Part shown: positions 1 to 64,000 of the stretch, piece by piece | Layout: each line of letters starts with the position of its first letter | How positions within the stretch are numbered: position 1 is the stretch's first letter | Assembly (NCBI GenBank): GCA_021157845.1 | Contig: JAGGVU010000006.1 | Coordinates: 4,070-68,069 of the forward strand | DNA from: Candidatus Aenigmatarchaeota archaeon | Lineage (GTDB): Archaea; Aenigmatarchaeota; Aenigmatarchaeia; GW2011-AR5; JAGGXF01 | DNA: 64,000 nt | Direction: 5' to 3' | Program-made: the position numbers and the translations under genes | Notes under the pieces: generated by a model | What the model was told of the DNA's origin: nothing | Seen by the model: only the letters and a program-made list of their open reading frames with translations | The model's database searches: none

Positions 1-1989
1 TGGTGTTGTTGGACATGTTCCGCAGTCCTCTGGACATAAGTCACATGACTCATCTGCCTGGCATATGCCATCACCGCAGTATGTACCTGTATATGTACAG
101 GTCATAGTTTCTTCTGGTTTACCTGCTGTTGTGCCGCAATTGTTTAAATCCGTACATGTTCTTGTTTGTATACCAGCGGGTGAGCACTCAGACCAATCAG
201 TACATGACCAATCTGCTGTACATGTGGTATATCCTCCGCCACCTCCACCGCCTGTTCTTGGCGTATAGCAGGTTCCATCTGTTCTGCACGATTGCCCAGA
301 TGGACATCCGCAGGTTGCACAATTATCAACTAAGCTTCCACTATCACAATACTTGGGCAAAGTAGAAGAACATTCACCATATAGAGTTCCGTCAGAGCAG
401 ATTTCTTTTCCGCCGAGTAAATAAACGCTGTTTTCTGGATAAATTTCAGCACAAACTGTATATGGGTCTGAATTCTCATGAACAGTTGTTAATTCTTCCC
501 AGACTCCGGTTGTAGCGTTTTTATGATAGATTCTGAGACGATAATCAGGCCATGACGTTCCACTGACATTATAACACAACATCATTGTAGCATCTGTTGT
601 AACATTTATCTCATAAGCAGAGTCCGGATAATATGCTGTATTGGCCGGATAGTCAGATGGTGTTACAGGCGATATGTCATTAACAGTCACTGATTCAGGT
701 GAAGCTGAATGTATTATTAAAATAGCTCCATAAGACTGCATAGACCCATTTGTGAAATCATATAGACTTGTATTTATATGTCCGGGTACGAATTTGCTAT
801 GATCTGAAAGTATGATATACCGTGCTCCATCTACCTGTCCGCTAAAGCTGTAATCTATATCAATATGGGTTTCATTACGGTTCATGGCTCTGTCCATTAA
901 TCTTGCATAATAAACATGACTGCCTATTGGGAAATGATTTGGATCATCCCACATTGAAATATTTTTTGTGCAGGACCAGTTATTATTATTTTGATTACAG
1001 CTCCAATCTGAATTTATTTGATATTCACTGGAGTTAAAGAAATATTTTGAAGAGCCAGTGTATTTCAGAATATCGACAGTTGGTGGATTTTTGTCAAGTT
1101 CTCCAACAAGCTCATAGATATTTGATCTTGTTGGTCCAACGTCTCGGGCATCTATGCTCAAGATAAGCGTATCCCCATTTTTTGCACTATTAAAATTTAG
1201 ACTTGGTTTAGAATTATCTATATTTAACGGATCTGCTCCTGTCCACACTACATCTGGCCATCTACCAGTTGAGTCTGTTATGATATATCTGTATAACCCT
1301 TCTGCACTTAAGGAGGCAAAGTTAAGTTTCATGTTATTGCCTGTCCCATTTACAGTCAAATTTGCAACAGGTATTTTACAACCATTAATCACATCTCCAA
1401 CATCAGTTGCAGAAGTGCAATTTCTCAATTCAAACTTATGAACAGTTCCTGGAGTTGCGTAGTTGGTTGATAAAACAGGATATCCGGTAGTCCATTTATA
1501 TAAGCCCTCAAAGGTGTTATTTAAATAAAATCTCAAAACAGCAGGCGTATCTGGTGCTGACCCGGACAAGTTTGCAAACCCATATACATAATAATATTTG
1601 TCAGCTGAGTCATACATGACAAATTCGTAAACAGATACCAGGGCAGTAACTGAACCATCTGTAACTTCTGCATGATCTGTTAACCAGTCAGCAGATGAAA
1701 TCCAAGTTGGCTGCGAAGAGCGGTTTTTATAAAGAGAATATGACTTTACAACAACTCCATTACTATTTGTTATAGTCAACCTGCAGGAAAGCTGGTTGTT
1801 TTCACAATGAAGAGAATTTCCTGTCATATCAAATATAATTGGTGGCTTATTCAGATAGCTGTATGCATCTTTGTTGTTAACAACAAGCTGAGAAATAAGA
1901 TTGTCATTGGATTGCTGTATAGCTAAAGCCACACCTGCAAGTTCTATGATAACTAAAATAATTCCAACTAGCTTAAATATTTTATTCAT
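1..1989 (-). CDS. Secreted Cys-rich surface protein, 3'-truncated by the window edge (N-terminal 663 aa present). It has a signal peptide and a Cys-rich C-terminal region with a TSP1-like motif.
   Basis: ATG at 1989 on the minus strand, followed by an uninterrupted 663-codon frame running off the window start (not in the ORF track because no stop lies in the window). N-terminus MNKIFKLVGIILVIIELAGVALA is a signal peptide or anchor. The 5'-most 300 nt of the window encode GGGGGG and many Cys (WSCTDWSECS...QTRTCTD...NCG). Confidence 0.6.
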   Translation of the reverse strand, partial: MNKIFKLVGIILVIIELAGVALAIQQSNDNLISQLVVNNKDAYSYLNKPPIIFDMTGNSLHCENNQLSCRLTITNSNGVVVKSYSLYKNRSSQPTWISSADWLTDHAEVTDGSVTALVSVYEFVMYDSADKYYYVYGFANLSGSAPDTPAVLRFYLNNTFEGLYKWTTGYPVLSTNYATPGTVHKFELRNCTSATDVGDVINGCKIPVANLTVNGTGNNMKLNFASLSAEGLYRYIITDSTGRWPDVVWTGADPLNIDNSKPSLNFNSAKNGDTLILSIDARDVGPTRSNIYELVGELDKNPPTVDILKYTGSSKYFFNSSEYQINSDWSCNQNNNNWSCTKNISMWDDPNHFPIGSHVYYARLMDRAMNRNETHIDIDYSFSGQVDGARYIILSDHSKFVPGHINTSLYDFTNGSMQSYGAILIIHSASPESVTVNDISPVTPSDYPANTAYYPDSAYEINVTTDATMMLCYNVSGTSWPDYRLRIYHKNATTGVWEELTTVHENSDPYTVCAEIYPENSVYLLGGKEICSDGTLYGECSSTLPKYCDSGSLVDNCATCGCPSGQSCRTDGTCYTPRTGGGGGGGYTTCTADWSCTDWSECSPAGIQTRTCTDLNNCGTTAGKPEETMTCTYTGTYCGDGICQADESCDLCPEDCGTCPTTP

Positions 1990-2074
1990 ATCCACACCTG
2001 AAATTTTTTATTTTTATCATTTAAATGATTATTTTCTTCGGTTTTTTGCCACTAAATAAATATAAAACAAAAAA

Positions 2075-5000
2075 CTAAAAATGGAGCTTCAATATCTTTC
2101 CTTTTGATAATTTGGCAAAGGAAACCAAAGCTCCCAGCCCGACTAATGCTAATATTGCTATTAACGCTGAATGTTGAGATATAAATGGCATGCCTGTCGG
2201 CGACCAGAATCCTGGTGCTGCTGCTACAGGTTCGGTCACGCTGGCAGATACAGCCTTTCCTTCTTTAGTCATATATATGGCTTTTGTTTGCTCCCAATTT
2301 CCTGTTGTATCCTTTGCGTGCACGAAGATACATCTTCCAGCATAGTTTCCGGATACAGTAGTCATTACCTCTTCTAGGTTCTTGTCATTGTCAAATGAGC
2401 TATCAAACGGAAGCAATTTATATACAGAGCCTGTTCCATTATTAAATGAACCGTCTGCATTATACATAGAGGTTAAAGGTGTACAGTTTTCTCCTATATT
2501 TTGTCTAGTGTTTCCTGGTCCTATGTAAATTTCTGCATCTGTTATATTGGAACTTATGTCCTTAACAACGGCCTTGACTGTTGTTGTAGCTCCACCACCA
2601 TTTACAGTCGTATCATCCAGTGCAACTATTGTTTCTGGTGGTGTTCCATCAACTGCTAATGACATAGGTGCTGAAGTTGTTTTATGTCCTGCTTCGTCTT
2701 CTGCCTCAACTACTACACTATATGTTCCATCAACTCCTATCTTGTTTGCGCTTATTGTTCCTGAACCAGTACCAGTTAAATCAAAGTCTGCGAGTGTGTT
2801 TCCGTTTACATCTTTAACATATGCTTTTACATTCTTGATATTTGCCTCTGTTATCGTACAGCTTATATCTGCTGTCGGATTCACAGAATTTAGCGGATAG
2901 TATGATATAAGGTTCTTTGTTAATGAACACCCGCTAACACTAGGAGAGGTTGTATCAATTGTGAAGTTTGTTTTTCCATAGCCTGTTAAGCTCTGTTCTG
3001 GTGAATCAGCTATGTTTCCTGCTAAATCTGTACATTTTATATAATATTCGTGGAACCCTTCTGACAGTCCTGTCAACTGTGCGTAATGTGCAGCTGTTCC
3101 CTGACCATCTGTAAAGTCTGTATATGTTCCGCTCAAGCTTGTACTGTATTTGCAGTTTGTTGCTTCTGTTGTTATAACATTTAGGTTAACAGTTCCGCTG
3201 GATATATACTCATCCGATGGGCTTATATCAATTATAAGCGGCTTTGTAGTGTCAACTGTAAACACAATTACAGATGACGAATCCATTACATTTCCATTTA
3301 CATCTTTACATCTTACAAAAATTGCATTTGCCCCCTCTATTACTGTTCCTGCTGGCAAACTAATAGTCTTTGGTGTACCAGCTGTTGTTGTGAACTCATT
3401 TGCCTGCGGCATATTTGCAAATATCTTGTCATTTGTGTCCCATCTGCATGTTGCATCAACATCTGTTTTAACTGTAAATTCTGATGGGGTTGATGTCTGG
3501 TATCCTGATGGTCCGGTCGTTTCAATTGTAGGTGCTATTGAATCAATAGAAAATGTTGATGTATGTATATAATTGATATTTCCTGCCTTATCCTTACAGC
3601 CAAAGTATATGGTATAACTCCCATCCTGCTCAACTGTCTTTTGACCATAATGGTCTAATCCGTCAGATGTAGACATTAAATGATCCATGTTATCATACGT
3701 AACATCATTTGTGCTGAATCTACACGATGTCCACTCATCTGTGTGTACAAAGGTTGCAAACGATCTTGAGTTTTGTGCTCCACTAGGGGTTGCTCCACTT
3801 AAGACTGGAGGTGTTGTATCAACTGTCAAACTTCTTGAGCCTGACCAGCTTCCCCAGTTTCCTGCGTTATCCTGAGCTCTTACCTTCCATGTGTAGGTTC
3901 CTTCACCAAGATTATTGGTTGGGGCGAAACTTGTTGTGCCTGCTTGATACGAAGCGGTATCTATCATTATTTCATACTGACTTACTCCGCTTATCTCATC
4001 TGTTGCAGAGCCCCAGACAAATGTTGGTGTCTGATCATTCGTATAATAATTAACTTCTGGTGAAATTAATGCTGGCACCGAAGGTGGGGTTGTATCAACT
4101 ATAACAGTTAATAAGTTGGACCATTCTCCTTCGTTGCCTGCGCTGTCAACCGCTCTGATTCTATAATAATATGTTCCATCTGGTTTTCCGGTATATGATT
4201 TTGACGTTGTAAGACCGACACTTGTTATTACGCCGTTTTCCATAATGTCATATCTCAATATCCCGTTTGTATCGGTTGCCGGTGTCCAGCTTATTTGATA
4301 GCTTCCGTCTGTATCATAAGGTGAATTATCTATAGAAGCGCTTGCTGTTACAGTTGTCGGCTCCATCGTGTCTACAATTATATTTTCAATATTGGACCAC
4401 CCACTGCATAAGCCGACTTGGTCACATGCTCTAACTCTTCCATACCATGTTCCATCAGGAACTTCGCTTATTGAATATGAAAGACTGCTTGTTTTGCTTC
4501 CCAACACGCCTGTCGTAAATGTCTGATCCATACTGACTTCTCCTTTGTAATAGTCTATTCCTGAACCAGTTCCGTCATCTGAAGCAAACCAAGTCAATGT
4601 CAATACACCGTCATTGTCATATCCGTCTCCATCCAGATCTGATACGTCTAATATCGGAGGAGATGGTGGATTATTATCAGACACTATTTGTATTGTAGTT
4701 GAATCTCGGCAGTTTCCAATTGCATCACATCCTCTAACCTTTAGTGTATGAGCACCGTCAGCATAACTGCCCGTATTCCAAGGTGCTGTCCAACTATTGT
4801 AATATGATGTGTCATTATGTATCATAGTCCCATCTACATAAAATTCTACATATTGTGTTCCGCTAACAGCGTCACTTGCTATTGCTTCTATTGTAACAGT
4901 TCCTGTAGCAATGCCTTGATCTATCGGTTTTACAATAGCCATTGAAGCCATAGCTCTGTTGTCAACAACAACTGTTGTCATCTCAGAATATCCAACATTA

Positions 5001-8000
5001 CCAACAGAGTCGCTTGCTTTTGCCTGCAAGCCGTAAGCTAATCCGTCTGTTGCTAATGTAGTATCCCAGTTAAATGTACATGATGGTCCTGTGCAACTTG
5101 GATTGGTCCATGTTTGACCGCCATCTGTTGAAACTTCAGCTGTTGAATAATCTATATGTGAATCAGACATTGTGAATGTTATTTCAACAATTCCTTTAAC
5201 GAACTGATTGTTTGAAGGTGTTGTAATTGATATAGCAGGCGGTGTATTATCAATATCTATAGTTCGCAATGGATCTATAGTTACATGACCTGCATAGTCA
5301 ACCATGCTAACTCTTATATAATATGTTCCATCTGCAACTTCTGTTGTGTCCCAGTGTACCTGATATTGCCATTGTGAACCAACAGGAGTTTTGGAAGCAT
5401 CCACATTTATTTTGTACCATGGTCCTGAATTGCTTGTTGAATATTCAAAGTCTGTTGCAACTACATCATTGTCAGAAGTTGTTGCTGTTATTTCTATTGT
5501 TCCGCTTACTGGTGATGTAGGAACATTAACCGTGAAACTTGGTGCTGTGCAGTCAACTATTATAGGAACTTCAGTCGAAGTTAATGAATTTCCTTCTCCG
5601 TCTGTTGCAGTCGCTTTTAACTTCGTCGCTCCGGTATGACTACAGGCATCAAAGCTCGCTGTCCAAGGAGCACTTGAATCTGTTGAAATTGTGTGCCAGC
5701 TTCCATCATAATATTCAAATCCAACACTTGCCACACCGCTTAATCTATCAGCTGTAACAGCTTGTATGGTTGTTGTTCCAGTCAAGTATTGGTCATGATA
5801 AGGATATGTAATTGCAATTGATTCTGCTCCCGTGTTATCAACACTGACAACTTTAACTTCTGACTCTCCTAGGTTGCCTGCAACATCATTTATTTTTGCA
5901 ATTATCGTATGTTCACCATCCTGGTAAGATGCTGTGTTCCACGTATATGTACATGAAGTTGCTCCACAACCAGTTGGTGAAACAGATATTCCATCAATCA
6001 ATAGGTCTGCGGTTGAGGTATCAATTGCATTATCAGCATATGTGAATGTTATAGCTATCGAACCACTAACAAACGTTGTTGTTGGTGTTGTAATTGAAAC
6101 AACAGGAATTGTTCTGTCAACAGTTATGCTTTTAACAGCAGACCATGGTCCAACATTTCCAAGTTTATCTACTGCTCTCACTCTAGCAAACCATGTTCCA
6201 TCTGTTGGTATGTTATTGAAAGATGCGAACAACGATGTTATTGGACCACTGCTTAACACGCCTGTCGTAAATGTCGAATCCATACTGACTTCTGCCTCAT
6301 AATAGTCAACACCTATTCCAGTATCTGTTGCTGCTGGCCAAGTTACGCTTATATCTCCATCACAGTCATATCCAGCATTGCAATTTGAAGATTGTGATGC
6401 ATATATAGATATCTGGCTTGGTGCTGTGTTGTCAATACCTACTGTAACAATGTCAGATTCTTGACAATAATTATTTATATCGCAAGCATAGGCTGTGATA
6501 TCGTGTGACCCATCTAATACAGTTGTTGTATCCAGACTAATATTCCATTTTTCGTCGCTATGATCGTTGTCTGTTCCTATATATGTTCCGTCAATCCTGA
6601 ATGTTACATTCGCAACACCAGAAGCGTCCCATGTATCAGCTGTCAGCTGGACTGTACCAGTTAACCAGTCACCTTCTTCTGGGCTGACTACGTGAACTTC
6701 TGGAGGAATGGTATCAACTAATATAGCATCTATAACAACCTGATACAGGCTGTCTATAACTATTCCATCTTTTGTATCAGCTTCATAACCTGGCTTTGAT
6801 ATGTGTATGTGAACTGGGTTGTCCACAGGTCCTGATAGTGCATTCAACGGATATAAAACAACACCGTTTGGTCCGTCTTCCCAGCTGAAATCCGGCAACC
6901 ACCACTGTTCTATGCTTCTATTTACTGTGCTGTTCCAGCCGTTTTCTCCGTCTGTTATGATGAACGTGTTCGTGTAGCCCAATCCTGACAAGCCATAGTC
7001 CATAGGTGATATGAACAATCTCATAGCCATATCTCCTTCTGTTGGTGTGCACTTGTCAGGAAGTATGTCTATGTAATAGCCTGGCTTGAACGTGTAGGAG
7101 AATCCCGAACCCGTACAATAATCTCCATCTGACACCGCAATAGGCGTATAGCCAACACCGGGTTTATATACTCCTATGGTGTTCCACCGGGCGTAATACT
7201 TTGGGTCTCCCAAACCAGTTCCTGGACAAAATGCGAAGTCGTAGACACCATATTCATATTTTAATTGCTTATCAAAACTATACGATGTACAACCAAGCAA
7301 CGAAACTGGCATGACTGTTCCACCGTTCTCGACACATTCCTGATAAGTCTGAGGACCTGTTCCAACAAGTGTAGGTCCATCACTAACCAGTTCCACAGGT
7401 ATCCAGCAGAAGTATTGGTCTGAGTCTGAAGGTGGTAATGTATGTCCTGAATCCTCAACAACTACTGTAAATCCTTCAATTGGGTGGTCAAACTGGTCGT
7501 AAGCATTGACTCTTAATGAATATGGCATTCCTGAACATTGTTGAGAAACTACACCATCAACAGGCCCTGTTGGTGCAAATGTATCACAAGTGACATTTCT
7601 GCTGAAATTTAATGCGGTCTGGTAATTACTTGATAATTCAATGTCATCTAACGCCTCATCCGGTCGTGTTGATATTCCATGCTTAGATGTTCCCCTTGTT
7701 ACATAACCGTCTTTCTTGATTTCAAGATAATAATCGCAGTTATTACCAATCGCTGGTATGTAATATTTCTGGGTTATCGGGTCCCAAACATAATCCACAT
7801 GTGGAAATTCATCATCTGGATCTGGGTCATCATCATAATAATAATCAGGTAAACCATCACCAGTTTTATAAGGTGCATAACATACAGGTGGATTTGGATC
7901 TGATGGATCTATTGGTATATCTGGATTCAAAACAATCCTTGCATCATATATCCTATGATTATATTCTGTTGTCTTTTCGTCCCAGATATCTAATTTCAAT

Positions 8001-11000
8001 GTATACAATAATCCATCTCCGTTCAATCTCTGTGGCGTATCATCGTCACAGTATGTTGCATAGGTAGTGTAACCGCCTTGTGATGGATCCAACGAGAATC
8101 CTCCAGCGACGTTGTTCTCATTTTTGACGCAATGTCTATCATAATCACCCCACATTACTGTCTTCTGGACGTTCGGGTCAGGTGTGACCTCTATATCTTC
8201 GTCAACGTAACCCGGACCGTGTGCTGTTAATGTTATTGAGGACGTACCTTTTATTGGTAAGAATAGGTCTGTGTCCCCATCTCCTCTTGGGTCGCCATAA
8301 TGGCTAGAGGTACCAGCAGCGTAATTGCGGCCTGTAGGATCTGCAATTCTTGTAGGATCGCTCACGTCGACATCTGTCTCTCCTATGACGAGGCCACCAG
8401 TGGAATCTGCTATATCTAACTTAGTACCCAATTCGTTGTAGATGTCAACAACTCTTATTGTGAACGGATTGTAATATTCATGATAATATTGTGCTTGGTC
8501 TGTAATAGTATCGCTGTCATATTGGTATACATAACCATCTAGATACTCTCTCATATCTACAGCAACACTTGCCGAATTTCCAAATCCGTATGCATCTCCT
8601 GGGCTGTATGCCCAATACATATATTCATCATTAGAGTTATCAGCATCACAGTAGCCTGTTTCTATTGGTGAACCAACAGTTGTGCCTTCTGTGCATGTCT
8701 GCACACCACCATTTGTAACTTTGAGTTCGTATCCTTCCTTAGGGTTGTTTAATTCATCAGAAGCTTTAACTTTTATAGTGTAAAGCATGGTAATATCGTT
8801 CGTAGTGTCTGAAGATATAGACTCGTCATTAATTGGATAATCTACCCAGCCTGTCTTCTCATAGAGGAAATCATAAGTTCCTGAAGCCAGGTATAATCTA
8901 TAAGACCCTCCAGAGATTGTATTAGTCCACATAGTTGCGTCTCCTGATGAGGAGCCTTCCCTTGCTGAGACCAAAACATTTGTCAGCCCGGTGTTTTGGG
9001 CTTCTTCTGTCACTATTCCGTCTTTCAAAACATCTAAATCTTCTGTTATTGTTCCGCCTTTTGTACTGTCATCAAAAACATGGTAAATTATATAATTATT
9101 AGATATATCAGCGTCTGTTATTTTCTTGCAGAATCCTCCCGGCATATAATCATGTGTTCCAGAGTTATCATGCAAATATTGCAGGAAGAATTGTGCATAA
9201 TCCGCATTGCTATAAAATCCGTTATCTGATGGGTGAACTGTTTCTGAACTTAACTTTGTGCTTCCACAATTGTAAGGAGTTCCATCAGAGTCATAAATTT
9301 CTATTGTATCACTTCCGCCTTCAAGATTGGAATGTGCTTCGCCAATTACTTCACCGACATCCATTTCCCAGGCATTTCCGCCTGTCGCTGATGACGCAAC
9401 AGGCCACTCAAATACTTTCTTTCCGTTAGAATCGCAGAAAACTGCATAATATGTTGAGTCGTCTGCTTTCATGTAAACTGTGTAATCAGGTGAGCCACCT
9501 GTTTGTATTAAATCAATATCATGTAAGTTTGAATTAGATGCCACTTCTGTCTCAGCAGCACTCCAGCTTACAGAACATCCTTGTCCTGAAATTGTCCATA
9601 ATTCTACCCATCCGTTATTTAAGTGCTCATCAACATCTCCTGATAATGAATCAATATTATTGGTATAAGTCCCAGCTGTGCTCCAGTCTTCGCCATATAA
9701 TGTGAACTCAAGACTTCCGCTCACATAGTATTGAACATCAACAGAACCATCAGTTATTGTAAACAATTTATATACATGGTCTGTATCAAAGTCTGCCGTG
9801 TATGCATCGCTGCCATCAATGGCTCCGTTTTGGTCAAGGTCAGCAGCTACTTTTGTTATATCTGTTGTTGCTTTTCCTGTTTTCTCAACAACCAAATCTT
9901 TTGTTTGTGCATAATTTGCGCCAATTGTGAAACCGTTTCCTCTTGAAGCTAAACTGTCAGATGTTGTTGCTTTGATATAATATGTTGTTGAAGTTGGATT
10001 TGTCTGGTCTGCTTCAAAGTATTGTGTATAATCTGGTGTACTTGTTCCTGTTGGATTTACTGTCTCACTGCTCAATTTGTTGCTTCCGCAATCGATTGTA
10101 TCCCAGACTTCTATTGTTCCGCCATACAAATCTGAATGCGTGTCTCCAGATAATTTTCCAACATTAAATACATCACCATCCAAGCTTCCTGTATTTGTTT
10201 GTTCTTGGTCTCTTGTCAATACTACTGGATTAGTATGGGCATCGTACCACCAGTTTCCGTTCAATGCACTAACAGAATCAAAGTACATCGCATAAACTGA
10301 TGGGATTGAGCCATCTGTTTCGGCAAGTGCAATTGTCCATGGAGTTGCGTCATGTAATGTAATTGTCTTAATGTCATTGTGTGTTGTTCCGGTCAGTCTA
10401 TTATCCAAGTTTAGGGTTATCATATCTCCGCCTGCTATTGCATCGATAGCATTGTTTGCGTTGTTTGTATCAACATCTAATCTCCATGACACAAGCGAAG
10501 CAGAATCTGTCATTTTCAAATCTATATTGTCAACATCTATCGGTGTCGCCAATGAGTCATCTGACTCTATGAAATAAACTTCATAACTATCTAAACCAGT
10601 ATCTCCAGAGTCTGTGTAGAAGCTTGTTGAGCTTAATAATGTTCCGCCAATTCTATCTGTGTAAACATCAAATCCTGCATTGTTGAAATTATCATTTACT
10701 GTTCCAGACAATTTTGCAACATCTATTGTGAATGTTTGCCCGCCTGCCTGATCCGTAAAACTCCATTTTAATACAACGTTTCCAGATTTACAGAATAGAA
10801 TATCATAAGTTCTGGAGTCGTCTTCAAAATAAAGTGTATACGAACCACTTGATGATGTTGTTTGAGTGTAATATAATCCTCCGCATGCACCGTCTGCATA
10901 TGTACTAGGTGCGGTGCCATACTCAAGTTCAACAGAATCTATGTCAGTTGGTATGGTACCAGTCACTTTTGAGATATCATTTGTGTATGTCGCTTCTGAT

Positions 11001-13822
11001 GGGAAACTATCATCTAATGTTAGCAATAAGCTTGGAGTAGAATCATAATAATTAACATCAACATTGTTGTCCACTATTGTGAATAAATGATATTTATATT
11101 CAGAGCCTGTGCTAACAACTTGCGTATATGCGTCATTGTCATCTGGCAAAGAACCATCCCAGTCAACCGCAACGTTTGCTATGTCAGATGTTACAACACC
11201 GGTTTTATCAGCAACTAAATTTTGAACAGCTGTCCCGCCAGCATTTGTTGAAAATGGGTTGCCGCATGTTGAGAAAGTGTCTCCATTGTTCATTATCGTA
11301 TTTATGTAGTACTGCTCATAACTTGGAGTAGTTGTTTCAAAATATTGCATATAATCGTTTGTTCCTCCAATATATCCATCATCATTAGGTTGTCTGTCTT
11401 CTGAAGATAGTTTATTTGTGCATAAAGAATCAGCATAAACTTCTATGTTATCTGAGCCGTCTCCACTATTTTCTAAATTAGAATGTGCGTCACCGACTAG
11501 TTTTGCAACATTAAAGGTTGCACTATTAAGTGTGTTTGAGTTTCCAGTCCAGCCTGTTCTTGTTCTGCTCAAAACAAGATTAGGTGTGCCTGCTGTGTAA
11601 AGTTCGTCATAAACATCTAAATACCAGTTAGAGCCGGTTATAGAATCAAAGTACATTTTATAAGTGTGAGGCCAAGTCCCTGTGATTACTAATTTAACGT
11701 AATCTCCATTTGTTTGTTCACTCAAAATTATATAATTAACACTAATTGGAAGTGTTCCTGTCAGAGTGTAAATCATGTCAAGCGTGATGTCATCTCCACC
11801 AGAAATTGTATCGGCTTTGTCTCCGTCGCTCGGATTATTATCAACATCCATCCTGAGTGTATATTCACTTGACCCAGAGTCGTCTTTGAAGTAGACATCT
11901 ACATTTCCGTCGGATAAAACACCACCATCCGTGGTTGGTGTGCATTCAAAATAAGCATAATAAGAATCGTCATTCGCTCCGCTATTATCTGTCACAAAAT
12001 ATAATGAATTTAACGGAGTTCCAGGATATGAATCATAAATCCATACCGGTGAGGTGCCACCGGTGTTGAAATTTTCATCTATATTTCCAGATAATTTTGC
12101 AACATCTAGTTGAATATTAGATGCAAACATTTTTGTTCTTGTTAACACTGTTTGCGTTGAGTCACGAAATTCTATATCTGTATTGCCTGACAAATCGGAA
12201 TACATCCTATAATTTCCGCTTCCGTCTGGAGTTGTCTTTGCATCTTTGAAATCATCCCAAAATCCAGCATCTTGATCGATATCAGTTTGTATAAGAGTTA
12301 TATCAGTATGAACAGTTCCATATAGTTTATCTTCTGGGCTGTATAGTATTTCATCACCTGCTGAAGCAGATGAGCCATAAACCATTGTATCGTAAGTTGG
12401 GCCATCAATCTTTACATAAGAGTTTGCTAAACCACCTGTTGCATCAAAATATACCTCATATTCCCCTGTTGAATCATCTGGATCACCGGGATAAGACGGA
12501 TCGCTTATTTTGGTTGTAAACGAAGAGTCAGAATAAACTTCTATTTTATAACCTGTTTTCAAATCATCGTGGGCAGTCCCGTAATATTTTGCTAGGTCTA
12601 GTTGGATATCATGACTTGAACAGGTTGTACTGCTTGTATCAGGGATTGATAAAGATTTTGTGAACACTTCGCTGCCACTTTTCCAGAATTTTATTGTTCC
12701 AACAAAATTATCTTTTACATACAGAGCATAATTTCCGCTTCCGTCTGGAGTTGTTTTATATGTTAATGTTCCGTCGCTGATACTGACTTCATCTATATCT
12801 GTTGGTACAGTACCATATACCTTCACAACAGCGTCCTGCGAGCTAAAGCCTAATGACAATCCTTCAATTAAAGTTGGATTTGTCGCTGCAGTCGAATGTA
12901 AAGCCATTGTAATTATTCCAGAAGAAGGATTATCATAATAAAGGGTATAGTCATCATCAGAATCATCATAACAATCACCATCAGTTACGTAAGACATTCC
13001 TATGTTATTTCCATCAGAATCCCATACGTAGAGAATTGTACCATCAAAATCATCATGTAAATCTCCTTGTGCTTTCGTATCAGGTGCAAAAGTGGGATAA
13101 ACAGCAAAATTATTATAACCATTGGCTGAAGTTACGTTTATTATTCTTCCGGTTGATTTTGTTGCATCAAATTGACAGACATTTGTCTGGTCATTATCTA
13201 AATAAACGTAAATATTATTTGAAACAATACTTTCATCAATCGGATACCATTGGTCATATTCAATATTACTACCGCCGATACCTCTTAATTCAGTGTCTAA
13301 TCTCGTTGAGCCATGACAAACAAAAACATTATCAGAGTTTAGGTCTGAATGTAGATTTGTACCTTTAACTCGTGCTAAATCAATAACATAAGTTTGTCCT
13401 TCGGTCACACTTTTAGAATACCACGTTCTTAGTACACCAGTAGCAGTTCCAAGACAATAGTAGACATAAACTGTCTGCGAAGGGCTTGCTGTTAAACTAA
13501 AAGTAAGTGAATAATCAACATCATCGTCATAATTTGTATTTCCAACTCCACTTGTCAAAGCTAAAAGATTGGTCCCAGTATCTGCACTCCCATCACATGG
13601 TCCAGTTTGCGATGCATCATAAATTTCAATAGTATAACTAACATTTGTATCAGGCAAATCACCTCTTACAACAACATTAGTTGCTTGTGCAAAAACTGCA
13701 GAGCTAACGCTAATAAGGGTAAGCATGAAAACTGCAAATAACACCGCAAATTTAGTTGAATCAGTTTTATTTTCAAATGTGTTATTCATTTTCACACCTC
13801 CGTTAAATATGTTAAATATCAT
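2075..13822 (-). CDS. Giant modular cell-surface protein (3915 aa) with an N-terminal signal/TM segment, many repeated beta-rich modules, Ig/FN3-like ~100-aa repeats and a C-terminal TM anchor.
   Basis: Single 11.7-kb ORF with a GGAGGTG RBS 12 nt upstream of the ATG at 13822. The N-terminal hydrophobic segment is [23 protein letters not shown]. Repeated modules are visible in the translation (VAKLSG..NFN..G, KLSSE..., DNTPPxISITTP / DTTPPSV / [12 protein letters not shown] / [12 protein letters not shown]). The C-terminus is ...[43 protein letters not shown] (TM helix plus basic tail). Confidence 0.85.
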
Positions 13823-15207
13823 GCTGGAACACCTCCATAATCAGGGTCTGACCCATCAGGTATTCCATCATTGTCATGATCCGGGTCTGTTGGATATGAA
13901 TCTCCTCCAACACAGACACCACTTACCGTGTTTGGACCATCACATAGACCATCACCGTCTGTGTCCGGATTGTTTGGGTCTGTTCCTGCTGATATTTCAT
14001 CAGCATCTGACACGCCATCGCCATCTGAATCAGTTTGACCAAAAATCAGCCCCCAGACATACTTTAAGAATTTAGAAACACCCGTACTATCGTCTTCCTC
14101 ACAGATTGCAGGATAATTTACGTCAAAAACAGAAACGCAAGCCCATGGCTCATAGTCAACATAATCACTCACGGCATCTCCTCTCCCACCAGGATTTGTT
14201 GTTGCATGATAAGGTCCAGAAGAATCTCCCCAGTAATTGTTTTCTGCATTTACACTTGGACCTGTACTTGAAATACCTGCATTATCATTTTTTATTATAT
14301 TATTATAATTTGCAATAACAACACTTGTATCAGAAGCATCATATCCGACGGCAATTCCACTAGTACAGTCTGAAATAGTATTATTTATAATTGTAGCTGT
14401 TGTACCAGGACCATAGTAAGTAGTTACTAATATTCCAGCAGAAGTTGAACCATCAACACTTGCTACACCTTTACAATTTGTTATTGTATTATCTTCTACA
14501 GTTATATTTGCACCATTTCCAGCCTCAAATCCATAATCTAGAAAGTCACCGGTGCCTTTTCCTCTATATGTGCAATCTTTGATTAAAGTCTCTGCACTAG
14601 GGTTAAATGTGAAAACGCCAATTCTTTGTATATTATTAAATGTACAACCAATTACATCTAAATGTTGACCATAATTATTAATTCCACGACCATAGTACTG
14701 ATTAGCGTGTCTTATGTTTCTAAAATCACAGTTTTCGACACTGCCACCTGTACTGTTACCATGAAAATGAACTGCTGTACGAATATTTTTTCCTGTACCA
14801 TCAAATATTAAATTTTTTAAGGTAACACTTGCTCCAGTTATCTGGAACCATCCTCGACCATTTGCACCGATCGCATTGGCTAAGCCAGTATCTTCAGTTG
14901 GGTAGATTATTGGTTTATTTGAAGCATCTCCAACAATTGTTAAGTCTTTATTAATTATTGTAATTCCTTCAGTATATGTCCCGGCAGCAACATTAATTGT
15001 ATCTCCAGAAGTTGCAGCATCTATTGCCTGTTGTATTGAGCTGTATGTACAACCAGTTGGACAGACATTTAATGTAGCAGCAAAAACTGCAGAGCTTAAG
15101 CTACCGAGGAAAAGCGCAAATGAGAAAACCAGAACCATAAACTTGAATGAATTTTTAAACAGACCAAAAGCACCTCTGGTGCTTAGGCTAACAGAGTTAT
15201 TTTTCAT
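13819..15207 (-). CDS. Secreted right-handed beta-helix protein with C-terminal thrombospondin-type-3-like Ca-binding Asp-rich repeats; stop overlaps the giant gene start (ATGA).
   Basis: The ORF track gives 13819..15255; the likely true start is the ATG at 15207 (MKNNSVSL...), preceded by GGAGG 10 nt upstream. It has a signal peptide, parallel beta-helix-like repeats ([15 protein letters not shown]..., [13 protein letters not shown]) and C-terminal [12 protein letters not shown] / [10 protein letters not shown] / [12 protein letters not shown] motifs. Its TGA stop overlaps the ATG of the downstream giant gene. Confidence 0.7.
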
Positions 15208-15463
15208 AGTACACGACCTCCTAAAAAAAGTTAAACTAATTTTGACCACACCCATACCCTCATATTTGTGCCACTTAAAGAGGGTTAATATTTACTATTA
15301 TCTTATTATTGTAAAGGAATAAATCTTTATAAATGTATGTTTAAGTTGAAAGAAAAAAATATTTATTTAAAGATTTGCACTTGGTCTGTTTTTTTCCATA
15401 ATTTTTTACTAAATTTTATTTATCAATCTTTTTTTTCAAAACATACTTATTGAACATCAAGTT

Positions 15464-16238
15464 TTAATCATATTTATCCATCAAAACACTCAGTTTGACA
15501 TTAATTGTATGTGAAACATCATTAAGTGCCGATATTTTTTCCCTGTTCTTTGTCGGAAATTTGTTTAGTTCATATTTTAAATTATCATAGTTTCTCAGTA
15601 GAATCAAGCCCATTTCAAATACAAGTTGATCAACTGTTTGTCCTATTATTTTATATTTTTCTATTGAGGATTCATAGTCAGATCCCCACACAGATTCGGC
15701 AATTTGCAGTAATTTTTCATCTAATTCTTCTTCATCTTCTTCATATATGGAAAGATTAAAATCAACTTTTTTCAGTAATTCTAAATGTGCATCAAATAAA
15801 TAATTTGTGTCTATATCAAATTTCTTTAGAATCTGATCTATTTTATAATTGTCAATATCTGCCTCCACATAGTCAGATAGATGCTTTACAAATTGCCTTG
15901 TAAGCGGGTCTTTATCTTCTTTATTTATGAGACTTTTATCTACCATTTCATTCAGTTTATCAGAAAAATGATTGAGCATTTTTGTTGCATCTTCGTACGA
16001 TAGCCCAGCTTTTGTTTTTATTTCGTTTTCCATTTCTTTCGGAAGTTTTAAAGTGTTTGTAAAATATTTTTTTTTCTATAGTTTCAATTGCTTCGATGAG
16101 TATGTTATGCGGATTTTTATCTAAGATCAGATATTGCTTTGTATATATCAATTTTAACATTTCTTCAGGAGATAAATCATTTTCTCCCCTTTTTATTAAT
16201 TTTGCCGTATCTTCATAATATTCTGGTATTTTGCTCAT
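15464..16238 (-). CDS. Hypothetical acidic alpha-helical protein of about 255 aa, read as two overlapping frames (92 aa and 189 aa) joined by an apparent frameshift in an A9 homopolymer near 16065-16073.
   Basis: ORFs 15960..16238 and 15464..16033 overlap on the same strand. On the coding strand the 16065-16073 run reads (A)9; with a 1-nt length change both frames fuse into ...IEAIETIEKK(K)YFTNTLKLPKEMENEIKTKAG.... An AGGTGAT RBS lies upstream of the ATG at 16238. Confidence 0.5.
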
Positions 16239-16257
16239 TCAATCACCTTATTTTTTT

Positions 16258-16500
16258 TCACATATCAAAATATTCTGCTATAGCTTCAACAGTATCTGGC
16301 AGTCCGGATATATATAAGATTTCTTCGTTGGCCTCTATTATTCTTTCGAGGTCTGCAAATGCTTTCATATAATTGCCGTTTTTGATATTTTCATCTTTTC
16401 TCTTCATATATATTTTAATCAAATCTCTGTATAAGGAAATAAGTTCATCTTTTTTGGATCTTGCCCAAGTTTCAAAAAAATTATTTACTAAATCAGCCAT
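16258..16500 (-). CDS. Hypothetical small acidic protein (80 aa)
   Basis: ORF whose ATG immediately follows the TGA stop of the upstream 227-aa gene (TGAATG). Same operon. Confidence 0.5.
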   Translation of the reverse strand: MADLVNNFFETWARSKKDELISLYRDLIKIYMKRKDENIKNGNYMKAFADLERIIEANEEILYISGLPDTVEAIAEYFDM

Positions 16501-17184
16501 TCAATCGCCTTTCTCATTTTTGAATAAATTGTTCCAATTAATCATTTCTTTGACATCATCAGGCAAATCCTTAATTCGTCTTCTCATAATTTCGTCTCTC
16601 TCTGGCCTCATTTCTTCTTTTCCAGAAAAAAACCATAAGAAGTGGTCAGGGCTTTTCCACGGCACGGAAAAATCAAAATAAGGAGAATCTTCTATTTTTT
16701 TCCTGCGTTCTATTATGTCATACAAAAAGCGTCCATCAATAATTTTATCATTAAAAGCAACTACATGAGGCGGTTTTTCAATATCAACAGGTTTGTAGGA
16801 ACAACCTGACATAATGTCAAACAGTTCGTCGTATATTTTATTTTTATTAAAAAGAAGTCCAAGCCGGCCTCTTATTGGAGAAAGTTTTATCTCTCCATAC
16901 ACATACATAGCATTAAGAAAGAGCTTATTTTCAAGCTCACTAAAATAGCTGTCTCCGAAAAGCAAAAGTTTGCTGTCTGTGAAAAATGCTAATTCTTCTT
17001 CTCTGTCACCATAGTTAGCCACCTCAGAATAAACCTGCCTAAATCCTTTGTCGCGCAGATATTGTTTGCACTCTTCCCAAGTTCTTTCAGGAAAATATAT
17101 TTTATAATAATCTTTGTATACTTGCTGATAATCTGCGTCGTGATAATCTATCCGTCCTTTTGAAATTTCAGACATAATATTCAC
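16501..17184 (-). CDS. Hypothetical protein (227 aa), first gene of a four-ORF operon of unknowns
   Basis: Long ORF in good codon-usage context. I recognise no domain in it. Confidence 0.55.
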   Translation of the reverse strand: MNIMSEISKGRIDYHDADYQQVYKDYYKIYFPERTWEECKQYLRDKGFRQVYSEVANYGDREEELAFFTDSKLLLFGDSYFSELENKLFLNAMYVYGEIKLSPIRGRLGLLFNKNKIYDELFDIMSGCSYKPVDIEKPPHVVAFNDKIIDGRFLYDIIERRKKIEDSPYFDFSVPWKSPDHFLWFFSGKEEMRPERDEIMRRRIKDLPDDVKEMINWNNLFKNEKGD

Positions 17185-17261
17185 TATATCTTTTTTACTA
17201 CGAAAAAGTATTTAAGAATACCTGAAGCAAAAGATAAAAGAATTGTTTCTATTTATTTAGC

Positions 17262-17666
17262 ATGAAAGAAAGGCCAAAAGTAGGTGTCGGCGTAATAATT
17301 ATAAAAGACGATAAAGTACTTTTAGGCATTAGGAAAAATGCACACGGACAAGGAGAATGGTGCTTTCCTGGCGGGCATCTGGAAATGGGTGAAACGCCGG
17401 AACAATGTGCTGTAAGGGAAACCAGGGAAGAAACCGGGCTTGAAATAAAAAACCTGAGAAGAGGCCCGTATACAAATGATATCTTTAGCAAAGAAAATCA
17501 TTTTATAACCTTATTCATAATTGCTGACTATGATTCTGGTGTTCCAGATGTGAAAGAGCCTGACAAGTGCGAAAAGTGGGAGTGGTTTAGCTGGAACGAA
17601 CTGCCAGAGCCGCTTTTTCTGCCTATAAAAAATCTGTTAAAAAATGGATATAATCCATTTAAATAA
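17262..17666 (+). CDS. NUDIX hydrolase
   Basis: Nudix box GGHLEMGETPEQCAVRETREETGLE. Confidence 0.85.
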   Translation: MKERPKVGVGVIIIKDDKVLLGIRKNAHGQGEWCFPGGHLEMGETPEQCAVRETREETGLEIKNLRRGPYTNDIFSKENHFITLFIIADYDSGVPDVKEPDKCEKWEWFSWNELPEPLFLPIKNLLKNGYNPFK

Positions 17667-17762
17667 TTTCTAGCAAACTCTTCTGCAAAAACTTATCCCA
17701 GCTGCTGTCATTGACCCAATAAGTTTTAAACATTTGCTGTATTGATTATATTCTATTAAAAT

Positions 17763-19133
17763 TTGTTGAGTGATGTAATGAAACGAATGACAATAGGTGT
17801 TAAGAACCTTTTGGGAGACCCGAAAAAGGCAATTCTTAAAATGTCATTCCCTATGATGATTGGCATGCTTTCCCAATCACTTTATAATCTAGTTGATGGA
17901 ATATGGGTTGCCGGGCTTGGCGCTGATTCGCTTGCTGCTGTTGGATTGTTTTTTCCATTTTTCTGGATTGTAATGGCTTTAGGATCTGGTATAGGAATAG
18001 GAGGAAGCTCAGCAATTTCAAGGAGAATTGGTGAAAAAAATAAAAAAGATGCAAGCAATATCGCTATTCATACACTTCTTATTGGTATAATGATAGCACT
18101 TGCTATCAGCTTACCTATTTTTCCCTTTTTATCAAAAATTTTCAGTTCTATGGTAAGAAATAAAAATGTTGCTCTGATGGCCACAAATTATGCGAAAATC
18201 TTAGTTGGTGGTGCAGTCATATTAATTTTTTCAAATATAGGTGGTGCGATTCTCAGAGGAGAAGGAGATGCCAGAAGGGCCATGTATGCCATGCTTCTTG
18301 GTTCTGGACTTAACATAATTTTAGACCCGCTGTTCATTTATACATTCAAAATGGGAATTGTCGGAGCTGCCTGGGCAACATTAACTTCTATTGTAGTCAC
18401 AAGTTTTTTGTTCATTTACTGGCTATTTTTGAAATCAGATACTTATCTTGATATGCGATGGCGATACTTTAGCCCAAGCAAAAAAATCATCAAAGAAATA
18501 TTACAGGTCGGAATACCCTCTGCCCTGGCACAGCTTTCAATGTCTTTGGCTATGATTGGGTTGAATATGATTGTTATCGCAGCAGGTGGGACAGATGGCA
18601 TCGCCATTTTAACAAGTGGTTGGAGAATTATAATGTTTGGAACAATTCCACTCATGGGGATGGCCATGGGGGTTGTTGCTGTTACTGGTGCTTCTTTTGG
18701 TGCTAAAAATAAAGAAAAGCTTAAGACAGCTTATTTATACGCTGTAAAAATTGGTGTAATAATAGAGCTTGCTGTAGCAGCTTTGATTATTGTGCTTGCA
18801 CCCCAAATCGCCCGCCTCTTCACTTATTCAAAAGGAGCAACCCACCTTACGCTCGGTCTGATTAACTTTCTAAGAATAAGTGCAATTATGTGTCCTATGA
18901 TTCCTTTGGCCATGTTAACATCAGCCATGTTTAGAGGTGTGAACAGAGGAATGAGCTCATTTGTAGTAACTATTTTAAGAATATTTATTTTTCAGCTTCC
19001 TTTCGCGTACATTTTAGGAATAAAATTAGGGTTTGGGTTGACTGGCGTTTGGACTGGCATGGTTGTTGCAAATCTTTTCGCTGGCTCTATATCCTTTTTA
19101 TGGGGCAGAAGAACCGTAAATAAAATTTTATGA
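17763..19133 (+). CDS. MATE-family efflux/flippase membrane protein
   Basis: Twelve predicted TM helices and a MATE-like duplicated architecture; the true start may be a few codons downstream. Confidence 0.75.
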   Translation: MLSDVMKRMTIGVKNLLGDPKKAILKMSFPMMIGMLSQSLYNLVDGIWVAGLGADSLAAVGLFFPFFWIVMALGSGIGIGGSSAISRRIGEKNKKDASNIAIHTLLIGIMIALAISLPIFPFLSKIFSSMVRNKNVALMATNYAKILVGGAVILIFSNIGGAILRGEGDARRAMYAMLLGSGLNIILDPLFIYTFKMGIVGAAWATLTSIVVTSFLFIYWLFLKSDTYLDMRWRYFSPSKKIIKEILQVGIPSALAQLSMSLAMIGLNMIVIAAGGTDGIAILTSGWRIIMFGTIPLMGMAMGVVAVTGASFGAKNKEKLKTAYLYAVKIGVIIELAVAALIIVLAPQIARLFTYSKGATHLTLGLINFLRISAIMCPMIPLAMLTSAMFRGVNRGMSSFVVTILRIFIFQLPFAYILGIKLGFGLTGVWTGMVVANLFAGSISFLWGRRTVNKIL

Positions 19134-19464
19134 TTAGTGAGCTACGGTAAAACCTGCACAGGTAAGCTCACTGGCACGATTTCAACTATACTTGATATTT
19201 TGACAACGCATATAAAATATGTATTTTATATGCTTTGATATACAAATAGCCGAAGGCTATTTGAATACGTTGCATAGAGTTTTGGCTAAAAAGATATCTT
19301 TTGTAAATAGACGTTAAAAAACAAACATAAACGCATCATGTTTCTTTAAATTTTTATTTAAAAAATAAAAAAAACCTTTAAAAAAGTTTCATAAAAATAA
19401 AGTTATATTGTTTTTTTATTTATATTTAAAATACAAGAGCATAATAATACTGGAGCAAAGAAAA
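19134..19464. promoter_or_regulatory. Palindrome-rich intergenic region upstream of secY (hairpins GTGAGCT..AAGCTCAC, CATATAAAATA|TATTTTATATG, CAAATAGCC-GAA-GGCTATTTG)
   Basis: Three separate near-perfect inverted repeats within 330 bp; AT-rich, with TATA-like elements near 19380-19440. Confidence 0.4.
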
Positions 19465-20997
19465 ATGACCGGCCTATATAATAAAATTATAAATTCACTG
19501 CCAGGAGTTGCCAGCCCGGCAAAGAGGTTAACATTCAAGCAAAGGCTCATGTGGACAGGCGGCATACTCTTAATATTCTTTATACTCGGACAGGTTCAGC
19601 TGTATGGCGTTGATATAAATGCTGTTGCCAATTTTGGTGTTCTTCAGCAAATTATGGCATCCACAATGGGTTCGCTAATCACATTAGGTATTGGGCCTAT
19701 AGTTACAGCTTCTATTATATTACAGCTCTTGGTTGGTTCTGGAATGATACCATGGAATTTACAAACTGCTGAGGGAAGGGCAACATTTCAGGGAACACAG
19801 AAACTATTAGCAATACTCTTCTGTATATTTGAGGCATTTGCATATGTTAAGTTCAGGGCAATACCACCAGCAAACGATTCGTTATCAATGTTTATAATTC
19901 TAGTTGCACAAATAGCATTCGGTGGATTTTTAATACTTTTAATGGATGAAACTGTCTCAAAATGGGGAATAGGCTCAGGAATATCTTTATTCATAGCAGG
20001 TGGCGTAACCAGAAGAATATTTGTAAGGTCTTTCAGCCCATTTGCAGCAGAAGCTGGTGGATACGCAGCTGGGGTTGTGCCAAGATTTTTCATGTTTTTG
20101 CGTGATGGGTTAACACATCAGGCAATTTATACAATACTGCCGCTTATCGCAACTGCCCTAGTTTTTGGCATAGTAGTTTATGCACAAAACATAAAGGTTG
20201 AAATACCATTGGCATTTGGCTCGTTTACAGGTCTTGGAAGAAGGTGGCCACTAAAATTCATATATACAAGCAATATACCAGTTATACTTACCGCAGCTTT
20301 GTTGGCAAATTTACGACTCGTGGGCGGGATGATAGCAAAGCCAGCAGCAGAAGGGTTAAGATGCGGAATAATGGGTTGTTTTAATGAAAATAATGCACCT
20401 GTTTCCGGATTATTATTCTACTTAAGTTCTCCTGGAAATACACCAAGCATACAGGTGTTTTTCTTGACATTCGGGATTATATTCTTCTTAGGATTGCTTG
20501 CAGCCGTTCTTATTTTTAAACAAAGGCAAAAAACAATTATTTTAGCTTCTGCCATAGCTGGAATAATTCTGGCATTTATCAGTATGTATTATTTTGCAGG
20601 CATGCCAGACATCAGGTCGATTATAAGAATACTAACTTATCTAACCTTCATGATGGCAGGTGCAAGCTTGTTCTCGTTATTCTGGATGGAAACAAGTGGC
20701 ATGGATGCGCATTCAGTTGCTACGCAAATTCAGGGTATAGGCATGCAGATACCCGGGTTCAGAAGAGACCCAAGAATTGTTGAAAAGGTTTTGAGCAGAT
20801 ATATTTTACCTCTAACAATCATGGGTGCCTTATTTGTGGGAGCAATAGCAGCATTTGCTGATTTCACAAATGCACTTGGCTCAGGAACAGGTATTTTGCT
20901 AACAGCTATGATTATATTTAACTTCTATGAGCAGGTAAGTGCAAAATATATGGAAGACATGAATCCTGCACTAAGAAAGTTTTTAGGAAGCTCTTAG
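19465..20997 (+). CDS. secY: Preprotein translocase subunit SecY
   Basis: Ten-TM protein with the SecY TM2 signature (ITASIILQLLVGSGMI) and the loop LYGV. The ORF track starts at 19408, but the ATG at 19465 has GGAG upstream. Confidence 0.8.
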   Translation: MTGLYNKIINSLPGVASPAKRLTFKQRLMWTGGILLIFFILGQVQLYGVDINAVANFGVLQQIMASTMGSLITLGIGPIVTASIILQLLVGSGMIPWNLQTAEGRATFQGTQKLLAILFCIFEAFAYVKFRAIPPANDSLSMFIILVAQIAFGGFLILLMDETVSKWGIGSGISLFIAGGVTRRIFVRSFSPFAAEAGGYAAGVVPRFFMFLRDGLTHQAIYTILPLIATALVFGIVVYAQNIKVEIPLAFGSFTGLGRRWPLKFIYTSNIPVILTAALLANLRLVGGMIAKPAAEGLRCGIMGCFNENNAPVSGLLFYLSSPGNTPSIQVFFLTFGIIFFLGLLAAVLIFKQRQKTIILASAIAGIILAFISMYYFAGMPDIRSIIRILTYLTFMMAGASLFSLFWMETSGMDAHSVATQIQGIGMQIPGFRRDPRIVEKVLSRYILPLTIMGALFVGAIAAFADFTNALGSGTGILLTAMIIFNFYEQVSAKYMEDMNPALRKFLGSS

Positions 20998-21560
20998 AAA
21001 TCTTCTTCTAATCCCCATTTTCTTAGTTCTCTTTTGGTCATTTTTTCTCTAGGTTTATCCGGTTTAACAACTTTATCAATAGTTTTTTCTACTTCTTTCT
21101 CGTCAACAACCTTTTGGCTGACAATTTCTTCTTTAGGCGATTCTTTGGTAATGGCAAGCCTTTTCTGCATCTCATCCAACTGTTGTTCTGTTTGGTTTAT
21201 CTTTGGATATCCTATAACAACCTTATCTCCCTTGTATCGTGGAATTACATGGATATGAATATGTTTTACTAATTGGCCAGCTGTTTGCTCATTGTTCTGA
21301 AGAATATTTACACCATCACATCCTAACTTCTCTTTTAAACGCGATGATATCAGTTTTGCAGCAACTATCATTTCCCCCAAAATATTGTTATCTGCATCAT
21401 AAATTGTTTCAATATGCTTTTTTGGTACAACCAAACAATGCCCGGGATTTGCAGGATTTATATCAAGAATCACTACTAACGACTCTGTTTCATATATTTT
21501 TTTGCTTGGCATTTCACCATTTGCTATCTTGCAAAATATGCAGGCATTTTCATCATACAT
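20994..21560 (-). CDS. HIT-family (histidine triad) hydrolase with a Lys/Glu-rich C-terminal tail
   Basis: HIHIHVIPR histidine-triad motif. Confidence 0.8.
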   Translation of the reverse strand: MYDENACIFCKIANGEMPSKKIYETESLVVILDINPANPGHCLVVPKKHIETIYDADNNILGEMIVAAKLISSRLKEKLGCDGVNILQNNEQTAGQLVKHIHIHVIPRYKGDKVVIGYPKINQTEQQLDEMQKRLAITKESPKEEIVSQKVVDEKEVEKTIDKVVKPDKPREKMTKRELRKWGLEEDF

Positions 21561-21605
21561 CTAATTCACCACTTAAAATGACCATTTAAAAATATAAAAA
21601 TGTAA

Positions 21606-22517
21606 TTATTCGAACAAATCATTCACAGATGAACGCAATTCTCTTAAAAAGTTGGAAAATTTTGATATGGGTTTTTCTTTTGATTTTTCACTTTCATAAA
21701 CAAATTCCAGCAGCTCGCGGTAAATATCTAGTTTTGTATATGGAACAAAAGTCTCTATATTCGGGCAGAGGTCAATACCTATTATTTTTCTCGGTTTTTC
21801 CACTATATTGACAGAGGCAATAGATGTTTTCATCGCCTCTGCTGAGTCTATTGCAAGTTTTTTTACATCAGATGGGGCAGTTGTTCTATAAATTTTTCCA
21901 TTCCCAAAAAACATATCCCGCTTTTCTTCCGGCTTGCGCTTAATAGCTGAAATAATCCTATTTTCCACAACAAGCAATTGATAATAATCCGAATCAAAAT
22001 AATCTTCTATGTAAATGGGCGTATCAAAAGTTTTTAATGTGTCAAGCATGGCTCTGGCCTCTTTTTCTGAATTAGCAAACATTATGCCCCGCTCCTCAGA
22101 AGAAGCGCGCATGGTAATGGGAAAAGACAATCCGCTCTTTATAATTTCAGACGCTGATTTTGCTGAATCTACCATATACAGATCAGGTGTTGGAAGCCCT
22201 TCTTTTCTCAATAAGTGCATCTGTAAAAATCTGTCAGACCAGAAAAGAAATGATTGCGGTTTTATTGGGCTGTATAGAGGCAAGGACTTTAATAAAAAAT
22301 ATGCAAACAATGACCTCTTTTTAGGAATTCTTGGAAGAATAATATCAAATCTTGACAAATTACGCCCTCTATATGTTATAACCAGTTTCTTTTCCTCCTT
22401 AAGGCATATTCTCGAATAAGGCACATATAAAACAGCGTCAAAGAGGCGTTTGGCGTGATTAACCAGCTTTATATTTGATTTTGTTTTTCTTTCATCACCA
22501 ACAATGCATAAGCGCAT
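21606..22517 (-). CDS. RimK-like ATP-grasp paralog lacking the Gly-rich ATP loop (possible pseudo-enzyme)
   Basis: Collinear similarity to the 294-aa RimK at 23923..24807 (LYVPYSRICLKE / DIILPRIP / LPTPDLYMV), but GGRGV is replaced by SSEERGIMF. Confidence 0.5.
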   Translation of the reverse strand: MRLCIVGDERKTKSNIKLVNHAKRLFDAVLYVPYSRICLKEEKKLVITYRGRNLSRFDIILPRIPKKRSLFAYFLLKSLPLYSPIKPQSFLFWSDRFLQMHLLRKEGLPTPDLYMVDSAKSASEIIKSGLSFPITMRASSEERGIMFANSEKEARAMLDTLKTFDTPIYIEDYFDSDYYQLLVVENRIISAIKRKPEEKRDMFFGNGKIYRTTAPSDVKKLAIDSAEAMKTSIASVNIVEKPRKIIGIDLCPNIETFVPYTKLDIYRELLEFVYESEKSKEKPISKFSNFLRELRSSVNDLFE

Positions 22518-22632
22518 TTTTTCACCCCACCTGACTGCTAAGACAGTTATATGTAATGGAGCATATTCTTAAAGATTATTATTGCAACTAAATAGAAAAA
22601 AATTATTTATATATACGGATTAATATCTGATT

Positions 22633-23181
22633 ATGGATGATTTTCAGTTTGAAAAAGAAATGTTAAGTTTTGGTAATGAAAAAGAGATTTTAGCTAAGTT
22701 AATTGCCCTTATTAAAAACCCTCCTCATTTTTTTGAAGTAAATAAAGATAATGAAAAACAAGTGATGGATGTTGGTACTTTCATTGTAAGGTTAATCGTT
22801 ATAACAAATTTCATTTTATTTTTAAAACAAGGAAATATAATATTAACCTCTTTTTTGTTGGTTTTCATATTTGCTAGATTTTTTACCTTGGTTATAATAG
22901 GAATAAATGCGACTTTGCTAAACTTTTTTGTTAAGCTATTTTGCAAAAAGGATGATATACATGCAGCTGACAGGGTTGCTGCCTATACCCTGATTACAGG
23001 AATAATCCCTGATATTTGGTATCTCAGAATAGTTGGTCTATTAATGGCAATCTCACTTGAAATAATAGGCATATCTAAACAATACAAAATTTCTATTGAG
23101 AAATCTTTTTTAGCTGTTATGGGACCTTTAATAATTCTTGCCACTTTTGGTGCGGTGCTTTTCACCATAGTTAGTATCTGA
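22633..23181 (+). CDS. Hypothetical integral membrane protein (182 aa)
   Basis: ORF with several hydrophobic helices. Confidence 0.5.
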   Translation: MDDFQFEKEMLSFGNEKEILAKLIALIKNPPHFFEVNKDNEKQVMDVGTFIVRLIVITNFILFLKQGNIILTSFLLVFIFARFFTLVIIGINATLLNFFVKLFCKKDDIHAADRVAAYTLITGIIPDIWYLRIVGLLMAISLEIIGISKQYKISIEKSFLAVMGPLIILATFGAVLFTIVSI

Positions 23182-23250
23182 ATTGCTAACTATTCTAGCC
23201 TTAAAATTTATTTTAAGATTACATTTTTCTGGCATTTGTTCTAACCATTC

Positions 23251-23868
23251 TTATGGAGAGTCGTGCCTTTGGTGTATTATTGGCTTATCCGGCAAGAATG
23301 ATATATTTTCACGGCTTGAGAAATAATCTGCCTCTTGCACAGCTTTTTCTATCCTGCTGGGATATGATGCTCTCTGGAATTCTCGTAAATTATCCTGTAT
23401 ATCTTCTTTTGAATATGAGTCTTTTTCCTGTGGAGAAACTACGTAACACCATGGAAACATATGGTACCGAACAGCATTTTTTATCATTTCTTTTTCTGTC
23501 CTGTTATTCAGCTTAAATTGGTCAAGCCAGTTATAAGCCAAAAAGCCATGTATATAACTAGTTCTTTCTCCCCATTCTATACCATTCTTACATGTATCAT
23601 GCAATAAAATGGAAGATATTAACATATCCAGCTCCTTTTGTGAAAACAGGGCTCTCCGTGCATAATCTTGGCCAACTACAACTGCCTTTTTTACATGATT
23701 GACAAGCCCACCCTTTACATTATCCTCTGGTGGATGATAGTTGCCAGAAGAACTAGAAGGTGCTGTCCAAAATTTTTCATCAACATTGTCCAAAGCCTCT
23801 TTGGTAAATCTCCGGATAGCGCTAGACTGAATCAGATTTAATTCCTTTTCAAACTGCTCGATACCCAT
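23251..23868 (-). CDS. HD-domain phosphohydrolase
   Basis: H...HD motif (NYHPPED...LVNHV...ILLHDTCK). Confidence 0.65.
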   Translation of the reverse strand: MGIEQFEKELNLIQSSAIRRFTKEALDNVDEKFWTAPSSSSGNYHPPEDNVKGGLVNHVKKAVVVGQDYARRALFSQKELDMLISSILLHDTCKNGIEWGERTSYIHGFLAYNWLDQFKLNNRTEKEMIKNAVRYHMFPWCYVVSPQEKDSYSKEDIQDNLREFQRASYPSRIEKAVQEADYFSSRENISFLPDKPIIHQRHDSP

Positions 23869-23922
23869 AATTCATCATCACCCTTATTTAAATAAATAAT
23901 AACTATATAGAAGTAAAATTAC

Positions 23923-24807
23923 TTAAGCTATTTCGTCAGCGATGAAATCTATTATCCGTTTCGTAATGTTTGTGTGTGCAACCTTTTGTATGCCTTTTAT
24001 GCCAGGATTAAGATTAATCTCTATAACCTTTGGGCCATCTTTCGTTTCTATCATATCTATTGCTATGATATCGCTGTTGGATGCTGCTGCTGCTCTTAGT
24101 GCTATATCTTTTAATTCACCTGTTATCGTATAATACGATGCCTTTCCACCTGAAAATAAGTTTGACCTGAAGTCACCTTTTTTTGCCTTTCTTTTCATTC
24201 CAGCAACAATTTCTCCACCAACAATAAACGCCCGTATATCTTCACCAGAACTCTCTAAAAATTCTTCTATAATTATCTGTCTATCCATAAGTTTTAGTGT
24301 TTCAATAACAGATAAGGCAGATTCTTTATCTTCAGCCAGCATTACGCCTCTTCCACCAAACCCGTCAACTAATTTAATAATAACCGGATATTTAACATTA
24401 TCTAAAAGTTTTTTTGATGTCTCCTTTGAAGTTACCATATATGTTTCTGGCACTGGCACATCTGCCTTTTTCATCTGCTCAAGGCTATAGAACTTATTAT
24501 GTGCAATTAAGATTGCCTGTGCAGAATATGGCTTATTCATGCCTATTAAATCCATAAAGCGTATCACATGAAATCCATACTGGGCTCTTAAAGCATCTAT
24601 ACGCGGAAGACAATAATCAAAGTCCTTCAAATCAATACCATTATAATTCATAACATAGTCTTTTCCGAGCTTCAAAACTATTTGATTAACTGGTGCATAA
24701 AGCACATTGGAAAATTTTTCTTTTGCCTCTTTTATTAACATCTCTGTCGAAGGACCCGGCTTTTCTGCACCAATTATTAACAATTTTTTTTCTAACATAT
24801 TTATCAT
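23923..24807 (-). CDS. rimK: RimK-family ATP-grasp ligase (alpha-L-glutamate ligase-like)
   Basis: ATP-grasp motifs (IIKLVDGFGGRGVMLAE, ...EINLNPG) and overall RimK/LysX-like length and architecture. Confidence 0.8.
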   Translation of the reverse strand: MINMLEKKLLIIGAEKPGPSTEMLIKEAKEKFSNVLYAPVNQIVLKLGKDYVMNYNGIDLKDFDYCLPRIDALRAQYGFHVIRFMDLIGMNKPYSAQAILIAHNKFYSLEQMKKADVPVPETYMVTSKETSKKLLDNVKYPVIIKLVDGFGGRGVMLAEDKESALSVIETLKLMDRQIIIEEFLESSGEDIRAFIVGGEIVAGMKRKAKKGDFRSNLFSGGKASYYTITGELKDIALRAAAASNSDIIAIDMIETKDGPKVIEINLNPGIKGIQKVAHTNITKRIIDFIADEIA

Positions 24808-24810
24808 TTG

Positions 24811-25179
24811 TTACTTTAATGCCTCTTCCTTATAGCTTTTATGGGATTTCGCAACATCTATAATGAAATTTGAGTGTATTATCCGCCTTCCTATTAAAAA
24901 TTTATATTTCATATTACGCCTGTCCTCTACACTAGCCCTGGTTTTAAATTTTTTCTTCCCTATTTGCAAAATTAAAGATACGACTGGCCGCTTCCTAGGC
25001 TTGCGAACAGATGCATTCTTTATCCTTACAACTGATTTTGGTGTAAGATTCAGTCTTGTTGCCAATTTTTTGTCTATCGAATTTCCAGATGCACCTGTAT
25101 CAAACTTGGCCATTACCCTTATAGATTTATTTTTGCCAATTATTTTAACCGGCTCGACAAGGCCGACAACCTTTTTCAT
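24811..25179 (-). CDS. Retropepsin-like aspartic protease of the family usually annotated 'ATP-dependent zinc protease' (RimK-associated)
   Basis: FDTGASGNSID aspartic-protease motif; about 120 aa, immediately downstream of rimK with a 3-nt spacing. Confidence 0.65.
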   Translation of the reverse strand: MKKVVGLVEPVKIIGKNKSIRVMAKFDTGASGNSIDKKLATRLNLTPKSVVRIKNASVRKPRKRPVVSLILQIGKKKFKTRASVEDRRNMKYKFLIGRRIIHSNFIIDVAKSHKSYKEEALK

Positions 25180-25298
25180 AAACTCATCTCAACAACACTC
25201 ATACTGATAGGCATTTTATAAGATTTAAAACGTTTCAGTAGGCTGATACACTTCCAAAATACAGTTTTCCAAACACCGCCCAGATTTATAATTTCTGA

Positions 25299-26309
25299 TT
25301 AAGATGATAAAAAATCATACACCGCCTTTTGCATTCCAGCTGTCTTGTATTTTTTATATTTATCAATGGTCTTGAGAATATATAATATTATCTCTGCTCC
25401 TTTTTTAGGATAATATTCGTTTATAAAAGCATCTGACTCGATTTGCAAAACGATTGGATTTCCCTTTAAAATAAACCTTTTGGGTGCAAAAGAAACCGAG
25501 CCTGAAAAAATGCGCTCAACTGTTATTTTTGGGCTACCTATGTTTTTCATTGTATTTTTAACAGCTCTTAAAAAATTATTTTTTGTAAAATTGGACCGCA
25601 TTTCTTCAAAATATTTTTTTTCTGCGTTCTTTTTTATTATATTTACCTCTTTTGATAAAATCCATGAATATTTTTTCTTGACATCAGCCAAAGATGACTG
25701 CTTCAATTCAAGGGAAGATAAAATTTGTTGCTCTCTGTTTATTATTTCAAGTTGAAAGTTTTTTGCTATTTTTCTAAAAAAAAGATTATACTTTTTATTG
25801 GCAATGCCTATTATTTTTTTCAGCACCTTTTTATCTATCCCAATACCATTAAATGTTATAAAATCCATTATGCTTGGATAATTTTTCAGAAGTGCAAACT
25901 TTCTATGAATTATTACAAATATATTGCCACTTGACTTAGCGCTGGACCAAAAGTTTGAATAGATTTTCTTTTTTTTATTATAATCAGCATCACTTTTTGC
26001 AACCCAGGCATATTTTGACAAATATGCCTTTGATATGGCATTTGGGTTCATTTGTATTTTTTTCCACATGCTCAATGCTTCCTGCTTTGGAGGGATATCT
26101 CTGTTCAGGTCTATCCCGTAAAATGGGTCACGCGGCATATTAGAAATTAGAAGCGAGCCGTTCATCTTTTCAAAACAGAAAGAAGCTACCCTATCTGCTC
26201 CGTCATCTCTCCCCTCACCGCCCAACGCTGGACCAGAGTGCGGAACAATAAATACAGGGCCTTCTCCCTTTTTATATATACTAAAGCCCGGCCTGAATGC
26301 GAAATACAT
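25299..26309 (-). CDS. Hypothetical protein (336 aa) with an N-terminal PHSG..GGEGRDDGADRVA motif and a Lys-rich C-terminal half; possibly an amidohydrolase-like enzyme
   Basis: ORF only; weak motif resemblance. Confidence 0.4.
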   Translation of the reverse strand: MYFAFRPGFSIYKKGEGPVFIVPHSGPALGGEGRDDGADRVASFCFEKMNGSLLISNMPRDPFYGIDLNRDIPPKQEALSMWKKIQMNPNAISKAYLSKYAWVAKSDADYNKKKKIYSNFWSSAKSSGNIFVIIHRKFALLKNYPSIMDFITFNGIGIDKKVLKKIIGIANKKYNLFFRKIAKNFQLEIINREQQILSSLELKQSSLADVKKKYSWILSKEVNIIKKNAEKKYFEEMRSNFTKNNFLRAVKNTMKNIGSPKITVERIFSGSVSFAPKRFILKGNPIVLQIESDAFINEYYPKKGAEIILYILKTIDKYKKYKTAGMQKAVYDFLSS

Positions 26310-26477
26310 GATTAATTATTGAAGTCTGGAGAATAAAAAATTAGTGGGGCCAGGAGGATTTTCACCAACCTTTTCTTTGATATTAAGTTTCTTTTCGAAA
26401 GGGTTGGGTTTGAACCCCCATTAACAGGTTTCTTCTTTTTCATCTGGTCGTCAGACCATCAACGCTCCAGTCAGATT

Positions 26478-26600
26478 GACGCTTTTTTTAAAAAGGGTCA
26501 ATAGTTTTTTTTGTTGTTTTTCCGTTGACGCTTTTTTTTAAAAAGGGTCAATAGTTTTTTTTGTTGTTTTTCCGTTGACGCTTTTTTTTAAAAAGGGTCA
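26478..26600. repeat. Tandem direct repeat, ~50-bp unit x 2.5 (family A: GACGCTTTTTTT(T)AAAAAGGGTCAATAGTTTTTTTTGTTGTTTTTCCGTT)
   Basis: Near-identical copies at about 26478-26527, 26528-26577 and a partial copy to about 26600; they differ by one T in a T7/T8 run. Confidence 0.9.
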
Positions 26601-26643
26601 GCTGGAGCCTGCCATCCATCTATCCCTTTAAGCTTTTTCACGC

Positions 26644-26764
26644 GTTAGCAAAAAGGGTTTTGTGCTTAGTTCGTTTTTCCGTTAACGCTTTTTGCATTAG
26701 CAAAAAGGGTTTTGTGCTTAGTTCGTTTTTCCGTTAACGCTTTTTGCATTAGCAAAAAGGGTTA
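26644..26764. repeat. Tandem direct repeat, 52-bp unit x 2.3 (family B: TTAGCAAAAAGGGTTTTGTGCTTAGTTCGTTTTTCCGTTAACGCTTTTTGCA), related to family A
   Basis: Identical copies at about 26645-26696 and 26697-26748 plus a partial third. Shares the CCGTT[GA]ACGCTTTTT...AAAAAGGGT core with family A. Confidence 0.9.
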
Positions 26765-26831
26765 CCAGGTTAGATTATGGCCCCACGTTAACAAATATGT
26801 AAAAGAAATATTTATATAACTTTATTGACAT

Positions 26832-27911
26832 TCATATAACTTTTATAAGGTCTGTACCGGGCTTTTCTCCAATTTTAGGAATTTTAAATAATCTATCTAC
26901 AGATGGCTTTTTTTTCATTCTATCTTCTAAATCCCTTTTATTTTTAGCCTCAATTCTATTAATATAGTATAGATAATCCCAGAGAAGCGATTCCTGATTG
27001 TACTCTGGCAGTGGCTCTTTTCCCCTTTTACCTGTTTTCAAAACATTAAATCTGAGCTTGTCTGCGTAGTCAACACACTCCTTTGTGGGATATAAAAATA
27101 TTGGCGCAGAAATAAATTTTTTATCTTCCTCTTTAAGTGATTGATAAAAAATTTCATGCTCTGCAGCAACAATATGCTTGCAGTTGACAAATGGGTATCT
27201 TCTCTGCCTGTGGTTTATGTGCCAGAAATATCTTGAGCTTTCGCACGGACAAAGGCCGTGAAAATCAACTGAATAATCATAAATATCCAGCCCATATTCA
27301 TCTTTGTTTCCTCCAGCTTCTGCATCAGATGATATAATTGGCTGGGATAATATTGCTAACAAAAAAGTCCGTTCACCTGAATCTGAAGGAACTTCTGCAA
27401 CGAATTCATGTGTACATTCTTTAAAAGTGTTTATTGTGATTTTTTCATCTGTTAAATCTGAGTTAAAAAATTCGTATAATTCTGCTCCTTTTATTAGATA
27501 AGAAAGTGTGTTAACAACATAACATTTATAGCTGGATTGATGGCCAAACATAGAATAAACCCGTCTCTTTTCAGATTTCTCAAAATCCTTTAGATTATTC
27601 CTAACCAAATGGGACAGATAGTTTCTTATCGGCCCATTTTTATCACGAACCTTAACATTCCTTTTCTTTCCCTTGGTTTTCCATTTTTCCGGTGTTATTT
27701 TATTTAAAGCTCTTTCTAAAAAACTCTTTGGAACAAATTCATAATCTTTTGGTACTACAAAAAATTCATCTTCCTCTAGTTCAGATATGACTTTTACAAT
27801 ATTCCTTGGTATTGGGTTATCTATATCTATTTTTTCTTTGCCTTCCTTTATCTGACTAACATTCCAAGGCTCAAACCATTTTTCTCTTGGCAAATCTGTA
27901 TCTATTATCAT
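26832..27911 (-). CDS. Hypothetical protein with a SWIM-type zinc-finger-like motif (CxC-x20-CxH)
   Basis: GLCPCESSRYFWHINHRQRRYPFVNCKHIVAAEH; no other recognisable domain. Confidence 0.45.
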   Translation of the reverse strand: MIIDTDLPREKWFEPWNVSQIKEGKEKIDIDNPIPRNIVKVISELEEDEFFVVPKDYEFVPKSFLERALNKITPEKWKTKGKKRNVKVRDKNGPIRNYLSHLVRNNLKDFEKSEKRRVYSMFGHQSSYKCYVVNTLSYLIKGAELYEFFNSDLTDEKITINTFKECTHEFVAEVPSDSGERTFLLAILSQPIISSDAEAGGNKDEYGLDIYDYSVDFHGLCPCESSRYFWHINHRQRRYPFVNCKHIVAAEHEIFYQSLKEEDKKFISAPIFLYPTKECVDYADKLRFNVLKTGKRGKEPLPEYNQESLLWDYLYYINRIEAKNKRDLEDRMKKKPSVDRLFKIPKIGEKPGTDLIKVI

Positions 27912-27941
27912 AATAGTTAATTGGAAGAAAATCTTTTATTC

Positions 27942-28469
27942 TTACCATGGAACGTCTTTTATGCGAGAATAATAGGCAAAAAGGTTTGTAAGCCAGTGCA
28001 ATATTGGAGTTATTATAACTAAAATCAATATGTTTACAGAGCTTAGTTTATAGACAATGGATACAAAAACAAGTGCTCCTACCAAAAAATCTAACTGGTC
28101 CAGCAATGGTGCAGGTCTTCCACGGTCAATCCTGAATCTTCTTTTCAGAAATGAGCCAGCTATATCACCAACTACAGCACCGCTGCTTAAAAGAAAAATT
28201 ACGCTGTATGTTGGCGGTATAAGGGTTAGGCCAAAAAAGCTCTGAAAATCACTGAAAAAATACATCTGAATCAGCCCACATAAGCAACCAAAAACTATTC
28301 CACCAATAGCACCTTCTATTGTCTTCCCGTCTCCAAGAATTCGCGCTTTTTTCAACTTTTTTTTAAAATCAATGGGATGCCTCCCTCTTAAAAGCGGAGG
28401 AGAAGCATTTGCAATGTAAGCTGGGAGTATAAACCAAAGTGCTCTAACCAATTCAGCATACGTAAACAT
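27942..28469 (-). CDS. carS: CDP-archaeol synthase (CarS)
   Basis: About 170-aa, 5-TM protein with the CarS motif GDIAGSFLKRRFRIDRG...LDQLDF. Confidence 0.7.
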   Translation of the reverse strand: MFTYAELVRALWFILPAYIANASPPLLRGRHPIDFKKKLKKARILGDGKTIEGAIGGIVFGCLCGLIQMYFFSDFQSFFGLTLIPPTYSVIFLLSSGAVVGDIAGSFLKRRFRIDRGRPAPLLDQLDFLVGALVFVSIVYKLSSVNILILVIITPILHWLTNLFAYYSRIKDVPW

Positions 28470-28582
28470 TCTAACACCATTTTATCTAATTAAACGGTCT
28501 TAAATTTAATAAGCTTAATAGGTTATAAGTATAAAAATGAATAGCCACATGATTATAAAAATGTTTTGTTAAATAAGAATTC

Positions 28583-29059
28583 ATGGCTTTTCAATTTTTA
28601 ACAGGCCCAATTCTCCAAACAACCGGGTATCTCAGCCTGATTATAATCAATTTTATTGGCTGTGCCTCAATAATCTTTCCTGTACCAAATTTTCTAAGTG
28701 TATTTACAATGGGCGCTGTTATGAACCCGTTCCTGGTTGCGTTATTTTCCTCAATAGGCGCAGCTTTTGGTGAACTGATTGGATATGGCGTTGGATATGG
28801 CGGTAAAAGGGTCATAAAAAGAGGTGATAAATACATCAAACGTGCCAAAAGATGGATGAAAGAACACAGCGGTTTCTTAGTGATAATTATATTTTCAGCA
28901 ACGCCTCTGCCGACAGATATTATTGGAATCTTGTGCGGCGCAATGAAATATGATATAAAGAAATTTTTCCTAGCTGTCTGGATTGGCCGGTTTTTGATGT
29001 ATTTAGTCCTTGCATATGCCGGATATTACGGAATAACGTGGGTGACTAAGATTATATGA
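28583..29059 (+). CDS. DedA/VTT-domain (SNARE-associated) membrane protein
   Basis: DedA-like pattern with TM helices and a GYGVGYGGKR loop. Confidence 0.6.
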   Translation: MAFQFLTGPILQTTGYLSLIIINFIGCASIIFPVPNFLSVFTMGAVMNPFLVALFSSIGAAFGELIGYGVGYGGKRVIKRGDKYIKRAKRWMKEHSGFLVIIIFSATPLPTDIIGILCGAMKYDIKKFFLAVWIGRFLMYLVLAYAGYYGITWVTKII

Positions 29060-29493
29060 CAAGCAGGAAAAAAATAATTGTGAAAGAAGTTCCTATAGAA
29101 GAAGTTGTGAAGGTTAATAGAACAATAAAAGAATTTGAGCCATATGAGAAAGAATACTTTGAGAAGAATGTTTTGAGATTAGTCATCGTTGCTTATGTAG
29201 GTGGACAGCCAGCAGGGTATATTGTTGGTTATGACAAATTTAAGGATGGCTCTTTCTACTGCTGGATGGCTGGTGTAAATCCAAAATTCAGAAGAATGGG
29301 CGTGATGAAAGCACTAATGTCTTATCAGGAAAAATGGGCCAAAAAGAATGGTTATAATAAAATAAAAATAAAAACAAGAAATAACAGAAGAGAGATGCTT
29401 TCATATCTGATCAAATATGGATTTTATATAATCGGCCTGACTAAATATCCAGATGTCAAAGATAATAAAATTCTTTTTGAGCGAAGTATTTAA
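29056..29493 (+). CDS. GNAT-family N-acetyltransferase
   Basis: Acetyl-CoA binding motif (NPKFRRMGVMKALM) and GNAT fold length; ATGA overlap with the upstream gene. Confidence 0.65.
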   Translation: MTSRKKIIVKEVPIEEVVKVNRTIKEFEPYEKEYFEKNVLRLVIVAYVGGQPAGYIVGYDKFKDGSFYCWMAGVNPKFRRMGVMKALMSYQEKWAKKNGYNKIKIKTRNNRREMLSYLIKYGFYIIGLTKYPDVKDNKILFERSI

Positions 29494-29532
29494 GACAATT
29501 TTTAAATTTATCTATTTGATATATTTAATTAT

Positions 29533-29754
29533 GCCCCCATAGTGTAGTTAACCCCTTTCTGCTTGTGCAAAAGCGGAAAAATCTAAAATGGATAGCACGA
29601 GAGGTTGCGGTGAACCTTTTTAGAAAGCTTCAATGGAAAAATTCAAAGGATTGGTAGAAACCTCTTATCTCGGGTTCAAATGAACCTTTTTAGAAAAAAG
29701 CTTCAATGTAAAAAAATATTATGTGAAAAGGCTCTGAAATTCCCGATGGGGGCA
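29533..29754 (+). tRNA. tRNA-Arg (anticodon GCG) with three introns (D-loop, anticodon loop, T-loop)
   Basis: GCCCCCA-TA-GTGT-AG[intron]TGGATA-GCAC-G-AGAGG-TTGCGGT[intron 29612-29660]CCTCT-TATC-TCGGG-TTCAAAT[intron 29682-29741]CCCGA-TGGGGGC-A. The anticodon-loop and T-loop introns share a 30-nt sequence (GAACCTTTTTAGAAA(AAA)GCTTCAATG.AAAAA). Confidence 0.65.
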
Positions 29755-29784
29755 TTCTTTTAAGTCTATGGCATATAATTAATA

Positions 29785-31071
29785 ATGGTGTCTATGATGA
29801 CACAAATCCAAAATGCTATAGACAAAAAAACAACAAAAGAAATGGAACAAGTTGCAAGAGATGAAAATATTGATGTTTCTTCTTTGAGAAAAAAAGTAGC
29901 AGAAGGGAAAATTGTTATCCCAGCCAATGTTAAGCACAAGAACTTAAGGCCTATTGGAATTGGTCTTGGCCTGAAAGTGAAGGTTAATGCGAACATTGGC
30001 ACATCTCCAGTAAAATCTGATTTAGAAACAGAACTAAAGAAATTAAAAGTTGCCACAGACGCAGGTGCTGACACAATAATGGACTTGAGCACTGGTGGAG
30101 ATTTAGATAAAATAAGAAAAGAAATAATTAAAAATTGTAATATTCCATTAGGCACTGTTCCAATATATCAGACAGCAGCGGAAGTTGGAAAAATAGAAGA
30201 TATGAATATAGATAATTACTTAAAAGTATTTGAAAAACATGCCAAAAGTGGTGTTGATTTTGCAACAGTTCACGCAGGAGTAACAGAAAAAGCATTTCCA
30301 TTAATTAAAAACAGAGTAATGAGTTGTGTTAGCAGAGGCGGATCATTTCTACTAGCATGGATGGAGAGGCATAAAAAAGAAAATTTCCTGTATGAGCATT
30401 TTGACGAAATCTTGGATATCGCCAAAAAATATGATATCACCTTAAGTTTAGGAGATGGGTTAAGACCAGGCTGTCTTGCTGATGCAACTGATAAGGCCCA
30501 AATTCAAGAACTTAAAATTTTAGGAAAATTGGGCCAGAAAGCAAGAAAAAAAGGAGTTCAGGTGATGATTGAAGGGCCGGGCCACATACCATTGAATGAA
30601 ATTGAAAAAAATGTTAAACTGGAGAAAAAATACTGTAATGGTGCACCATTTTATGTTTTAGGGCCGTTGCCCACAGATATTGCTGTGGGATATGACCATA
30701 TTGCCGGTGCGATTGGTGGAGCACTGGCTGCATGGAAAGGAGCAGATTTCCTTTGTTATTTAACACCTAAAGAACATGTAGGATTGCCAGATATCGACGA
30801 CGTAAGAGACGGTGTTATAATAACAAAAATTGCTGCTCATGTCGCGGATATTGCCAGAGGATATGAAGAAGCAATTTTGAGAGATAATGAGATGGCGAAA
30901 GCAAGAGAAAAAATTAATTGGGATGAAATGCTAAAATATGCGATTGACAAAAAAAGGTTTGTTGAATTGAGAAGAGAAGAATGTGAAAAAAATCCTCAGC
31001 TTGAAAATGTAAAATATTGTTCCATGTGCGGGCCATTCTGCGTTTTTAAGGTTTATAAAAGGAAAAAATAA
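29785..31071 (+). CDS. thiC: Phosphomethylpyrimidine synthase ThiC (radical SAM, thiamine biosynthesis)
   Basis: ThiC signatures (VNANIGTSP, TIMDLSTGG, MIEGPGHIP) and the C-terminal CSMCGPFC cluster motif. Confidence 0.85.
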   Translation: MVSMMTQIQNAIDKKTTKEMEQVARDENIDVSSLRKKVAEGKIVIPANVKHKNLRPIGIGLGLKVKVNANIGTSPVKSDLETELKKLKVATDAGADTIMDLSTGGDLDKIRKEIIKNCNIPLGTVPIYQTAAEVGKIEDMNIDNYLKVFEKHAKSGVDFATVHAGVTEKAFPLIKNRVMSCVSRGGSFLLAWMERHKKENFLYEHFDEILDIAKKYDITLSLGDGLRPGCLADATDKAQIQELKILGKLGQKARKKGVQVMIEGPGHIPLNEIEKNVKLEKKYCNGAPFYVLGPLPTDIAVGYDHIAGAIGGALAAWKGADFLCYLTPKEHVGLPDIDDVRDGVIITKIAAHVADIARGYEEAILRDNEMAKAREKINWDEMLKYAIDKKRFVELRREECEKNPQLENVKYCSMCGPFCVFKVYKRKK

Positions 31072-31219
31072 TCCCTGATATGTCCTATATTTATATAATT
31101 TGATTTAGAGCCTCTTTATCAAGATTCGTATCATATCAGCCAACAACTTTTGCTATTGAGTGAAAAATATTTTAGCGTCTTCTTATCGCGCCATTTCTAG
31201 TTTCAGACAAATAAAAAAC

Positions 31220-33400
31220 CTATGCAATTTCTGCATCTGTTCGCAGGCCCTTCCTGTTTCGGATATTCGATTTAACCTTTTCATATAAGACCTTTGGCAA
31301 GAACTCAAACTTAACATCTATTAATGAATAAAATCCTTTGCCACCTGTAGCTGATTTTAACGAGGCTTCAAATCCGAACATTTCCGCAACTGGCATTTTT
31401 GCCCGTATTATGGCAACGCCCTGCTCGTTTTCAACATTTTCAACCTGACCGCGTCTGTTCTGAATTTCAGACATAACATTTCCCATTAATTCTTCTGGTG
31501 TATCGACTCTAATAATTTGTATAGGTTCAAGAAAAGTTGGCTCTGCATTTATGATAGCAGTTTTTATTGCTTCTCTTACAGCAGGATAAACCTGAGCAGG
31601 CCCTCGATGAATAGCATCTTCGTGCAACTTAGCATCTACTATTTTGACTTTGACAGCACTTAATGGCTCTCGCGCAAGAGGCCCTTCCTTGCAAACAGAT
31701 TCAAATGCATCTAAAACAAGTTCCATAGTTTCTGTTAAATATTGAATTCCTTTTGTCGCATCTATGAAAAGGTTTCTGTTATAAATGTCTAGGCATTTTT
31801 TTGCTTCCTCTTTTGGAAGCCCGTACTCCTGCAAAATAGGCGCCAGCTCTTTTGTCCTTTTTACGCGACCTTCCGGAATCTTGTCGTCTGCTATTGCCTC
31901 GTAAATTTCTCGCTCAAGAGGCTCCACAACCATATAAAACCTGTTGTGCTTGTTTGGCGACTTTCCTTCTATTTCGTTGCTAATACCTCTAACAGACTCT
32001 CTGTAAACAACTATAGGAGGCGATGTTGTAACATCAATTCCACTCTCCCTTAACGGCCTTTCTATTTTTGCATCTATATGGAGTTCACCAAGCCCAGAAA
32101 CAAGATATTCACCTGTTTCTTCATTTATAGTTATTTTTAGTGTCGGATCCTCTCTGCTTACCTGCCTCAAAAAATTAATCAACTTTGGAAGGTCTTTTGG
32201 ATTTTTTGGCTCAATAGACTTTGTTACAACAGGCTCAAATATGTGCTTTATAGATTCAAATGCATGCAATGTTGCACCCTGCTCTGTTACAGTTTCGCCA
32301 GAAAATGCATCTGTTAATCCTACAACACCAATTATATTCCCCGATGGTATTTCATCCATTTGTATGCGCTGGGCGCCTTTATAAATTGAAACCTGCTGAA
32401 GCCTCTGGTCTTTTGCTTGGCCAATAAGATGAACCATCTGCCCTTTATGTGCAGTGCCTGAAAATATTCTACAGGTTGCCACAATACCAGCATGCGGGTC
32501 TGGAACAACCTTTGTCACAATCATTGATAGCTGCCCGGACGGGTCGCATGACGTCATTTGTTTTCCAACTTCTGAATTAATATCACCGTGCCAAATTTTT
32601 TCTATCCTATATTTTTGTGCTTCTATCGGATTCGGTAAATGTTCTATAACCATATTTAATACTATTTTATGCAAAGGAGCTTTTTTTGCAAGCTCTTTAT
32701 CCTTATCTTGCGAGCAATAATCAACTATATCTTTGAAAGTTATTTTATATTCTTTCATAAAAGGAAAAGAAATTGCCCAGTTTCTATAGGCAGAGCCGAA
32801 TGCAACAGATCCGTCCTCTACTTTGACTATCCAGTCTTTTGCAAACTGTTTTTCACTATACTTTTGTATAAGCATATTTGTTGTTTTAATAATTTTTGCA
32901 AACCTTTCCTGCATCTGTTCTGGCGTAAGTTTTAACTCTTTTATAAGCCTGTCAACCTTGTTTATAAAAAGCACGGGTTTTACCCGTTCCTTCAAAGCCT
33001 GCCTTATAACAGTTTCTGTCTGTGGCATTACACCCTCAACAGCACAGGCAACAATAACAACACCATCAACAGCACGCATGGCTCTTGTTACATCTCCGCC
33101 AAAATCAACATGACCTGGAGTATCTATAAGATTAATAAGATAATGATCATCTTTGTAAGGGTGAATCATAGAAACATTAGCAGAGTAAATTGTTATTCCA
33201 CGCTCCTGCTCCTGTTTGTCAAAATCTGTCCACAATGCTGTCCCAGCTATTTCTTCAGAAAGCATGCCTGCTCCGGCCAACAGATTGTCTGTTAACGTTG
33301 TTTTGCCATGATCAATATGAGCAGCTATTCCTATGTTCCTTATATGTTTTGGTTTTTTCATCAGTTCTGTTAATTGTTCTGTCAAAGATTTTTTTGCCAT
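31220..33400 (-). CDS. fusA: Translation elongation factor 2 (aEF-2)
   Basis: GTPase motifs (AHIDHGKTTLTD, DTPGHVDF, NKVD) and the diphthamide loop HEDAIHRG; 726 aa. Confidence 0.95.
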   Translation of the reverse strand: MAKKSLTEQLTELMKKPKHIRNIGIAAHIDHGKTTLTDNLLAGAGMLSEEIAGTALWTDFDKQEQERGITIYSANVSMIHPYKDDHYLINLIDTPGHVDFGGDVTRAMRAVDGVVIVACAVEGVMPQTETVIRQALKERVKPVLFINKVDRLIKELKLTPEQMQERFAKIIKTTNMLIQKYSEKQFAKDWIVKVEDGSVAFGSAYRNWAISFPFMKEYKITFKDIVDYCSQDKDKELAKKAPLHKIVLNMVIEHLPNPIEAQKYRIEKIWHGDINSEVGKQMTSCDPSGQLSMIVTKVVPDPHAGIVATCRIFSGTAHKGQMVHLIGQAKDQRLQQVSIYKGAQRIQMDEIPSGNIIGVVGLTDAFSGETVTEQGATLHAFESIKHIFEPVVTKSIEPKNPKDLPKLINFLRQVSREDPTLKITINEETGEYLVSGLGELHIDAKIERPLRESGIDVTTSPPIVVYRESVRGISNEIEGKSPNKHNRFYMVVEPLEREIYEAIADDKIPEGRVKRTKELAPILQEYGLPKEEAKKCLDIYNRNLFIDATKGIQYLTETMELVLDAFESVCKEGPLAREPLSAVKVKIVDAKLHEDAIHRGPAQVYPAVREAIKTAIINAEPTFLEPIQIIRVDTPEELMGNVMSEIQNRRGQVENVENEQGVAIIRAKMPVAEMFGFEASLKSATGGKGFYSLIDVKFEFLPKVLYEKVKSNIRNRKGLRTDAEIA

Positions 33401-33521
33401 TAAACCACCTTTCCATTAAAATTCTAAATTGTCTCAAAATACATATTATAAAACTGTCACTCTTTTAAAGATTTTGCCGTGACAGAACTAAGATTAAAAC
33501 TAAAAATTTAAAAGGTTATCA

Positions 33522-33944
33522 TCACGTTTCACAGGACTGAATATCTTTTGCGGTTTTTCTGACATTTTCTAGTTCTTTCAGTATATCTTCTATTCCTGAT
33601 TTGACTTTTTTATCCAATTTATTTCTTAATTGTGCATTCTCAACCAGTTCTCGCAGTTTATTACTGTTATAATCAAGTTCTATTATATCAGAGAATTCTA
33701 CATTTTTTACCTGCGGTATCTCACCGTTTGCTATTTTTCTCGCTTCTCCTAAGATTACCGGATCATTTATCAACGAATATCTGATACCACCAAACGTATC
33801 TTCCCCTTTATAGAGAAGTATATCTTCATCTGGGATATAAAAACAGTCTATACAGGGAGTTGCATGGATGTGAATACTTTCGAACGTTCGCACATAGTGG
33901 ATTACTCTCATGATTAAAGTAATGCCTGAAAAATACTTAAACAT
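33522..33944 (-). CDS. Hypothetical protein (140 aa), inserted between EF-2 and S7
   Basis: ORF only. Confidence 0.45.
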   Translation of the reverse strand: MFKYFSGITLIMRVIHYVRTFESIHIHATPCIDCFYIPDEDILLYKGEDTFGGIRYSLINDPVILGEARKIANGEIPQVKNVEFSDIIELDYNSNKLRELVENAQLRNKLDKKVKSGIEDILKELENVRKTAKDIQSCET

Positions 33945-33963
33945 TCAGGAGAAATATGATTAG

Positions 33964-34338
33964 ATGATTAATATGTTTGTAACCTTGCTGCTGATTGGTT
34001 TTGGATGTTACCTAACAATTGATACAATAAAAGCGATTAATGAGTATTCTGCATTAGGTATTGGCATAAGGACTGCAAATAGAATTGTTGAGACTGAGAA
34101 AAAGAACATAACACGATGGAATAGGTTGGCAAAATGTGGTAAACAAGGTGGAAAAAGCAAAGAAGAAATAAATAAAGTTGTAGGAGAAAGAAAGATAGAG
34201 GAATATGAAAAAGTATTAGACGACTTTAAAAAAGACAAATTCTATATCCCAATTGGACCAATTTCTTTCCTTGTTGAAAAAAGAAATAAAAGATATGTGA
34301 ACAAAAAGATAGAAGAACTGGAAAAAGCGTTAAGATGA
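33964..34338 (+). CDS. Hypothetical N-terminally membrane-anchored Lys/Glu-rich protein (124 aa)
   Basis: ORF with an N-terminal TM helix. Confidence 0.45.
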   Translation: MINMFVTLLLIGFGCYLTIDTIKAINEYSALGIGIRTANRIVETEKKNITRWNRLAKCGKQGGKSKEEINKVVGERKIEEYEKVLDDFKKDKFYIPIGPISFLVEKRNKRYVNKKIEELEKALR

Positions 34339-34400
34339 TGCTTCTAGGCGATTATCTGTTTATGGTATAAGCTTTAATTCTTTATTATCCAAAATAAATT

Positions 34401-35660
34401 ATGAAATGGAAATTTTCTGAAAAAGCTGAAAATTTAACAGGCTCAAGAATAAGAGAATTATTAAAATTAGTTGAGAAGCCTGATATGATTTCTTTTGGAG
34501 GTGGCATGCCATCGCCTGAAACATTTCCTATAGATTATATCACAGAAAGACTTCCAGAGATTATGAAAAAATATGGAACCAAGATGCTACAATATGGAAA
34601 AACAAGTGGAGAGGATGTCTTTAAAGAAGCGATAATAAAAAGAATGAAAAAACGGAACATAATATGTGAAAAAGAAAACATAATCGTGTCATCTGGTTCA
34701 CAGCAACTGTTGAACATAAGCGGTATTGCTTTACTAAATGAGGGAGATAAAATTATAACAGAAACTCCAACATATCTTGGAGAATTGCAGGCGTTAAAAC
34801 TTATTGGCCCAAGATATGAAACAGTCCAGATAGACAATGATGGCATGATTGTAGAACAACTAGAAGAAAAAATGAAGAAATATAATAAAAAGAAAATGCC
34901 TAAATCTATATATGTAATTCCGACATTCCAAAACCCATCAGGAGTAACCATGTCCAAAGACAGGAGAAAGCATTTGCTGGAAATATCAGAAAATTACCAA
35001 ATACCAATAATAGAAGATGACCCGTATTCTGAACTTAGATTTGAAGGAGACGAAATTCCACCTATAAAAAGTATGGACAAAAATGGAAACGTGCTTTATT
35101 TATCAACAGTATCAAAAATACTTGCTCCAGGCTTCAGATTGGGCTGGGCTATAGGAGACAAGGAACTGATAGAAAAATTAATATTAATTAAACAAGGAAC
35201 CGACTTGTGCACAAATGTTTTTGCACAATATATAGCAGCCGATTATCTTATAAGCGATGAATTTGAGAAAAACCTGAATAAAACAAGAAAACTTTATAAG
35301 AAAAAAAGAGATGCTATGATTGAAGCACTAGAAAAATATATGCCTGAAGAAGTTAAATACAATCATCCAACTGGTGGAATGTTTATCTGGCTCAAAGTTC
35401 CAGATTACATAAATACAGAAAAAATGTTAAAAAAAGCGATTAATAATAATATTGCCTATGTTGACAGTAAAGGATTTGACCCATTGGGCAAAAATACACA
35501 TGGGATGAGATTGAACTTTTCTTATCCAAGTTTGGAAGATATAGAAACTGGGGTTGAAAGGCTAGGAACAATTATACAAGAAGAGATAGATGAAAAAAGA
35601 GATAAAATAATAAGATCGTTGCGTAAGTTCACCAATCCTCTATTAAAACGGACGGATTAA
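34401..35660 (+). CDS. PLP-dependent aminotransferase, class I/II (AspB/LysN-like)
   Basis: Aminotransferase fold motifs (GGGMPSPETFP, PTFQNPSG, LSTVSKILAPGFRLGW with the PLP lysine). Confidence 0.8.
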   Translation: MKWKFSEKAENLTGSRIRELLKLVEKPDMISFGGGMPSPETFPIDYITERLPEIMKKYGTKMLQYGKTSGEDVFKEAIIKRMKKRNIICEKENIIVSSGSQQLLNISGIALLNEGDKIITETPTYLGELQALKLIGPRYETVQIDNDGMIVEQLEEKMKKYNKKKMPKSIYVIPTFQNPSGVTMSKDRRKHLLEISENYQIPIIEDDPYSELRFEGDEIPPIKSMDKNGNVLYLSTVSKILAPGFRLGWAIGDKELIEKLILIKQGTDLCTNVFAQYIAADYLISDEFEKNLNKTRKLYKKKRDAMIEALEKYMPEEVKYNHPTGGMFIWLKVPDYINTEKMLKKAINNNIAYVDSKGFDPLGKNTHGMRLNFSYPSLEDIETGVERLGTIIQEEIDEKRDKIIRSLRKFTNPLLKRTD

Positions 35661-35680
35661 CAGAAAAATTTGAATATTGC

Positions 35681-36385
35681 TTATCTGGCACTGGCAGCTT
35701 CCCTTTCTATTCGCTCTTTTTCTCTTATAGCCAAAGAATCAGGAGAATTATTGTAAGCTGCTATTATTTCATTGGCCAAAACATCTGCAACGTTGCTTTT
35801 TTTCCCGTAACACTTTTGGTAAGTTCCTTGGACAATATATCTTAGTGCCTTATCTATTCTTCTTTGTGGTGATGTTATAACTGCCTTTCTTGCTATTATA
35901 CCACCAACCTGAAAAGATGTTGTTTCTTCCCTTATCGCAGCATTTTCTAAGGCGCGTACAAATACTTCAATCGGATTTTTCTTTGTCTTTTTTTCTATAA
36001 TTTCAAATGATTTTTCAACTGTGGAGAGATTTTTTAAAAATGATTCTGTGTTCCTCCCAGAACTTATTTTATGCTTCTTGCCAGAATGCCCAGCGACCAT
36101 CATCTTTAAAACAAGCCTTTCAACAATATGCATCTTTGATTTATAGAATTGCTTTCTTTGGTATCTTCCTCCAGAACGCGGAATGATCCTTGCTTTCAGG
36201 CCTAGATATTTCTTAAGCCCCAAATCTCTAACTTCTATATTGCTGTCCCATCTTCCAAATAATTTTAAGGTGTCCAAAGGGGAAATATTTTTTCTGACAA
36301 CTTCTTTTTTAGGTTTAACAATAACTTTTTTTTCCTTAGGCTTCTCCTTAACCGCTTTCTTTGTTGATTTTGTAGTTTTTTTCAT
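35681..36385 (-). CDS. rps7: 30S ribosomal protein S7 (uS7) with a Lys-rich N-terminal extension
   Basis: uS7 core (KMMVAGHSGKKHK...VRALENAAIREET...AIREKERIEREAASAR). Confidence 0.9.
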   Translation of the reverse strand: MKKTTKSTKKAVKEKPKEKKVIVKPKKEVVRKNISPLDTLKLFGRWDSNIEVRDLGLKKYLGLKARIIPRSGGRYQRKQFYKSKMHIVERLVLKMMVAGHSGKKHKISSGRNTESFLKNLSTVEKSFEIIEKKTKKNPIEVFVRALENAAIREETTSFQVGGIIARKAVITSPQRRIDKALRYIVQGTYQKCYGKKSNVADVLANEIIAAYNNSPDSLAIREKERIEREAASAR

Positions 36386-36389
36386 TTTA

Positions 36390-36815
36390 TCACCGTGTAG
36401 GTTTTTGCTTCTTTCCTTTTCTCACTTCTTCCAAAGACACGCCATTAACCTTTATAACTTTCCACTTTATGCCCCACATAGAGCCTACTGCTCCGCCCTG
36501 GCTTCCGCCAATGCCCTCTAAAAGCACCTGATCATGCTCATTTATATGCTTGATTGCATTAGTTTTTGGGACAAATGCAGTTATTTGCTTTCCGTTTTTG
36601 ATGAGTCGGACACGAACTGCTTTTATAAGGCCAGAATGAGGCTGTTTTTGCTCAACTTGCCTCTTTTCAAGCACTATACCTTTTGCCTGTTGAGCACCTT
36701 CAAACGGGTCTTTCTTTTTTTTCAGACCCAAAACCCTATTCCTATAGCTAGTTTTTTTCCATCGCATTTTTTTTCTTTTTTTGTGCAACTTGCGGGCGGC
36801 GAACTCTCCTGCCAT
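36390..36815 (-). CDS. rps12: 30S ribosomal protein S12 (uS12)
   Basis: uS12 motifs ([25 protein letters not shown]...[14 protein letters not shown]). Confidence 0.9.
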
Positions 36816-36962
36816 TTATATCACATTAGATTTGATTAAAGTATCACACATATATGATACCGAACTTATCTCAATAATGTTAATACATCATATGATATCG
36901 CGTACAGCTTTTATACGGACCATCTGGTGAACTTTTTCTGGTATACAGCTCATTGAATATAA

Positions 36963-37367
36963 TTACAAAACTTTTAAATCTTCCATTCCAAATATTCTTT
37001 GCATAAACGTTTTAATTGTTTTTACATTTTCTCCATGTGAACCAATTGCCTTTGCTCGGTCCTTTTTATGCACATGGACAAAAATTTTTTTGTCTTTAAT
37101 TATGATATCTTTGGCAGATGGAATTATATTTTTGATAAAAGATTTGATATTACTGTCGTATTCAAATATTTTTATTTTCTTTTTAAATAACTTTTCAGCT
37201 GCCTTTATTTTTGCTCCCTTCTTTCCGACAATTTTACCATATTGCCCCTGAGCAACGACAAAATATATTGTAGATGATGTATTTATACAATCTATGATGT
37301 CTGTTCCTGAAAATTTTTGAATAACATCAATTTGTTTAATAGTTTGATAGTCTAATTTTATCTTCAT
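36963..37367 (-). CDS. nusA: Archaeal NusA-like KH-domain protein
   Basis: Two KH motifs (IVGKKGAKIKAAEKLF, AIGSHGENVKTI); position between L30e and S12 as in the conserved operon. Confidence 0.8.
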   Translation of the reverse strand: MKIKLDYQTIKQIDVIQKFSGTDIIDCINTSSTIYFVVAQGQYGKIVGKKGAKIKAAEKLFKKKIKIFEYDSNIKSFIKNIIPSAKDIIIKDKKIFVHVHKKDRAKAIGSHGENVKTIKTFMQRIFGMEDLKVL

Positions 37368-37579
37368 TCCATCACTTTCTTAGTTACACCAACAACAGCT
37401 ACTGGGAACGGCTTTCCAACATATGTGCCAAGCTTTATACTATCGCCCTTAAACTTTTCAGCATCCTTAAACTCGTTTTTAATAAATGACGGAGCATTAT
37501 CAGCTACTAATACACGCTCTAAAAGCCCGTTCTTTAATGCCTTTTTTACCTCTTTGAATCCTATTATGAATTTTTCCAT
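37364..37579 (-). CDS. rpl30e: 50S ribosomal protein L30e (short form)
   Basis: L7Ae/L30e-family motif LGTYVGKPFPVAVVGV; conserved position downstream of rpoA''. Confidence 0.6.
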   Translation of the reverse strand: MEKFIIGFKEVKKALKNGLLERVLVADNAPSFIKNEFKDAEKFKGDSIKLGTYVGKPFPVAVVGVTKKVME

Positions 37580-37633
37580 ATTACGACACCATTGATATTC
37601 ATGCGGATGTTAAATATTTAAAAACATTGGAAA

Positions 37634-38737
37634 TTATTTTTTACCTTTTAATTTATCTGCGTCTATAACAAGTTTTACAAACCCTGTGCCAACAGGAGCT
37701 ACCTTTCCAATCATAACATTTTCTATTGTACTGTTCAAGTTGTCCCTTTCACCTCTAAAACTGGCGTTTACAAGATGTTTTACAGTTTCTTCAAAATTTG
37801 CTCTCGCCAAAACAGAAGCTTTATGACCGGCAACGCCATACCTCCCAATAGAACTTACCTTCCCATCGAATGTCATTGTATCAGCAATTAACAGCAGATG
37901 CCTTATGTCAACTGATAATCCCTGGTCTCTCAGAGTTTCCCTGGCCTGCTCAAGTATAAGATTTCTCGCAGCCTCAATACCAAGAACAGATTCAACCTCA
38001 TATATATCGTTTGTTTTTGTTCGGTTTACATCAACTTCCTCTAATTCGAGAATAGCTTTTAAGTTTGAGCCCTCGGCAGTTATTATCCAATCATTTTTTT
38101 CTTTCTTCACAGCAACGCTGAGTATATTTTTTATTCCCCCGACTTTCGCGTCAAGAAGCTTAAATTTAAGTGATCTCAAGTTTTTTATTTCTGCATCATC
38201 TGGTTTTATATATACAGTTTGGCCCTTTCGCGTGATTTTTCCATCTTTCATATAATTTTTTACAATTTCCTTAAATGTGTCAAAGTTTATCTTTTCTGCG
38301 AATATAAATTCCAGCTGCATATTTAAAAGATCAATGGAAGAAGATGCTAAACTATCTTTAACTTTTTTCTCCTTTATCTTTTCTGCAAATTTTTTGGCGT
38401 AATTTTTATTATTATATTTTGGCTTCAAATAAATAATCATACTGCGCTCAAATGTTTTTCTCGCATCAAATATTTCAATCATTCGCGGCAGCCCGTGTGT
38501 AACTTTTGCCAAGGCTGTTGTTTGGGATGCCAAAGTATAAGAACGCATAGTCATCTGGGTAGCAGGCTCAGAAATGCTTTGTGCACTAAGGACACCTATA
38601 GCTGTTCCGGGCTCAACAGCAACCTTTTTTAGTATTTGCATTAGTTTTTTCTTAAGTTGGGCTTTTTTCTGGCCAGTTAAATTATGAGACTTACAAAATT
38701 CCTCAAATTTTTCTTTTAGCTTTTGATTCATTTCCAT
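37634..38737 (-). CDS. rpoA2: DNA-directed RNA polymerase subunit A''
   Basis: Homology pattern of the Rpb1 C-terminal part; follows rpoA'. Confidence 0.9.
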   Translation of the reverse strand: MEMNQKLKEKFEEFCKSHNLTGQKKAQLKKKLMQILKKVAVEPGTAIGVLSAQSISEPATQMTMRSYTLASQTTALAKVTHGLPRMIEIFDARKTFERSMIIYLKPKYNNKNYAKKFAEKIKEKKVKDSLASSSIDLLNMQLEFIFAEKINFDTFKEIVKNYMKDGKITRKGQTVYIKPDDAEIKNLRSLKFKLLDAKVGGIKNILSVAVKKEKNDWIITAEGSNLKAILELEEVDVNRTKTNDIYEVESVLGIEAARNLILEQARETLRDQGLSVDIRHLLLIADTMTFDGKVSSIGRYGVAGHKASVLARANFEETVKHLVNASFRGERDNLNSTIENVMIGKVAPVGTGFVKLVIDADKLKGKK

Positions 38738-38747
38738 ATTAATTCCC

Positions 38748-41255
38748 TCATATAATAAGATTAAAATTTATTTCCCCATTATCTGACTTACCAACGTCCA
38801 TACCGTCTTCACCAGCTACAAACTGTATTATTCTTCCAGAGCTATCCCTGACTGTGCCATCGTACTCCACTTTTAAGTCCTGCAGAGCATTAACAAGTCT
38901 TCTTTCCAGATATCCTGAATGACGCGTTTGCAATGATTTATCCATTAAGTTCTCCCGTGAATTCATGGCATCAAAGAAAAACTCAAATGGGTCAAGACCG
39001 TCTTTATAACAGTTAAAAACAAATCCATGCGATTTAAGGTCTAAAACTCCTTTCTTAAAATGTGAGGTTGTTCTGTTTCTAAATCCCCGGAATATTCTCT
39101 TTCCAGCAATAGCCTTTTGCCCAACCAATACACTGGTTTGAGTCAAATTAACATAACTTCCACGTGCACCTGTTTTCGCCATAATTACTGCACTATTCTC
39201 CTTAATTTTAGTTTTGATAAGTTTGCTCATACTATTCATAAGTTTTCCAGCTTCGCTCTGTATAAGTAATTCCAAGGAACCTTTCTCATCAAATCCGGGC
39301 AAAGGCTTTAACCTGCCGCTCTTATAGGATTTTATAAGGTGGTCCACATTTTTCCTGGTCTCGCTAATCTTTTTTTCTTTGATTGTTGTTATATTTTTAT
39401 TGACCATCTGGTCGCTGATAGATATCGTAAACCCGTGATGCGTGACATAATAAATAGAAACCCTTGAAACATTGTTCAAAAACTCTTTTATTTTATCAGA
39501 CCCGTATTTTCTTTCTATTATATTTATGAGCTTTCCTTTGCCTTCGCCAAGCGCATTGTCGTCTATTACACCATGCTTAAGCTTTCCGTTTTTTATAACA
39601 ACATAAGCGTCATAAGGACAATTATGCTTTTCACAATGTGGACAACCTACGCATCCGGCTGATTTAAATTCTATATTCAAGTCAGATGGCAGAAGTGCGC
39701 TGAAAATTTCCTTACCAGTATAAGAGTCTTTTAGATTTTCATTTTCTTTTCCTATAAGCATGAATATATGTGCGGCCTCTTTTTTATCAAGGACCGTTCC
39801 CTCCCTTGTAAGCAAATAAGTACCTGTTATCTGGTCATGTTTGCATGAAATTAGCGGAAGCCCATATCTTGGAGATCTTATATTATCTTTAACCGCAAGC
39901 AGCATCTTTGCCTCAACTTGTGCTTCTTCTGTTTGCGGAACATGTAAATTCATTTCATCCCCATCAAAGTCTGCATTGTAAGGAATTGTTGTACATGGAT
40001 GAAGACGAAATGTTTTATATGGCAAAATCTTGGCCTTATGTGCCATTATAGAAACCTTATGCAAAGACGGTTGCCTGTTAAAGAGAACTATATCTCCATC
40101 CTGTAAATGACGTTCAACAATATAACCAATTGTCACTTCTTCAGCAATAGCTTCCTTGTTTTCTTCTGTTATTTTTTTCTTAATGCCATCTGACCTTATG
40201 AGATAATTTGCAGCAGGATAATTATCCGGACCTCTTAATATAAGTTCTTTTAAATATTTTATATTCTTTTTTGTAACACGTTCTGGAACTGTCAATTCTT
40301 TTGCAACATATTTTGGAACGCCAACCTCATCTATTGATATTTTTGCATCAGGCGATATAACAGTTCTAGCAGAAAAGTTAACACGCTTTCCTGTTAGATT
40401 TCCCCTAAAACGACCTTCTTTTTTTGTGAGCCTCTGGGCCAATGTCTTCAGAGGGCGGCCGCTTCTATGCCTTGCTGGCGGCAGAGTAGAAATTTCATTG
40501 CTCATTAATGTAGAAACATGGTACTGGAGCAGCTCCCATATATCAGCTATTATAAAATCAGGGGCTCCTAACTCAAGATTCTTTTTTAAACGCTCATTTA
40601 TCCTTATAATATCAACAAGCTTGTGAGTTAAATCGTCTTCGCTCCTTTCACCAGATTCAAGTGTTATCGAAGGTCTCATGGTTACTGGTGGAACAGGAAG
40701 TAGTGTAAGAATCATCCACTCAGGCCGACCACCGCGAATTTTTAAAAGTTTCAAATCCTCATCTGTTATTTTCTCTAATCGCGCTCTTATTTCTTCGGCT
40801 GTGAGCTCTTTAGAGTCTTCTCTAAATAATGTTGGCTTTTGGTATGTTATCTTTTTTTGCTTTTCTTTGCATTGTGGACAAACTTTTAGAGGATTTTTGT
40901 AAACATTTTTCAAACTTATTTTTTTATCTGATTTATCATACAAAAGAGCTCCACATTTCCTGCATGTAACTTTTAATAGCTGATATATTCTCTTTGCGTA
41001 AAGTGGGTGTATTATGGGTTTGGTAAGTTCAATATATCCGAAATGGCCAAGGCAATTTCCTGCTGTTGCTCCGCATACCCGACATCGAAGTCCGGGATCT
41101 ATCACACCAAGCCTTAAGTCACTCAACCCTCCATCTATAGGATAGCCATCCGGATCATATAGCTCAGCTTTATCTATACGCACAGTTGTCATTTTCTTTA
41201 TCATCTGTGGTGATAAAAGCTTAAAATCAATTGAAGTTATCTCCATAGTCATCAC
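38748..41255 (-). CDS. rpoA1: DNA-directed RNA polymerase subunit A'
   Basis: Zinc clamp CRVCG...CLGH, the catalytic NADFDGDEMN motif, and an ATGA overlap with rpoB. Confidence 0.95.
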   Translation of the reverse strand: MMTMEITSIDFKLLSPQMIKKMTTVRIDKAELYDPDGYPIDGGLSDLRLGVIDPGLRCRVCGATAGNCLGHFGYIELTKPIIHPLYAKRIYQLLKVTCRKCGALLYDKSDKKISLKNVYKNPLKVCPQCKEKQKKITYQKPTLFREDSKELTAEEIRARLEKITDEDLKLLKIRGGRPEWMILTLLPVPPVTMRPSITLESGERSEDDLTHKLVDIIRINERLKKNLELGAPDFIIADIWELLQYHVSTLMSNEISTLPPARHRSGRPLKTLAQRLTKKEGRFRGNLTGKRVNFSARTVISPDAKISIDEVGVPKYVAKELTVPERVTKKNIKYLKELILRGPDNYPAANYLIRSDGIKKKITEENKEAIAEEVTIGYIVERHLQDGDIVLFNRQPSLHKVSIMAHKAKILPYKTFRLHPCTTIPYNADFDGDEMNLHVPQTEEAQVEAKMLLAVKDNIRSPRYGLPLISCKHDQITGTYLLTREGTVLDKKEAAHIFMLIGKENENLKDSYTGKEIFSALLPSDLNIEFKSAGCVGCPHCEKHNCPYDAYVVIKNGKLKHGVIDDNALGEGKGKLINIIERKYGSDKIKEFLNNVSRVSIYYVTHHGFTISISDQMVNKNITTIKEKKISETRKNVDHLIKSYKSGRLKPLPGFDEKGSLELLIQSEAGKLMNSMSKLIKTKIKENSAVIMAKTGARGSYVNLTQTSVLVGQKAIAGKRIFRGFRNRTTSHFKKGVLDLKSHGFVFNCYKDGLDPFEFFFDAMNSRENLMDKSLQTRHSGYLERRLVNALQDLKVEYDGTVRDSSGRIIQFVAGEDGMDVGKSDNGEINFNLII

Positions 41256-44200
41256 GAAACATTAATTTTTGGATATATACACATAGCTTTTAGCTCATCT
41301 GTCATAAGTTTGAAAGCGTAAGACATATCAACATCAACTATATCAGACTTTTTACATACCGGACAATATTTCTTTCCTTTTACTTTATCATATATTGCAA
41401 TTAGCCCACACTTTTTACATATGGGTATAGTAACTTTGTCTGAATCAAACCTCTCCTTTAAAAGAAGAGCAGCACCGTATGCTAGCAAACAATCCTTTTC
41501 CATCTCACCCAATCTGAGACCTCCTTCTTTTGCCCTTCCTGCTGTCGGTTGCTTGGTTAGAAGAGTTACCGGACCGCGAGACCTTGCCTGTATCTTATCA
41601 GCAACCATATGATGGAGTTTCTGATAAAATATTGGGCCTACAAATATTGACGATTTAATCTTTTTTCCTGTTATGGCGTCATAGAGTGTTTCTTTACCAT
41701 CAAACCTAAATCCGTGCTTTGTAAGAAAATCGTAGATTTCTTTTTCATTCAGCTTATTAAAGGGCGTAGCGTCAAAACACTCGCCTTTTATTGCTGCTGC
41801 TTTTCCTGTAATAACCTCTAATATCTGACCCACAGTCATACGTCCCGGTATTGCATGCGGATTTAAAATTACATCAGGCACTATACCATCAGATGTAAAT
41901 GGCATCTCTTCCTCAGGAACTATTAGTCCGCAAACACCTTTCTGACCATGCCTTGATGCAAACTTGTCTCCCAATTCAGGTACCCTCAAATCTCTTACAA
42001 CAACTTTAACAAGCTTATCTCCATCTTCTGTTTTAGATATAATAACACTATCAACAATACCGTGCTCTCCATGTCTTATAGTTTCACTCGTTTCTCTTCT
42101 GTTCTCTATTTCCATTATAAAGCTCTCCATTGGACCAAAAAACCTGAGAGGAGATATTTTACCTATAAGTACGTCGCCAGAATCTACTGTGGTTTCCGGA
42201 TTTATAATGCCATCCTCGTCTAAATTTATATAAGATTCTTCTGCTCTATAACCATTAACTGCTTTGTCAGGTATCTTTATTTCATCCTTTTCTATGCCCC
42301 AGTATCTTTTTTCAATTGTGCTGTAAGTTCTAAAGAACATTGACCTTCCAAACCCTCTCTCTATGCTTGCCTTGTTGATTACAATTCCATCATCCATATT
42401 ATATCCTTCATAACTCATAAGTGCTATTACTATATTTTGCCCCTGTGCATGTGTCTCGAGATTTACGACATCTGTGACCTTTGTTTTTACAAGCGGTGTT
42501 TGTGGATATATCATTATATTTGACTTCGTATCAGCACGCATAAAGAAATTTGTCGCGTATATGCCGAGGGCCTGGCCACTCATCTTTGCACCAAAGTTTA
42601 CACGATCCCCTCTGTTATGTTCTGCGAATGGGACAAGATTTGCCGATATGCCAATTATCAGCGATGGGTCTATCTCCAGATGTGTATGCTCTGGTGTTAT
42701 ATCTTCTTCTTTAATAGCAATCAACATATTATCTTCTTCAGCGGCATCAAGGTATTCAATTATTCCCTGCTTAATTAAGTCATTCCATCCAAGTTCTCCC
42801 TTTTTCATTTTTTCTATGTGTTTTGCAGTCAATCTGGGCTTTCCGTTTTCCAGAACCAAAACTGGCCTCTCCAGCCTTCCCGCATCTGTGTTGATATTAA
42901 TTTCATCAAACTTCTCATTATATGCTATTCCTATAAATGGGTCTAAAAGTCCCATTCTTCTTTTTTCTCTCAACTCGTTTAGCAATGTTTTTACTTTGCT
43001 TACTTTTCCTATAATTTCTCCACCAAGAAATACACAAGTTGATGCTGTTTCAACATTATATTTGTTTACAATAGATTTTATTTCCTCAATATATTTCTCA
43101 TCTGCTGTAGTTGAAATTACTGACATAAGTGCAAGATATTTTCTTAATCCTATATTTACACCTTCTGGTGTTTCCTCGGCGCATAATCTTCCCCACTGGG
43201 TAGGATGTAATATTCTTGCCTCAAAATGCTCCTGTGCAGATGATAATGGAGAAATGACATTTCTCAGGTGAGCATATGTTCTTATGTAGTTATTCCTTTC
43301 CAATCTTTGACAAATGCCAGTTCTTCCACCAATCCACTGGCCTGTCGCCATATGAGATATAATTCTCTGTGTCAGATATCCACCCTCAACTATTGATTGG
43401 ATAGAGGGCAATTTTTCTCTTTTAGCCAGTTTCTGATAAGTATAAGCTATTCTTGCCACAAGACCATATTTTCCGAGCAAAATAGATCTTAGCAGAATTT
43501 CCAGAAAGTCTGCACTCAATTTAAGCCTTTTGTTTGCATAGTGGTCAATATCTTGTTCTTCAATTTTACCAAGCCCGAGTTTCAACAACTTATGTGCGAC
43601 CCTTCCGAGATATATGGCTTTCTTTTTTCTGTCCTTTTTTTCTTGACCAAGATGAGGAAGAAGATACTTATCAAGCATGTCATTAACTCTTTTCTGTCTA
43701 TATTCCGGCTGCGGTATCTTCAGCATTTTCCCAATATAATTTATAGCTTCTTTCTGAGAATCAACAGAAAATTCATATATGTTAAAATAAATCTCCTGCA
43801 TTTCGTCGTCTTCGTCTGATATAGCATCAATTATTTCCTTATCTGTTTCTAAGCCAAGAGCCCGCAGCACAACAACAAGTGGAACACCTTTTAAATTAGA
43901 ATATGAAATATCTATGATTCCGTTTTTTCTTTTTACAAGGTGCCTTTGTACATAGCCGTTAATTTCAGAATTTATCCTTGCTGTTTCTGTCTCATCTTTC
44001 TTTTCTATTATAGGTATGTTTGCAACGATTTCCTCAACTATCACAAGGACTCTTTCCGTTCCATTTATTATAAAGTATCCGCCCGGATCAAGGGGGTCTT
44101 CACCAAGCTCTATCAACTCTTCTTTTGTCTTTCCATGAAGAGCGCATATTTTGGACTTTACCATAACTGGTAATTTTCCGATTTCTACCTCTTTAACCTC

Positions 44201-44512
44201 CTGTTCAACACCATTAAGAACAGGTATCATCTCAAGAATCAATGGAGCTGCGTAAGTTAGATTTCTCAACCTTGCTTCCATAGGTGTTATATTTCTCCAC
44301 GCACCGTCTGCTTCTTTTATTCCCGGTTTTGCAACCCTTATTTTTCCCAATTTTATCTTAAATTCTCCTATTTCCGGGGTTTCTAACTCTATCTCACCAA
44401 TATCATCTATTATTTTCTGAATTCTTTTATCAATAAACTCGTTAAAAGAATTGATTTGGTGATAAATAAACCCTACATCACGCTTAAAAGCATTCAAAAG
44501 TGTCTGATACAT
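41252..44512 (-). CDS. rpoB: DNA-directed RNA polymerase subunit B (unsplit, 1086 aa)
   Basis: Rpb2 motifs throughout and the C-terminal Zn ribbon CKKCGLIAIYDKVKGKKYCPVCK; a single uninterrupted ORF. Confidence 0.95.
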   Translation of the reverse strand: MYQTLLNAFKRDVGFIYHQINSFNEFIDKRIQKIIDDIGEIELETPEIGEFKIKLGKIRVAKPGIKEADGAWRNITPMEARLRNLTYAAPLILEMIPVLNGVEQEVKEVEIGKLPVMVKSKICALHGKTKEELIELGEDPLDPGGYFIINGTERVLVIVEEIVANIPIIEKKDETETARINSEINGYVQRHLVKRKNGIIDISYSNLKGVPLVVVLRALGLETDKEIIDAISDEDDEMQEIYFNIYEFSVDSQKEAINYIGKMLKIPQPEYRQKRVNDMLDKYLLPHLGQEKKDRKKKAIYLGRVAHKLLKLGLGKIEEQDIDHYANKRLKLSADFLEILLRSILLGKYGLVARIAYTYQKLAKREKLPSIQSIVEGGYLTQRIISHMATGQWIGGRTGICQRLERNNYIRTYAHLRNVISPLSSAQEHFEARILHPTQWGRLCAEETPEGVNIGLRKYLALMSVISTTADEKYIEEIKSIVNKYNVETASTCVFLGGEIIGKVSKVKTLLNELREKRRMGLLDPFIGIAYNEKFDEININTDAGRLERPVLVLENGKPRLTAKHIEKMKKGELGWNDLIKQGIIEYLDAAEEDNMLIAIKEEDITPEHTHLEIDPSLIIGISANLVPFAEHNRGDRVNFGAKMSGQALGIYATNFFMRADTKSNIMIYPQTPLVKTKVTDVVNLETHAQGQNIVIALMSYEGYNMDDGIVINKASIERGFGRSMFFRTYSTIEKRYWGIEKDEIKIPDKAVNGYRAEESYINLDEDGIINPETTVDSGDVLIGKISPLRFFGPMESFIMEIENRRETSETIRHGEHGIVDSVIISKTEDGDKLVKVVVRDLRVPELGDKFASRHGQKGVCGLIVPEEEMPFTSDGIVPDVILNPHAIPGRMTVGQILEVITGKAAAIKGECFDATPFNKLNEKEIYDFLTKHGFRFDGKETLYDAITGKKIKSSIFVGPIFYQKLHHMVADKIQARSRGPVTLLTKQPTAGRAKEGGLRLGEMEKDCLLAYGAALLLKERFDSDKVTIPICKKCGLIAIYDKVKGKKYCPVCKKSDIVDVDMSYAFKLMTDELKAMCIYPKINVS

Positions 44513-44560
44513 TTTACAACCTCTTTTATGATGTCAATAAATTTATTAATTGGATTTAAA

Positions 44561-44800
44561 TTAGACAACAACTCTGTAATAATATGCAACTCCAGCTGTC
44601 TCTGATTTCCTTTCTATTTTTATTATATCTCCTTTTTTTGCACCAATTGCCTTTACAGCCGGATCACGTTCCTTTATACGTGGCAATTGTTTTAGGGAAA
44701 TATTAAATTTTTTTAGAAGCTGTTGCTTTTCTTCTTCTGTCATTATCTCATGTTTCGGAACTAAATAATTTTCAAAAATGTTTATTTCTTTTTTAGCCAT
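44561..44800 (-). CDS. rpoH: DNA-directed RNA polymerase subunit H (Rpb5 C-terminal domain homolog)
   Basis: 79 aa with [26 protein letters not shown]...[10 protein letters not shown]; located upstream of rpoB. Confidence 0.85.
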
Positions 44801-44865
44801 ATAAACATCGCCTTTTAAATGCCAACTTTCTTAGTTTACCATTTACAAACCAAGCAAATCCTTAA

Positions 44866-45039
44866 CTATAATTTTTTTCTGCCTCTGCGCCAGTTTTTGG
44901 TATATGACATTATTCTTCTAGCCCTGGCACGCTTCAGCCCAAATTTCTTAATATCAGCCCATCTTGGTGCACGCTTTGTTTTTGATGCTATGAGTTTTAT
45001 TTTTTTACCAAGCGGTTTTCTAGTTGACATATTTATCAT
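44866..45039 (-). CDS. rpl39e: Ribosomal protein L39e-like small basic protein (57 aa)
   Basis: Minus-strand ORF not in the track (under 60 aa): MINMSTRKPLGKKIKLIASKTKRAPRWADIKKFGLKRARARRIMSYTKNWRRGRKKL. The KPLGKK...R.P.W...K......NWRR..KL pattern fits eL39. Confidence 0.5.
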   Translation of the reverse strand: MINMSTRKPLGKKIKLIASKTKRAPRWADIKKFGLKRARARRIMSYTKNWRRGRKKL

Positions 45040-45076
45040 CTTTTCTTGTCGTCCTTTTGACTGTTATTAAACCAAA

Positions 45077-45270
45077 TGGGCCCGACGGGATTCGAATTCG
45101 CGGGCTGCATTACAGCAATGCGGTGCAGCCTCCCGCGACACCCGGCTTAAAAGGCCGGTGCTCTAGCCAGATTTCCCGAAACAATTACGCAGGTAATATG
45201 CATCTTTTCTCCAGAGCTTTGATCTCTTTGATTGGCGATTGAGTCAAAGATCCGCCTGAGCTACGGGCCC
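45077..45270 (-). tRNA. tRNA-Lys (anticodon UUU) with two non-canonical introns (D-loop and T-arm)
   Basis: Minus strand: GGGCCCG-TA-GCTC-AG[~87-nt intron]TCTGGCT-AGAGC-A-CCGGC-CTTTTAA-GCCGG-GTGTC-GCGGG[35-nt intron]TTCGAAT-CCCGT-CGGGCCC-A. Confidence 0.7.
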
Positions 45271-45273
45271 AAG

Positions 45274-45441
45274 CGCCCTAGCCGGGATTTTCACCAACCT
45301 TTTCTTTTCCCATCCAAGGCTTTTCTTTTTTAAAAGAAAAGGGTTGGATTTGAACCCGGGTCGCAGCCTTTCTGCTTTTGGTAAACCTTTTCAAAAGGCT
45401 GGTCGACAGGGCTACATGCTAGTCCACTACACCACCAGGGC
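45274..45441 (-). tRNA. tRNA-Asp (anticodon GUC) with an anticodon-loop intron and a T-loop intron
   Basis: GCCCTGG-TG-GTGT-AGTGGACTA-GCAT-G-TAGCC-CTGTCG[intron]A-GGCTG-CGAC-CCGGG-TTCAAAT[intron CCAACCC...GGTGAAAAT]CCCGG-CTAGGGC-G. Only 3 nt separate it from tRNA-Lys. Confidence 0.65.
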
Positions 45442-45613
45442 ATATCCTATGAAATTAAATTTAAACTATTAATAATTTTCTTTTTTCATCAAAACTCATC
45501 TAAAGGCTATAGCACTAACTAATTTATTAAAAATTCTATAATTGGTAAGATAAAGGAAAGTACTAATAACTCTAAAAATCCCAATAAACATCATATCCCT
45601 CTGATAAGCATAA

Positions 45614-45731
<118 letters not shown>

Positions 45732-45943
45732 TAAACAATTTAAGCCGAAATACATTTAAACCTTTCGGAACCCGTTTTTGTGTGGTGATGCAAGAAATAT
45801 CTGCAGATATTAGAAACCTGTATCAAATATTTTGCTTAAAACATTAAGTAAAAGCTCACGCAGTTGCTGCTTATAAAAATATGGAGTTTGCCATCGTAAA
45901 ACAAACTAGACAAAAATGCGTAGTTACATAATTAAAAAAAAAT

Positions 45944-46167
45944 CCCGCGAGTGAGATTTTCACAACTTTTCTCTTTTCCATTCAAGATTTTCTCTTTTTA
46001 AAGAGAAAAGGTTGAGTTGAACTCACAACCTTTCGGTCTCTGAGCGATTGCTGGAATCGTGTATGGCAAAGCAATACACGCTACAGCCGAACGCTCTGCC
46101 AATTCTCCAAACCCATTAATGGCTTTTGCCAATGTTCTTAAAGGGTTGTGATTGAGCTATCGCGGGA
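45944..46167 (-). tRNA. tRNA-Tyr (anticodon GUA) with three introns (D-loop, canonical 37/38, T-loop)
   Basis: CCCGCGA-TA-GCTC-AA[intron]TTGGCA-GAGC-G-TTCGG-CTGTAG[intron]A-CCGAA-AGGTT-GTGAG-TTCAACT[intron CAACCTTTTC...GTTGTGAAAAT]CTCAC-TCGCGGG-A. Confidence 0.65.
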
Positions 46168-46239
46168 TTAATACTAAACAAATACTAAAGAAAGAAAACT
46201 TAAAAAGATTTTTTTATTCCCTTTCACACATTATTTTGT

Positions 46240-47613
46240 TTACAACCCTATTTTTGGCCTGCTTGAATAAGTTTTCAGTGAATGACCAGCTTTTTTGTGT
46301 GAAATAGAAGCACGCGGCAACTTTATTTCACCCTCAACACCAACAACTGATTTTAATTTGTAAGATAAAAGACGAATCTCGCCAGGCTCAAATTTCCTTA
46401 GCTTCCATACTAGTCTTGCACCGGCTTCATGCTTTTTGACAACAGGCTTTGGACCTTTCTCTACTACTAATGAAAATATGCTTGGAACAAAATCCTCTAT
46501 AATAACGCCAGATGCAACAGCCCCGGAATTGTTTTTAATTTCCAAACCAACTGTAAACTCAGCCCCTAAACGTATGCTCTTTTTTTGCATTATGAATTTT
46601 CTGATTTTTAAAATTTTTATCCGATTAAAATAAAACCATATAAGAAATATGAAAACAATTATCAATGCAATCAGACCAAAATAATTTATTTGATAGTTGA
46701 GAATTTTTTCTTCGCCCGGCGCCAATGTATTTATAACCCATATAACTTCGTTGCCTTCTATTTGTCCATTACCAAAATAGAAATTTTTACTTATGCCATG
46801 TATTGGCTCTGTTACCCTTATATTTTTTGCCTCTTCATTACCATAGTTTTTTACGATTATTTTTTTATCCAAACCAAAAAGAAGGCGCGTCTGCTCTTTT
46901 TCTATTTTCACAATTGGTAATGCTTCAACAGTAAAGGATGCTCGCTTCTCTTCTATCCCGACCAATCCCTTGCTTAAAGTTGCTGCAACTATATATGCAC
47001 CAGCATATATGTTTTCAGGCAAGCTAATTTCCTTTTCAAATATTTTTTCTTCACCTGCCTTTAATTCATCAATCTTATATTCAAATGATGATAATGTTGT
47101 CTTTCCATATACCTTTGAGAAGAGTTTTAGGTTTTTTAAAGGAATTGTTCCTTCGTTTTTTACACCAAATGTTAGCTTAATAGTTCCCAAAGGCTTTGCC
47201 TCGCCCTCTACTTTTATGGTGTCAATTGTTACGTCATATTTATTTTTTACCTTAATTAATCTTTCAATTGTCTTCTTTTCTTCTCCTGCTGTCTCTACAT
47301 TTATCTTTATCTGATAAACCTTGGCATCAACGTCTTTCCCAGGAGATATGTAAAGTTTTACTGTTTTTGAATTGAGAACATTTGGAGCATAATTTTCAAG
47401 GGTGAACCATGTTTTCCAGCCATCTATTGTTATGGAAAAACGTCCTGCCTCGTCTGTAGTTATGAGTATATTAAATACACCCTGGCTGCCTTTTTCAACC
47501 TCCAGAACATTTGGCGTTACGTTGACTGAAAAATCAGCAAAAGCAATACTGACAAACATAGCAACGAAAATGCAGAATAATAAATATTTTTTCATTCCAA
47601 CCATCAAAGCCAC
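46240..47613 (-). CDS. Secreted/membrane protein with a signal peptide, beta-rich ectodomain, one central TM helix and a basic cytoplasmic tail (457 aa)
   Basis: ORF; signal peptide MKKYLLFCIFVAMFVSIAFA; central helix LIALIIVFIFLIWFYF. Confidence 0.6.
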   Translation of the reverse strand: MALMVGMKKYLLFCIFVAMFVSIAFADFSVNVTPNVLEVEKGSQGVFNILITTDEAGRFSITIDGWKTWFTLENYAPNVLNSKTVKLYISPGKDVDAKVYQIKINVETAGEEKKTIERLIKVKNKYDVTIDTIKVEGEAKPLGTIKLTFGVKNEGTIPLKNLKLFSKVYGKTTLSSFEYKIDELKAGEEKIFEKEISLPENIYAGAYIVAATLSKGLVGIEEKRASFTVEALPIVKIEKEQTRLLFGLDKKIIVKNYGNEEAKNIRVTEPIHGISKNFYFGNGQIEGNEVIWVINTLAPGEEKILNYQINYFGLIALIIVFIFLIWFYFNRIKILKIRKFIMQKKSIRLGAEFTVGLEIKNNSGAVASGVIIEDFVPSIFSLVVEKGPKPVVKKHEAGARLVWKLRKFEPGEIRLLSYKLKSVVGVEGEIKLPRASISHKKAGHSLKTYSSRPKIGL

Positions 47614-47829
47614 CTACCATTTAAACTATAATAAAATATGTTTTTGTCTGTATATAAATGTTACTTTTTGGGGCATGGGTATATTTTATGCTCGATGAGA
47701 AGTTGATTGAAATAAAGGACTCACCGGCATCGCCGCATATTGTTTTGGCTGAAGGAATATCTTTTGTCAATAGATGTTGAAAAGATTTGCTTTTTGAATA
47801 TATAAATGCGGCATCATTTGTTAATTCAA

Positions 47830-48030
47830 AGCCCCAGGCGAGAGTTGAACTCGCGACCTTTACCTTTCCAAGGGACAACCTGTGGTTCCCCTTTTTGTTT
47901 TTGCTAAAGATTTTACGCGAAGCGTAAAATGCTTGTTACCAAGGTAACGCTCTGCCAATTTCCCTGACTGCTTTCCGCTGGCGCTTTTTTTTGTTCGCGA
48001 AGCGAAAAGGGCCAACTGAGCTACTGAGGC
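47830..48030 (-). tRNA. tRNA with D-loop and anticodon-loop introns; anticodon probably GGU (Thr) if the intron is at 37/38, alternative UGG (Pro)
   Basis: GCCTCAG-TA-GCTC-AG[~58-nt intron]TTGGCA-GAGC-G-TTACC-TTGGTA[~70-nt intron]A-GGTAA-AGGTC-GCGAG-TTCAACT-CTCGC-CTGGGGC-U. Confidence 0.5.
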
Positions 48031-48155
48031 ATTTATCCCATTTATTATGTATCTAATTTAGCAAAACTAAATTAGATATGTTAAATAACGTTTAACGTTA
48101 TTTAAATATAATTTTAACAAATAGGTTTTTATATTTACATGCAAATTAATAATCC

Positions 48156-49061
48156 GTGATTATTATGCGGATCATCCTAAAAAACTACACACCTGAGCCG
48201 GAAAAAACATGTGCAAGAGCAGCATATGAAAGCGTTTCACCTGGTGACTCGTCCAGACTGATAAACGAAGAGTTTGAGGGAGAAATAGACCTGAAAGCCA
48301 TGTTGAAAGGTGCTCTTGATCGTGGGCATGTATCTATATTAGAGCATGCGTCACAGACATTTGATATTGAAAGAACAGACCGTTCTCTGACGCACCAATT
48401 AGTCAGGCATAGGTTAGCTTCGTACACACAAAAATCCCAAAGATGGGTCGGAGCTGGGCAGTTCGGATATGTCATGCCTAAATCTATTGAGAAAGATGAA
48501 AAAGCAAACACTATATATAAAGGTACTATGTCTGATATTCAATCAGCATATGAGAAGCTTATCAAACTGGGGATACCGCAGGAAGATGCAAGATACGTGT
48601 TGCCAAATGCGACACATACAAATATAACAGTTACAATGAACTTGCGCGAATTAAGAGATTCTCTCTACAATCTCAGAATTTGTAATAACGCACAAGAACC
48701 AATTAGAGACATGGCAAGTGTTATGCTTATAGGTTCTAAAATAACTGTATCTGATTTGGGTGGGATTGTTTTTGATAATATAGGTCCAGACTGCCTGAGA
48801 AAAGATAAAAATTGTATGGACATCCTCAATAAAAAAAAGGATAGTTCGTGTATAAAGCGTGCTGCTGAAAGGATGGAAAAGGTAAACAAAATAGCTGATG
48901 AATATGCAAAAGATTTTATAGAACTTGGTGAAGGAAAATACCTGAAAATAGATTTCTCAGATTATCACAAAGATGGTTTGTTTTATTACGTAGATGATTT
49001 GTTTATAAAAAAAATCGCTCAACCCCCGCTGCATAAACTGGAAGAATTTGTAAAATTGTGA
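48156..49061 (+). CDS. thyX: Flavin-dependent thymidylate synthase ThyX with a ~90-aa C-terminal extension
   Basis: ThyX signature RHRLASYTQKSQRW (RHRxxSxxxxSxR[YW]); ATGA overlap with herA. Confidence 0.75.
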   Translation: MIIMRIILKNYTPEPEKTCARAAYESVSPGDSSRLINEEFEGEIDLKAMLKGALDRGHVSILEHASQTFDIERTDRSLTHQLVRHRLASYTQKSQRWVGAGQFGYVMPKSIEKDEKANTIYKGTMSDIQSAYEKLIKLGIPQEDARYVLPNATHTNITVTMNLRELRDSLYNLRICNNAQEPIRDMASVMLIGSKITVSDLGGIVFDNIGPDCLRKDKNCMDILNKKKDSSCIKRAAERMEKVNKIADEYAKDFIELGEGKYLKIDFSDYHKDGLFYYVDDLFIKKIAQPPLHKLEEFVKL

Positions 49062-50542
49062 CAATTATGGAAATAGGAACTATTATATCATGCGAAGGAA
49101 GTCCGAATTCTTCTGAATTCTTATTTAACATAGACAAGCCAGCTGTGAAAGTCGTCAAAAAAGGCCAGTTTGTCCAGACAAAAAATGAATTTGGGTGGGT
49201 GATATCGCGGATAGAAGAAATATACCGCTCAAACAAATATTTTGAAAACGTTGAAATAGTTGAAGAAGTAAAAAACGCCATGCCAACAAAAGAGTGGGAA
49301 TCTGTCATAGCAAAGGCAAAAACCCTTGGAATAAAAGCAAATGGCATAGAAAGAAATAAATCAAGCCCGTCGCCCGGTGCAAGAGTTTCTCTTTGCGATA
49401 AAGAGATATTGAAAGAATTTTTCGGGTTTGACGAAAACGGCCTTTATCTTGGTGATATAGATTCGCATGAACTGCCAGTCAAAATAAACATGACAAAACT
49501 TTTGCAAAAGCATTTTGCTGTTCTTGCATTATCTGGAGCTGGAAAGAGTTATTTAATTAAAGTTATTTTAGAAGAGCTTTTAGACCGAGATAAATCAAAA
49601 GGCCAGATAGCACCAATAATTTTTGACACGCATGGCGAATATATCGCATTTGACACAGACAAGCAATACGCAAGCAAAACCCAAGTTTTTAAATCATCTG
49701 ACATACGAATAGGGCTGTCAGATATATCTATGTCCACACTGTACCACCTTCTGCCTGATTTGTCACCAGCACAGAAAAGAGAGCTAAATAAGATACTAAA
49801 AGACATGAAAAGCGAAAATGATGTTTTTGACTTAGAGGATTTGGAGAGAAATATAGAAAATAATGTAAGAAGTTCTGCAAAGTACGTACTACTTGATATA
49901 ATTCATGAGATGAAGTCGTTGCACATTTTTGGCAAGTCTGATTACCCTTCTGCTAACAGTATTTGCAAACAAGGCATACTGTCAGTAATAGATTTAAGTG
50001 ATTGCACGAGTCAGAGAAAAAGGCAGATAATTGTTTACTACCTATGCAAAAAACTTTTCGAAGCGAGGCAAAAGGGAAAAATACCTCCTTTCCTGACAAT
50101 TATAGAAGAGGCGCACAATTATGCGCCTGAGCGTGTTGCAAAATATAATGCGGTGTCAAAAGGGATAATAGAAAAAATAGCAAGAGAGGGAAGAAAATTT
50201 GGAGCATGTCTCGCTCTGATAAGCCAGCGGCCAGTACATCTTGCCACAACTGCCCTTAGCCAGTGCAACACACATATAATACTAAGAATTACAAACCCCT
50301 ATGATATAGACCATATTGGAAAAAGCTCCGAGGGATTATCATCAGATGTACTAAAAAGTTTGCCCGGCCTTCACATAGGGGAAGCGATAATTACCGGAGA
50401 GGCTGCAAACCAGCCAATATGTTTCAAAGTAAGACAAAAGAAAGTGCAGGACTCTCCAATAGCAAATGAGCTTGAGAAAGCGTGCATTGATTATTCTGAA
50501 ATGGAAAAAAACAATAAGAAAGATTTAGATGCATTCAGATAG
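49058..50542 (+). CDS. herA: HerA-family DNA double-strand-break repair helicase (FtsK/HerA ATPase)
   Basis: Walker A (LALSGAGKSY) and Walker B/arginine finger region; adjacent to mre11-rad50. Confidence 0.8.
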   Translation: MTIMEIGTIISCEGSPNSSEFLFNIDKPAVKVVKKGQFVQTKNEFGWVISRIEEIYRSNKYFENVEIVEEVKNAMPTKEWESVIAKAKTLGIKANGIERNKSSPSPGARVSLCDKEILKEFFGFDENGLYLGDIDSHELPVKINMTKLLQKHFAVLALSGAGKSYLIKVILEELLDRDKSKGQIAPIIFDTHGEYIAFDTDKQYASKTQVFKSSDIRIGLSDISMSTLYHLLPDLSPAQKRELNKILKDMKSENDVFDLEDLERNIENNVRSSAKYVLLDIIHEMKSLHIFGKSDYPSANSICKQGILSVIDLSDCTSQRKRQIIVYYLCKKLFEARQKGKIPPFLTIIEEAHNYAPERVAKYNAVSKGIIEKIAREGRKFGACLALISQRPVHLATTALSQCNTHIILRITNPYDIDHIGKSSEGLSSDVLKSLPGLHIGEAIITGEAANQPICFKVRQKKVQDSPIANELEKACIDYSEMEKNNKKDLDAFR

Positions 50543-50581
50543 AAATCTTTAAATATAAGTGCTACTATATAATAATAACAA

Positions 50582-50956
50582 TTGTGTGGTGTGGATAGTA
50601 TGCTTAATAAATCAGATGTTATTACTAAAATTGTATATAAGGGTATTGAAAGCTCCACGGAACGTGTAGCAGAAGAACTAAAAGAAGTCTTGTCAGAGCA
50701 TAAAAAAGTTGACATAGGATTTAACGCGGCAAGACCGAATCAAAACACTAATTTGAAGATAATGACAATTGATGGTACATACAAAATTGAACCTGAAAAT
50801 GGCAAAGAATTACTATATCTCGCAGAGCTTGCTATGAAACTTGCCAGTTATTTTCCAGATGGGAATCATAAGATAACAATAAATGATAAATTATGGAAGA
50901 AAATGGGTGGAAAAGGTCATCCAGGCCCAAAACACAAAGGCAAGTTTAAGAGGTGA
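50582..50956 (+). CDS. Hypothetical protein (about 118-124 aa) with a Gly/Lys-rich C-terminus; not NurA
   Basis: ORF only. A 35-aa ORF (50961..51068, MKGIGIAELTYNPF...) follows with a GGTGA RBS. Confidence 0.4.
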   Translation: MCGVDSMLNKSDVITKIVYKGIESSTERVAEELKEVLSEHKKVDIGFNAARPNQNTNLKIMTIDGTYKIEPENGKELLYLAELAMKLASYFPDGNHKITINDKLWKKMGGKGHPGPKHKGKFKR

Positions 50957-51074
50957 TTTTATGAAAGGTATAGGCATAGCTGAGCTAACATATAATCCTT
51001 TCAACCCAAATAAAGAACTAAAGGAACGGTATGGATTAACAGCGTTGGAGTTAAAAGGTTATTTTTAGGCGGGT

Positions 51075-53396
51075 TTAATCTAATTTAATTTTTGTTATTT
51101 TATCTTTTTCTAATCTGTATATAGAACCAGTTGCCGCATCTTCTAGTTTTTCCTCGTGTGTTATCACAAAAATTTGGTTGACAAAATTGGTGACCTTCTC
51201 TCTTAGGACATATGCAAAAGTTTCTACAGCATGCTGGTCCAGATTGTGAGTTGGCTCATCAAGAACAAGCCATTTTAGTTGTGTTGCTAAAACAAGAGCG
51301 AACGCTATTCTAAGGCATAAAGCCGCCAAACTTCTCTCCCCACCTGAAACAGATGATACATCTACCCATCTTGAACCAAATAAAGAGTTGCTCTTAAGTT
51401 GCAGCGCATAGTCCTGATTGACGATTGATATTCTGATAGCTGAAAAATCGTTATATGGGTATAAGTCAGACCAAATAACATCCATAGTTTCATTGACAGA
51501 CTTTACAAATCTTTCACGCAATTCTACTTGCGTCTCTTCAACTGCTTTTATAAACCGCTCTAAATTTTCAATGACTTTTAACATAATACCACTGGTTTTT
51601 CGCGCATCATCTATTGATTTCTTTTGTTTTAGAATTTCGTCTATGCGTAGCTGTTTCTCTTCTATCAGGACCATTGTACTTTTCATTTTAGATTGTATAG
51701 ATTCCTTTCTTCTGATCAGCTCTTCATATTCTTCTCTTTTATTCTGCAGAAGTTCAACTGAAAATTCTTTTTTTATAGATACGATTTCCTCTTCCAAAAT
51801 TTTCATTTCCTCTTTTAAAGACTGCAGTCTTTTTTTCCTTTTTTCAGATTCAAGAGCCTGCTCTATCTTATTTTTTAGATTAACTATATTTTTAGAGTAA
51901 GTTTCTTTCTTTTCCAGAAATGCTTCCTCTTCCTCTTCTATTGTTTGCTGAGCCTTTTTCAAATCAGAATATTTCTTATCCAGAATTTCACATAATTTCT
52001 TAAGCTCATCAATACCTGACGTGTCCAAAGATTTTATTTTGTCCTCCAAGAAACTAAGTTTACTCGTTAATCTTTCTATTTCATCTTTCTCTCTTTGAGC
52101 ATTTTCCAATTCAGATTTTATTTTTTTTAGCTCGGTCCTCAGCCGGTTTATAAGATTTTGTCGCTCCTGTATTAATGTATTTTTTTTAGATTCGACGAGC
52201 TCGGAGCCACAAACTGGGCATTTATTATCAGATGACATCAGTTTATCCAAATTTTCCTTTGTTTGCTCAAGCAGTGCCTGTTTAGAATGCAATGACTGAC
52301 TTAAAGAATTTAGCTTTTCTGCAAACGACTCAGGAGTTCTGCTAGCAATTAAGTTTTTCAGCTTTTTAATTTCAGCAGATATCTTTTCCGCCTGCTCGTA
52401 ATTGTTTTTCAATTGCTCTAATTTAGCTTTTTTAGAAGCCCTCTCTATTTCAATATCGTTCAGTTGCTTCTGAAAAGATGCGTATTCGGCCTTTATATCA
52501 TCCAATTTCTCAGTTATTTTGTTTAATTGCTCCTCTATATCATCTCTCTGCTTCTCAAGTTTTTTTATATCTGCCTCAACAATCATTTCCTCTAGCTCGT
52601 GAACAGATGTTTTTGCCTGAATAAATTTTCTTGTTTTTTCCTCAAGCATGTTTCTTTTCTCTTCAAGGTAGTTTAGTTCTTTTGTTGCCTGCTCTGTTTT
52701 TTGCTCAAGTGCCATGATTTTTTCTTTGGAAAGCTCCAAATCCTTTTTTAATTCATTAATTTCATTTTTTGTCTGTAAAAATTTCTCTTCGTCAAACTGC
52801 TCTTCCATTCTTTTTATATCTAAAAGTTTTTCCTTTCGCCGCACTTTAATTTGATTAATAAGTGTTATTGCATTTGTTCTGACCTTTTCAAACCTGTCAA
52901 TCTTTAAAAGTTCGTCTATCTTTTTCATTCGTTGCCCTTTTGCAAGTGTTAAAAAATAATCTATATTGTTCTGCTCAGAATATATTGCTCTGTAAAATAG
53001 GTCATAATCTATCTTTAGCAGGTTTTGGACAACTTCTGTTACTTTTGATGACTGAGGCGCTTCTAACAAAGAGCCGTTCTTTCTTATCTCAGATGTTGTT
53101 GTCCCCTTACCTCTCTGAATTACACGTTTTATCTCGTAGTTTTCGTTGTCAATCAGAAGGGTTACAATAACCTCTGCGTCATCCTTTTCTTTAGGCCTTG
53201 TCTGTATTATGTCATCAAGCTGTAATTTTCTTTGCTGCAATGCCGGAAATGTGCCAAATAAACAAAAGCAAATCGCATCCATAACAGATGACTTGCCAGA
53301 TCCCATCCTCCCGACTAAAAGGTTAACGCCACTATCAAACTCCATTTTTGTATAGCCATGCGAGCGCCAATTCTTTAGCTCAACAGATTTTATCAT
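51075..53396 (-). CDS. rad50: DNA double-strand break repair ATPase Rad50
   Basis: N-terminal Walker A (LLVGRMGSGKSS), long coiled coil with the zinc hook CPVCG, C-terminal signature/Walker B (SGGERSLAALCLRIAFAL...LVLDEPT). Confidence 0.95.
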   Translation of the reverse strand: MIKSVELKNWRSHGYTKMEFDSGVNLLVGRMGSGKSSVMDAICFCLFGTFPALQQRKLQLDDIIQTRPKEKDDAEVIVTLLIDNENYEIKRVIQRGKGTTTSEIRKNGSLLEAPQSSKVTEVVQNLLKIDYDLFYRAIYSEQNNIDYFLTLAKGQRMKKIDELLKIDRFEKVRTNAITLINQIKVRRKEKLLDIKRMEEQFDEEKFLQTKNEINELKKDLELSKEKIMALEQKTEQATKELNYLEEKRNMLEEKTRKFIQAKTSVHELEEMIVEADIKKLEKQRDDIEEQLNKITEKLDDIKAEYASFQKQLNDIEIERASKKAKLEQLKNNYEQAEKISAEIKKLKNLIASRTPESFAEKLNSLSQSLHSKQALLEQTKENLDKLMSSDNKCPVCGSELVESKKNTLIQERQNLINRLRTELKKIKSELENAQREKDEIERLTSKLSFLEDKIKSLDTSGIDELKKLCEILDKKYSDLKKAQQTIEEEEEAFLEKKETYSKNIVNLKNKIEQALESEKRKKRLQSLKEEMKILEEEIVSIKKEFSVELLQNKREEYEELIRRKESIQSKMKSTMVLIEEKQLRIDEILKQKKSIDDARKTSGIMLKVIENLERFIKAVEETQVELRERFVKSVNETMDVIWSDLYPYNDFSAIRISIVNQDYALQLKSNSLFGSRWVDVSSVSGGERSLAALCLRIAFALVLATQLKWLVLDEPTHNLDQHAVETFAYVLREKVTNFVNQIFVITHEEKLEDAATGSIYRLEKDKITKIKLD

Positions 53397-54547
53397 TTTG
53401 ACTCCTCTGAATATTTTTCAAAAAGCATCGAAAAGGATTCATCTATTTTTCCCTCCAGCAACATATCAAATAATACTTCTGCCAAAGGACCGGCCCTTTC
53501 TTCAAGCATCTTTATTCCAAGTTCTTCTATCGGAACAACATTTATTTTCTTAATTTTCATCTCTTCCTTAACATTTTTTGTTATAGAAACAACAGCATCT
53601 GCCTGTATAGTTTTAAGTCCTGTATCGTCAATATTCTTATTTAGTTTTATTCTAACAACAGGTTTTAATTTTTTCGCAGGTAAATTCCTGAGAAATTCCT
53701 CAGTTTGTTTCAGCTCTTTTTCATTATTTATGTCAAATATATACACATCACGCTGGTTTTCAAGTTCTATAAATTTTATACCAATCTTGCCGTTTTCTAC
53801 GCTAATTATATTAAACCCTTTTCTGCTTTCCTTTTTTAGTTGCGTTTGTATAGTGCTTCCGCATATCAATAATTTTCTCTTATGACCTGCCAAATCAAAC
53901 TCGTGAATTTTTCTTTCGTGAATATGGCCATCTATATATAAGTCAAACCCGTCTGGCAAATCCTCCAGTTTTATCGTCGGCGGCTCGTTAGGAGAATAAA
54001 TAAACGGGTCTATACTCTGATGCAACATTAATATGTTTACCGCATCTTTGACAGGTTTTGGATTCCAGTCCTTTAGTATAGGACCGGCATATCTTTCAGG
54101 AACACCTGACATGCCATGAATAGCTATTCTTTCTCCGTGCTTCTCAAACACAACATGATTCAGATGCAGATGAATCATAATGCCCGCATGTTCCAGAGCT
54201 TCTATTGGATTCATTAAATCTGTTGCGCGCCTTTCGTGAGTCCCATGAATAGCTATCATCGGTATACCTATAAGCGAAAGTTTAGAAACATACTTATCAT
54301 TCTCTACAAGCCGTACATTTGAATGTCCAAAAACAAGTGGCTTTGAAAATATTCTCATTGCCCTGACAAATACATCTGGCTTTGGAACCCTTGAATCAAA
54401 TAAATCACCCGGTAGAATTATCAAATCAACTTTTTCAGCTATTGCCTTATCTATGGCCTCTTCAGCAGCTATAAATGAGTCGTCTGACCGCTCCCCAGAA
54501 TAGTCAAAACCAAGGTGCGTGTCTGAAATAACTGCTATTTTCATCAA
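53393..54547 (-). CDS. mre11: DNA double-strand break repair nuclease Mre11
   Basis: Calcineurin-like phosphoesterase motifs (ISDTHLG, GDLFD, GNHE-like, GHIHE); ATGA overlap with rad50. Confidence 0.9.
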   Translation of the reverse strand: MMKIAVISDTHLGFDYSGERSDDSFIAAEEAIDKAIAEKVDLIILPGDLFDSRVPKPDVFVRAMRIFSKPLVFGHSNVRLVENDKYVSKLSLIGIPMIAIHGTHERRATDLMNPIEALEHAGIMIHLHLNHVVFEKHGERIAIHGMSGVPERYAGPILKDWNPKPVKDAVNILMLHQSIDPFIYSPNEPPTIKLEDLPDGFDLYIDGHIHERKIHEFDLAGHKRKLLICGSTIQTQLKKESRKGFNIISVENGKIGIKFIELENQRDVYIFDINNEKELKQTEEFLRNLPAKKLKPVVRIKLNKNIDDTGLKTIQADAVVSITKNVKEEMKIKKINVVPIEELGIKMLEERAGPLAEVLFDMLLEGKIDESFSMLFEKYSEESK

Positions 54548-54701
54548 AAATAATTATAAGACAACTTTAATAAATCTATCAATCTCAGTTATGATGTCGC
54601 ATTTATATTTCCATATGCAACGTCAATAAATCAATATGGTGGATTAATATGCCAAAAAGGATATCGAAAAACTAATAAATAGGCCGGGACAAAGGATTAT
54701 T

Positions 54702-54941
54702 ATGAAAAAATCTGATAAAAATTCGAGGTCAAGTAAAATCCGCAGGATATATAGGTCAGGAAAAGACAAGATTCTCGGAGGAGTGTGTGGAGGTATTGGA
54801 GAGTACTTGAGCGTAGATCCAGTAATAATTCGTCTTCTCTGGGTAATTGGAATACTTGCTTGGGGGTCCGGGATTTTGTTGTACATAATAGCGTGGATAA
54901 TAATACCAAGAAATCCCCGCCACAAGTGGACTAGATACTAA
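54702..54941 (+). CDS. PspC-domain small membrane protein
   Basis: PspC motif KILGGVCGGIGEYLSVDPVIIRLLWV followed by a TM helix. Confidence 0.7.
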   Translation: MKKSDKNSRSSKIRRIYRSGKDKILGGVCGGIGEYLSVDPVIIRLLWVIGILAWGSGILLYIIAWIIIPRNPRHKWTRY

Positions 54942-55022
54942 AAGTATCATGAAACATATCCCTCTCTATGCTTGAAAATGATATTGATGAAAAAGAATAT
55001 ATTGATTGGTTAAAAACAATGA

Positions 55023-55658
55023 TTAAATTTTGAACCCGTGTTTTCCTTTCAGCGGAACAAAACGATACCAGCCTAAAAAATGTTCTTCAAAGGTATCGCC
55101 TTTTTTTATTATTTTCACCAGTTCCTGCACATCGTAGCCAACAGGAATAATCATTATGCCGCCATCTTTAAGCTGCTTCTTCAATGGCTCTGGTACGTCT
55201 GGTGAAGCTGCTGTTACAATTATCCTCTCATATGGCGACTCTTTAGCATAGCCCAAAGAGCCGTCTCCATAAATAACCTTCACATTTGCATAACCTGCAT
55301 ATTTAAGATTTTTACTGGCAAAATCTGCCAGCTCTTTCACCTGCTCTATTGTGACAATCTTGCCTTTTTTACCGACAATTTCAGCAAGAATAGCAGCCTG
55401 ATAGCCAGAACCTGTTCCAATCTCAAGTATTTTTTGTCCACGCTTCGGCTCTAAAGCTTCTGTCATGTCAGCAACAGTAAGTGGCTGGGAAATCGTTTGG
55501 CCATATCCTATTGGCAATGGCTCATTTACATAAGCATAGCGCTTTAAATCAAGTGGAACAAAATTCTCTCGTTTAACTTTTCTGAAAGCTTGTATGACTT
55601 CACGTGTTTTGAGATGTTTTGTTTTTATCAGCTCATTTATCAGCGAATCTTTATCCAT
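55023..55658 (-). CDS. pcm: Protein-L-isoaspartate O-methyltransferase (PIMT)
   Basis: SAM-binding motif ILEIGTGSGYQAA and the PIMT-specific QTISQP and ASPDVPEPL motifs. Confidence 0.9.
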   Translation of the reverse strand: MDKDSLINELIKTKHLKTREVIQAFRKVKRENFVPLDLKRYAYVNEPLPIGYGQTISQPLTVADMTEALEPKRGQKILEIGTGSGYQAAILAEIVGKKGKIVTIEQVKELADFASKNLKYAGYANVKVIYGDGSLGYAKESPYERIIVTAASPDVPEPLKKQLKDGGIMIIPVGYDVQELVKIIKKGDTFEEHFLGWYRFVPLKGKHGFKI

Positions 55659-55832
55659 AAGAAAAATAATCTATTTTGAACTTAAATATTTAATAAAATA
55701 TTCTAGTTATGAGCAACCATGAATGAACTCGGCCCTTATGAAAAGTTAAAAGAAATAAAAAAGAAATTTGAAGAGATAAAGAAAAAAATCATGGGCACAG
55801 ATAAGGATTGGCCAGAGCCAAAAGAATATAAA

Positions 55833-57161
55833 TCATCCCATTCCAAGTCCTCTTAGTAAACTGCCGAACCCGCCCCGCTTTGCCAGTTTTTCCATTCTTT
55901 TTGGGTTCATCTTCCTAATCATTTTTTTTGACTGCTTGTAAGATCTGATCAGCTCGCGCACATCTGATTCTGTACAACCAGACCCTTTTGCTATCCTTTT
56001 TATCCGCGAATAATCCAGAACAGTTGGGTCAGCACGCTCTTCCTGGGTCATGGAATCTCTTATATAGCGCCATTTTTTCATTTTGTCTTCGTGAACAGCC
56101 AATGTTTTGGTTGGTATTTTAACTGACGAGAGTCCCATCTTATCTAAAATTTGCTTAAACGAGCCCATCTTTTGCACAGAAGATATTTGGCTAATAAAAT
56201 CGTCAAGCCCGAATTTGCCCGATGCTATTTTTTTTGCAGATTTTTTGTCTGTAACCTCTTCTGCCTTTTCCAAAAGTGATTTTATATCACCCATTCCAAG
56301 CATCCGGGATACAAACCTCTTTGGGTTGTAAAATTCCAAATCATCTGGCTTTTCTCCGACTGTTATGAATTTTATCTTTGCCTTTGTCTCATAAGAAGCA
56401 GTCAATGCACCTCCTGCTCTTGCTGTCGAATCCAACTTCGTCACAATTATAGAATCTATATCCAGAATTTCTTCAAATGCCTTTGCCTGTTGCCGCGCAC
56501 TCTGGCCAATATCAGCAGGTATGACAAGAATTTTTTCATCTGGATTGGCAACATTGTTAATTTTTTTTATTTCAGCAACTAGCTCATCATCTAAAGCATC
56601 TCTTCCTGCAGAATCAATTATAATTATATCATATTTACTCATCGCTGCTAATCCCTTTTTTGCAACTATGGAACCGTCCTTCTCTTCTTTTATTCCGAAA
56701 AACGGAACATTTATTTTCTTAGATAATTGCTCTAATTGTTCATAAGCAGCTGGTCTGAAAGTATCACAGCATATGACTGCGGGTCGCAATCCTTTTTTTT
56801 GATAAAACCGTGCAAGTTTTGCTGCTGTTGTTGTCTTACCAGAGCCAAAAAGGCCTATGAGAAGTATTTTTGACGGCTTTAACTCAACTTTAGCAGGTTC
56901 TTTTCCGAGGATATTCACAAGTTCGTCATAAATTAATTTTATAAGGTATTCTCTCCTGCTCATGCCCGGTGGTAGCTTTTCAAACGCCTTTTCCCTTATG
57001 CGTTTTGAAAGGGAAAAAACAATTTTTACGTCAACATCTGCAGCAAGCAAAGAGCGCTGTATATCTCTTATAACAGAATCAACTTCTTTTCTGTCTATCA
57101 GCGCGAAGCGTGTTATTTTGTCAATAGTTTTACGCAATCCTTGTGAGAGTTTTTCAAACAT
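55833..57161 (-). CDS. srp54: Signal recognition particle protein SRP54
   Basis: NG domain (GLFGSGKTTTAAKLA, DTFRPAA, IIIDSAGR) and the Met-rich M domain. Confidence 0.95.
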   Translation of the reverse strand: MFEKLSQGLRKTIDKITRFALIDRKEVDSVIRDIQRSLLAADVDVKIVFSLSKRIREKAFEKLPPGMSRREYLIKLIYDELVNILGKEPAKVELKPSKILLIGLFGSGKTTTAAKLARFYQKKGLRPAVICCDTFRPAAYEQLEQLSKKINVPFFGIKEEKDGSIVAKKGLAAMSKYDIIIIDSAGRDALDDELVAEIKKINNVANPDEKILVIPADIGQSARQQAKAFEEILDIDSIIVTKLDSTARAGGALTASYETKAKIKFITVGEKPDDLEFYNPKRFVSRMLGMGDIKSLLEKAEEVTDKKSAKKIASGKFGLDDFISQISSVQKMGSFKQILDKMGLSSVKIPTKTLAVHEDKMKKWRYIRDSMTQEERADPTVLDYSRIKRIAKGSGCTESDVRELIRSYKQSKKMIRKMNPKRMEKLAKRGGFGSLLRGLGMG

Positions 57162-57411
57162 GACTACACCTTTTTAATTAATAATTTAATTAATAACAAA
57201 GATTTTAAATGATTAATTTTTTAGGGTTCAACTGATTTTAAAATATTTAAATCGAATTAAATTTACGAGTTAGTTTAAATATATAATGCCACATTTATAT
57301 CTTCAGCCAAAATGTCAAAGACGCTTGAAATTACATCAGAGCTCATTGGCATAAATTTATCAAAAATGAATAGGGTTGAAAAATATTTTGGCTGACCAAA
57401 TATGTTAGATG

Positions 57412-57579
57412 ATAATATGACAGGCGTAAAGAAGATTGTTAAATGTCCCAAGTGTGGTTGGACACAGAAATGTCTTGCAGAAAAAAGCGTCAGATGTTTC
57501 AGATGCGGATATAGCTATTTATTAAGGCCAAAAGGAAAGCCAAGCCGTATAGTTAAGATATTAAAGTAGATAACATGTT
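57412..57579 (+). CDS. Small C4 zinc-ribbon protein (55 aa)
   Basis: Not in the ORF track (under 60 aa): MLDDNMTGVKKIVKCPKCGWTQKCLAEKSVRCFRCGYSYLLRPKGKPSRIVKILK, with a CPKC...CFRC pattern. Confidence 0.4.
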
Positions 57580-57769
57580 AAAGCTAATTGCCAAAGCCGC
57601 GTGGCCAAAAATATCTATATAGCTGTCATTTTGGATTTTCGTTAAGTCTTGGAATTTAAGTTTTCATTTGTAATTTCTCTTTTAGGCTTAATCCTAGAAA
57701 AATATTTATGCGTTAACTTTTTGCCTGATTCCCAATCATAATAATTTAACTTTATGGATTTCTCGATGT

Positions 57770-58522
57770 CTAGAAAAAAGCTTTTATCTTTGGCTCAAAA
57801 CTGGATAAACCCAGCATAATAGAATCTCTTCCCCACGGATCTACGAGTGGATTTTTCGGATCACAAATGTTCGCGAAATCAAGATTCTGAATAAAAAAAG
57901 TGGGCTTTAGAGGAAGTTCTTTGTTAACATCTCTGAATCTAAACTCAAGAGATTTAAATGACGTGCCATTGTCTTTTTTGATTTCTTCTGTTTTCGAATA
58001 TGTTATTTGACCATAATGCAACCCTCTTGGATAATCATCACCGGGAAAATCTTTTTCTTTATCCCAATACGGAGATGTTTTATGTGGTGTGAAAACACCA
58101 GCTTTTTTCAATGAAGGGCTCGTTGGAATAGCGTCGTGCATGATTTCATCCATTGTTATATCTCCCTTAATATAACTTTTCCTGAAAATCCCGGAAAAAT
58201 AAGCGGTAGTACACCCTTTTTGGAATAAATCGTAATATTCCTTTTCTGTCATCCTAGCAGTAAACTCCCTTTTCTCGCCATTAGAACTGCCTATGTCTAT
58301 TTTCAGAAGGACTCTTGGTATTATTTCTTCTGTTATTTTATTCTTATATGCCGGATATTTATGAATAGCAAATCTCGTTGCCTGTTTCTTTTTGACACTT
58401 TGAAAAAATTCATCAAACTCTTTATTTATTTCATTGAATTTTTCAAGTTTGTCTGTACCGTGTTTTTTGTCATAATCTTCCAAAATTTCTATTGACTGAT
58501 GATATCTTTTTAATGTGCCCAT
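57770..58522 (-). CDS. Hypothetical protein (250 aa)
   Basis: ORF only. Confidence 0.5.
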   Translation of the reverse strand: MGTLKRYHQSIEILEDYDKKHGTDKLEKFNEINKEFDEFFQSVKKKQATRFAIHKYPAYKNKITEEIIPRVLLKIDIGSSNGEKREFTARMTEKEYYDLFQKGCTTAYFSGIFRKSYIKGDITMDEIMHDAIPTSPSLKKAGVFTPHKTSPYWDKEKDFPGDDYPRGLHYGQITYSKTEEIKKDNGTSFKSLEFRFRDVNKELPLKPTFFIQNLDFANICDPKNPLVDPWGRDSIMLGLSSFEPKIKAFF

Positions 58523-58814
58523 TTCACCACACCCAATTTATTTATTACTAAAAAATAAATATGATTAAAAAATATTTAAAAGTAACACACCACAACAAAT
58601 AAATATGAATGATATCAAAATAAACACATGGCTAATAAAACATTGAAAGCCGGGATTGTAACAGCAGTTATGGGTGCATTGATTCAGGCAAGTAAAATAG
58701 CAGACAAGTTTCCAGAACCGCTAAATTTTATAGGATGGCTTATTATATTCTGTAGTGTTGTAATAATAGCATGGGATTTAGTCCTGAAAAGGTAAATTCT
58801 TTTAAATATTTTTC

Positions 58815-59141
58815 TTGAATAGTTTTAGCATGGCTGATGAAGTTTCACAATACAAACGGGCGCCTGCCTTGAGAAGAAAGATAAAAGATATAAATCCGGA
58901 ATCTGACATGCGGGTGACGATTGTTGGAACAGTTGTTGGAAAAAATGCAGGAAGCCTGATAGTAGATGACGGTTCTGATACAGCAGAAATCGTGACTGAT
59001 GTCGAAAAAGAAATTGGCAGCCCGGTGAGAATAATAGCCAGAGTTTTGCCACTAGAAACCGGATTCGAGCTACAGGCAGAAATTGTACAGGACATGAAAG
59101 GCCTGAATATGAACTTATATAAGTTAGTAGAGGAAAAATAA
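58815..59141 (+). CDS. OB-fold nucleic-acid-binding protein (RPA-like, about 100 aa)
   Basis: Pattern MRVTIVGTVVGKNAGSLIVDDGSDTAEIV...VRIIARV, typical of a tRNA_anti/RPA OB fold. Confidence 0.55.
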   Translation: MNSFSMADEVSQYKRAPALRRKIKDINPESDMRVTIVGTVVGKNAGSLIVDDGSDTAEIVTDVEKEIGSPVRIIARVLPLETGFELQAEIVQDMKGLNMNLYKLVEEK

Positions 59142-59155
59142 GTGGTGATTATAGG

Positions 59156-59368
59156 GTGTGGGCTGTATTTGCAACGCTGATGATAGCTTTAATTATAGGA
59201 ACATCTGTTTTCTGGCTATGGATGCTGGTTGACTGCCTTAGCAGACCTGAGAGAAAATTCAAAGGAAAAAATGATAAGCTTATATGGATTCTTTTGATGA
59301 TATTCTTTTGGGTACTTGGTTCAATATTATATTTTTTTATGGTAAAAGAGAAAAAAGGAAAGAGATGA
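59156..59368 (+). CDS. Small two-TM membrane protein (PLDc_N-like)
   Basis: Two hydrophobic helices with a conserved P...G..LY pattern. Confidence 0.45.
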   Translation: MWAVFATLMIALIIGTSVFWLWMLVDCLSRPERKFKGKNDKLIWILLMIFFWVLGSILYFFMVKEKKGKR

Positions 59369-59375
59369 TGCATCT

Positions 59376-60113
59376 ATGTTCGAATCTGAAATGAAAAATC
59401 CAATCTTGCTGAGAAATGCACTTGAGCCAATAACAGAAATAATAGATGAGGCTGTTTTACAGATAAAAGAGGATGGCCTGAAGATATTGGCAGCAGACAG
59501 GGCAGTGGTTGTTGTTGTAGATTTTGAGATGAGTAAAAAATGCTTTGACAAATACAAGCTGACAGAAAATATAGAAATAGGGCTAAATTTGACAAACTTT
59601 CTGCAAATATTAAAAAGGGCTGGAAGCTCTGACAAGCTAAAACTGAAAACAGATGGTCAAAAATTGGAAATAATATTTGAAAATGGCTCTGAAAGAAAAT
59701 TCCAAATACCTACCATATCATTAAGCGGAAATGAAACACCCGATGTATCTAAGCTGGAGTTTAAGAATATTATAAAGACGGATGCATCTATTATTAATAA
59801 TGCCATAAATGACGCTGACCTTATAGCAGATTCCATGGTTTTCTCTATTGACGAATCTGCGATGAGAATATCAGCTTCTTCAGATTCAACTTCTGTAAAT
59901 ATTGTTGTGCCAAAGAAAAAACTAAAAAAATTTGGCTACGTAGAAGATGCGCGCTCTAGGTTCTCTCTCGAATATCTGAAAAAGATAATAAAGGCGTCAA
60001 AAATAGCTGACGAAGCGGAAATAAGCATTGGAACAGATTACCCAATGCGACTAATTTTCGCAGATAAAAATATTAAAATTTCATTCATTCTCGCGCCAAG
60101 AGTTGAAGATTAA
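59376..60113 (+). CDS. pcn: DNA polymerase sliding clamp PCNA
   Basis: 245-aa, two-domain PCNA pattern (ILLRNALEPITEIIDEAVLQIKEDGLKILAADRA...MRLIFADKNIKISFILAPR). Confidence 0.85.
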   Translation: MFESEMKNPILLRNALEPITEIIDEAVLQIKEDGLKILAADRAVVVVVDFEMSKKCFDKYKLTENIEIGLNLTNFLQILKRAGSSDKLKLKTDGQKLEIIFENGSERKFQIPTISLSGNETPDVSKLEFKNIIKTDASIINNAINDADLIADSMVFSIDESAMRISASSDSTSVNIVVPKKKLKKFGYVEDARSRFSLEYLKKIIKASKIADEAEISIGTDYPMRLIFADKNIKISFILAPRVED

Positions 60114-60281
60114 AAGGTGAAATGACAGAATATATGCGGAAAATCAGGGAATTGTACAAGTGTGGAGAAGAAAACAAAATCGAAAGCGTGTTTGACGAAC
60201 TTGTGAATTATTGTAAAAAGGAGGGTATAGAGCCTATACTCTTTACAGATATTGCTGCTGAAATAAATAATTATATCTGCT

Positions 60282-61535
60282 CTATTCATTCCAGAAACTG
60301 ACTAGGAAGCCAAATGCGAGAATCGTAAGGGTAAGATTAATAACATTTCTCGGAAACGAAAACAGCATGACTGAACAAAATAGCAGGCCAAACAAAGAAG
60401 GCAGTGGAATTTTTCCAATGTTTAGCGGCACCTTAAATGCTCTTTTTCTGTTAGGTTGCTTATAGCGCAGCCATATCAAAGACGCGTTGATAACAGCAAA
60501 CATAAGCATAATACCAAAATCTGTCATAGATGCAAGAACACTAAGAGATTTGGAGTTTAAAAATATAATAACAATAATAGTATTTAACAAAATAGCCAAA
60601 TACGGTGTTTTTGTTTTTTTGTGTATTTTAGATAGTTGGCGTGGCAGTGAACCTTCTGAAGCCATACCGTAAATCATTCTGCTTGCCACGATTGATAAAA
60701 TCAGAACAGTACTGGCTGTTGCACATAATGCTATGATTGCAAGAATCGTGTCAGCATTGGTAAAAACCTTTGAGACAGCAAGTGCAAGCGGAGCTTCTGA
60801 TGCTGCAAGTGAGGATGGAGAAGCGAGGCTTACAACTGAAATTGCCACCAAGATATATAAGACTGTTGTAATGAGAACTGATAAGATTATCGCTTTTGGT
60901 ATGGTTTTTTTAGGATTTTTTGTTTCTTCTGCCATGTTGACTATATCTTCAAATCCGAGATAAGCAAAAAACACTAGCCCAGCTGACATAAACAGACCTC
61001 TAAATCCGTTAGACATTGAAAAATAATTAACAGAGCCAAAGTGCGGAACCGCTGCGCATATTATTATTATCAAACCAAGTAGAGAAAGCCCTGTCAGTAT
61101 TATATTAAATTCAGTGCTCTGTCGTATGCCTGAAAAATTAACCAAAGCCATAAACAAGACCAAACAAGTTGCTACCATTGGAATAGAAAGTGGAAAGAAA
61201 AAAGAAAAATAACTGGCAAATCCTAAGGCGACGGTAGATATTGCAAAAACATCAGTACACATAATTATCCACCCCACTAGAAAAGCCAATCGCTTATCAA
61301 AAGCATTTTTCACATAATGATACTCTGCTGCCTCTTTTGGAAACATCGTACTAAGCTCCGCATATGCGAGACCTGTTAAAATTGCTACAAAAGATGCTAT
61401 GAGAAAAGAAAGCCACAGGGCATTTCCAGCAAGGCCAGCAGCCTGACCAATAATAACATATATTCCTGCTCCTACTATCAGGCCTACACCATACATAACT
61501 GACTCAAACAGACCGATGGAACGCTTAAGTGCCAT
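60282..61535 (-). CDS. APC-family amino acid permease
   Basis: Twelve TM helices with the N-terminal APC signature SVMYGVGLIVGAGIYV. Confidence 0.8.
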   Translation of the reverse strand: MALKRSIGLFESVMYGVGLIVGAGIYVIIGQAAGLAGNALWLSFLIASFVAILTGLAYAELSTMFPKEAAEYHYVKNAFDKRLAFLVGWIIMCTDVFAISTVALGFASYFSFFFPLSIPMVATCLVLFMALVNFSGIRQSTEFNIILTGLSLLGLIIIICAAVPHFGSVNYFSMSNGFRGLFMSAGLVFFAYLGFEDIVNMAEETKNPKKTIPKAIILSVLITTVLYILVAISVVSLASPSSLAASEAPLALAVSKVFTNADTILAIIALCATASTVLILSIVASRMIYGMASEGSLPRQLSKIHKKTKTPYLAILLNTIIVIIFLNSKSLSVLASMTDFGIMLMFAVINASLIWLRYKQPNRKRAFKVPLNIGKIPLPSLFGLLFCSVMLFSFPRNVINLTLTILAFGFLVSFWNE

Positions 61536-61737
61536 AACTATATCTTAAAGGAACTCGTTTATATTAATTTGCGTTTGGTATGGCCCTGTTTAAGAATATT
61601 TAAAAAGATTTTCTATATTATTAATAGGTAGTAATGTGGAGGTAATAAAATGAATGATATAATAAATGCCATAGTTTTTGTATTGGTTAGCGAGCAGTCG
61701 CTTATAAAAGACTACTGCACTGGTTTAAGAAATAAAA

Positions 61738-62151
61738 TTGAACTTAGTTATAGATCTTAGAAATAATTGGTGCTATAGTATGCCGAAAATCACAGAACTA
61801 AAAGCGAAAATTGATAATATTGAGAAAATAACAAAAAGAGAGGGTTGGCTTCGCCATCGCGATGTCGAATATTTGAAAATAATCGCTGGAAATGAAGAAA
61901 TAAATCTTAAAGCCAAAGAACATAAAACTTCCATTGCATTTGAAAATATATTACGCGATTATATAGGCGGAAAAAAACTGGAAATAGATGGAAAAAAGAT
62001 AGAATATAATTTACCTACTTTGTTAATATCCGAAGAAAGCAGTGAAGAGATTTGCGGCGTAATTAAAGTTGACGGCAAAGAAAAATATCTGTTTTCTGCG
62101 TTTAATTGGCTTTACGGAAATTTAACATCATTTGAAAAATTGGAAAACTGA
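61738..62151 (+). CDS. Hypothetical protein; paralog of the downstream ORF
   Basis: Shares KVDGKEKYLFSAF with KVDGEEKYQFFIA in the next ORF. Confidence 0.45.
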   Translation: MNLVIDLRNNWCYSMPKITELKAKIDNIEKITKREGWLRHRDVEYLKIIAGNEEINLKAKEHKTSIAFENILRDYIGGKKLEIDGKKIEYNLPTLLISEESSEEICGVIKVDGKEKYLFSAFNWLYGNLTSFEKLEN

Positions 62152-62261
62152 TTATTTGTATATAACTAGGGGTAATTTTTATTAAAAAAGTTAAAAAAAT
62201 AGAATATAAACTTGAGGGAAAAATTACAGACGTCAAAAGAATAAGACGTGAGTATAGATTT

Positions 62262-62624
62262 TTGTTATTTTTTAAAGAGCATTGGGAAGATGTAGAACTA
62301 TCTATTATGCTGACAAAACCAACTGAAATATTTGGAAAAACAACAGAAAGTCAAAAAATAAAATTTGATGTGAATGAAAATAATTCTAAGTCGCTTGAAA
62401 ACTTAATAAAAGATTTTGAAAGCGGGAAGGATATGAAAATATGTTATAAGAAGGCGTATGGACTTGGGCAACCATCAAAAATCTTTGAAAAGATATATTA
62501 TGGCGTTAAGACGAAACGTGGCAAAATTAAGGTCGATGGCGAAGAAAAGTATCAGTTTTTTATTGCCGGAGATCTCTTTGGAAAATATAGTATCGAGAGA
62601 ATTAACGAATTTAAAGAAATTTAA
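62262..62624 (+). CDS. Hypothetical protein; paralog of the upstream ORF
   Basis: See the previous feature. Confidence 0.45.
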   Translation: MLFFKEHWEDVELSIMLTKPTEIFGKTTESQKIKFDVNENNSKSLENLIKDFESGKDMKICYKKAYGLGQPSKIFEKIYYGVKTKRGKIKVDGEEKYQFFIAGDLFGKYSIERINEFKEI

Positions 62625-62766
62625 AGACAGTTAAAGCTGATTTGGCATCTGCTGTTGAATAGATTTTTAAATTGGATTTCTCAGACTATTTGGACGTTGC
62701 GAACTAAGAGAGGAAAATTATTTAAATAGACAATTGTAAGTTTCTTTTGTTATCTGAGGTGATTTC

Positions 62767-62952
62767 GTGAAAATTCCAGTTATTGATAAAGAAAAATGCG
62801 TTGGCTGTAGCGCTTGCGTAGCTTCGTGTCCAAAAAAAGTTTTTGAGATTAAGGATGGCAAATCCAATGTAGTAAGGCCCAATGACTGTATACAATGCGG
62901 AACATGTGAAAAAGTTTGTCCAGTAGGAGCAATAAAATTAGAAGAAAAATAA
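62767..62952 (+). CDS. 2x[4Fe-4S] ferredoxin
   Basis: Two CxxCxxCxxxCP motifs (CVGCSACVASCP, CIQCGTCEKVCP) in 61 aa. Confidence 0.85.
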   Translation: MKIPVIDKEKCVGCSACVASCPKKVFEIKDGKSNVVRPNDCIQCGTCEKVCPVGAIKLEEK

Positions 62953-62965
62953 TAAAATAAAAAAT

Positions 62966-63841
62966 TTATCTAAACAGCCATCCAAGCAGACCTTTTGATT
63001 TTTCTTCTTTATCAGCCAATTTCTCTAATCTGTTAACTTCTTCATTTAGTGCTGATATATGCTCTTCTATCAATGGCCGGATATTATCCGGAACCTTTTC
63101 TTTTAGTTGTTCAAGCCTTTGAAGTTTATTCTGGATATGTATTGTCCGCTGCTTGATTGCCTTGGCAGCTTTTCTGTCTCCTCCCACGAAGAGCCTTACC
63201 AAGAATCTTCTGCGCTCTATCTTTTTCTGCGCTTGTATAAGCCCTATGGATGAGAAATTCAAATCAGATGATATATTCTTTAGCTCTTTTTTTATGGTTT
63301 GGTTATCAGTTAATTCTGCAATATCAGCTATATTGGCAGCATAAATTCTGGTCCTGTTTCTCATTCTTTCCCGTATTTCTTGTTTTGTGCAGTTTGTGCA
63401 ATTCAGTAATTGAATTCTTGCTTTAAATTTCTCTATGACTCTTGTTCTTGCCCGAATTGATTGGTTGCTGGCATTACCATAGTTAATATTCTGCTTAATT
63501 GCTTTTATTGCCCTTACTAGACCATATGGATGAAACTTTACTATATTTTTCTTAAGTTGTCCCTTACTAACGCCTGTTATTTCATTTACGCTTTCATTTT
63601 CATCTTCCTCTAAGTCTGATGTATCATTTACTTCTTTTTCTACTGTTTCGTTCTTTGAAAAATTTGTCGCATCTTCCAGTCCAAACGTATCATTGGTCTG
63701 GTTATGATGAGCACCATGCATTTGTGCATGTTCATTTATGGCAAACGCAGAACTAGCTAAAAGAAGAATTCCTAAAATGATTAAAATTTTTTTCATTTTA
63801 ACACCTCTCAGATTGTATCTTAATTGATATAAATTATACAA
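62966..63841 (-). CDS. Secreted coiled-coil protein with a signal peptide (291 aa)
   Basis: Signal peptide MKKILIILGILLLASSAFA; Asn/Glu-rich region followed by a basic coiled-coil region. Confidence 0.5.
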   Translation of the reverse strand: MYNLYQLRYNLRGVKMKKILIILGILLLASSAFAINEHAQMHGAHHNQTNDTFGLEDATNFSKNETVEKEVNDTSDLEEDENESVNEITGVSKGQLKKNIVKFHPYGLVRAIKAIKQNINYGNASNQSIRARTRVIEKFKARIQLLNCTNCTKQEIRERMRNRTRIYAANIADIAELTDNQTIKKELKNISSDLNFSSIGLIQAQKKIERRRFLVRLFVGGDRKAAKAIKQRTIHIQNKLQRLEQLKEKVPDNIRPLIEEHISALNEEVNRLEKLADKEEKSKGLLGWLFR

Positions 63842-63915
63842 AGACGGTATTTAAAGGTTTTACTAAAGTCCCTAAAATAGTTAACCTAAAATTATGAGAA
63901 ATCAAAAAAAACCGG

Positions 63916-64000
63916 TCATTCTTTGACCATATATTCAGGTGCTGGTTTTTTCAGCGGCTTAGAAAATTTCTTTTCTATCTCTTCTCGGTGTTTTGTATTG
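63916..64000 (-). CDS. C-terminal end of a gene that starts beyond the window end (partial)
   Basis: Open minus-strand frame ending ...PEYMVKE-stop at about 63916, followed by a T-rich tract on the coding strand. Confidence 0.3.
   Translation of the reverse strand, partial: NTKHREEIEKKFSKPLKKPAPEYMVKE

Follow-up and report, generated by a model that had tools for sequence, protein, structure and literature searches.

Three co-oriented surface-protein genes

The window, which is the whole 64-kb stretch of DNA analysed here, opens with three co-oriented ORFs that fill positions 1-15255. ORF calling placed all three on the minus strand, in agreement with the first-pass annotation, which had described three co-oriented genes in the first 15 kb. 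The genes and the features that bear on their starts and integrity are as follows.

13819..15255, minus strand: gene 1, encoding a secreted protein with a right-handed beta-helix and, at its C-terminus, a TSP3-type Ca-binding tail (ORF, translation, Pfam)
15216..15222, minus strand: Shine-Dalgarno-like site AGGAGGT, 8 nt before the ATG (M17) of gene 1 (direct sequence reading)
2075..13822, minus strand: gene 2, giant surface protein, longest ORF 3915 aa, pI 4.05 (ORF calling, identical contigs)
13795..13801, minus strand: Shine-Dalgarno site GGAGGTG, 5 nt before the ATG (M12, 13789-13787) of gene 2 (direct sequence reading)
3113..3115, minus strand: TTT run, one T of which is missing in contig L007, JGI Ga0187538_156235 (contig comparison)
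1..1989, minus strand: gene 3, secreted Cys-rich protein, 663 of 769 aa in the window (ORF; complete in contig L001)

The genes around the giant gene encode the beta-helix protein, the Cys-rich protein, a NUDIX protein, MatE and SecY, and the window also encodes RpoA'/RpoB, EF-2, SRP54 and Rad50/HerA. These housekeeping genes, together with the assignment of the corresponding NCBI MAG protein to Candidatus Aenigmarchaeota, a DPANN lineage, support the earlier reading of the region as a surface locus from an archaeon with a small genome. The surface proteins have a pI of ~4.1 and the housekeeping proteins of 6.5-9.7; the acidity is thus peculiar to the former and not the proteome trait of a halophile.

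The longest ORF of gene 1 encodes 478 aa, and the ATG at 15207 (M17), the probable start, gives 462 aa, which is also the length of the JGI call. For gene 2, the GGAGGTG site lies downstream of the gene 1 stop codon (13819-13821). Its position before the M12 ATG suggests that translation probably begins at 13789 and that the protein has 3904 aa, as NCBI calls it (MCD6215721.1). The two genes had been described as translationally coupled by an ATGA overlap. The overlap is present in the longest ORF, but the likely start of gene 2 falls after it, and because M12 and M17 each follow a strong Shine-Dalgarno sequence the overlap is merely formal.

The earlier claim of a 3915-aa giant secreted modular protein was borne out, as the ORF, a Sec-type signal peptide, Ig-like domains and internal repeats were all found. 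An interrupted ORF had been named as one observation that would speak against it. The exact protein occurs on four contigs from three samples, with 0 mismatches to the window in 11,748 nt, and in the NCBI MAG. Only one contig, L007 (JGI sample 3300017593), is frameshifted: its 1-nt deletion in the TTT run shortens the gene call to 3582 aa and might point to an assembly chimera across repeats, or to a pseudogene interrupted in the real population. However, the deletion lies ~360 nt from the contig end, with more mismatches accumulating beyond it, and the DNA repeats of the gene, being so short and so diverged, would not mislead an assembler. Identical ORFs on four contigs from three samples indicate that the gene is no chimera, and we regard an artefact or pseudogene as extremely improbable.

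Architecture and membrane anchoring of the giant protein

Roughly 40 beta-sandwich domains make up the giant protein, and half of these belong to a rare, undescribed repeat family. Its parts are listed from the N-terminus.

13688..13789, minus strand: signal peptide, aa 12-45, with a 21-residue hydrophobic core; cleavage at VFA/QA probable, placed by eye (translation, hydropathy)
8792..13687, minus strand: N-terminal array of a ~175-aa di-beta-sandwich module (self-BLAST, HMM iteration, AlphaFold2)
aa 249-395, 404-568, 568-757, 766-942, 1029-1210, 1215-1383 and 1483-1677, minus strand: full copies of the module (HMM iteration)
aa 143-241, 943-1024 and 1384-1485, minus strand: half copies of the module (HMM iteration)
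9353..12097, minus strand: two ~455-aa super-repeats, aa 576-1036 and 1037-1490, 35-38% identical (self-comparison)
6728..8791, minus strand: orphan middle region, aa 1678-2365, rich in Cys, Asp and Pro (no homologue detected)
2603..6727, minus strand: about 14 tandem Ig-like/FN3-like domains, aa ~2366-3740 (Pfam, NCBIfam, self-BLAST)
2207..2215, minus strand: PGF tripeptide, aa 3870-3872 (direct reading)
2078..2167, minus strand: C-terminal membrane helix, aa 3886-3903 (18 aa), and basic tail, aa 3904-3915 (12 aa) (translation, hydropathy)

About six repeats of 250-300 aa had been proposed for this protein. The repeats instead resolve into a unit of ~175 aa with two beta-sandwiches, which occurs in about 7 complete copies plus 3-4 halves (about 18 beta-sandwich domains in this distal array) and is organised into the two super-repeats. 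Repeats match one another at E values down to 3e-23 in self-BLAST. AlphaFold2 modelled the module at aa 766-942 as an all-beta structure of two domains (pLDDT 89.6, pTM 0.86). The all-beta, two-sandwich fold was thus obtained in the structural check, but the resemblance to adhesin and Ig folds was not significant: the only neighbours of the model were tandem beta-sandwich proteins of a generic kind, from adhesion, fimbrial and Ig proteins, and not one reached significance. One of 15 modules gave a weak CarboxypepD_reg match (E 3.5e-4), and the N-terminal array had otherwise no match in Pfam.

The middle region (aa 1678-2365) had no match in Pfam, PDB sequences, other family members or a search of 5.8 billion proteins, and its single-sequence AlphaFold2 model was unreliable (pLDDT 30). 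This stretch of ~690 aa could carry a different activity. The domains that follow it have a period of 92-105 aa, with V-D-x-T-x-P linkers between them, and match Big_13 (E 6e-39, 133 bits, 3 stretches), Big_7 (E 9e-34, 116 bits, 5 stretches) and Big_3_3 (E 7e-17, 62 bits) of Pfam, all above the gathering scores; NCBIfam adds an OmpL47-type barrel match. The Ig/FN3-like domains of ~100 aa that had been predicted are therefore well supported.

Internal DNA repeats had also been thought to give scope for recombination-driven variation. Self-comparison of the giant gene revealed no tandem DNA arrays, and its longest DNA repeat is 68 nt at 82% identity. Such variation is unsupported, since the repeat copies have diverged too far and the four contigs and the window carry the gene with 100% identity.

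The C-terminus had been read as a variant of the PGF-CTERM signal. On that reading, cleavage by an ArtA-like enzyme would exchange it for a lipid anchor. As in the PGF-CTERM/archaeosortase A system (Haft et al. 2012, summarised in PMC6098224), a literal PGF, a hydrophobic helix and a basic cluster follow one another in order, here within the last 46 residues. The spacer between PGF and helix, however, is 13 polar or mixed residues long, not 10 as had been stated, so that PGF does not abut the helix as the PGF-CTERM layout requires. No NCBIfam sorting-signal model, archaeosortase signals included, matched the last 60 or last 286 residues at E <= 10, nor did any such family match the whole protein at E <= 0.01. 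A PGF arising by chance in 3915 residues is not improbable, and the adjacent gene 3 protein, the only other C-terminally anchored one seen, carries the same kind of helix and basic tail without PGF. The suggested search for an archaeosortase gene (ArtA) found none in the 64-kb window, where the multi-pass proteins are MatE, SecY, CarS, a VTT-domain protein, an amino-acid permease and a 182-aa protein with five helices and no Pfam match; none is an archaeosortase-sized candidate. Archaeosortases have been placed in a subset of Euryarchaeota (PMC6098224). Archaeosortase processing thus seems to us very improbable, and the helix itself would keep the protein in the membrane.

The flanking proteins

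The features of the two flanking genes that are discussed below are the following.

14236..14772, minus strand: beta-helix core of gene 1, aa 162-340 of the 478-aa ORF (best Pfam Beta_helix stretch)
13846..14031, minus strand: three DxDxDG Ca-binding loops, at aa 409, 431 and 459, in the TSP3-type tail of gene 1 (regex)
232-252, minus strand: Gly7 run preceding the six-Cys domain of gene 3 (direct reading)
133..222, minus strand: six-Cys domain of gene 3, C-x3-W-x-C-T-x-W-S-E-C-S-x-G-x-Q-T-R-x-C-x-D, aa 590-619 onward (direct reading)

The gene 1 protein had been described as a beta-helix protein ending in Asp-rich, TSP3-like repeats, and both parts were confirmed by Pfam matches above the cut-offs: Beta_helix in 2 stretches (E 1e-13, 51.6 bits, cut-off 25.9) and TSP3_bac at aa 409-430 (E 2.5e-8, 34.1 bits, cut-off 25). 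All three loops fit DxDxDGxxD by regex. The protein also has a weak NosD-family match in NCBIfam, and its beta-helix a weak sequence match in the PDB to the pectinesterase 3uw0 (E 7e-5).

Gene 3 (MCD6215720.1) had been described as a truncated Cys-rich protein. Its Cys/Trp motif is present, but it is cut only by the window edge. The complete protein of 769 aa in L001 has at its C-terminus a membrane helix followed by a very basic, Lys/Arg-rich tail, with no PGF, and a full-length homologue search returned nothing but itself. The six-Cys motif is a genuine domain of ~45 aa and is widespread: it was found at 28 metagenome loci, mostly away from giant genes, with six invariant Cys and two conserved Trp in the alignment. 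Like the thrombospondin type 1 repeat, it is an extracellular six-Cys domain of ~45-55 aa with a W-x-x-W-S-x-C-S ... G-x-Q-T-R-x-C pattern, and it aligns to positions 1-51 of the 55 of the TSP1_ADAMTS profile, although it differs in Cys spacing and in its C-x-D-x-N-x-C-G-T...K-P-x-E-x-Q-x-C half. The match of the isolated 48-aa motif to TSP1_ADAMTS, the best obtained, is below threshold (E 0.078, 13.7 bits, threshold 23.8). The same profile was the top and only recurrent Pfam match, again sub-threshold, in 3 of 21 six-Cys instances. Gene 3 fragments of 210 aa or 121 aa gave no TSP1 match in Pfam at E <= 1, and a profile of the 21 instances found none among PDB sequences.

The module family and the proposed function

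A profile of the N-terminal module, A2, retrieved 48 family representatives from 1.84 billion proteins, 35 of them at E < 1e-30. The members are mostly 2000-6644 aa long, with 6-39 matched module stretches, and their gene contexts are archaeal. The profile matches 10 stretches in the giant protein of the window, a score that is circular because the profile was built including that protein's own repeats; independent support for the family comes from self-BLAST and from matches in unrelated contigs. The ~175-aa di-beta-sandwich module thus defines a rare family that had not been described before.

The giant protein is best read, with a probability of about 0.6, as an acidic fibre of adhesin type, anchored as a type-I membrane protein and accompanied by two accessory surface proteins. 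A Sec signal peptide exports it, and it has a single transmembrane helix at the C-terminus with a short basic tail. The Ig-like domains (about 14) are membrane-proximal, the orphan region is in the middle and the module array is distal. It would project as a very acidic (pI ~4) fibre of >100 nm, probably stabilised by Ca2+, and may mediate attachment to a host cell or surface. The beta-helix/TSP3 protein and the anchored Cys-rich protein would be accessory surface proteins made with it. Judged from sequence features, such an adhesin or host-attachment role is plausible, and in other DPANN archaea a part in host interaction has already been proposed for giant membrane-anchored Ig/FN3-rich proteins (PMC10266531). 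Among the closest parallels are the SPEARE giants of Nanohaloarchaeota (for example SVXNc_0300, 9,409 aa; PMC10266531), which are likewise secreted, membrane-bound DPANN proteins with tandem Ig-like/FN3-like domains and a proposed binding to the host surface. SPEARE proteins are defined by a VirB4/TraG-like ATPase domain in the giant and an adjacent gene for a VirB4-family ATPase (PMC10266531). In contrast, Pfam and NCBIfam revealed no VirB4/TraG-type ATPase or other enzymatic domain in the window's giant, no ATPase gene neighbours it, its distal half belongs to a different, undescribed module family, and its membrane anchor is one helix at the very C-terminus. Bacterial giant adhesins such as Salmonella SiiE and the Leptospira Big-domain and OmpL47-type surface proteins are also very acidic rods of ~90-100-aa beta-sandwiches; the giant shares the Big_13, Big_7, Big_3_3 and OmpL47-type matches, and SiiE is among the non-significant fold neighbours. 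However, those adhesins use type 1 secretion or are anchored in the outer membrane or cell wall, whereas the giant is archaeal, Sec-exported and type-I membrane-anchored, and its N-terminal module and middle region are without counterpart in Pfam or the PDB.

All loci for which DNA was available (the window, L005, L006/L008, L009 and L010) have a co-oriented gene for a secreted protein downstream of the giant gene. The partners are heterogeneous, sharing a signal peptide and a C-terminal helix with a basic tail, in most cases preceded by a linker rich in Gly or in Pro/Thr; the downstream anchored partner would be the family-wide conserved part of the arrangement. A membrane helix at the C-terminus is missing from nearly all of the other family members, which have other conserved domains at their ends. 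Intrinsic anchoring is therefore peculiar to the window's giant, and the ancestral role of the family may differ, for example as an envelope layer. By analogy with SlaA/SlaB of Sulfolobales, the giants might form the outer canopy of a two-component, S-layer-like envelope, with the downstream protein as its tether. In that system, too, a large surface-protein gene precedes a smaller one for a helix-anchored protein, and one of the two subunits anchors the S-layer through a membrane helix at its C-terminus, in organisms with no archaeosortase (PMC6098224). Several relatives are also strongly enriched in N-glycosylation sequons (z +5.6 to +12.8), like S-layer glycoproteins. On the other hand, SlaA/SlaB are a lattice-forming pair, and what is shared with them here is the arrangement of the gene pair; no sequence similarity to them was detected, and Pfam, PDB and structure comparison gave no S-layer sequence or fold similarity. 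The giants are several times larger, and 2000-6600 aa far exceeds known S-layer subunits. The downstream partners are not uniform, and the window's giant, besides carrying a membrane helix itself, has fewer sequons than expected (z -5.4). We consider this envelope model possible, with odds clearly against it.

L009 contains the whole trio, with a TSP3-ended upstream protein, a giant and a six-Cys downstream partner, whose six-Cys domain is 51% identical to that of gene 3 over 45 aa (E 1e-7). The end of its upstream protein is 53% identical to the gene 1 tail over 76 aa (E 7e-15). The proteins encoded directly upstream of the giant at these two distant loci have similar tails of ~75 aa, each with three DxDxDG loops, behind dissimilar N-terminal parts. 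Together with the many copies of one module in the giant and the faint pectinesterase likeness of the beta-helix head, this recalls a cellulosome: the modules would be docking sites for secreted proteins with various functional heads, here a pectin-lyase-fold beta-helix, which would bind through a shared Ca-dependent TSP3 tail. The upstream TSP3 partner, however, is not conserved in L005, L006/L008 and L010, and the likeness of the tails may largely reflect repeat consensus. We hold such docking to be improbable.

Besides the anchored, adhesin-like fibre proposed for the window's giant, the module family could, as a tentative suggestion, mark an undescribed multi-component surface organelle of uncultivated archaea, with a giant fibre or scaffold, a C-terminally anchored partner from the gene directly downstream that is dedicated to tethering it and, in some lineages, secreted proteins docked by a Ca-binding TSP3 tail. 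If so, this organelle would be a host-contact or envelope structure of DPANN-like cells, functionally analogous to cohesin-dockerin or SlaA/SlaB systems.

Genomic setting and reality of the giant gene

Three co-oriented genes on the minus strand occupy positions 1-15255 of the window, and the remainder encodes archaeal housekeeping functions (RpoB, RpoA', EF-2, SecY, SRP54, Rad50/HerA, ThiC and CDP-archaeol synthase). The features discussed here are as follows.

13819-15255, minus strand, gene 1, secreted right-handed beta-helix protein (Pfam)
2075-13822, minus strand, gene 2, giant surface protein, longest ORF 3915 aa
133-222, minus strand, Cys/Trp motif of the six-Cys domain of gene 3
45615-45728, minus strand, 5S rRNA gene (Rfam RF00001, 83.9 bits)
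46240-47613, minus strand, second secreted surface protein, 457 aa (signal peptide, Pfam DUF11 / NPCBM_assoc-type domains)

The gaps among the three surface-protein genes, all on one strand, are 29 nt and 85 nt, and the giant gene probably forms an operon with the other two. At NCBI, the giant (MCD6215721.1) and the third protein (MCD6215720.1) are both entered as 'hypothetical protein' of a Candidatus Aenigmarchaeota MAG. The 5S rRNA gene is isolated, its neighbours being the RNA polymerase operon and the DUF11 surface-protein gene, whose product has no C-terminal helix-plus-basic tail; ARAGORN found no tRNA gene in the whole 64 kb. GC content is 37-41% over the giant gene (window 1-14000) versus 32-37% elsewhere (14001-64000), which may reflect an Asp/Gly/Thr-rich composition and not foreign origin.

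Four contigs encode exactly the 3915-aa product; they come from three samples, of which two are ENA assemblies and one is a JGI metagenome. The 11,748-nt gene is identical among these contigs and to the window. An assembly chimera across repeats, the risk named in the first-pass annotation, is therefore ruled out. No length variation of the gene was seen among the recovered contigs. In another contig of the JGI sample, the fifth with the gene, one T of the TTT run at window 3113-3115 is missing, which yields a 3582-aa gene call; the deletion lies about 360 nt from the end of that contig, with further discrepancies beyond it, and we attribute it to an error of assembly or else to a minor allele. 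A phase-variable homopolymer was rejected because the run is only three T long and close to the contig end.

The internal DNA repeats had been thought to give scope for recombination-driven variation. However, DNA repeats in the locus reach no more than 68 nt, at 82% identity, and no tandem DNA arrays were found there. The repeats of gene 2 are old and exist at the protein level, and homologous recombination would have no obvious substrate in them. The ATGA overlap of genes 1 and 2 holds for the longest ORF only: GGAGGTG stands 5 nt before the ATG of M12, 3' of the gene-1 stop codon, and NCBI also starts the giant at M12 (3904 aa). With this likely start, genes 1 and 2 are probably separated by 29 nt, without overlap.

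Architecture of the giant and its module family

The gene 2 product is a real, Sec-exported and very acidic protein with a single C-terminal transmembrane helix, and it consists almost wholly of beta-sandwich domains. Its parts, in the residue numbering of the 3915-aa ORF, are as follows.

aa 12-45, signal peptide
aa 46-1677, new-module array (self-BLAST, HMM iteration)
aa 1678-2365, orphan middle region
aa ~2366-3740, about 14 Ig-like domains
aa 3870-3872, PGF
aa 3886-3903, hydrophobic helix
aa 3904-3915, basic tail

Self-BLAST of the N-terminal array revealed two super-repeats of about 455 aa (aa 576-1036 and 1037-1490; 35-38% identity, E down to 3e-23), and HMM iteration resolved a unit of about 175 aa, present in seven full and three to four half copies. 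In the Ig-like region, Big_13, Big_7 and Big_3_3 score well over threshold, an OmpL47-type barrel also matches, and domains recur with a period of 92-105 aa, joined by V-D-x-T-x-P linkers; a PDB sequence search with this Ig-rich half returned nothing useful. The middle region has no Pfam match, no PDB sequence match and no counterpart in other family members. The word-indexed homologue search with this region also found nothing, a weak negative since even the parent protein was missed, and single-sequence AlphaFold2 gave no usable model (pLDDT 30).

The giant has a pI of 4.05, versus 6.5-9.7 for the housekeeping proteins. The acidity therefore belongs to the surface proteins and not to the whole proteome, which contradicts a halophile-type acidic proteome. 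N-x-S/T sequons are about three-fold depleted in the giant (15 observed versus 46 expected, z -5.4) and also in its closest relative, P0005 (z -5.2), but strongly enriched in the other family members compared (P0002, P0007, P0010 and P0012; z +5.6 to +12.8). This opposite bias suggests that N-glycosylation is under opposite selection across the lineages of the family.

P0002 was the sole homologue returned by the word-indexed search. An alignment of 15 units (seven of this giant and eight of P0002) gave a confident AlphaFold2 model of two all-beta domains (pLDDT 89.6, pTM 0.86). Foldseek of this model against the PDB returned nothing significant (best E >= 1.8e-3, TM <= 0.3), the best matches being generic tandem beta-sandwich fimbrial, adhesion and Ig proteins. 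No Pfam family covers the units, apart from a weak CarboxypepD_reg match in one of the 15. Only 48 family members came out of an exhaustive profile search that covered 1.84 billion representative proteins, with 35 at E < 1e-30. Nearly all are giant proteins, 2000-6644 aa in length, in which the profile matches 6-39 stretches. The ~175-aa module is therefore a rare, undescribed repeat family. The readable gene contexts are archaeal, with TrmB/MJ0538, Alba/S17e or Nre nearby or with 'MAG: archaeon' as the record title; among GTDB genomes, a conserved N-terminal stretch matched one only, 'MAG: archaeon isolate S5B6_HD70'.

The flanking proteins and their conservation

Gene 1 exceeds the Pfam thresholds for Beta_helix (51.6 bits) and TSP3_bac (34.1 bits), carries three DxDxDG loops (aa 409, 431 and 459) and has a weak PDB match to pectinesterase. 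AGGAGGT, 8 nt upstream of M17, favours the 462-aa form, which the JGI call also gives, in agreement with the length first proposed. The signal-peptide coding regions of genes 1 and 2 have in common a 36-nt stretch at 81% identity (15080-15115 and 13689-13724), and the predicted cleavage site of both encodes ...SSAVFA.

The complete gene 3 protein (769 aa) comprises a signal peptide, an orphan region of about 560 aa, Gly7, a Cys-rich region, a membrane helix and a Lys/Arg tail. The word-indexed search for full-length homologues returned only the protein itself, and a PDB sequence search gave nothing useful. A variant at about 92-97% identity, with scattered substitutions, is present in other samples (the ENA contigs with P0054, and locus L011); the samples therefore include related strains whose surface proteins have diverged. 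The giant gene, unlike gene 3, was recovered solely as one identical sequence.

The six-Cys domain of gene 3, about 45 aa, has the consensus C-x3-W-x-C-T-x-W-S-E-C-S-x-G-x-Q-T-R-x-C-x-D-x-N-x-C-G-T-x3-K-P-x-E-x-Q-x-C. With a pattern scan, the domain was located 32 times across 28 metagenome loci, at times in two or three copies per protein, in proteins of 186-1572 aa; about one third of these proteins have a C-terminal anchor, and most do not adjoin giant genes. An ORF of >2000 aa adjoins the motif in only one of the 28 loci, so the domain was rejected as a specific marker of giant-protein partners. Among the ORFs of these loci of at least 300 aa, the module profile gave one marginal match (E 2e-4), to a 346-aa ORF. 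The likeness to thrombospondin type 1 repeats seen in the first-pass annotation holds at the level of the motif but does not establish homology. Pfam TSP_1 did not match the longer gene 3 fragments; with the isolated domain, TSP1_ADAMTS was the top match, below threshold (13.7 bits versus 23.8; three of 21 instances), and the only Pfam family matched by more than one instance, with no model at threshold. A PDB sequence search with a profile of the 21 instances found none.

In every family locus with DNA, a co-oriented gene follows the giant gene by about 10-120 nt. Its product is a secreted protein with a C-terminal helix and basic tail, in most cases preceded by a linker rich in Gly or in Pro/Thr (374 aa in L005, 526 aa in L006/L008, 430 aa in L009, 451 aa in L010 and 769 aa in the window), and some of these partners have in common an 'IPKSVA' domain (E 1e-7). 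The whole trio is reproduced in L009, the locus of P0005 (4231 aa): the TSP3 tails of the upstream protein and of gene 1 are 53% identical along 76 aa (E 7e-15), which may in part be mere repeat consensus, and the downstream partner has the six-Cys domain of gene 3 (E 1e-7). In the other loci the giant is preceded by a PKD protein or by no partner. A TSP3 tail common to different heads keeps in play the reading in which other proteins would dock on the giant as a scaffold.

A C-terminal helix is missing from almost all other giants of the family, which have other conserved domains at their ends. Together with the conserved anchored partner, these anchor-less relatives keep in play the reading that family giants may form an envelope layer similar to SlaA/SlaB. 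In L008, T2SSE/T2SSF genes follow the giant-partner pair, which hints that in some lineages the pair may be linked to a secretion machine or type IV filament; the region at 12090-15333 encodes a T2SSE-type ATPase fused to 4Fe-4S ferredoxin domains, and two T2SSF-type membrane proteins.

Membrane anchor and significance

The C-terminus of the giant had been described as a variant PGF-CTERM signal. PGF, helix and basic tail are all present, but 13 residues separate PGF from the helix, NCBIfam sorting-signal models do not match even at E <= 10, and no archaeosortase-like membrane protein is encoded within the 64-kb window. The gene 3 protein has a C-terminal helix and an even more basic tail without PGF. 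Archaeosortases are placed in a subset of Euryarchaeota; the Sulfolobales have none and rely on a plain membrane anchor at the C-terminus (PMC6098224). From the spacing, the lack of a model match, the search of the window and the PGF-less tail of gene 3, we conclude that the giant probably ends in an ordinary type-I anchor; the analysis thus removes a tempting mis-annotation.

An Ig-like domain is about 4 nm long. At this length, about 14 Ig-like and about 18 module domains would make the giant an extended fibre of >100 nm, in which Ca2+ may be involved. By analogy with bacterial repeat adhesins and the giant surface proteins of Nanohaloarchaeota (PMC10266531), the fibre may act in attachment. 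Giant Ig-rich surface proteins of DPANN archaea are already a known kind. What appear to be new are the family of ~175-aa modules, the anchored partner conserved downstream, the orphan insert of 690 aa and the record of a widespread six-Cys TSR-like domain; our literature searches found no description of the module family in Aenigmarchaeota, nor of the partner, the insert or the six-Cys domain. The comparative-genomics paper on Aenigmarchaeota describes no attachment factor of this kind.

To our knowledge, the means by which DPANN archaea recognise their hosts and stay attached to them are largely unexplained. The locus provides a concrete, reproducibly assembled candidate for host attachment. 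The new module, with its confident model, recurs in about 48 giants of uncultivated organisms, archaeal in all contexts examined, and the conserved anchored partner gene can guide annotation of similar loci. A six-Cys domain resembling the thrombospondin type 1 repeat is documented as widespread in prokaryotes. If the idea of a scaffold with partners is true, the locus would represent an archaeal surface assembly of a new type; otherwise it would be one more giant beta-sandwich adhesin.

Follow-up and report, generated by a model that had tools for sequence, protein, structure and literature searches.

On the minus strand of the stretch of archaeal DNA analysed here (64,000 nt in length, referred to as the window), a tRNA-like acceptor pairing encloses about 440 bp that contain two blocks of tandem repeats, which raises the question of whether this locus encodes a tRNA and, if so, how a tRNA is encoded around such arrays. 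Our analysis identifies it as a gene for tRNA-Trp(CCA) from an Aenigmatarchaeota-like DPANN archaeon, with three introns predicted to be removed at bulge-helix-bulge (BHB) motifs, the arrays being duplications of a module within the introns; we assign this reading a probability of about 0.85. The archaeal genes of the window encode CDP-archaeol synthase, aEF-2 and RNA polymerase (RNAP) subunits, and the closest EF-2 genes are those of Candidatus Aenigmatarchaeota MAGs with a best identity of 79%.

The gene spans positions 26345..26784 on the minus strand, as delimited by in-silico splicing together with ARAGORN, the cloverleaf and a profile HMM. Of the 440 nt of the precursor body, 73 nt are exonic and 367 nt intronic, so that 83% of the gene consists of introns, and in-silico splicing joins four exons of 22, 16, 21 and 14 nt to a 73-nt tRNA. 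Exon 1 (GGGGCCAUAAUCUAACCUGGUA; 26763..26784, this and all other exons on the minus strand) covers tRNA positions 1-21 with the 5' strand of the acceptor stem, U8, the 5' strand of the D-stem and the D-loop, and exon 2 (GGAUGGCAGGCUCCAG; 26602..26617) covers positions 22-37 with the 3' strand of the D-stem, G26, the 5' strand of the anticodon stem and the loop with CCA. Exon 3 (ACCUGUUAAUGGGGGUUCAAA; 26409..26429) follows with positions 38-59 and exon 4 (UCCUCCUGGCCCCA; 26345..26358) with positions 60-73 including the discriminator A73. The spliced sequence, GGGGCCAUAAUCUAACCUGGUAGGAUGGCAGGCUCCAGACCUGUUAAUGGGGGUUCAAAUCCUCCUGGCCCCA, is called tRNA-Trp(CCA) by ARAGORN. An earlier interpretation of this DNA (the sequence-only reading) had proposed a tRNA gene of about 440 bp at this place, which is borne out by these boundaries. 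The 7-bp acceptor pairing on which it was built is real as well, GGGGCCA pairing on the minus strand with TGGCCCC (26352-26346) ahead of the discriminator A at 26345, but the 5' strand is located at 26784-26778 and not at 26786-26780, a shift of 2 nt. The proposed 3' strand of the D-stem, AGAT, has to be replaced by GGAU (26617-26614), which lies 4 nt downstream: AGAU would leave five extra bases before the anticodon stem, and GGAU matches the GGAC/GGAU of the related genes.

The spliced product forms all 21 of 21 base pairs of the cloverleaf, with a 7-bp acceptor stem, a 4-bp D-stem, a 5-bp anticodon stem and a 5-bp T-stem. Moreover, it contains U8, A14, G18G19, U33, a T-loop of the type UUCRANY, the anticodon CCA and A73 next to G1-C72. 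The G1-C72 pair and the discriminator A73 constitute the archaeal and eukaryal Trp identity. Against a profile HMM of 12 related tRNA-Trp genes, the spliced sequence scored 67.4 bits; the best of 20,000 ordered four-segment splices drawn at random from the region reached 30.5 bits. The exon set is therefore no chance pick, lying 37 bits above the best random splice. It is colinear with the 12 related genes, and in the resulting alignment of 13 tRNA-Trp genes 98.9% of the cloverleaf cells are paired and changes on both sides occur at 12 of the 21 pairs. The changes specific to the window, C5-G68 and A10-U25, are compensated across the introns, and exon 1 fits the family consensus GGGGYYRUARYYUAACCUGGUA (22 metagenome loci). 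It might be argued that the acceptor pairing is a coincidence and that an intergenic minisatellite lies beside a tRNA fragment. This would agree with the missing covariance-model match of the unspliced DNA, to which the sequence-only reading had given weight against a tRNA; the unspliced DNA indeed has no Rfam tRNA match, but the spliced product fits the covarying cloverleaf of the 12 relatives. As four ordered segments rebuild a complete tRNA and a BHB falls exactly on the T-loop junction, a chance pairing is contradicted from several sides, and it is refuted by the alignment covariation and the HMM score.

The splice sites differ in how closely they follow the BHB consensus. A strict BHB scan of the region identified intron 3 alone, the other matches being U/A low-complexity artefacts inside the repeats, so that introns 1 and 2 were placed with the help of relatives and of a scan under relaxed criteria. 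Intron 3 (50 nt; 26359..26408, minus strand) interrupts the T-loop at 59/60 within a perfect hBHBh' motif, ggggg-UUCA-[AA|C]-ccaacc ... gguugg-UGAA-[AA|U]-ccucc, with a 5-bp outer, a 4-bp central and a 6-bp inner helix, which was the top match of the strict scan. Splicing at this site yields the T-arm GGGGGUUCAAAUCCUCC, which with its UUCAAA|U junction equals the uninterrupted T-arm of the related gene L106. The sequence GGGGGTTCAAACCC, earlier taken for a bona fide T-arm, does provide the 5' strand of the T-stem and six loop bases but is then broken by this intron, which had been overlooked.

Intron 1 (145 nt; 26618..26762, minus strand) is positioned at the junction of D-loop and D-stem (21/22) in a relaxed BHB, CUGG[UA|A]cccuuu ... 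aaagggAUAG[AU|G], in which three of four central-helix pairs and a 6-bp inner helix are formed. The junction product GGUA|GGAU corresponds to the uninterrupted GGUAGGAC/U of relatives. The 21/22 site also bears introns of 13-22 nt in L092, L094 and L103, in L094 likewise in the context ACAG[AU|G]. Intron 2 (172 nt; 26430..26601, minus strand) occupies the canonical site 37/38 in an hBH motif, ggcagg-CUCC[AG|C] ... GAAG[AA|A]-ccuguu, in which three of the four central pairs are formed, the fourth being a C34.A mismatch; the outer helix measures 7 bp, and an adjacent inner helix is lacking. In 11 of the 15 related tRNA-Trp introns, the 3' element GAAG-NN|A is found together with this mismatch. 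The possibility that the repeat units are independent nested introns was rejected, as the unit boundaries form no BHB in the strict scan. All three introns would be removed by splicing endonuclease and RNA ligase via the archaeal bulge-helix-bulge pathway and the four exons would be joined; the genes for the splicing endonuclease and RtcB are absent from the 64-kb window. The host endonuclease would have to accept the relaxed BHBs of introns 1 and 2. DPANN endonucleases with an L3 loop have been associated with increased tRNA gene disruption, and DPANN enzymes of broad specificity have been reported (PMC5829648).

Both tandem arrays lie wholly inside introns 1 and 2, and the exons around them assemble to a canonical tRNA-Trp(CCA), in agreement with the giant repeat-laden introns that had been considered as one option. 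TRF recovers the arrays as they had been described (50 bp x2.5 and 52 bp x2.3). Array 1 (26645-26763, minus strand) consists of 2.3 copies of a 52-nt unit with 100% match inside intron 1, and array 2 (26476-26600, minus strand) of 2.5 copies of a 50-nt unit with 98% match inside intron 2. With head-to-tail copies and TRF scores of 238 and 243, they are the sole strong tandem arrays across the 64-kb window. As delimited by TRF, array 1 overlaps with its first base the last exon base. By unit fold and module alignment, the unit of array 1 is a hairpin, CUUUUUGC-UAAU-GCAAAAAG, followed by an A-rich tail, and that of array 2 a hairpin, GACCCUUUUU-AAA-AAAAAGCGUC, with an A-rich tail as well. A single hairpin module, RNCCCUUUUU-loop-AAAAAGCGYYARCGGAAA with an A-rich tail, is duplicated internally in both arrays. 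The CCCUUU of the first copy in intron 1 forms the inner BHB helix, and the other copies are outside the proposed splice-site helices. Upon splicing, the arrays would be discarded together with introns 1 and 2. Within the 64-kb window the CCCTTT hairpin was found in tRNA introns only, and a REP-like element dispersed in this genome was rejected on this basis. A viral origin of the repeat was dismissed as well, as the three single matches to the repeat core in a scan of viral contigs were judged to be chance.

Upstream of exon 1, a BRE/TATA element (AAAGTTATATAAATA; 26809..26823, minus strand) is located at -39 to -25 from G1, a geometry shared by the promoter of the 5S rRNA with GAAAGG-TTTAAATG at -38 to -25. 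Downstream, a T6 run (26335..26340, minus strand) is found 5 nt past the discriminator. Both elements are the same in a related strain (L108), which is 97.1% identical over 8.2 kb and differs at 1.8% of aligned positions. Archaeal transcription ends at oligo-T runs, and the T6 run is likely the terminator of this gene. The BRE/TATA element would by its sequence act as promoter, and one precursor of ~450 nt would be transcribed from 26823-26809 to 26340-26335.

The repeat units themselves had been compared with promoters. The quoted motifs, GGGATAGATGGATGG and TTGACCC-TTTTTAAAAAAA(A)-GCG, do occur in the sequence, and it was suggested that the TTGACCC-T5A8-GCG units are internal promoters for the 3' part of a split tRNA, the halves of which would be joined in trans. 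T5A8 does look like TTTAAAT, the TATA box at the 5S gene, and split tRNAs exist in DPANN, namely in Nanoarchaeum equitans (PMC4090602). However, T5A8 is confined to the units of intron 2, and the homologous units of intron 1 read GCUAAUGC there, without a TATA-like core; a purine-rich BRE as in the Trp and 5S promoters is missing, and a conserved RNA hairpin, with the motif as its stem, is the better explanation. Between a single BRE/TATA element and a single T6 run, the exons follow one another colinearly at distances of 50-172 nt, a transcript begun at T5A8 would lack exons 1-2, which are themselves made by the same locus, and complementary leader sequences joining the halves are absent. Together, this makes a split tRNA highly improbable and favors one contiguous gene with introns.

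Standard tools overlook this gene. ARAGORN finds no gene at the locus in the unspliced DNA, neither with nor without its intron option, and Rfam gives no tRNA match there, neither at the gathering score nor at E<=10, because the gene contains three introns, of which two are non-canonical and two repeat-inflated. It is not alone in this respect, as all four tRNA genes of the 64-kb window are multi-intron and all escape ARAGORN and Rfam; the genes for tRNA-Asp, tRNA-Lys and tRNA-Thr contain two introns each and are detectable only once spliced. Being missed by ARAGORN and by the Rfam tRNA model might also be expected of a decaying tRNA-Trp pseudogene invaded by insertions, with a working tRNA-Trp encoded elsewhere. 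The BHBs are imperfect at two of the three junctions, and six U5 tracts are present within the gene on the sense strand. Internal U5 tracts could stop the archaeal RNAP prematurely. The inspected portion of the genome amounts to 64 kb, which leaves room for a second, simpler tRNA-Trp gene elsewhere.

The comparison with L108 speaks against decay. All 73 of 73 exon bases are identical in this strain although many intron positions differ: with the exception of a single substitution ahead of the promoter, all indels and substitutions at the locus fall within the three introns. In the inner helix of intron 3, CCAACC/GGUUGG is changed to CAAAUC/GGUUUG in L108, a compensatory exchange of C-G for A-U that keeps the BHB helix. 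Moreover, the 21 stem pairs are intact with their lineage-specific changes compensated, the promoter and the terminator are intact and conserved, and a scan with a degenerate exon-1 pattern found just one such gene in the L108 metagenome. Finally, the three other tRNA genes of the window are interrupted likewise, and such introns are therefore the way in which this genome encodes its tRNAs. A pseudogene is therefore an improbable explanation, and the locus is best regarded as an intact tRNA-Trp gene. Attempts to find orthologous loci by gene neighbourhood were less informative. The 359-aa open reading frame upstream has no homologue but itself among 5.8 billion proteins and so is of no use for this purpose, and loci anchored at EF-2 in 80 DPANN genomes contain neither homologues of the neighbouring genes nor tRNA-Trp exons, with the one exception of a Woesearchaeota tRNA-Trp downstream of EF-2.

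The introns have relatives in other tRNA genes. The repeat unit of the Trp gene is the same module as the D-loop intron of the tRNA-Thr gene in the window, as shown by module alignment, and in both hairpins a pyrimidine-pyrimidine mismatch is placed identically in the stem; this hairpin is found again behind the stop codons of two genes on the Aenigmatarchaeota contig L026. Furthermore, intron 3 of the Trp gene and the T-loop intron of the tRNA-Asp gene have a common 5' end, (C/U)CCAACCCUUU, and a common 3' end, AAAGAAAAGGUUGGUGAAAA, and the tRNA-Asp gene of L019 carries a T-loop intron of the same family. The T-loop intron is missing from the 12 related tRNA-Trp genes, which implies a recent gain. 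These observations suggest, speculatively, that the hairpin module and the related T-loop intron represent a self-propagating BHB-intron element of Aenigmatarchaeota, which is mobile between the conserved D-loop and T-loop sites of different tRNA genes and amplifies in tandem inside an intron; in that case, the module may possibly also reach protein genes at their 3' ends, for which L026 would be an example. If true, the tRNA-Trp gene would show intron gain and growth caught in the act, and the excised, probably circular, repeat-bearing introns or the U5 tracts might have regulatory roles.

How the arrays change over time can be judged from the two strains. The comparison of copy number between orthologous loci that had been proposed earlier revealed changed units in L108, the unit length being 48 nt instead of 52 nt in array 1 and 40-41 nt instead of 50 nt in array 2, but a copy number of 2.3-2.5 in both strains (n=2 strains). 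The strain-specific changes are present in both full copies of each array. Array turnover would be fast and proceed by slippage or unequal recombination, keeping the copies within an array identical. We assume that the repeats are neutral, but the 2.x copies in both strains could also mean selection. The repeats might be functional by offering proteins a binding platform, either on the precursor or on the introns after their excision (in circular form), by attenuating tRNA-Trp transcription at the U5 tracts or as an actively spreading element that amplifies in tandem and passes from one tRNA intron to another, which would add to the model of a tRNA gene with introns without replacing it. The maintenance of the copy number despite changed unit sequences would fit such a function, as would the finding that the 64 kb contain no strong arrays other than these two and that both belong to one gene and one module, the recurrence of the mismatch-bearing hairpin in the tRNA-Thr D-loop intron and after the two L026 stop codons, and the T-loop intron family common to tRNA-Trp, tRNA-Asp and the tRNA-Asp of L019. 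However, unit length and tail are free to vary, the 12 related tRNA-Trp genes work without any repeat, the module occurs in the window only in tRNA introns, and with two strains compared the shared copy number may be due to chance. We consider a function of the repeats rather unlikely and regard the arrays as module duplications within the introns.

Apart from the array, intron 2 contains an element that is conserved among the relatives. A putative anti-anticodon guide, CUGGAGCG, is followed by a D'-like box UUGA (26459..26470, minus strand); CUGGAGC of the guide pairs with G31-G37, and the fifth base upstream of the box pairs with C34. A C'-like box AGAUGAA is located at 26439..26445 (minus strand), and a hairpin, UGGUC-UGAC-GACCA, lies between the two boxes. 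In 15 of 15 tRNA-Trp introns UGGAG and a GA at +10/+11 are invariant, a spacing that places C34 opposite the fifth base upstream of the D'-like box, and an RAUGA element is found 4-15 nt past this box in all 15. The part of intron 2 that lies 5' of the guide is extended by the repeats to 132 nt, compared with 3-13 nt in most relatives and 79 nt in L106. Terminal C (RUGAUGA) and D (CUGA) boxes, a second guide and a guide for position 39 were sought in intron 2 and not found. A CUGA at the extreme 5' end of the intron is not conserved in relatives. A full box C/D RNA was rejected, as degenerate D' (UUGA) and C' (AGAUGAA) boxes are present only, without a terminal C/D pair; the guide element is half of a box C/D RNA with a D'/C'-like K-loop and no full member of this class.

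In Haloferax volcanii and other Euryarchaeota, the tRNA-Trp intron is described as a box C/D guide for Cm34 and Um39 (Clouet d'Orval 2001; Singh 2004; PMC7714728, PMC4090602). The intron analysed here resembles it in the 37/38 site, in the complement of the anticodon loop beside a D'-type box and in the position of C34 at the fifth base, but differs from it in consisting of the D'/C'-like K-loop half only, without terminal C/D boxes and without a guide for position 39. By this analogy, the guide of intron 2 most likely directs 2'-O-methylation of C34, as the Haloferax intron does.

Several features of the gene are known from other archaea. Non-canonical introns have been reported at 20/21, 22/23 and 59/60 with up to three introns per tRNA gene (Marck and Grosjean, 2003; Sugahara, 2008; PMC4090602), and a 2014 review gives an intron range of 11-129 nt (PMC4090602). 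The multi-intron tRNAs of Crenarchaeota/Thermoproteales and other archaea share with this gene the colinear exons, the combination of one canonical with two non-canonical sites including 59/60 and the escape from standard finders, the gene described here having one strict and two relaxed BHBs. It differs in its DPANN host, in introns of 145 and 172 nt, in an intron content of 83% and in the hairpin arrays in two of the introns. Large-scale intron transposition between tRNA genes was described for Thermoproteales (Fujishima et al., 2010; PMC4090602). As there, near-identical introns occur here in different tRNA genes (Trp and Asp; Trp unit and Thr), whereas the phylum is another one, the related introns are at the same structural site and the module is amplified in tandem inside the introns.

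The split and tri-split tRNAs of Nanoarchaeum equitans, which also belongs to DPANN, and of Caldivirga maquilingensis are likewise broken at BHB-compatible sites including 37/38, but here the pieces are contiguous and in order behind one promoter and would be spliced in cis, without separate genes or leaders. With prokaryotic minisatellites and REP/BIME-like hairpins the arrays have in common the short imperfect-palindrome tandem units, the concerted change of copies and the hairpins after stop codons in L026. In contrast to REP/BIME elements, the units are arranged directly head-to-tail and not alternating, they are confined to tRNA introns in the window, and no associated transposase was seen. 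A description of tandem hairpin arrays inside archaeal tRNA introns was not found in the literature searched. Multi-intron tRNAs and mobile BHB introns are thus known from archaea, and this locus is a variant with repeat-expanded introns.

As a consequence, the locus widens the range of sizes and architectures known for tRNA introns in archaea, with 145 and 172 nt compared with 11-129 nt. The four tRNA genes of the window are concrete cases of the 'missing' DPANN tRNAs predicted by PMC5829648, and the combination of exon patterns with a BHB scan provides a recipe for finding hidden tRNA genes in DPANN. Moreover, the conserved guide element suggests that DPANN, like Euryarchaeota, use the tRNA-Trp intron to guide Cm34 formation. 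Finally, the two 97%-identical strains, the relatives without T-loop intron and the paralogous introns of tRNA-Asp and tRNA-Thr form a natural series that could serve the study of how archaeal tRNA introns are gained, moved and expanded.

GGGGCCA (26784-26778) and TGGCCCC (26352-26346), both read on the minus strand, are complementary, and an A comes directly after the latter. The sequence-only reading had reported this acceptor pairing together with two tandem arrays, and both are present as described, with coordinates shifted by 2 nt. Four exons complete the molecule. Exon 1, at the 5' end (GGGGCCA-UA-AUCU-AACCUGGUA), contributes one acceptor strand and one D-stem strand, with U8 between them and a D-loop of the usual archaeal kind; exon 2, 145 nt beyond it (GGAU-G-GCAGG-CUCCAG), adds G26 and the D-stem 3' strand along with the anticodon stem and its loop, which holds the anticodon CCA. 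Exon 3 (A-CCUGU-UAAU-GGGGG-UUCAAA) lies 172 nt beyond exon 2 and exon 4 (U-CCUCC-UGGCCCC-A) 50 nt beyond exon 3. The joined exons form a 73-nt molecule with 21 of 21 stem pairs, which ARAGORN calls tRNA-Trp(CCA); on the unspliced DNA, ARAGORN and Rfam found no tRNA at the locus nor elsewhere in the 64-kb window. As a guard against hand-picked exons, a profile HMM was trained on 12 related tRNA-Trp genes with the window excluded. The spliced product scores 67.4 bits (relatives, in-sample, 68-82 bits); of 20,000 ordered four-segment splices drawn at random from the same 551 nt, none exceeded 30.5 bits. The earlier suggestion of a tRNA with giant repeat-laden introns is borne out. Judged from its sequence, the locus looks like a functional tRNA-Trp(CCA) gene; it has three predicted introns of the bulge-helix-bulge (BHB) type, two of them enlarged by tandem copies of a hairpin module.

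Metagenomes searched with a degenerate pattern of exon 1 yielded 22 loci, five of them tRNA-Pro genes and 17 tRNA-Trp loci (some duplicates, one truncated). Once spliced, the window product and 12 distinct relatives show exact colinearity. In the alignment of these 13 sequences, 98.9% of cloverleaf cells are paired, with both partners changed in 12 of 21 pairs, and shifted or shuffled alignment controls gave far lower values. Moreover, compensated pairs unique to the window connect exons across introns, namely C5-G68 (exon 1/exon 4) and A10-U25 (exon 1/exon 2). The junction GGUA|GGAU recreates the uninterrupted GGUAGGAC/U of the relatives, and GGGGGUUCAAA|UCCUCC equals, base for base, the T-arm that is intact in the related locus L106.

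Intron 3 (26408-26359, minus strand, site 59/60) ranks first in a strict, unbiased scan for BHB motifs across the region and has a textbook BHB with flanking helices (hBHBh'), ggggg-UUCA-[AA|C]-ccaacc ... gguugg-UGAA-[AA|U]-ccucc. For intron 2 (26601-26430, minus strand, site 37/38) the anticodon stem serves as outer helix, the central helix CUCC/GAAG contains a C34.A mismatch and no inner helix adjoins. Of 15 related tRNA-Trp introns, 11 have the GAAG-NN|A element and hence the C34.A mismatch, and the canonical intron of the window's tRNA-Asp is likewise without inner helix, so that such a relaxed form seems normal in this lineage. Intron 1 (26762-26618, minus strand, site 21/22) is bounded by CUGG[UA|A]cccuuu ... 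aaagggAUAG[AU|G], with three of four central pairs and an inner helix of 6 bp. Introns of 13-22 nt occupy the same site in the relatives L092, L094/L102 and L103, and L094 shares the context of the site, as ACAG[AU|G]. Position 59/60 is an established non-canonical intron site and three-intron tRNAs occur in Crenarchaeota; introns 1 and 2 (145 and 172 nt) exceed the range of 11 to 129 nt reported for archaeal tRNA introns (PMC4090602).

In a second strain (L108, Ga0164310_10004360) the orthologous locus shares both promoter and flanking gene with the window, and identity is 97.1% over 8.2 kb. None of the 73 exon bases differs, and the remaining differences at the locus are all intronic, apart from one substitution upstream of the promoter. 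In L108, both full copies of the intron-1 unit carry a 4-nt indel (52 to 48 nt), both full copies of the intron-2 unit carry 2-nt and 8-nt indels and four substitutions (50 to 40-41 nt), and intron 3 has a 27-nt insertion and substitutions. The intron-3 inner BHB helix changes from CCAACC/GGUUGG to CAAAUC/GGUUUG, i.e., a compensatory C-G to A-U exchange and a C-G to U.G exchange. Constant exons, a preserved BHB and intron interiors that change fast constitute the pattern that would be predicted for a spliced functional gene and argue against the locus being a pseudogene. Within either array the copies share the strain-specific changes, so that evolution of the arrays is concerted; slippage or unequal recombination that contracts an array and re-expands it via the partial copy at its flank would be the simplest mechanism.

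Apart from the arrays called by TRF at 26645-26763 (52 bp, 2.3 copies, 100% match) and 26476-26600 (50 bp, 2.5 copies, 98% match), the 64-kb window has no strong tandem array. A hairpin (CUUUUUGC-UAAU-GCAAAAAG for intron 1, GACCCUUUUU-AAA-AAAAAGCGUC for intron 2) opens each unit, and an A-rich tail without structure closes it. Aligned over their length, the two unit types have the core AAAAAGCGUYAACGGAAAAAC in common. One copy of this hairpin module is found in the D-loop intron of the window's tRNA-Thr (GCCCUUUUCGC...AAAAAAGCGCCAGCGGAAAG), and within the window the perfect-stem form is confined to tRNA-Trp and tRNA-Asp introns. Two further copies, with a pyrimidine-pyrimidine mismatch at the same stem position, lie immediately 3' of stop codons of protein genes in an Aenigmatarchaeota contig (L026, JACPJW010000001), at 6959-7000 (GGCCCTTTCTTTT-TGG-AAAAGAAAGCGCC-TGCGGAAAG) and 22085-22125 (GACCCTTTTTCTT-CCA-AGAAAAAGTGTC-TACGGAAAAAG); these could be terminator-like or a dispersed hairpin element. 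In intron 2, the place of repeat insertion is the segment 5' of a conserved guide element, which measures 132 nt in the window, 111 nt in L108, 79 nt in L106 and 3-13 nt in most relatives.

This guide element was compared in 15 canonical introns of tRNA-Trp, one from Woesearchaeota. All 15 contain the anti-anticodon UGGAG, a GA exactly at +10/+11 making an xUGA D'-like box, and a RAUGA C'-like box 4-15 nt past it. The spacing pairs C34 with the fifth base upstream of the D'-like box, and the fifth base upstream of the D' box is the rule for box C/D-guided 2'-O-methylation. The placement of the guide on C34 matches that of the Cm34 guide in the Haloferax tRNA-Trp intron (PMC7714728). Because the tRNA-Trp introns examined have neither terminal C and D boxes nor a second guide, we call it a half C/D-like element, with a putative guide function.

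A BRE/TATA element (AAAGTTATATAAATA) is located at 26823-26809 on the minus strand (-39 to -25) and a T6 run follows the discriminator (26340-26335, minus strand), both identical in L108. Compared with shuffled sequences, folding of the precursor has z = -6.5, and D-stem, acceptor helix and intron-3 BHB already appear in its MFE structure. One caveat is that six U5 tracts lie inside the gene on the sense strand, which archaeal RNAP may take as weak terminators. Promoter-like motifs within the repeats had been proposed to form arrayed promoters of a split tRNA. The T5A8 stretch of this motif is the stem-loop of the intron-2 hairpin, intron-1 units have GCUAAUGC instead, and the motif does not have the purine-rich BRE of the Trp (AAAG-TTATATAA) and 5S (GAAAGG-TTTAAATG) promoters; arrayed promoters are therefore rejected. 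Feeble binding of TBP by the repeat motif is a weak, if formally possible, alternative.

All intergenic gaps were scanned for an acceptor pairing with U8, A14, GG and the T-loop half. This resulted in exactly four plausible full-length tRNA genes, all on the minus strand, the other matches being sub-pairings inside the Asp-Lys gap; each has at least two introns and is detectable only once spliced in silico. The tRNA-Asp(GUC) gene (45441-45274), ~170 nt downstream of the 5S rRNA gene and missed by ARAGORN and Rfam, has a 34-nt canonical intron (45370-45403) with a perfect central helix CUGU/GCAG and a 61-nt T-loop intron (45288-45348), and its spliced 73-nt product is called tRNA-Asp. The tRNA-Lys(UUU) gene (45270-45077) begins 3 nt after it and contains a D-loop intron of ~84 nt and a T-arm intron of ~35 nt after GCGGG, roughly at 53/54, with approximate junctions; 116 of 180 trial splices were called tRNA-Lys(ttt). 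For tRNA-Thr(GGU) (48030-47830), with introns in the D-loop (~54 nt) and the anticodon loop (~70 nt), the anticodon GGU hinges on the exact junction chosen. The lone 5S rRNA gene (45615-45728, minus strand; Rfam, 83.9 bits), with its clear BRE/TATA at 45753-45766 (minus strand), probably heads a 5S/tRNA-Asp/tRNA-Lys cluster.

The tRNA-Asp T-loop intron belongs to the sequence family of tRNA-Trp intron 3, having the same perfect BHB at 59/60 and both ends in common with it. The tRNA-Asp/tRNA-Lys pair recurs in Aenigmatarchaeota locus L019 (JAGGXF010000039, 1-310; EF-2 79%), where tRNA-Asp bears a T-loop intron of this family and tRNA-Lys has three introns, among them the conserved T-arm intron. 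At its end, the Asp intron of L019 is closer to L108 Trp intron 3 than the window's own Asp intron is. The absence of the T-loop intron from all 12 other tRNA-Trp genes makes a recent gain from the family shared with tRNA-Asp the best reading of the Trp copy; this would parallel the intron transposition in Thermoproteales (PMC4090602).

The locus falls in a 522-bp gap (26310-26831) between two minus-strand ORFs (26832-27911 and 25299-26309), neither of which has a Pfam domain. The flanking 359-aa ORF matches solely itself among 5.8 billion proteins, and several metagenome contigs of the same organism terminate within or beside it. One JGI metagenome contig (Ga0187538_156235) holds the identical locus, base for base. 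The GC content is ~35%. The window encodes archaeal CDP-archaeol synthase, aEF-2, ThiC, RNAP subunits, S7 and S12, and the nearest EF-2 sequences among GTDB representative genomes, from Candidatus Aenigmatarchaeota MAGs, reach at most 79% identity; the host is thus a DPANN archaeon that lacks a close sequenced representative. A giant ORF of 3915 aa (2075-13822, minus strand) is probably a DPANN-type giant surface protein, because the adjoining 478-aa protein has beta-helix and TSP3 repeats. EF-2 matches span 2.6-2.9 kb in many DPANN relatives (L009, L010, L026-L028 and others) compared to 2.17 kb in the window, which suggests an insertion, possibly an intein, in their genes. As in the window, EF-2 of the Woesearchaeota locus L033 is followed ~2.2 kb downstream by a tRNA-Trp gene (5939-6075), whose 63-nt canonical intron bears the same UUGGAGCG-AUGA ... 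GAUGAU element. In most related genomes (L090-L099, L103; judged by eye), tRNA-Trp appears to be followed by a convergent protein-L-isoaspartate O-methyltransferase-like gene, whose window counterpart (55023-55658) is distant, indicating that the neighbourhood was rearranged in this lineage.

As a summary, what sets the locus apart is its intron load, intron size and repeat architecture; it is no new class of element. DPANN endonucleases with an L3 loop were associated with increased tRNA gene disruption, and undetected disrupted tRNA genes were predicted in DPANN genomes (PMC5829648). This is a genome in which every tRNA gene seen escapes the standard tools.

Follow-up and report, generated by a model that had tools for sequence, protein, structure and literature searches.

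An interrupted tRNA-Arg(GCG) gene with paralogous BHB introns, probably built on a dispersed hairpin module of DPANN archaea

Analysis of the 64-kb window (the whole 64,000-nucleotide stretch of DNA under study) revealed that the segment 29533-29754 contains, as read by eye, a 7-bp acceptor stem (GCCCCCA/TGGGGGC) together with all tRNA arms. When positions 29550-29589, 29611-29659 and 29681-29740 are removed, a 73-nt canonical tRNA-Arg(GCG) is left, which is accepted by ARAGORN, and the precursor of 222 nt, in its MFE fold, already keeps all four stems (acceptor, D, anticodon, T). The 3' end of the gene lies 30 nt before the start of thiC, in agreement with a preliminary description of this DNA, which had located the gene just upstream of thiC. 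An exact look-up of the ThiC protein retrieved no record. The gene and its insertions are as follows.

29533..29754, forward strand: tRNA-Arg(GCG) gene with three insertions; exons 29533-29549, 29590-29610, 29660-29680 and 29741-29754
29550..29589, forward strand: D-loop insertion of 40 nt between positions 17 and 18 (equivalently 16/17); its removal restores the D-loop AGTTGGATA
29611..29659, forward strand: anticodon-loop intron of 49 nt at 37/38; BHB score 13/15, helix h AGAGG/CCTCT, central helix H TTGC/GTAG, bulges GG|T and AA|A
29681..29740, forward strand: T-loop intron of 60 nt at 59/60; BHB score 14/15, helix h TCGGG/CCCGA, H TTCA/TGAA, bulges AA|T and AT|T, helix h' GAACC/GGCTC

The segment 29660-29680, situated between the repeats of the last two insertions, corresponds to nucleotide 38, the 3' side of the anticodon stem, the variable loop, the 5' side of the T-stem and T-loop positions 54-59. 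Both introns of the preliminary description are thus present, with small changes to their limits: the anticodon-loop intron, placed there at 29612-29660, is set by the BHB rule to 29611-29659, nucleotide 38 being A and not T, while the T-loop intron, placed at 29682-29741, is set to 29681-29740 with the same mature sequence. The third insertion, in the D-loop, went unmentioned there.

Junctions were evaluated with a BHB score (maximum 15) computed over every junction pair and comprising the 4-bp central helix, the two 3-nt bulges and the flanking helices. A random junction pair reaches 13/15 at a frequency of 1e-4 and 14/15 at 4e-6, and the T-loop junction has the best score in the whole tRNA-Arg gene. 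As a blind or genome-wide detector the score performs poorly, shuffled genes reaching 13-14 somewhere in most trials, and the argument therefore rests on the coincidence of the scores with junctions fixed beforehand by the cloverleaf. Judged from its sequence, 29533-29754 qualifies clearly as a working-type archaeal tRNA-Arg(GCG) gene, and its anticodon-loop and T-loop insertions as predicted BHB introns. The D-loop insertion is of another kind: neither a strict nor a relaxed BHB was found, the only two junctions restoring the D-loop scoring 6/15 and 4/15, and in its fold the 3' junction sits within a small hairpin. It has no significant similarity to the other two Arg introns (p about 0.06 and 0.34). 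No splicing endonuclease gene was found among the 20 annotated window ORFs of at least 100 aa.

The anticodon-loop and T-loop introns start with the same sequence, as had been claimed from inspection of the letters. In a repeat search, 29611-29626 was identical to 29681-29696 (16/16), and 29624-29641 matched 29697-29714 at 17 of 18 positions. Local alignment of the two introns, TGAACCTTTTTAG and AAAGCTTCAATGGAAAAA separated by a 3-nt gap against TGAACCTTTTTAGAAAAAAGCTTCAATGTAAAAA, gave 30 of 31 aligned bases identical with one 3-nt indel and a score of 48, compared with 14.1 +/- 2.8 in 5000 shuffles (maximum 37), none of which reached 48. The 15-mer GAACCTTTTTAGAAA occurs exactly in the two Arg introns and nowhere else in the 64 kb.

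A metagenome contig retrieved through its match to a 21-mer of exon 2 (L118) is 97.1% identical to window positions 25369-33520 over 8.2 kb and is the only close relative found. It carries all three tRNA-Arg insertions; all exons are identical to those of the window, as is the D-loop insertion. The other two introns differ. In the anticodon-loop intron of L118, an extra AAA brings the 5' part into full agreement with bases 1-28 of the T-loop copy of the window, and the H partner is GCAG in place of GTAG, so that a G-U pair becomes G-C. In the T-loop intron, the hairpin tip is GCGCTGAAAATAGGC instead of AG, and TGGA and AA|T stand against TGAA and AT|T of the window, with the BHB still formed. 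The combination of invariant exons and introns that vary while keeping their structure indicates real introns, and thereby excludes a pseudogene, a single long intron or an assembly artefact.

Splicing tests with ARAGORN revealed that the window contains six tRNA genes, all of them interrupted, with 15 introns in total. In addition to tRNA-Arg, these are:

26340..26784, reverse strand: tRNA-Trp(CCA), three introns in the D-, anticodon- and T-loops (ARAGORN on spliced candidates)
26359-26408, reverse strand: T-loop intron of tRNA-Trp, BHB 15/15
45077..45270, reverse strand: tRNA-Lys(TTT), two introns in the D-loop and T-arm (ARAGORN on spliced candidates)
45274..45441, reverse strand: tRNA-Asp(GTC), two introns, anticodon-loop 45370-45403 and T-loop 45288-45348 (ARAGORN, spliced; BHB 15/15)
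45943..46166, reverse strand: tRNA-Tyr(GTA), three introns, the T-loop intron at 45957-46015 (ARAGORN, spliced; BHB 14/15)
47830..48030, reverse strand: tRNA-Thr(GGT), two introns in the D- and anticodon-loops (ARAGORN on spliced candidates)

The introns at 59/60 of the Arg, Trp, Asp and Tyr genes form near-perfect BHBs (14-15/15), while the anticodon-loop introns of the window mostly score 9-13 and the D-loop introns 6-10. ARAGORN applied to the unspliced window, with default or intron options, reported no tRNA; with relaxed scoring it called a single tRNA-Gly, erroneously, at what is the Thr(GGT) gene. At gathering score, Rfam recovered from the whole window the 5S rRNA alone and no tRNA.

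These data bear on an alternative, namely that the repeat is a low-complexity coincidence in what is really a single long intron, a leader or riboswitch of thiC, or a decayed tRNA pseudogene. The locus is indeed AT-rich, ends at a short distance from thiC, and is not recognized as a tRNA by either ARAGORN or Rfam. Nevertheless, the inter-repeat segment completes the cloverleaf, the exons all remain identical in the 97% relative while the introns vary, the repeat scores above all 5000 shuffles, and the interrupted style is common to all six tRNA genes of the window, none being intact. Furthermore, no TPP riboswitch or other Rfam family was found over tRNA-Arg, either at gathering score across the window or at E up to 10 in 26300-29800; the preliminary description had warned that the gene could be mistaken for a leader or riboswitch. 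We regard this alternative as extremely improbable, and proceed with a tRNA-Arg gene in which two introns flank true exon segments. In the same cmscan of 26300-29800 (E up to 10), a region with at least eight copies of the repeated unit described below, two weak snoRNA-like chance matches were obtained, both off the Arg introns, and a small ribozyme or box C/D RNA within these introns was discarded, no Rfam covariance model matching them.

The sequence shared by the Arg introns belongs to a hairpin module of the form T-AACCC-TTTT-(variable hairpin of 1-30 nt)-AAAA-GCGTTA-ACGGAAAA, the tail having the form A(C/T)GGAAAA. Its boundaries are sharp, with T before (89%) and A after (89%), and it contains the inverted arms TAACCCTTTT/AAAAGCGTTA. 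Among 66 aligned copies taken from other genomes, hardly any variation is seen in the outer stem, which has a C·C mismatch between C-G pairs. The inner hairpin covaries: both partners are changed in 85 cells, compared with 33.8 +/- 6 after shuffling (0/500), 91.9% of its cells being paired against at most 59% with slid partners; long inserts fold at -4.1 kcal/mol, compared with -1.2 for shuffled ones. The 18-nt right half, AAAAGCGTTAACGGAAAA, is nearly invariant across differently labelled phyla, although the search pattern allowed 32 variants. Stem variants are compensatory and keep the mismatch, namely TGAACC/GCTTCA in Arg, TGACCC/GCGTCA in the Trp anticodon-loop intron and GGCCC/GCGCC in Thr. 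K-turn, H/ACA, box C/D and integron attC identities were rejected, their defining sequence features being absent. The module had no match in Rfam 15 (window at gathering score; 26300-29800 at E up to 10), and no description of it was found in the literature, either by motif strings or by topics (DPANN tRNA introns, repeats).

A covariance model, R1, built exclusively from other genomes and excluding that of the window, detects both Arg copies and further ones in introns of Trp, Asp, Tyr and Thr. The preliminary description had proposed a search for further copies; relaxed searches and R1 found relatives in other interrupted tRNA genes of the window, while neither intron of tRNA-Lys has a copy. 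The copies in the window are:

29611..29641, forward strand: module copy 1, TGAACC-T5-AG-AAA-GCTTCA-ATGGAAAAA, in the anticodon-loop intron of tRNA-Arg (R1 23.4-25.7 bits, E = 5.6e-4, window plus L118)
29681..29714, forward strand: module copy 2, TGAACC-T5-AG-AAAAAA-GCTTCA-ATGTAAAAA, in the T-loop intron of tRNA-Arg (R1 28.6-30.4 bits, E = 2.4e-5)
26645-26763 (period 52) and 26476-26600 (period 50), reverse strand: tandem module arrays in two introns of tRNA-Trp (TRF)
tRNA-Trp introns, reverse strand: five full module copies and one partial copy (R1 E 1e-11 to 6e-10; partial 4e-4)
45288-45348, reverse strand: T-loop intron of tRNA-Asp with a module copy (R1 E = 3e-4)
45974-46015, reverse strand: module copy in the T-loop intron of tRNA-Tyr, first seen by the R1 search (E = 1e-5)
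47971-48014, reverse strand: D-loop intron of tRNA-Thr with a module copy (R1 E = 2e-3)

The D-loop insertion of tRNA-Arg obtains 8.2 bits under R1 and aligns as a module without TTAAC; it may be a degenerate copy lacking this motif. The 31-34 nt shared by the two other Arg introns evidently represent two paralogous copies of the module. Part of their similarity is family-level conservation of a module present in many genes and genomes, which qualifies the preliminary description's proposal of intron duplication or transposition within the gene: the paralogy stands, on the alignment score and on shared derived states. Both Arg copies have TGAACC/GCTTCA where the family consensus is TAACCC/GCGTTA, i.e., two base pairs are altered on both sides with the C·C mismatch retained, and the hairpin tip is also common to both. 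These shared derived states and the common tip make common descent or gene conversion a better reading of the two Arg copies than convergence.

The wider distribution was assessed by scanning one genome per species with the pattern AACCYTTTT-N(1-30)-AAAGCKTYAAYGKAAA, which yielded at least 117 stretches, none of them from the genome of the window. Approximately 113 of those listed come from archaeal assemblies, mostly labelled DPANN: by record title, 26 of the at least 117 stretches belong to Woesearchaeota, 24 to Aenigmatarchaeota, 13 to Micrarchaeota or Micrarchaeia and 4 to Iainarchaeum, while assembly CAYJTA01 accounts for 14 and other archaeal labels appear in smaller numbers among the matches listed. 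Two bacterial stretches and two in apparent coding sequence were taken as chance matches. A crude tRNA finder, which left 80 copies unclassified, placed at least 45 of 131 copies within tRNA genes (38 in sense and 7 in antisense orientation) and 6 of 131 in tRNA flanks, tRNA 3' trailers being included among the sites. Two copies lie inside LSU (23S) rRNA genes, in introns of loci L089 and L097, and that of L097 is identical to the Trp D-loop copy of the window at 39 of 40 positions. Intergenic copies have no orientation bias relative to the neighbouring genes, and the genes adjoining module copies, read by eye, appear to be unrelated housekeeping genes. Among 2.9 million viral contigs scanned, a single match, intergenic, was obtained.

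In sense anticodon-loop introns the start of the module is fixed relative to the 5' splice site, as N37|T-AACCC or as T36-A37|A-CCC. A complement of the left arm after the tail A-run is commoner in sense intron copies than in non-tRNA copies (mean run 1.39 against 0.40). A tRNA-Arg(GCG) gene of another lineage (L063) carries the module at the same 37/38 site with a perfect BHB and has only that intron; its left arm pairs perfectly with AAAAGGGTT, which starts in the tail A-run and is followed by the H partner GCAA. The module was also located at 37/38 in tRNA-Thr(CGT) of L043 and tRNA-Thr(TGT) of L025; these two loci and L063 were spliced by hand. Locus L117, read as Asn(GTT), has a whole 37/38 intron that is the reverse complement of the module, a reading that needs a second, 13-nt insertion in the D-loop; the alternative given by ARAGORN is an 86-nt tRNA-Leu(TAA). 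Unconstrained brute-force intron placement with ARAGORN at other loci was abandoned, as it produced many spurious solutions. Overall, the covariation and the scan establish a module family with a defined predicted structure and a distribution centred on assemblies labelled DPANN.

The comparison with L118 further revealed how rapidly the introns evolve. The tandem units of tRNA-Trp are identical within each strain and differ between the window and L118 (52 vs 48 nt and 50 vs 40 nt), while the copy number of the arrays is equal in both. The Trp T-loop intron measures 50 nt in the window and 77 nt in L118, a net difference of 27 nt, and its h' helix pairs CCAACC with GGTTGG in one strain and CAAATCC with GGTTTG in the other, a compensatory change. 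Tandem arrays are also present within tRNA introns of Iainarchaeum, Micrarchaeota and Aenigmatarchaeota assemblies. Fast intron turnover is evident between these two strains, and we attribute that of the arrays to slippage or unequal exchange acting locally, accompanied by rapid homogenisation. A rolling-circle origin of the tandem arrays was rejected, the repeat unit being module plus spacer and not the whole intron.

Two explanations of the module itself compete with a dispersed, intron-forming sequence. According to the first, it would be a selected functional RNA motif, for example a processing, chaperone or splicing-protein site, in the removed parts of stable-RNA precursors, and the likeness of the two Arg introns would derive mainly from the need for this motif. 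The near invariance of the right half across phylum labels, the compensatory changes that preserve the stem and its C·C mismatch, the sense orientation of 38 of the 45 copies within tRNA genes and the range of sites (tRNA introns, rRNA introns and tRNA 3' trailers) are all consistent with such a role. It is harder to reconcile with the 7 antisense copies inside tRNA introns, including the one reading of L117 in which the whole intron is a reverse complement, with the many intergenic copies that have no orientation bias and unrelated neighbours, and with the lack of an Rfam match at E up to 10; nor does motif constraint demand the private derived states and the same hairpin tip in both Arg copies. 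We consider a functional motif an unlikely account.

The second explanation takes the module as the end hairpin of an IS200/IS605-type (single-strand DNA, HUH transposase) element, or as a REP/PATE-like derivative, whose entry into tRNA or rRNA genes would give rise to new BHB introns. The module is an imperfect palindrome found in both orientations, its conserved mismatch would tell the strands apart, and no target-site duplication is visible by eye. In addition, at locus L085 the stop codon of a TnpB-like ORF marks the exact start of the copy, and 78 nt after the copy comes CACTTTA. This heptamer also terminates a 112-nt element of which CAYJTA01 has about 14 near-identical copies; the L085 case, a single one, hints at a link to IS200/IS605-type hairpin elements. 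However, that TnpB-like ORF, called by eye from sequence, is the only one among the 117 listed loci, no TnpA was seen near the copies when their neighbours were read by eye, and most copies consist of one hairpin, a second end being absent. The 5' flank has T at -1 (89%) only and no clear target motif, and one match alone was found in the 2.9 million viral contigs. An origin as an IS200/IS605-type end is, in our assessment, distinctly unlikely, somewhat more so than a functional RNA motif.

We consider it probable that the locus is a tRNA-Arg gene with three insertions whose paralogous BHB introns are built on a dispersed hairpin module family of DPANN archaea. In the mechanism proposed, the tRNA splicing endonuclease would cut pre-tRNA-Arg at the two 3-nt bulges, after which the exons would be ligated. 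The module would supply the intron-side helix: its left arm would pair with a distal AAAAGG(G)TT-like segment starting from the tail A-run, producing h' beside the 5' splice site, while the central 4-bp helix would arise from pairing of the last exon bases with a short gene-specific segment lying further 3'. The 5' part of one Arg intron would have been copied into the other site, by duplication or gene conversion, and the two copies may still be exchanging or losing sequence. Either way round, and most likely at the level of DNA, the module would insert into intergenic regions and into genes for tRNA and rRNA; in RNA genes it would persist only where the product can be spliced out, and it would then undergo local tandem amplification and homogenisation. 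We infer spread at the DNA level because of the antisense copies, the copies outside RNA genes, the near-identical copies across genes and genomes, and the roughly 14 copies of the 112-nt element in CAYJTA01. As to marks of mobility, no target-site duplication was seen by eye, and neither a pair of empty and filled sites nor a transposase partner was found among the loci; a selected RNA function would account equally well for the sense bias of 38:7, the conserved C·C mismatch and the extreme conservation of the right half. A stronger version, in which the module is a self-propagating DPANN hairpin element that inserts as DNA either way round and brings with it the helix that makes a BHB, the mismatch and tail being the site of the mobilising enzyme, is tentatively put forward as a possibility that we ourselves rather doubt. 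If true, archaea would possess an equivalent of the introner elements of eukaryotes, one from which new introns arise directly and to this day.

On the origin of non-canonical archaeal tRNA introns, the best earlier evidence is the similarity among introns of Thermoproteales. The locus described here offers a much more tractable system, in which a compact and alignable unit of defined structure occurs in and out of introns and in both orientations, with turnover at 97% identity and with many DPANN-labelled assemblies available for comparison.

REP/PATE sequences and the end hairpins of IS200/IS605 elements are short imperfect palindromes with conserved mismatches, dispersed and sometimes clustered, without target-site duplications. 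Like them, the module is a dispersed, multi-copy imperfect palindrome with a conserved mismatch; unlike them, it comes without a Y1 transposase found, occupies spliceable positions of RNA genes and has a conserved single-stranded tail after the hairpin. Eukaryotic introner elements are transposon-like sequences that create spliceosomal introns in bursts of intron gain. By analogy, the module would likewise recur in many places and leave, on insertion, an intron that can be removed, with the differences that a protein endonuclease acting on a BHB takes the place of the spliceosome and that the hosts are RNA genes.

Among archaea, the closest precedent is that of Thermoproteales, in which introns of similar sequence, recurring in various tRNA genes and at various positions with as many as three per gene, have been read as transposition and gain (Fujishima et al. 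2010, Mol Biol Evol 27:2233, as summarised in PMC4033280 and PMC10714607). The present case shares with the transposed introns of those summaries the BHB type, the canonical and non-canonical positions, the presence of up to three introns per gene and the recurrence of their sequences. It differs from what is summarised there in its AT-rich, probably DPANN lineage, in the compact module conserved across several phylum labels, and in the occurrence of that module also in antisense orientation, in rRNA introns, tRNA flanks and intergenic DNA, and in tandem arrays. DPANN archaea, including ARMAN, are reported to have multiple and non-canonical tRNA introns and splicing endonucleases of broad specificity (PMC3239211, PMC5829648), and their incomplete tRNA sets to point to unidentified disrupted tRNA genes (PMC5829648). 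All six tRNA genes of the window escape both ARAGORN and Rfam, and such incomplete sets may therefore reflect interruption of this type; a model of the module could reveal hidden genes. In their treatment of disrupted tRNA genes, these accounts (PMC3239211, PMC5829648) describe no conserved intron module, unlike the situation found here. Paralogous BHB introns as such are already known from Thermoproteales; the new part is the breadth of the module, its dual orientation, its copies outside introns and its tandem amplification.

In the tRNA-Trp gene, the D-loop and anticodon-loop introns both contain tandem arrays, whose repeating unit is the module (the short hairpin element) followed by a spacer.

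26340-26784 (-), window: tRNA-Trp gene, with arrays at 26645-26763 and 26476-26600
6801-7238, L118 (metagenome contig of a close relative): counterpart of the tRNA-Trp gene

Each strain repeats its array unit without variation. Between the window and L118, despite 97% identity of the two strains, the units differ (52 versus 48 nt in one array, and 50 versus 40 nt in the other), with equal copy numbers in both strains. The pattern is one of concerted evolution inside introns.

Two further copies were located in archaeal LSU rRNA genes:

2640-2677 (-), L089: module copy in LSU rRNA gene
6605-6640 (-), L097: module copy in LSU rRNA gene

The former is a short insertion within the conserved CTCTTAAGGTAGCG region, and the latter matches the D-loop copy of the window tRNA-Trp gene at 39/40 positions.

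The assembly CAYJTA01 harbors about 14 near-identical copies of a 112-nt element with unrelated flanks (loci L012, L020, L034, L035, L046, L052, L072, L080, L092, L098, and L103). The element is composed of the module, 56 nt with the TATA-like TTTATATA, and the end motif TTCACTTTA; for several copies, the distance to a divergent start codon is 2 nt. Another module copy adjoins an ORF classified as TnpB-like by eye, not from a domain search:

3101-3129 (-), L085: module copy
3128-4324 (-), L085: TnpB-like ORF

This copy begins exactly on the TAA stop codon of the ORF, and CACTTTA, also the end motif of the 112-nt element of CAYJTA01, occurs 78 nt past the copy. Finally, Woesearchaeota assemblies (L062, L074, L075, L095, L108, and L112) contain intergenic clusters of two to three adjacent, diverged module-like units (right halves such as AAAAGTTTAATCAAAA, AAAAGCTTAACCAAAA, and AAAAACGTTGACGAAAAG), which suggests that the family is wider than the search pattern.

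The D-loop insertion of tRNA-Arg lacks a bulge-helix-bulge motif. Its 3' junction (29582-29591, TCTAAAAT|GG) is 9/10 complementary to CCTTTTTAGA, found in the module copies of both other introns of this gene (29615-29624 and 29685-29694); this could reflect either chance or a long-range pairing aiding removal of the insertion. thiC lies 30 nt downstream of tRNA-Arg (window 29755-29800). The TATA-like ATATAATTAATA stands immediately 5' of the first thiC ATG, leaving a leader no space; thiC may have a leaderless mRNA, which may start at a downstream ATG (29797 or 29800).

Elsewhere in the window, all three tRNA genes of the following cluster are multiply interrupted, with only 3 nt between tRNA-Asp and tRNA-Lys:

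45077-46166 (-): tRNA-Tyr, 5S rRNA (45615-45728), tRNA-Asp, tRNA-Lys

Apart from this cluster, a 3,915-aa ORF (2075-13822 (-)) contains numerous bacterial Ig-like domains (Big_13, Big_7, Big_3_3), and a beta-helix/TSP3 protein is encoded after it. The ORF resembles the giant surface proteins that are common among small-celled archaea.

In its 3' part (26430-26480 (-), GCGTTGATGGTCTGACGACCAGATGAAAAAG), the anticodon-loop intron of tRNA-Trp carries C-box-like and D-box-like strings, together with CTGGAGC, a 7-nt complement to the anticodon-loop exon. An Rfam search returned no match for this part. In other archaea, a box C/D guide is located in tRNA-Trp introns, and the intron part described here is reminiscent of that arrangement.
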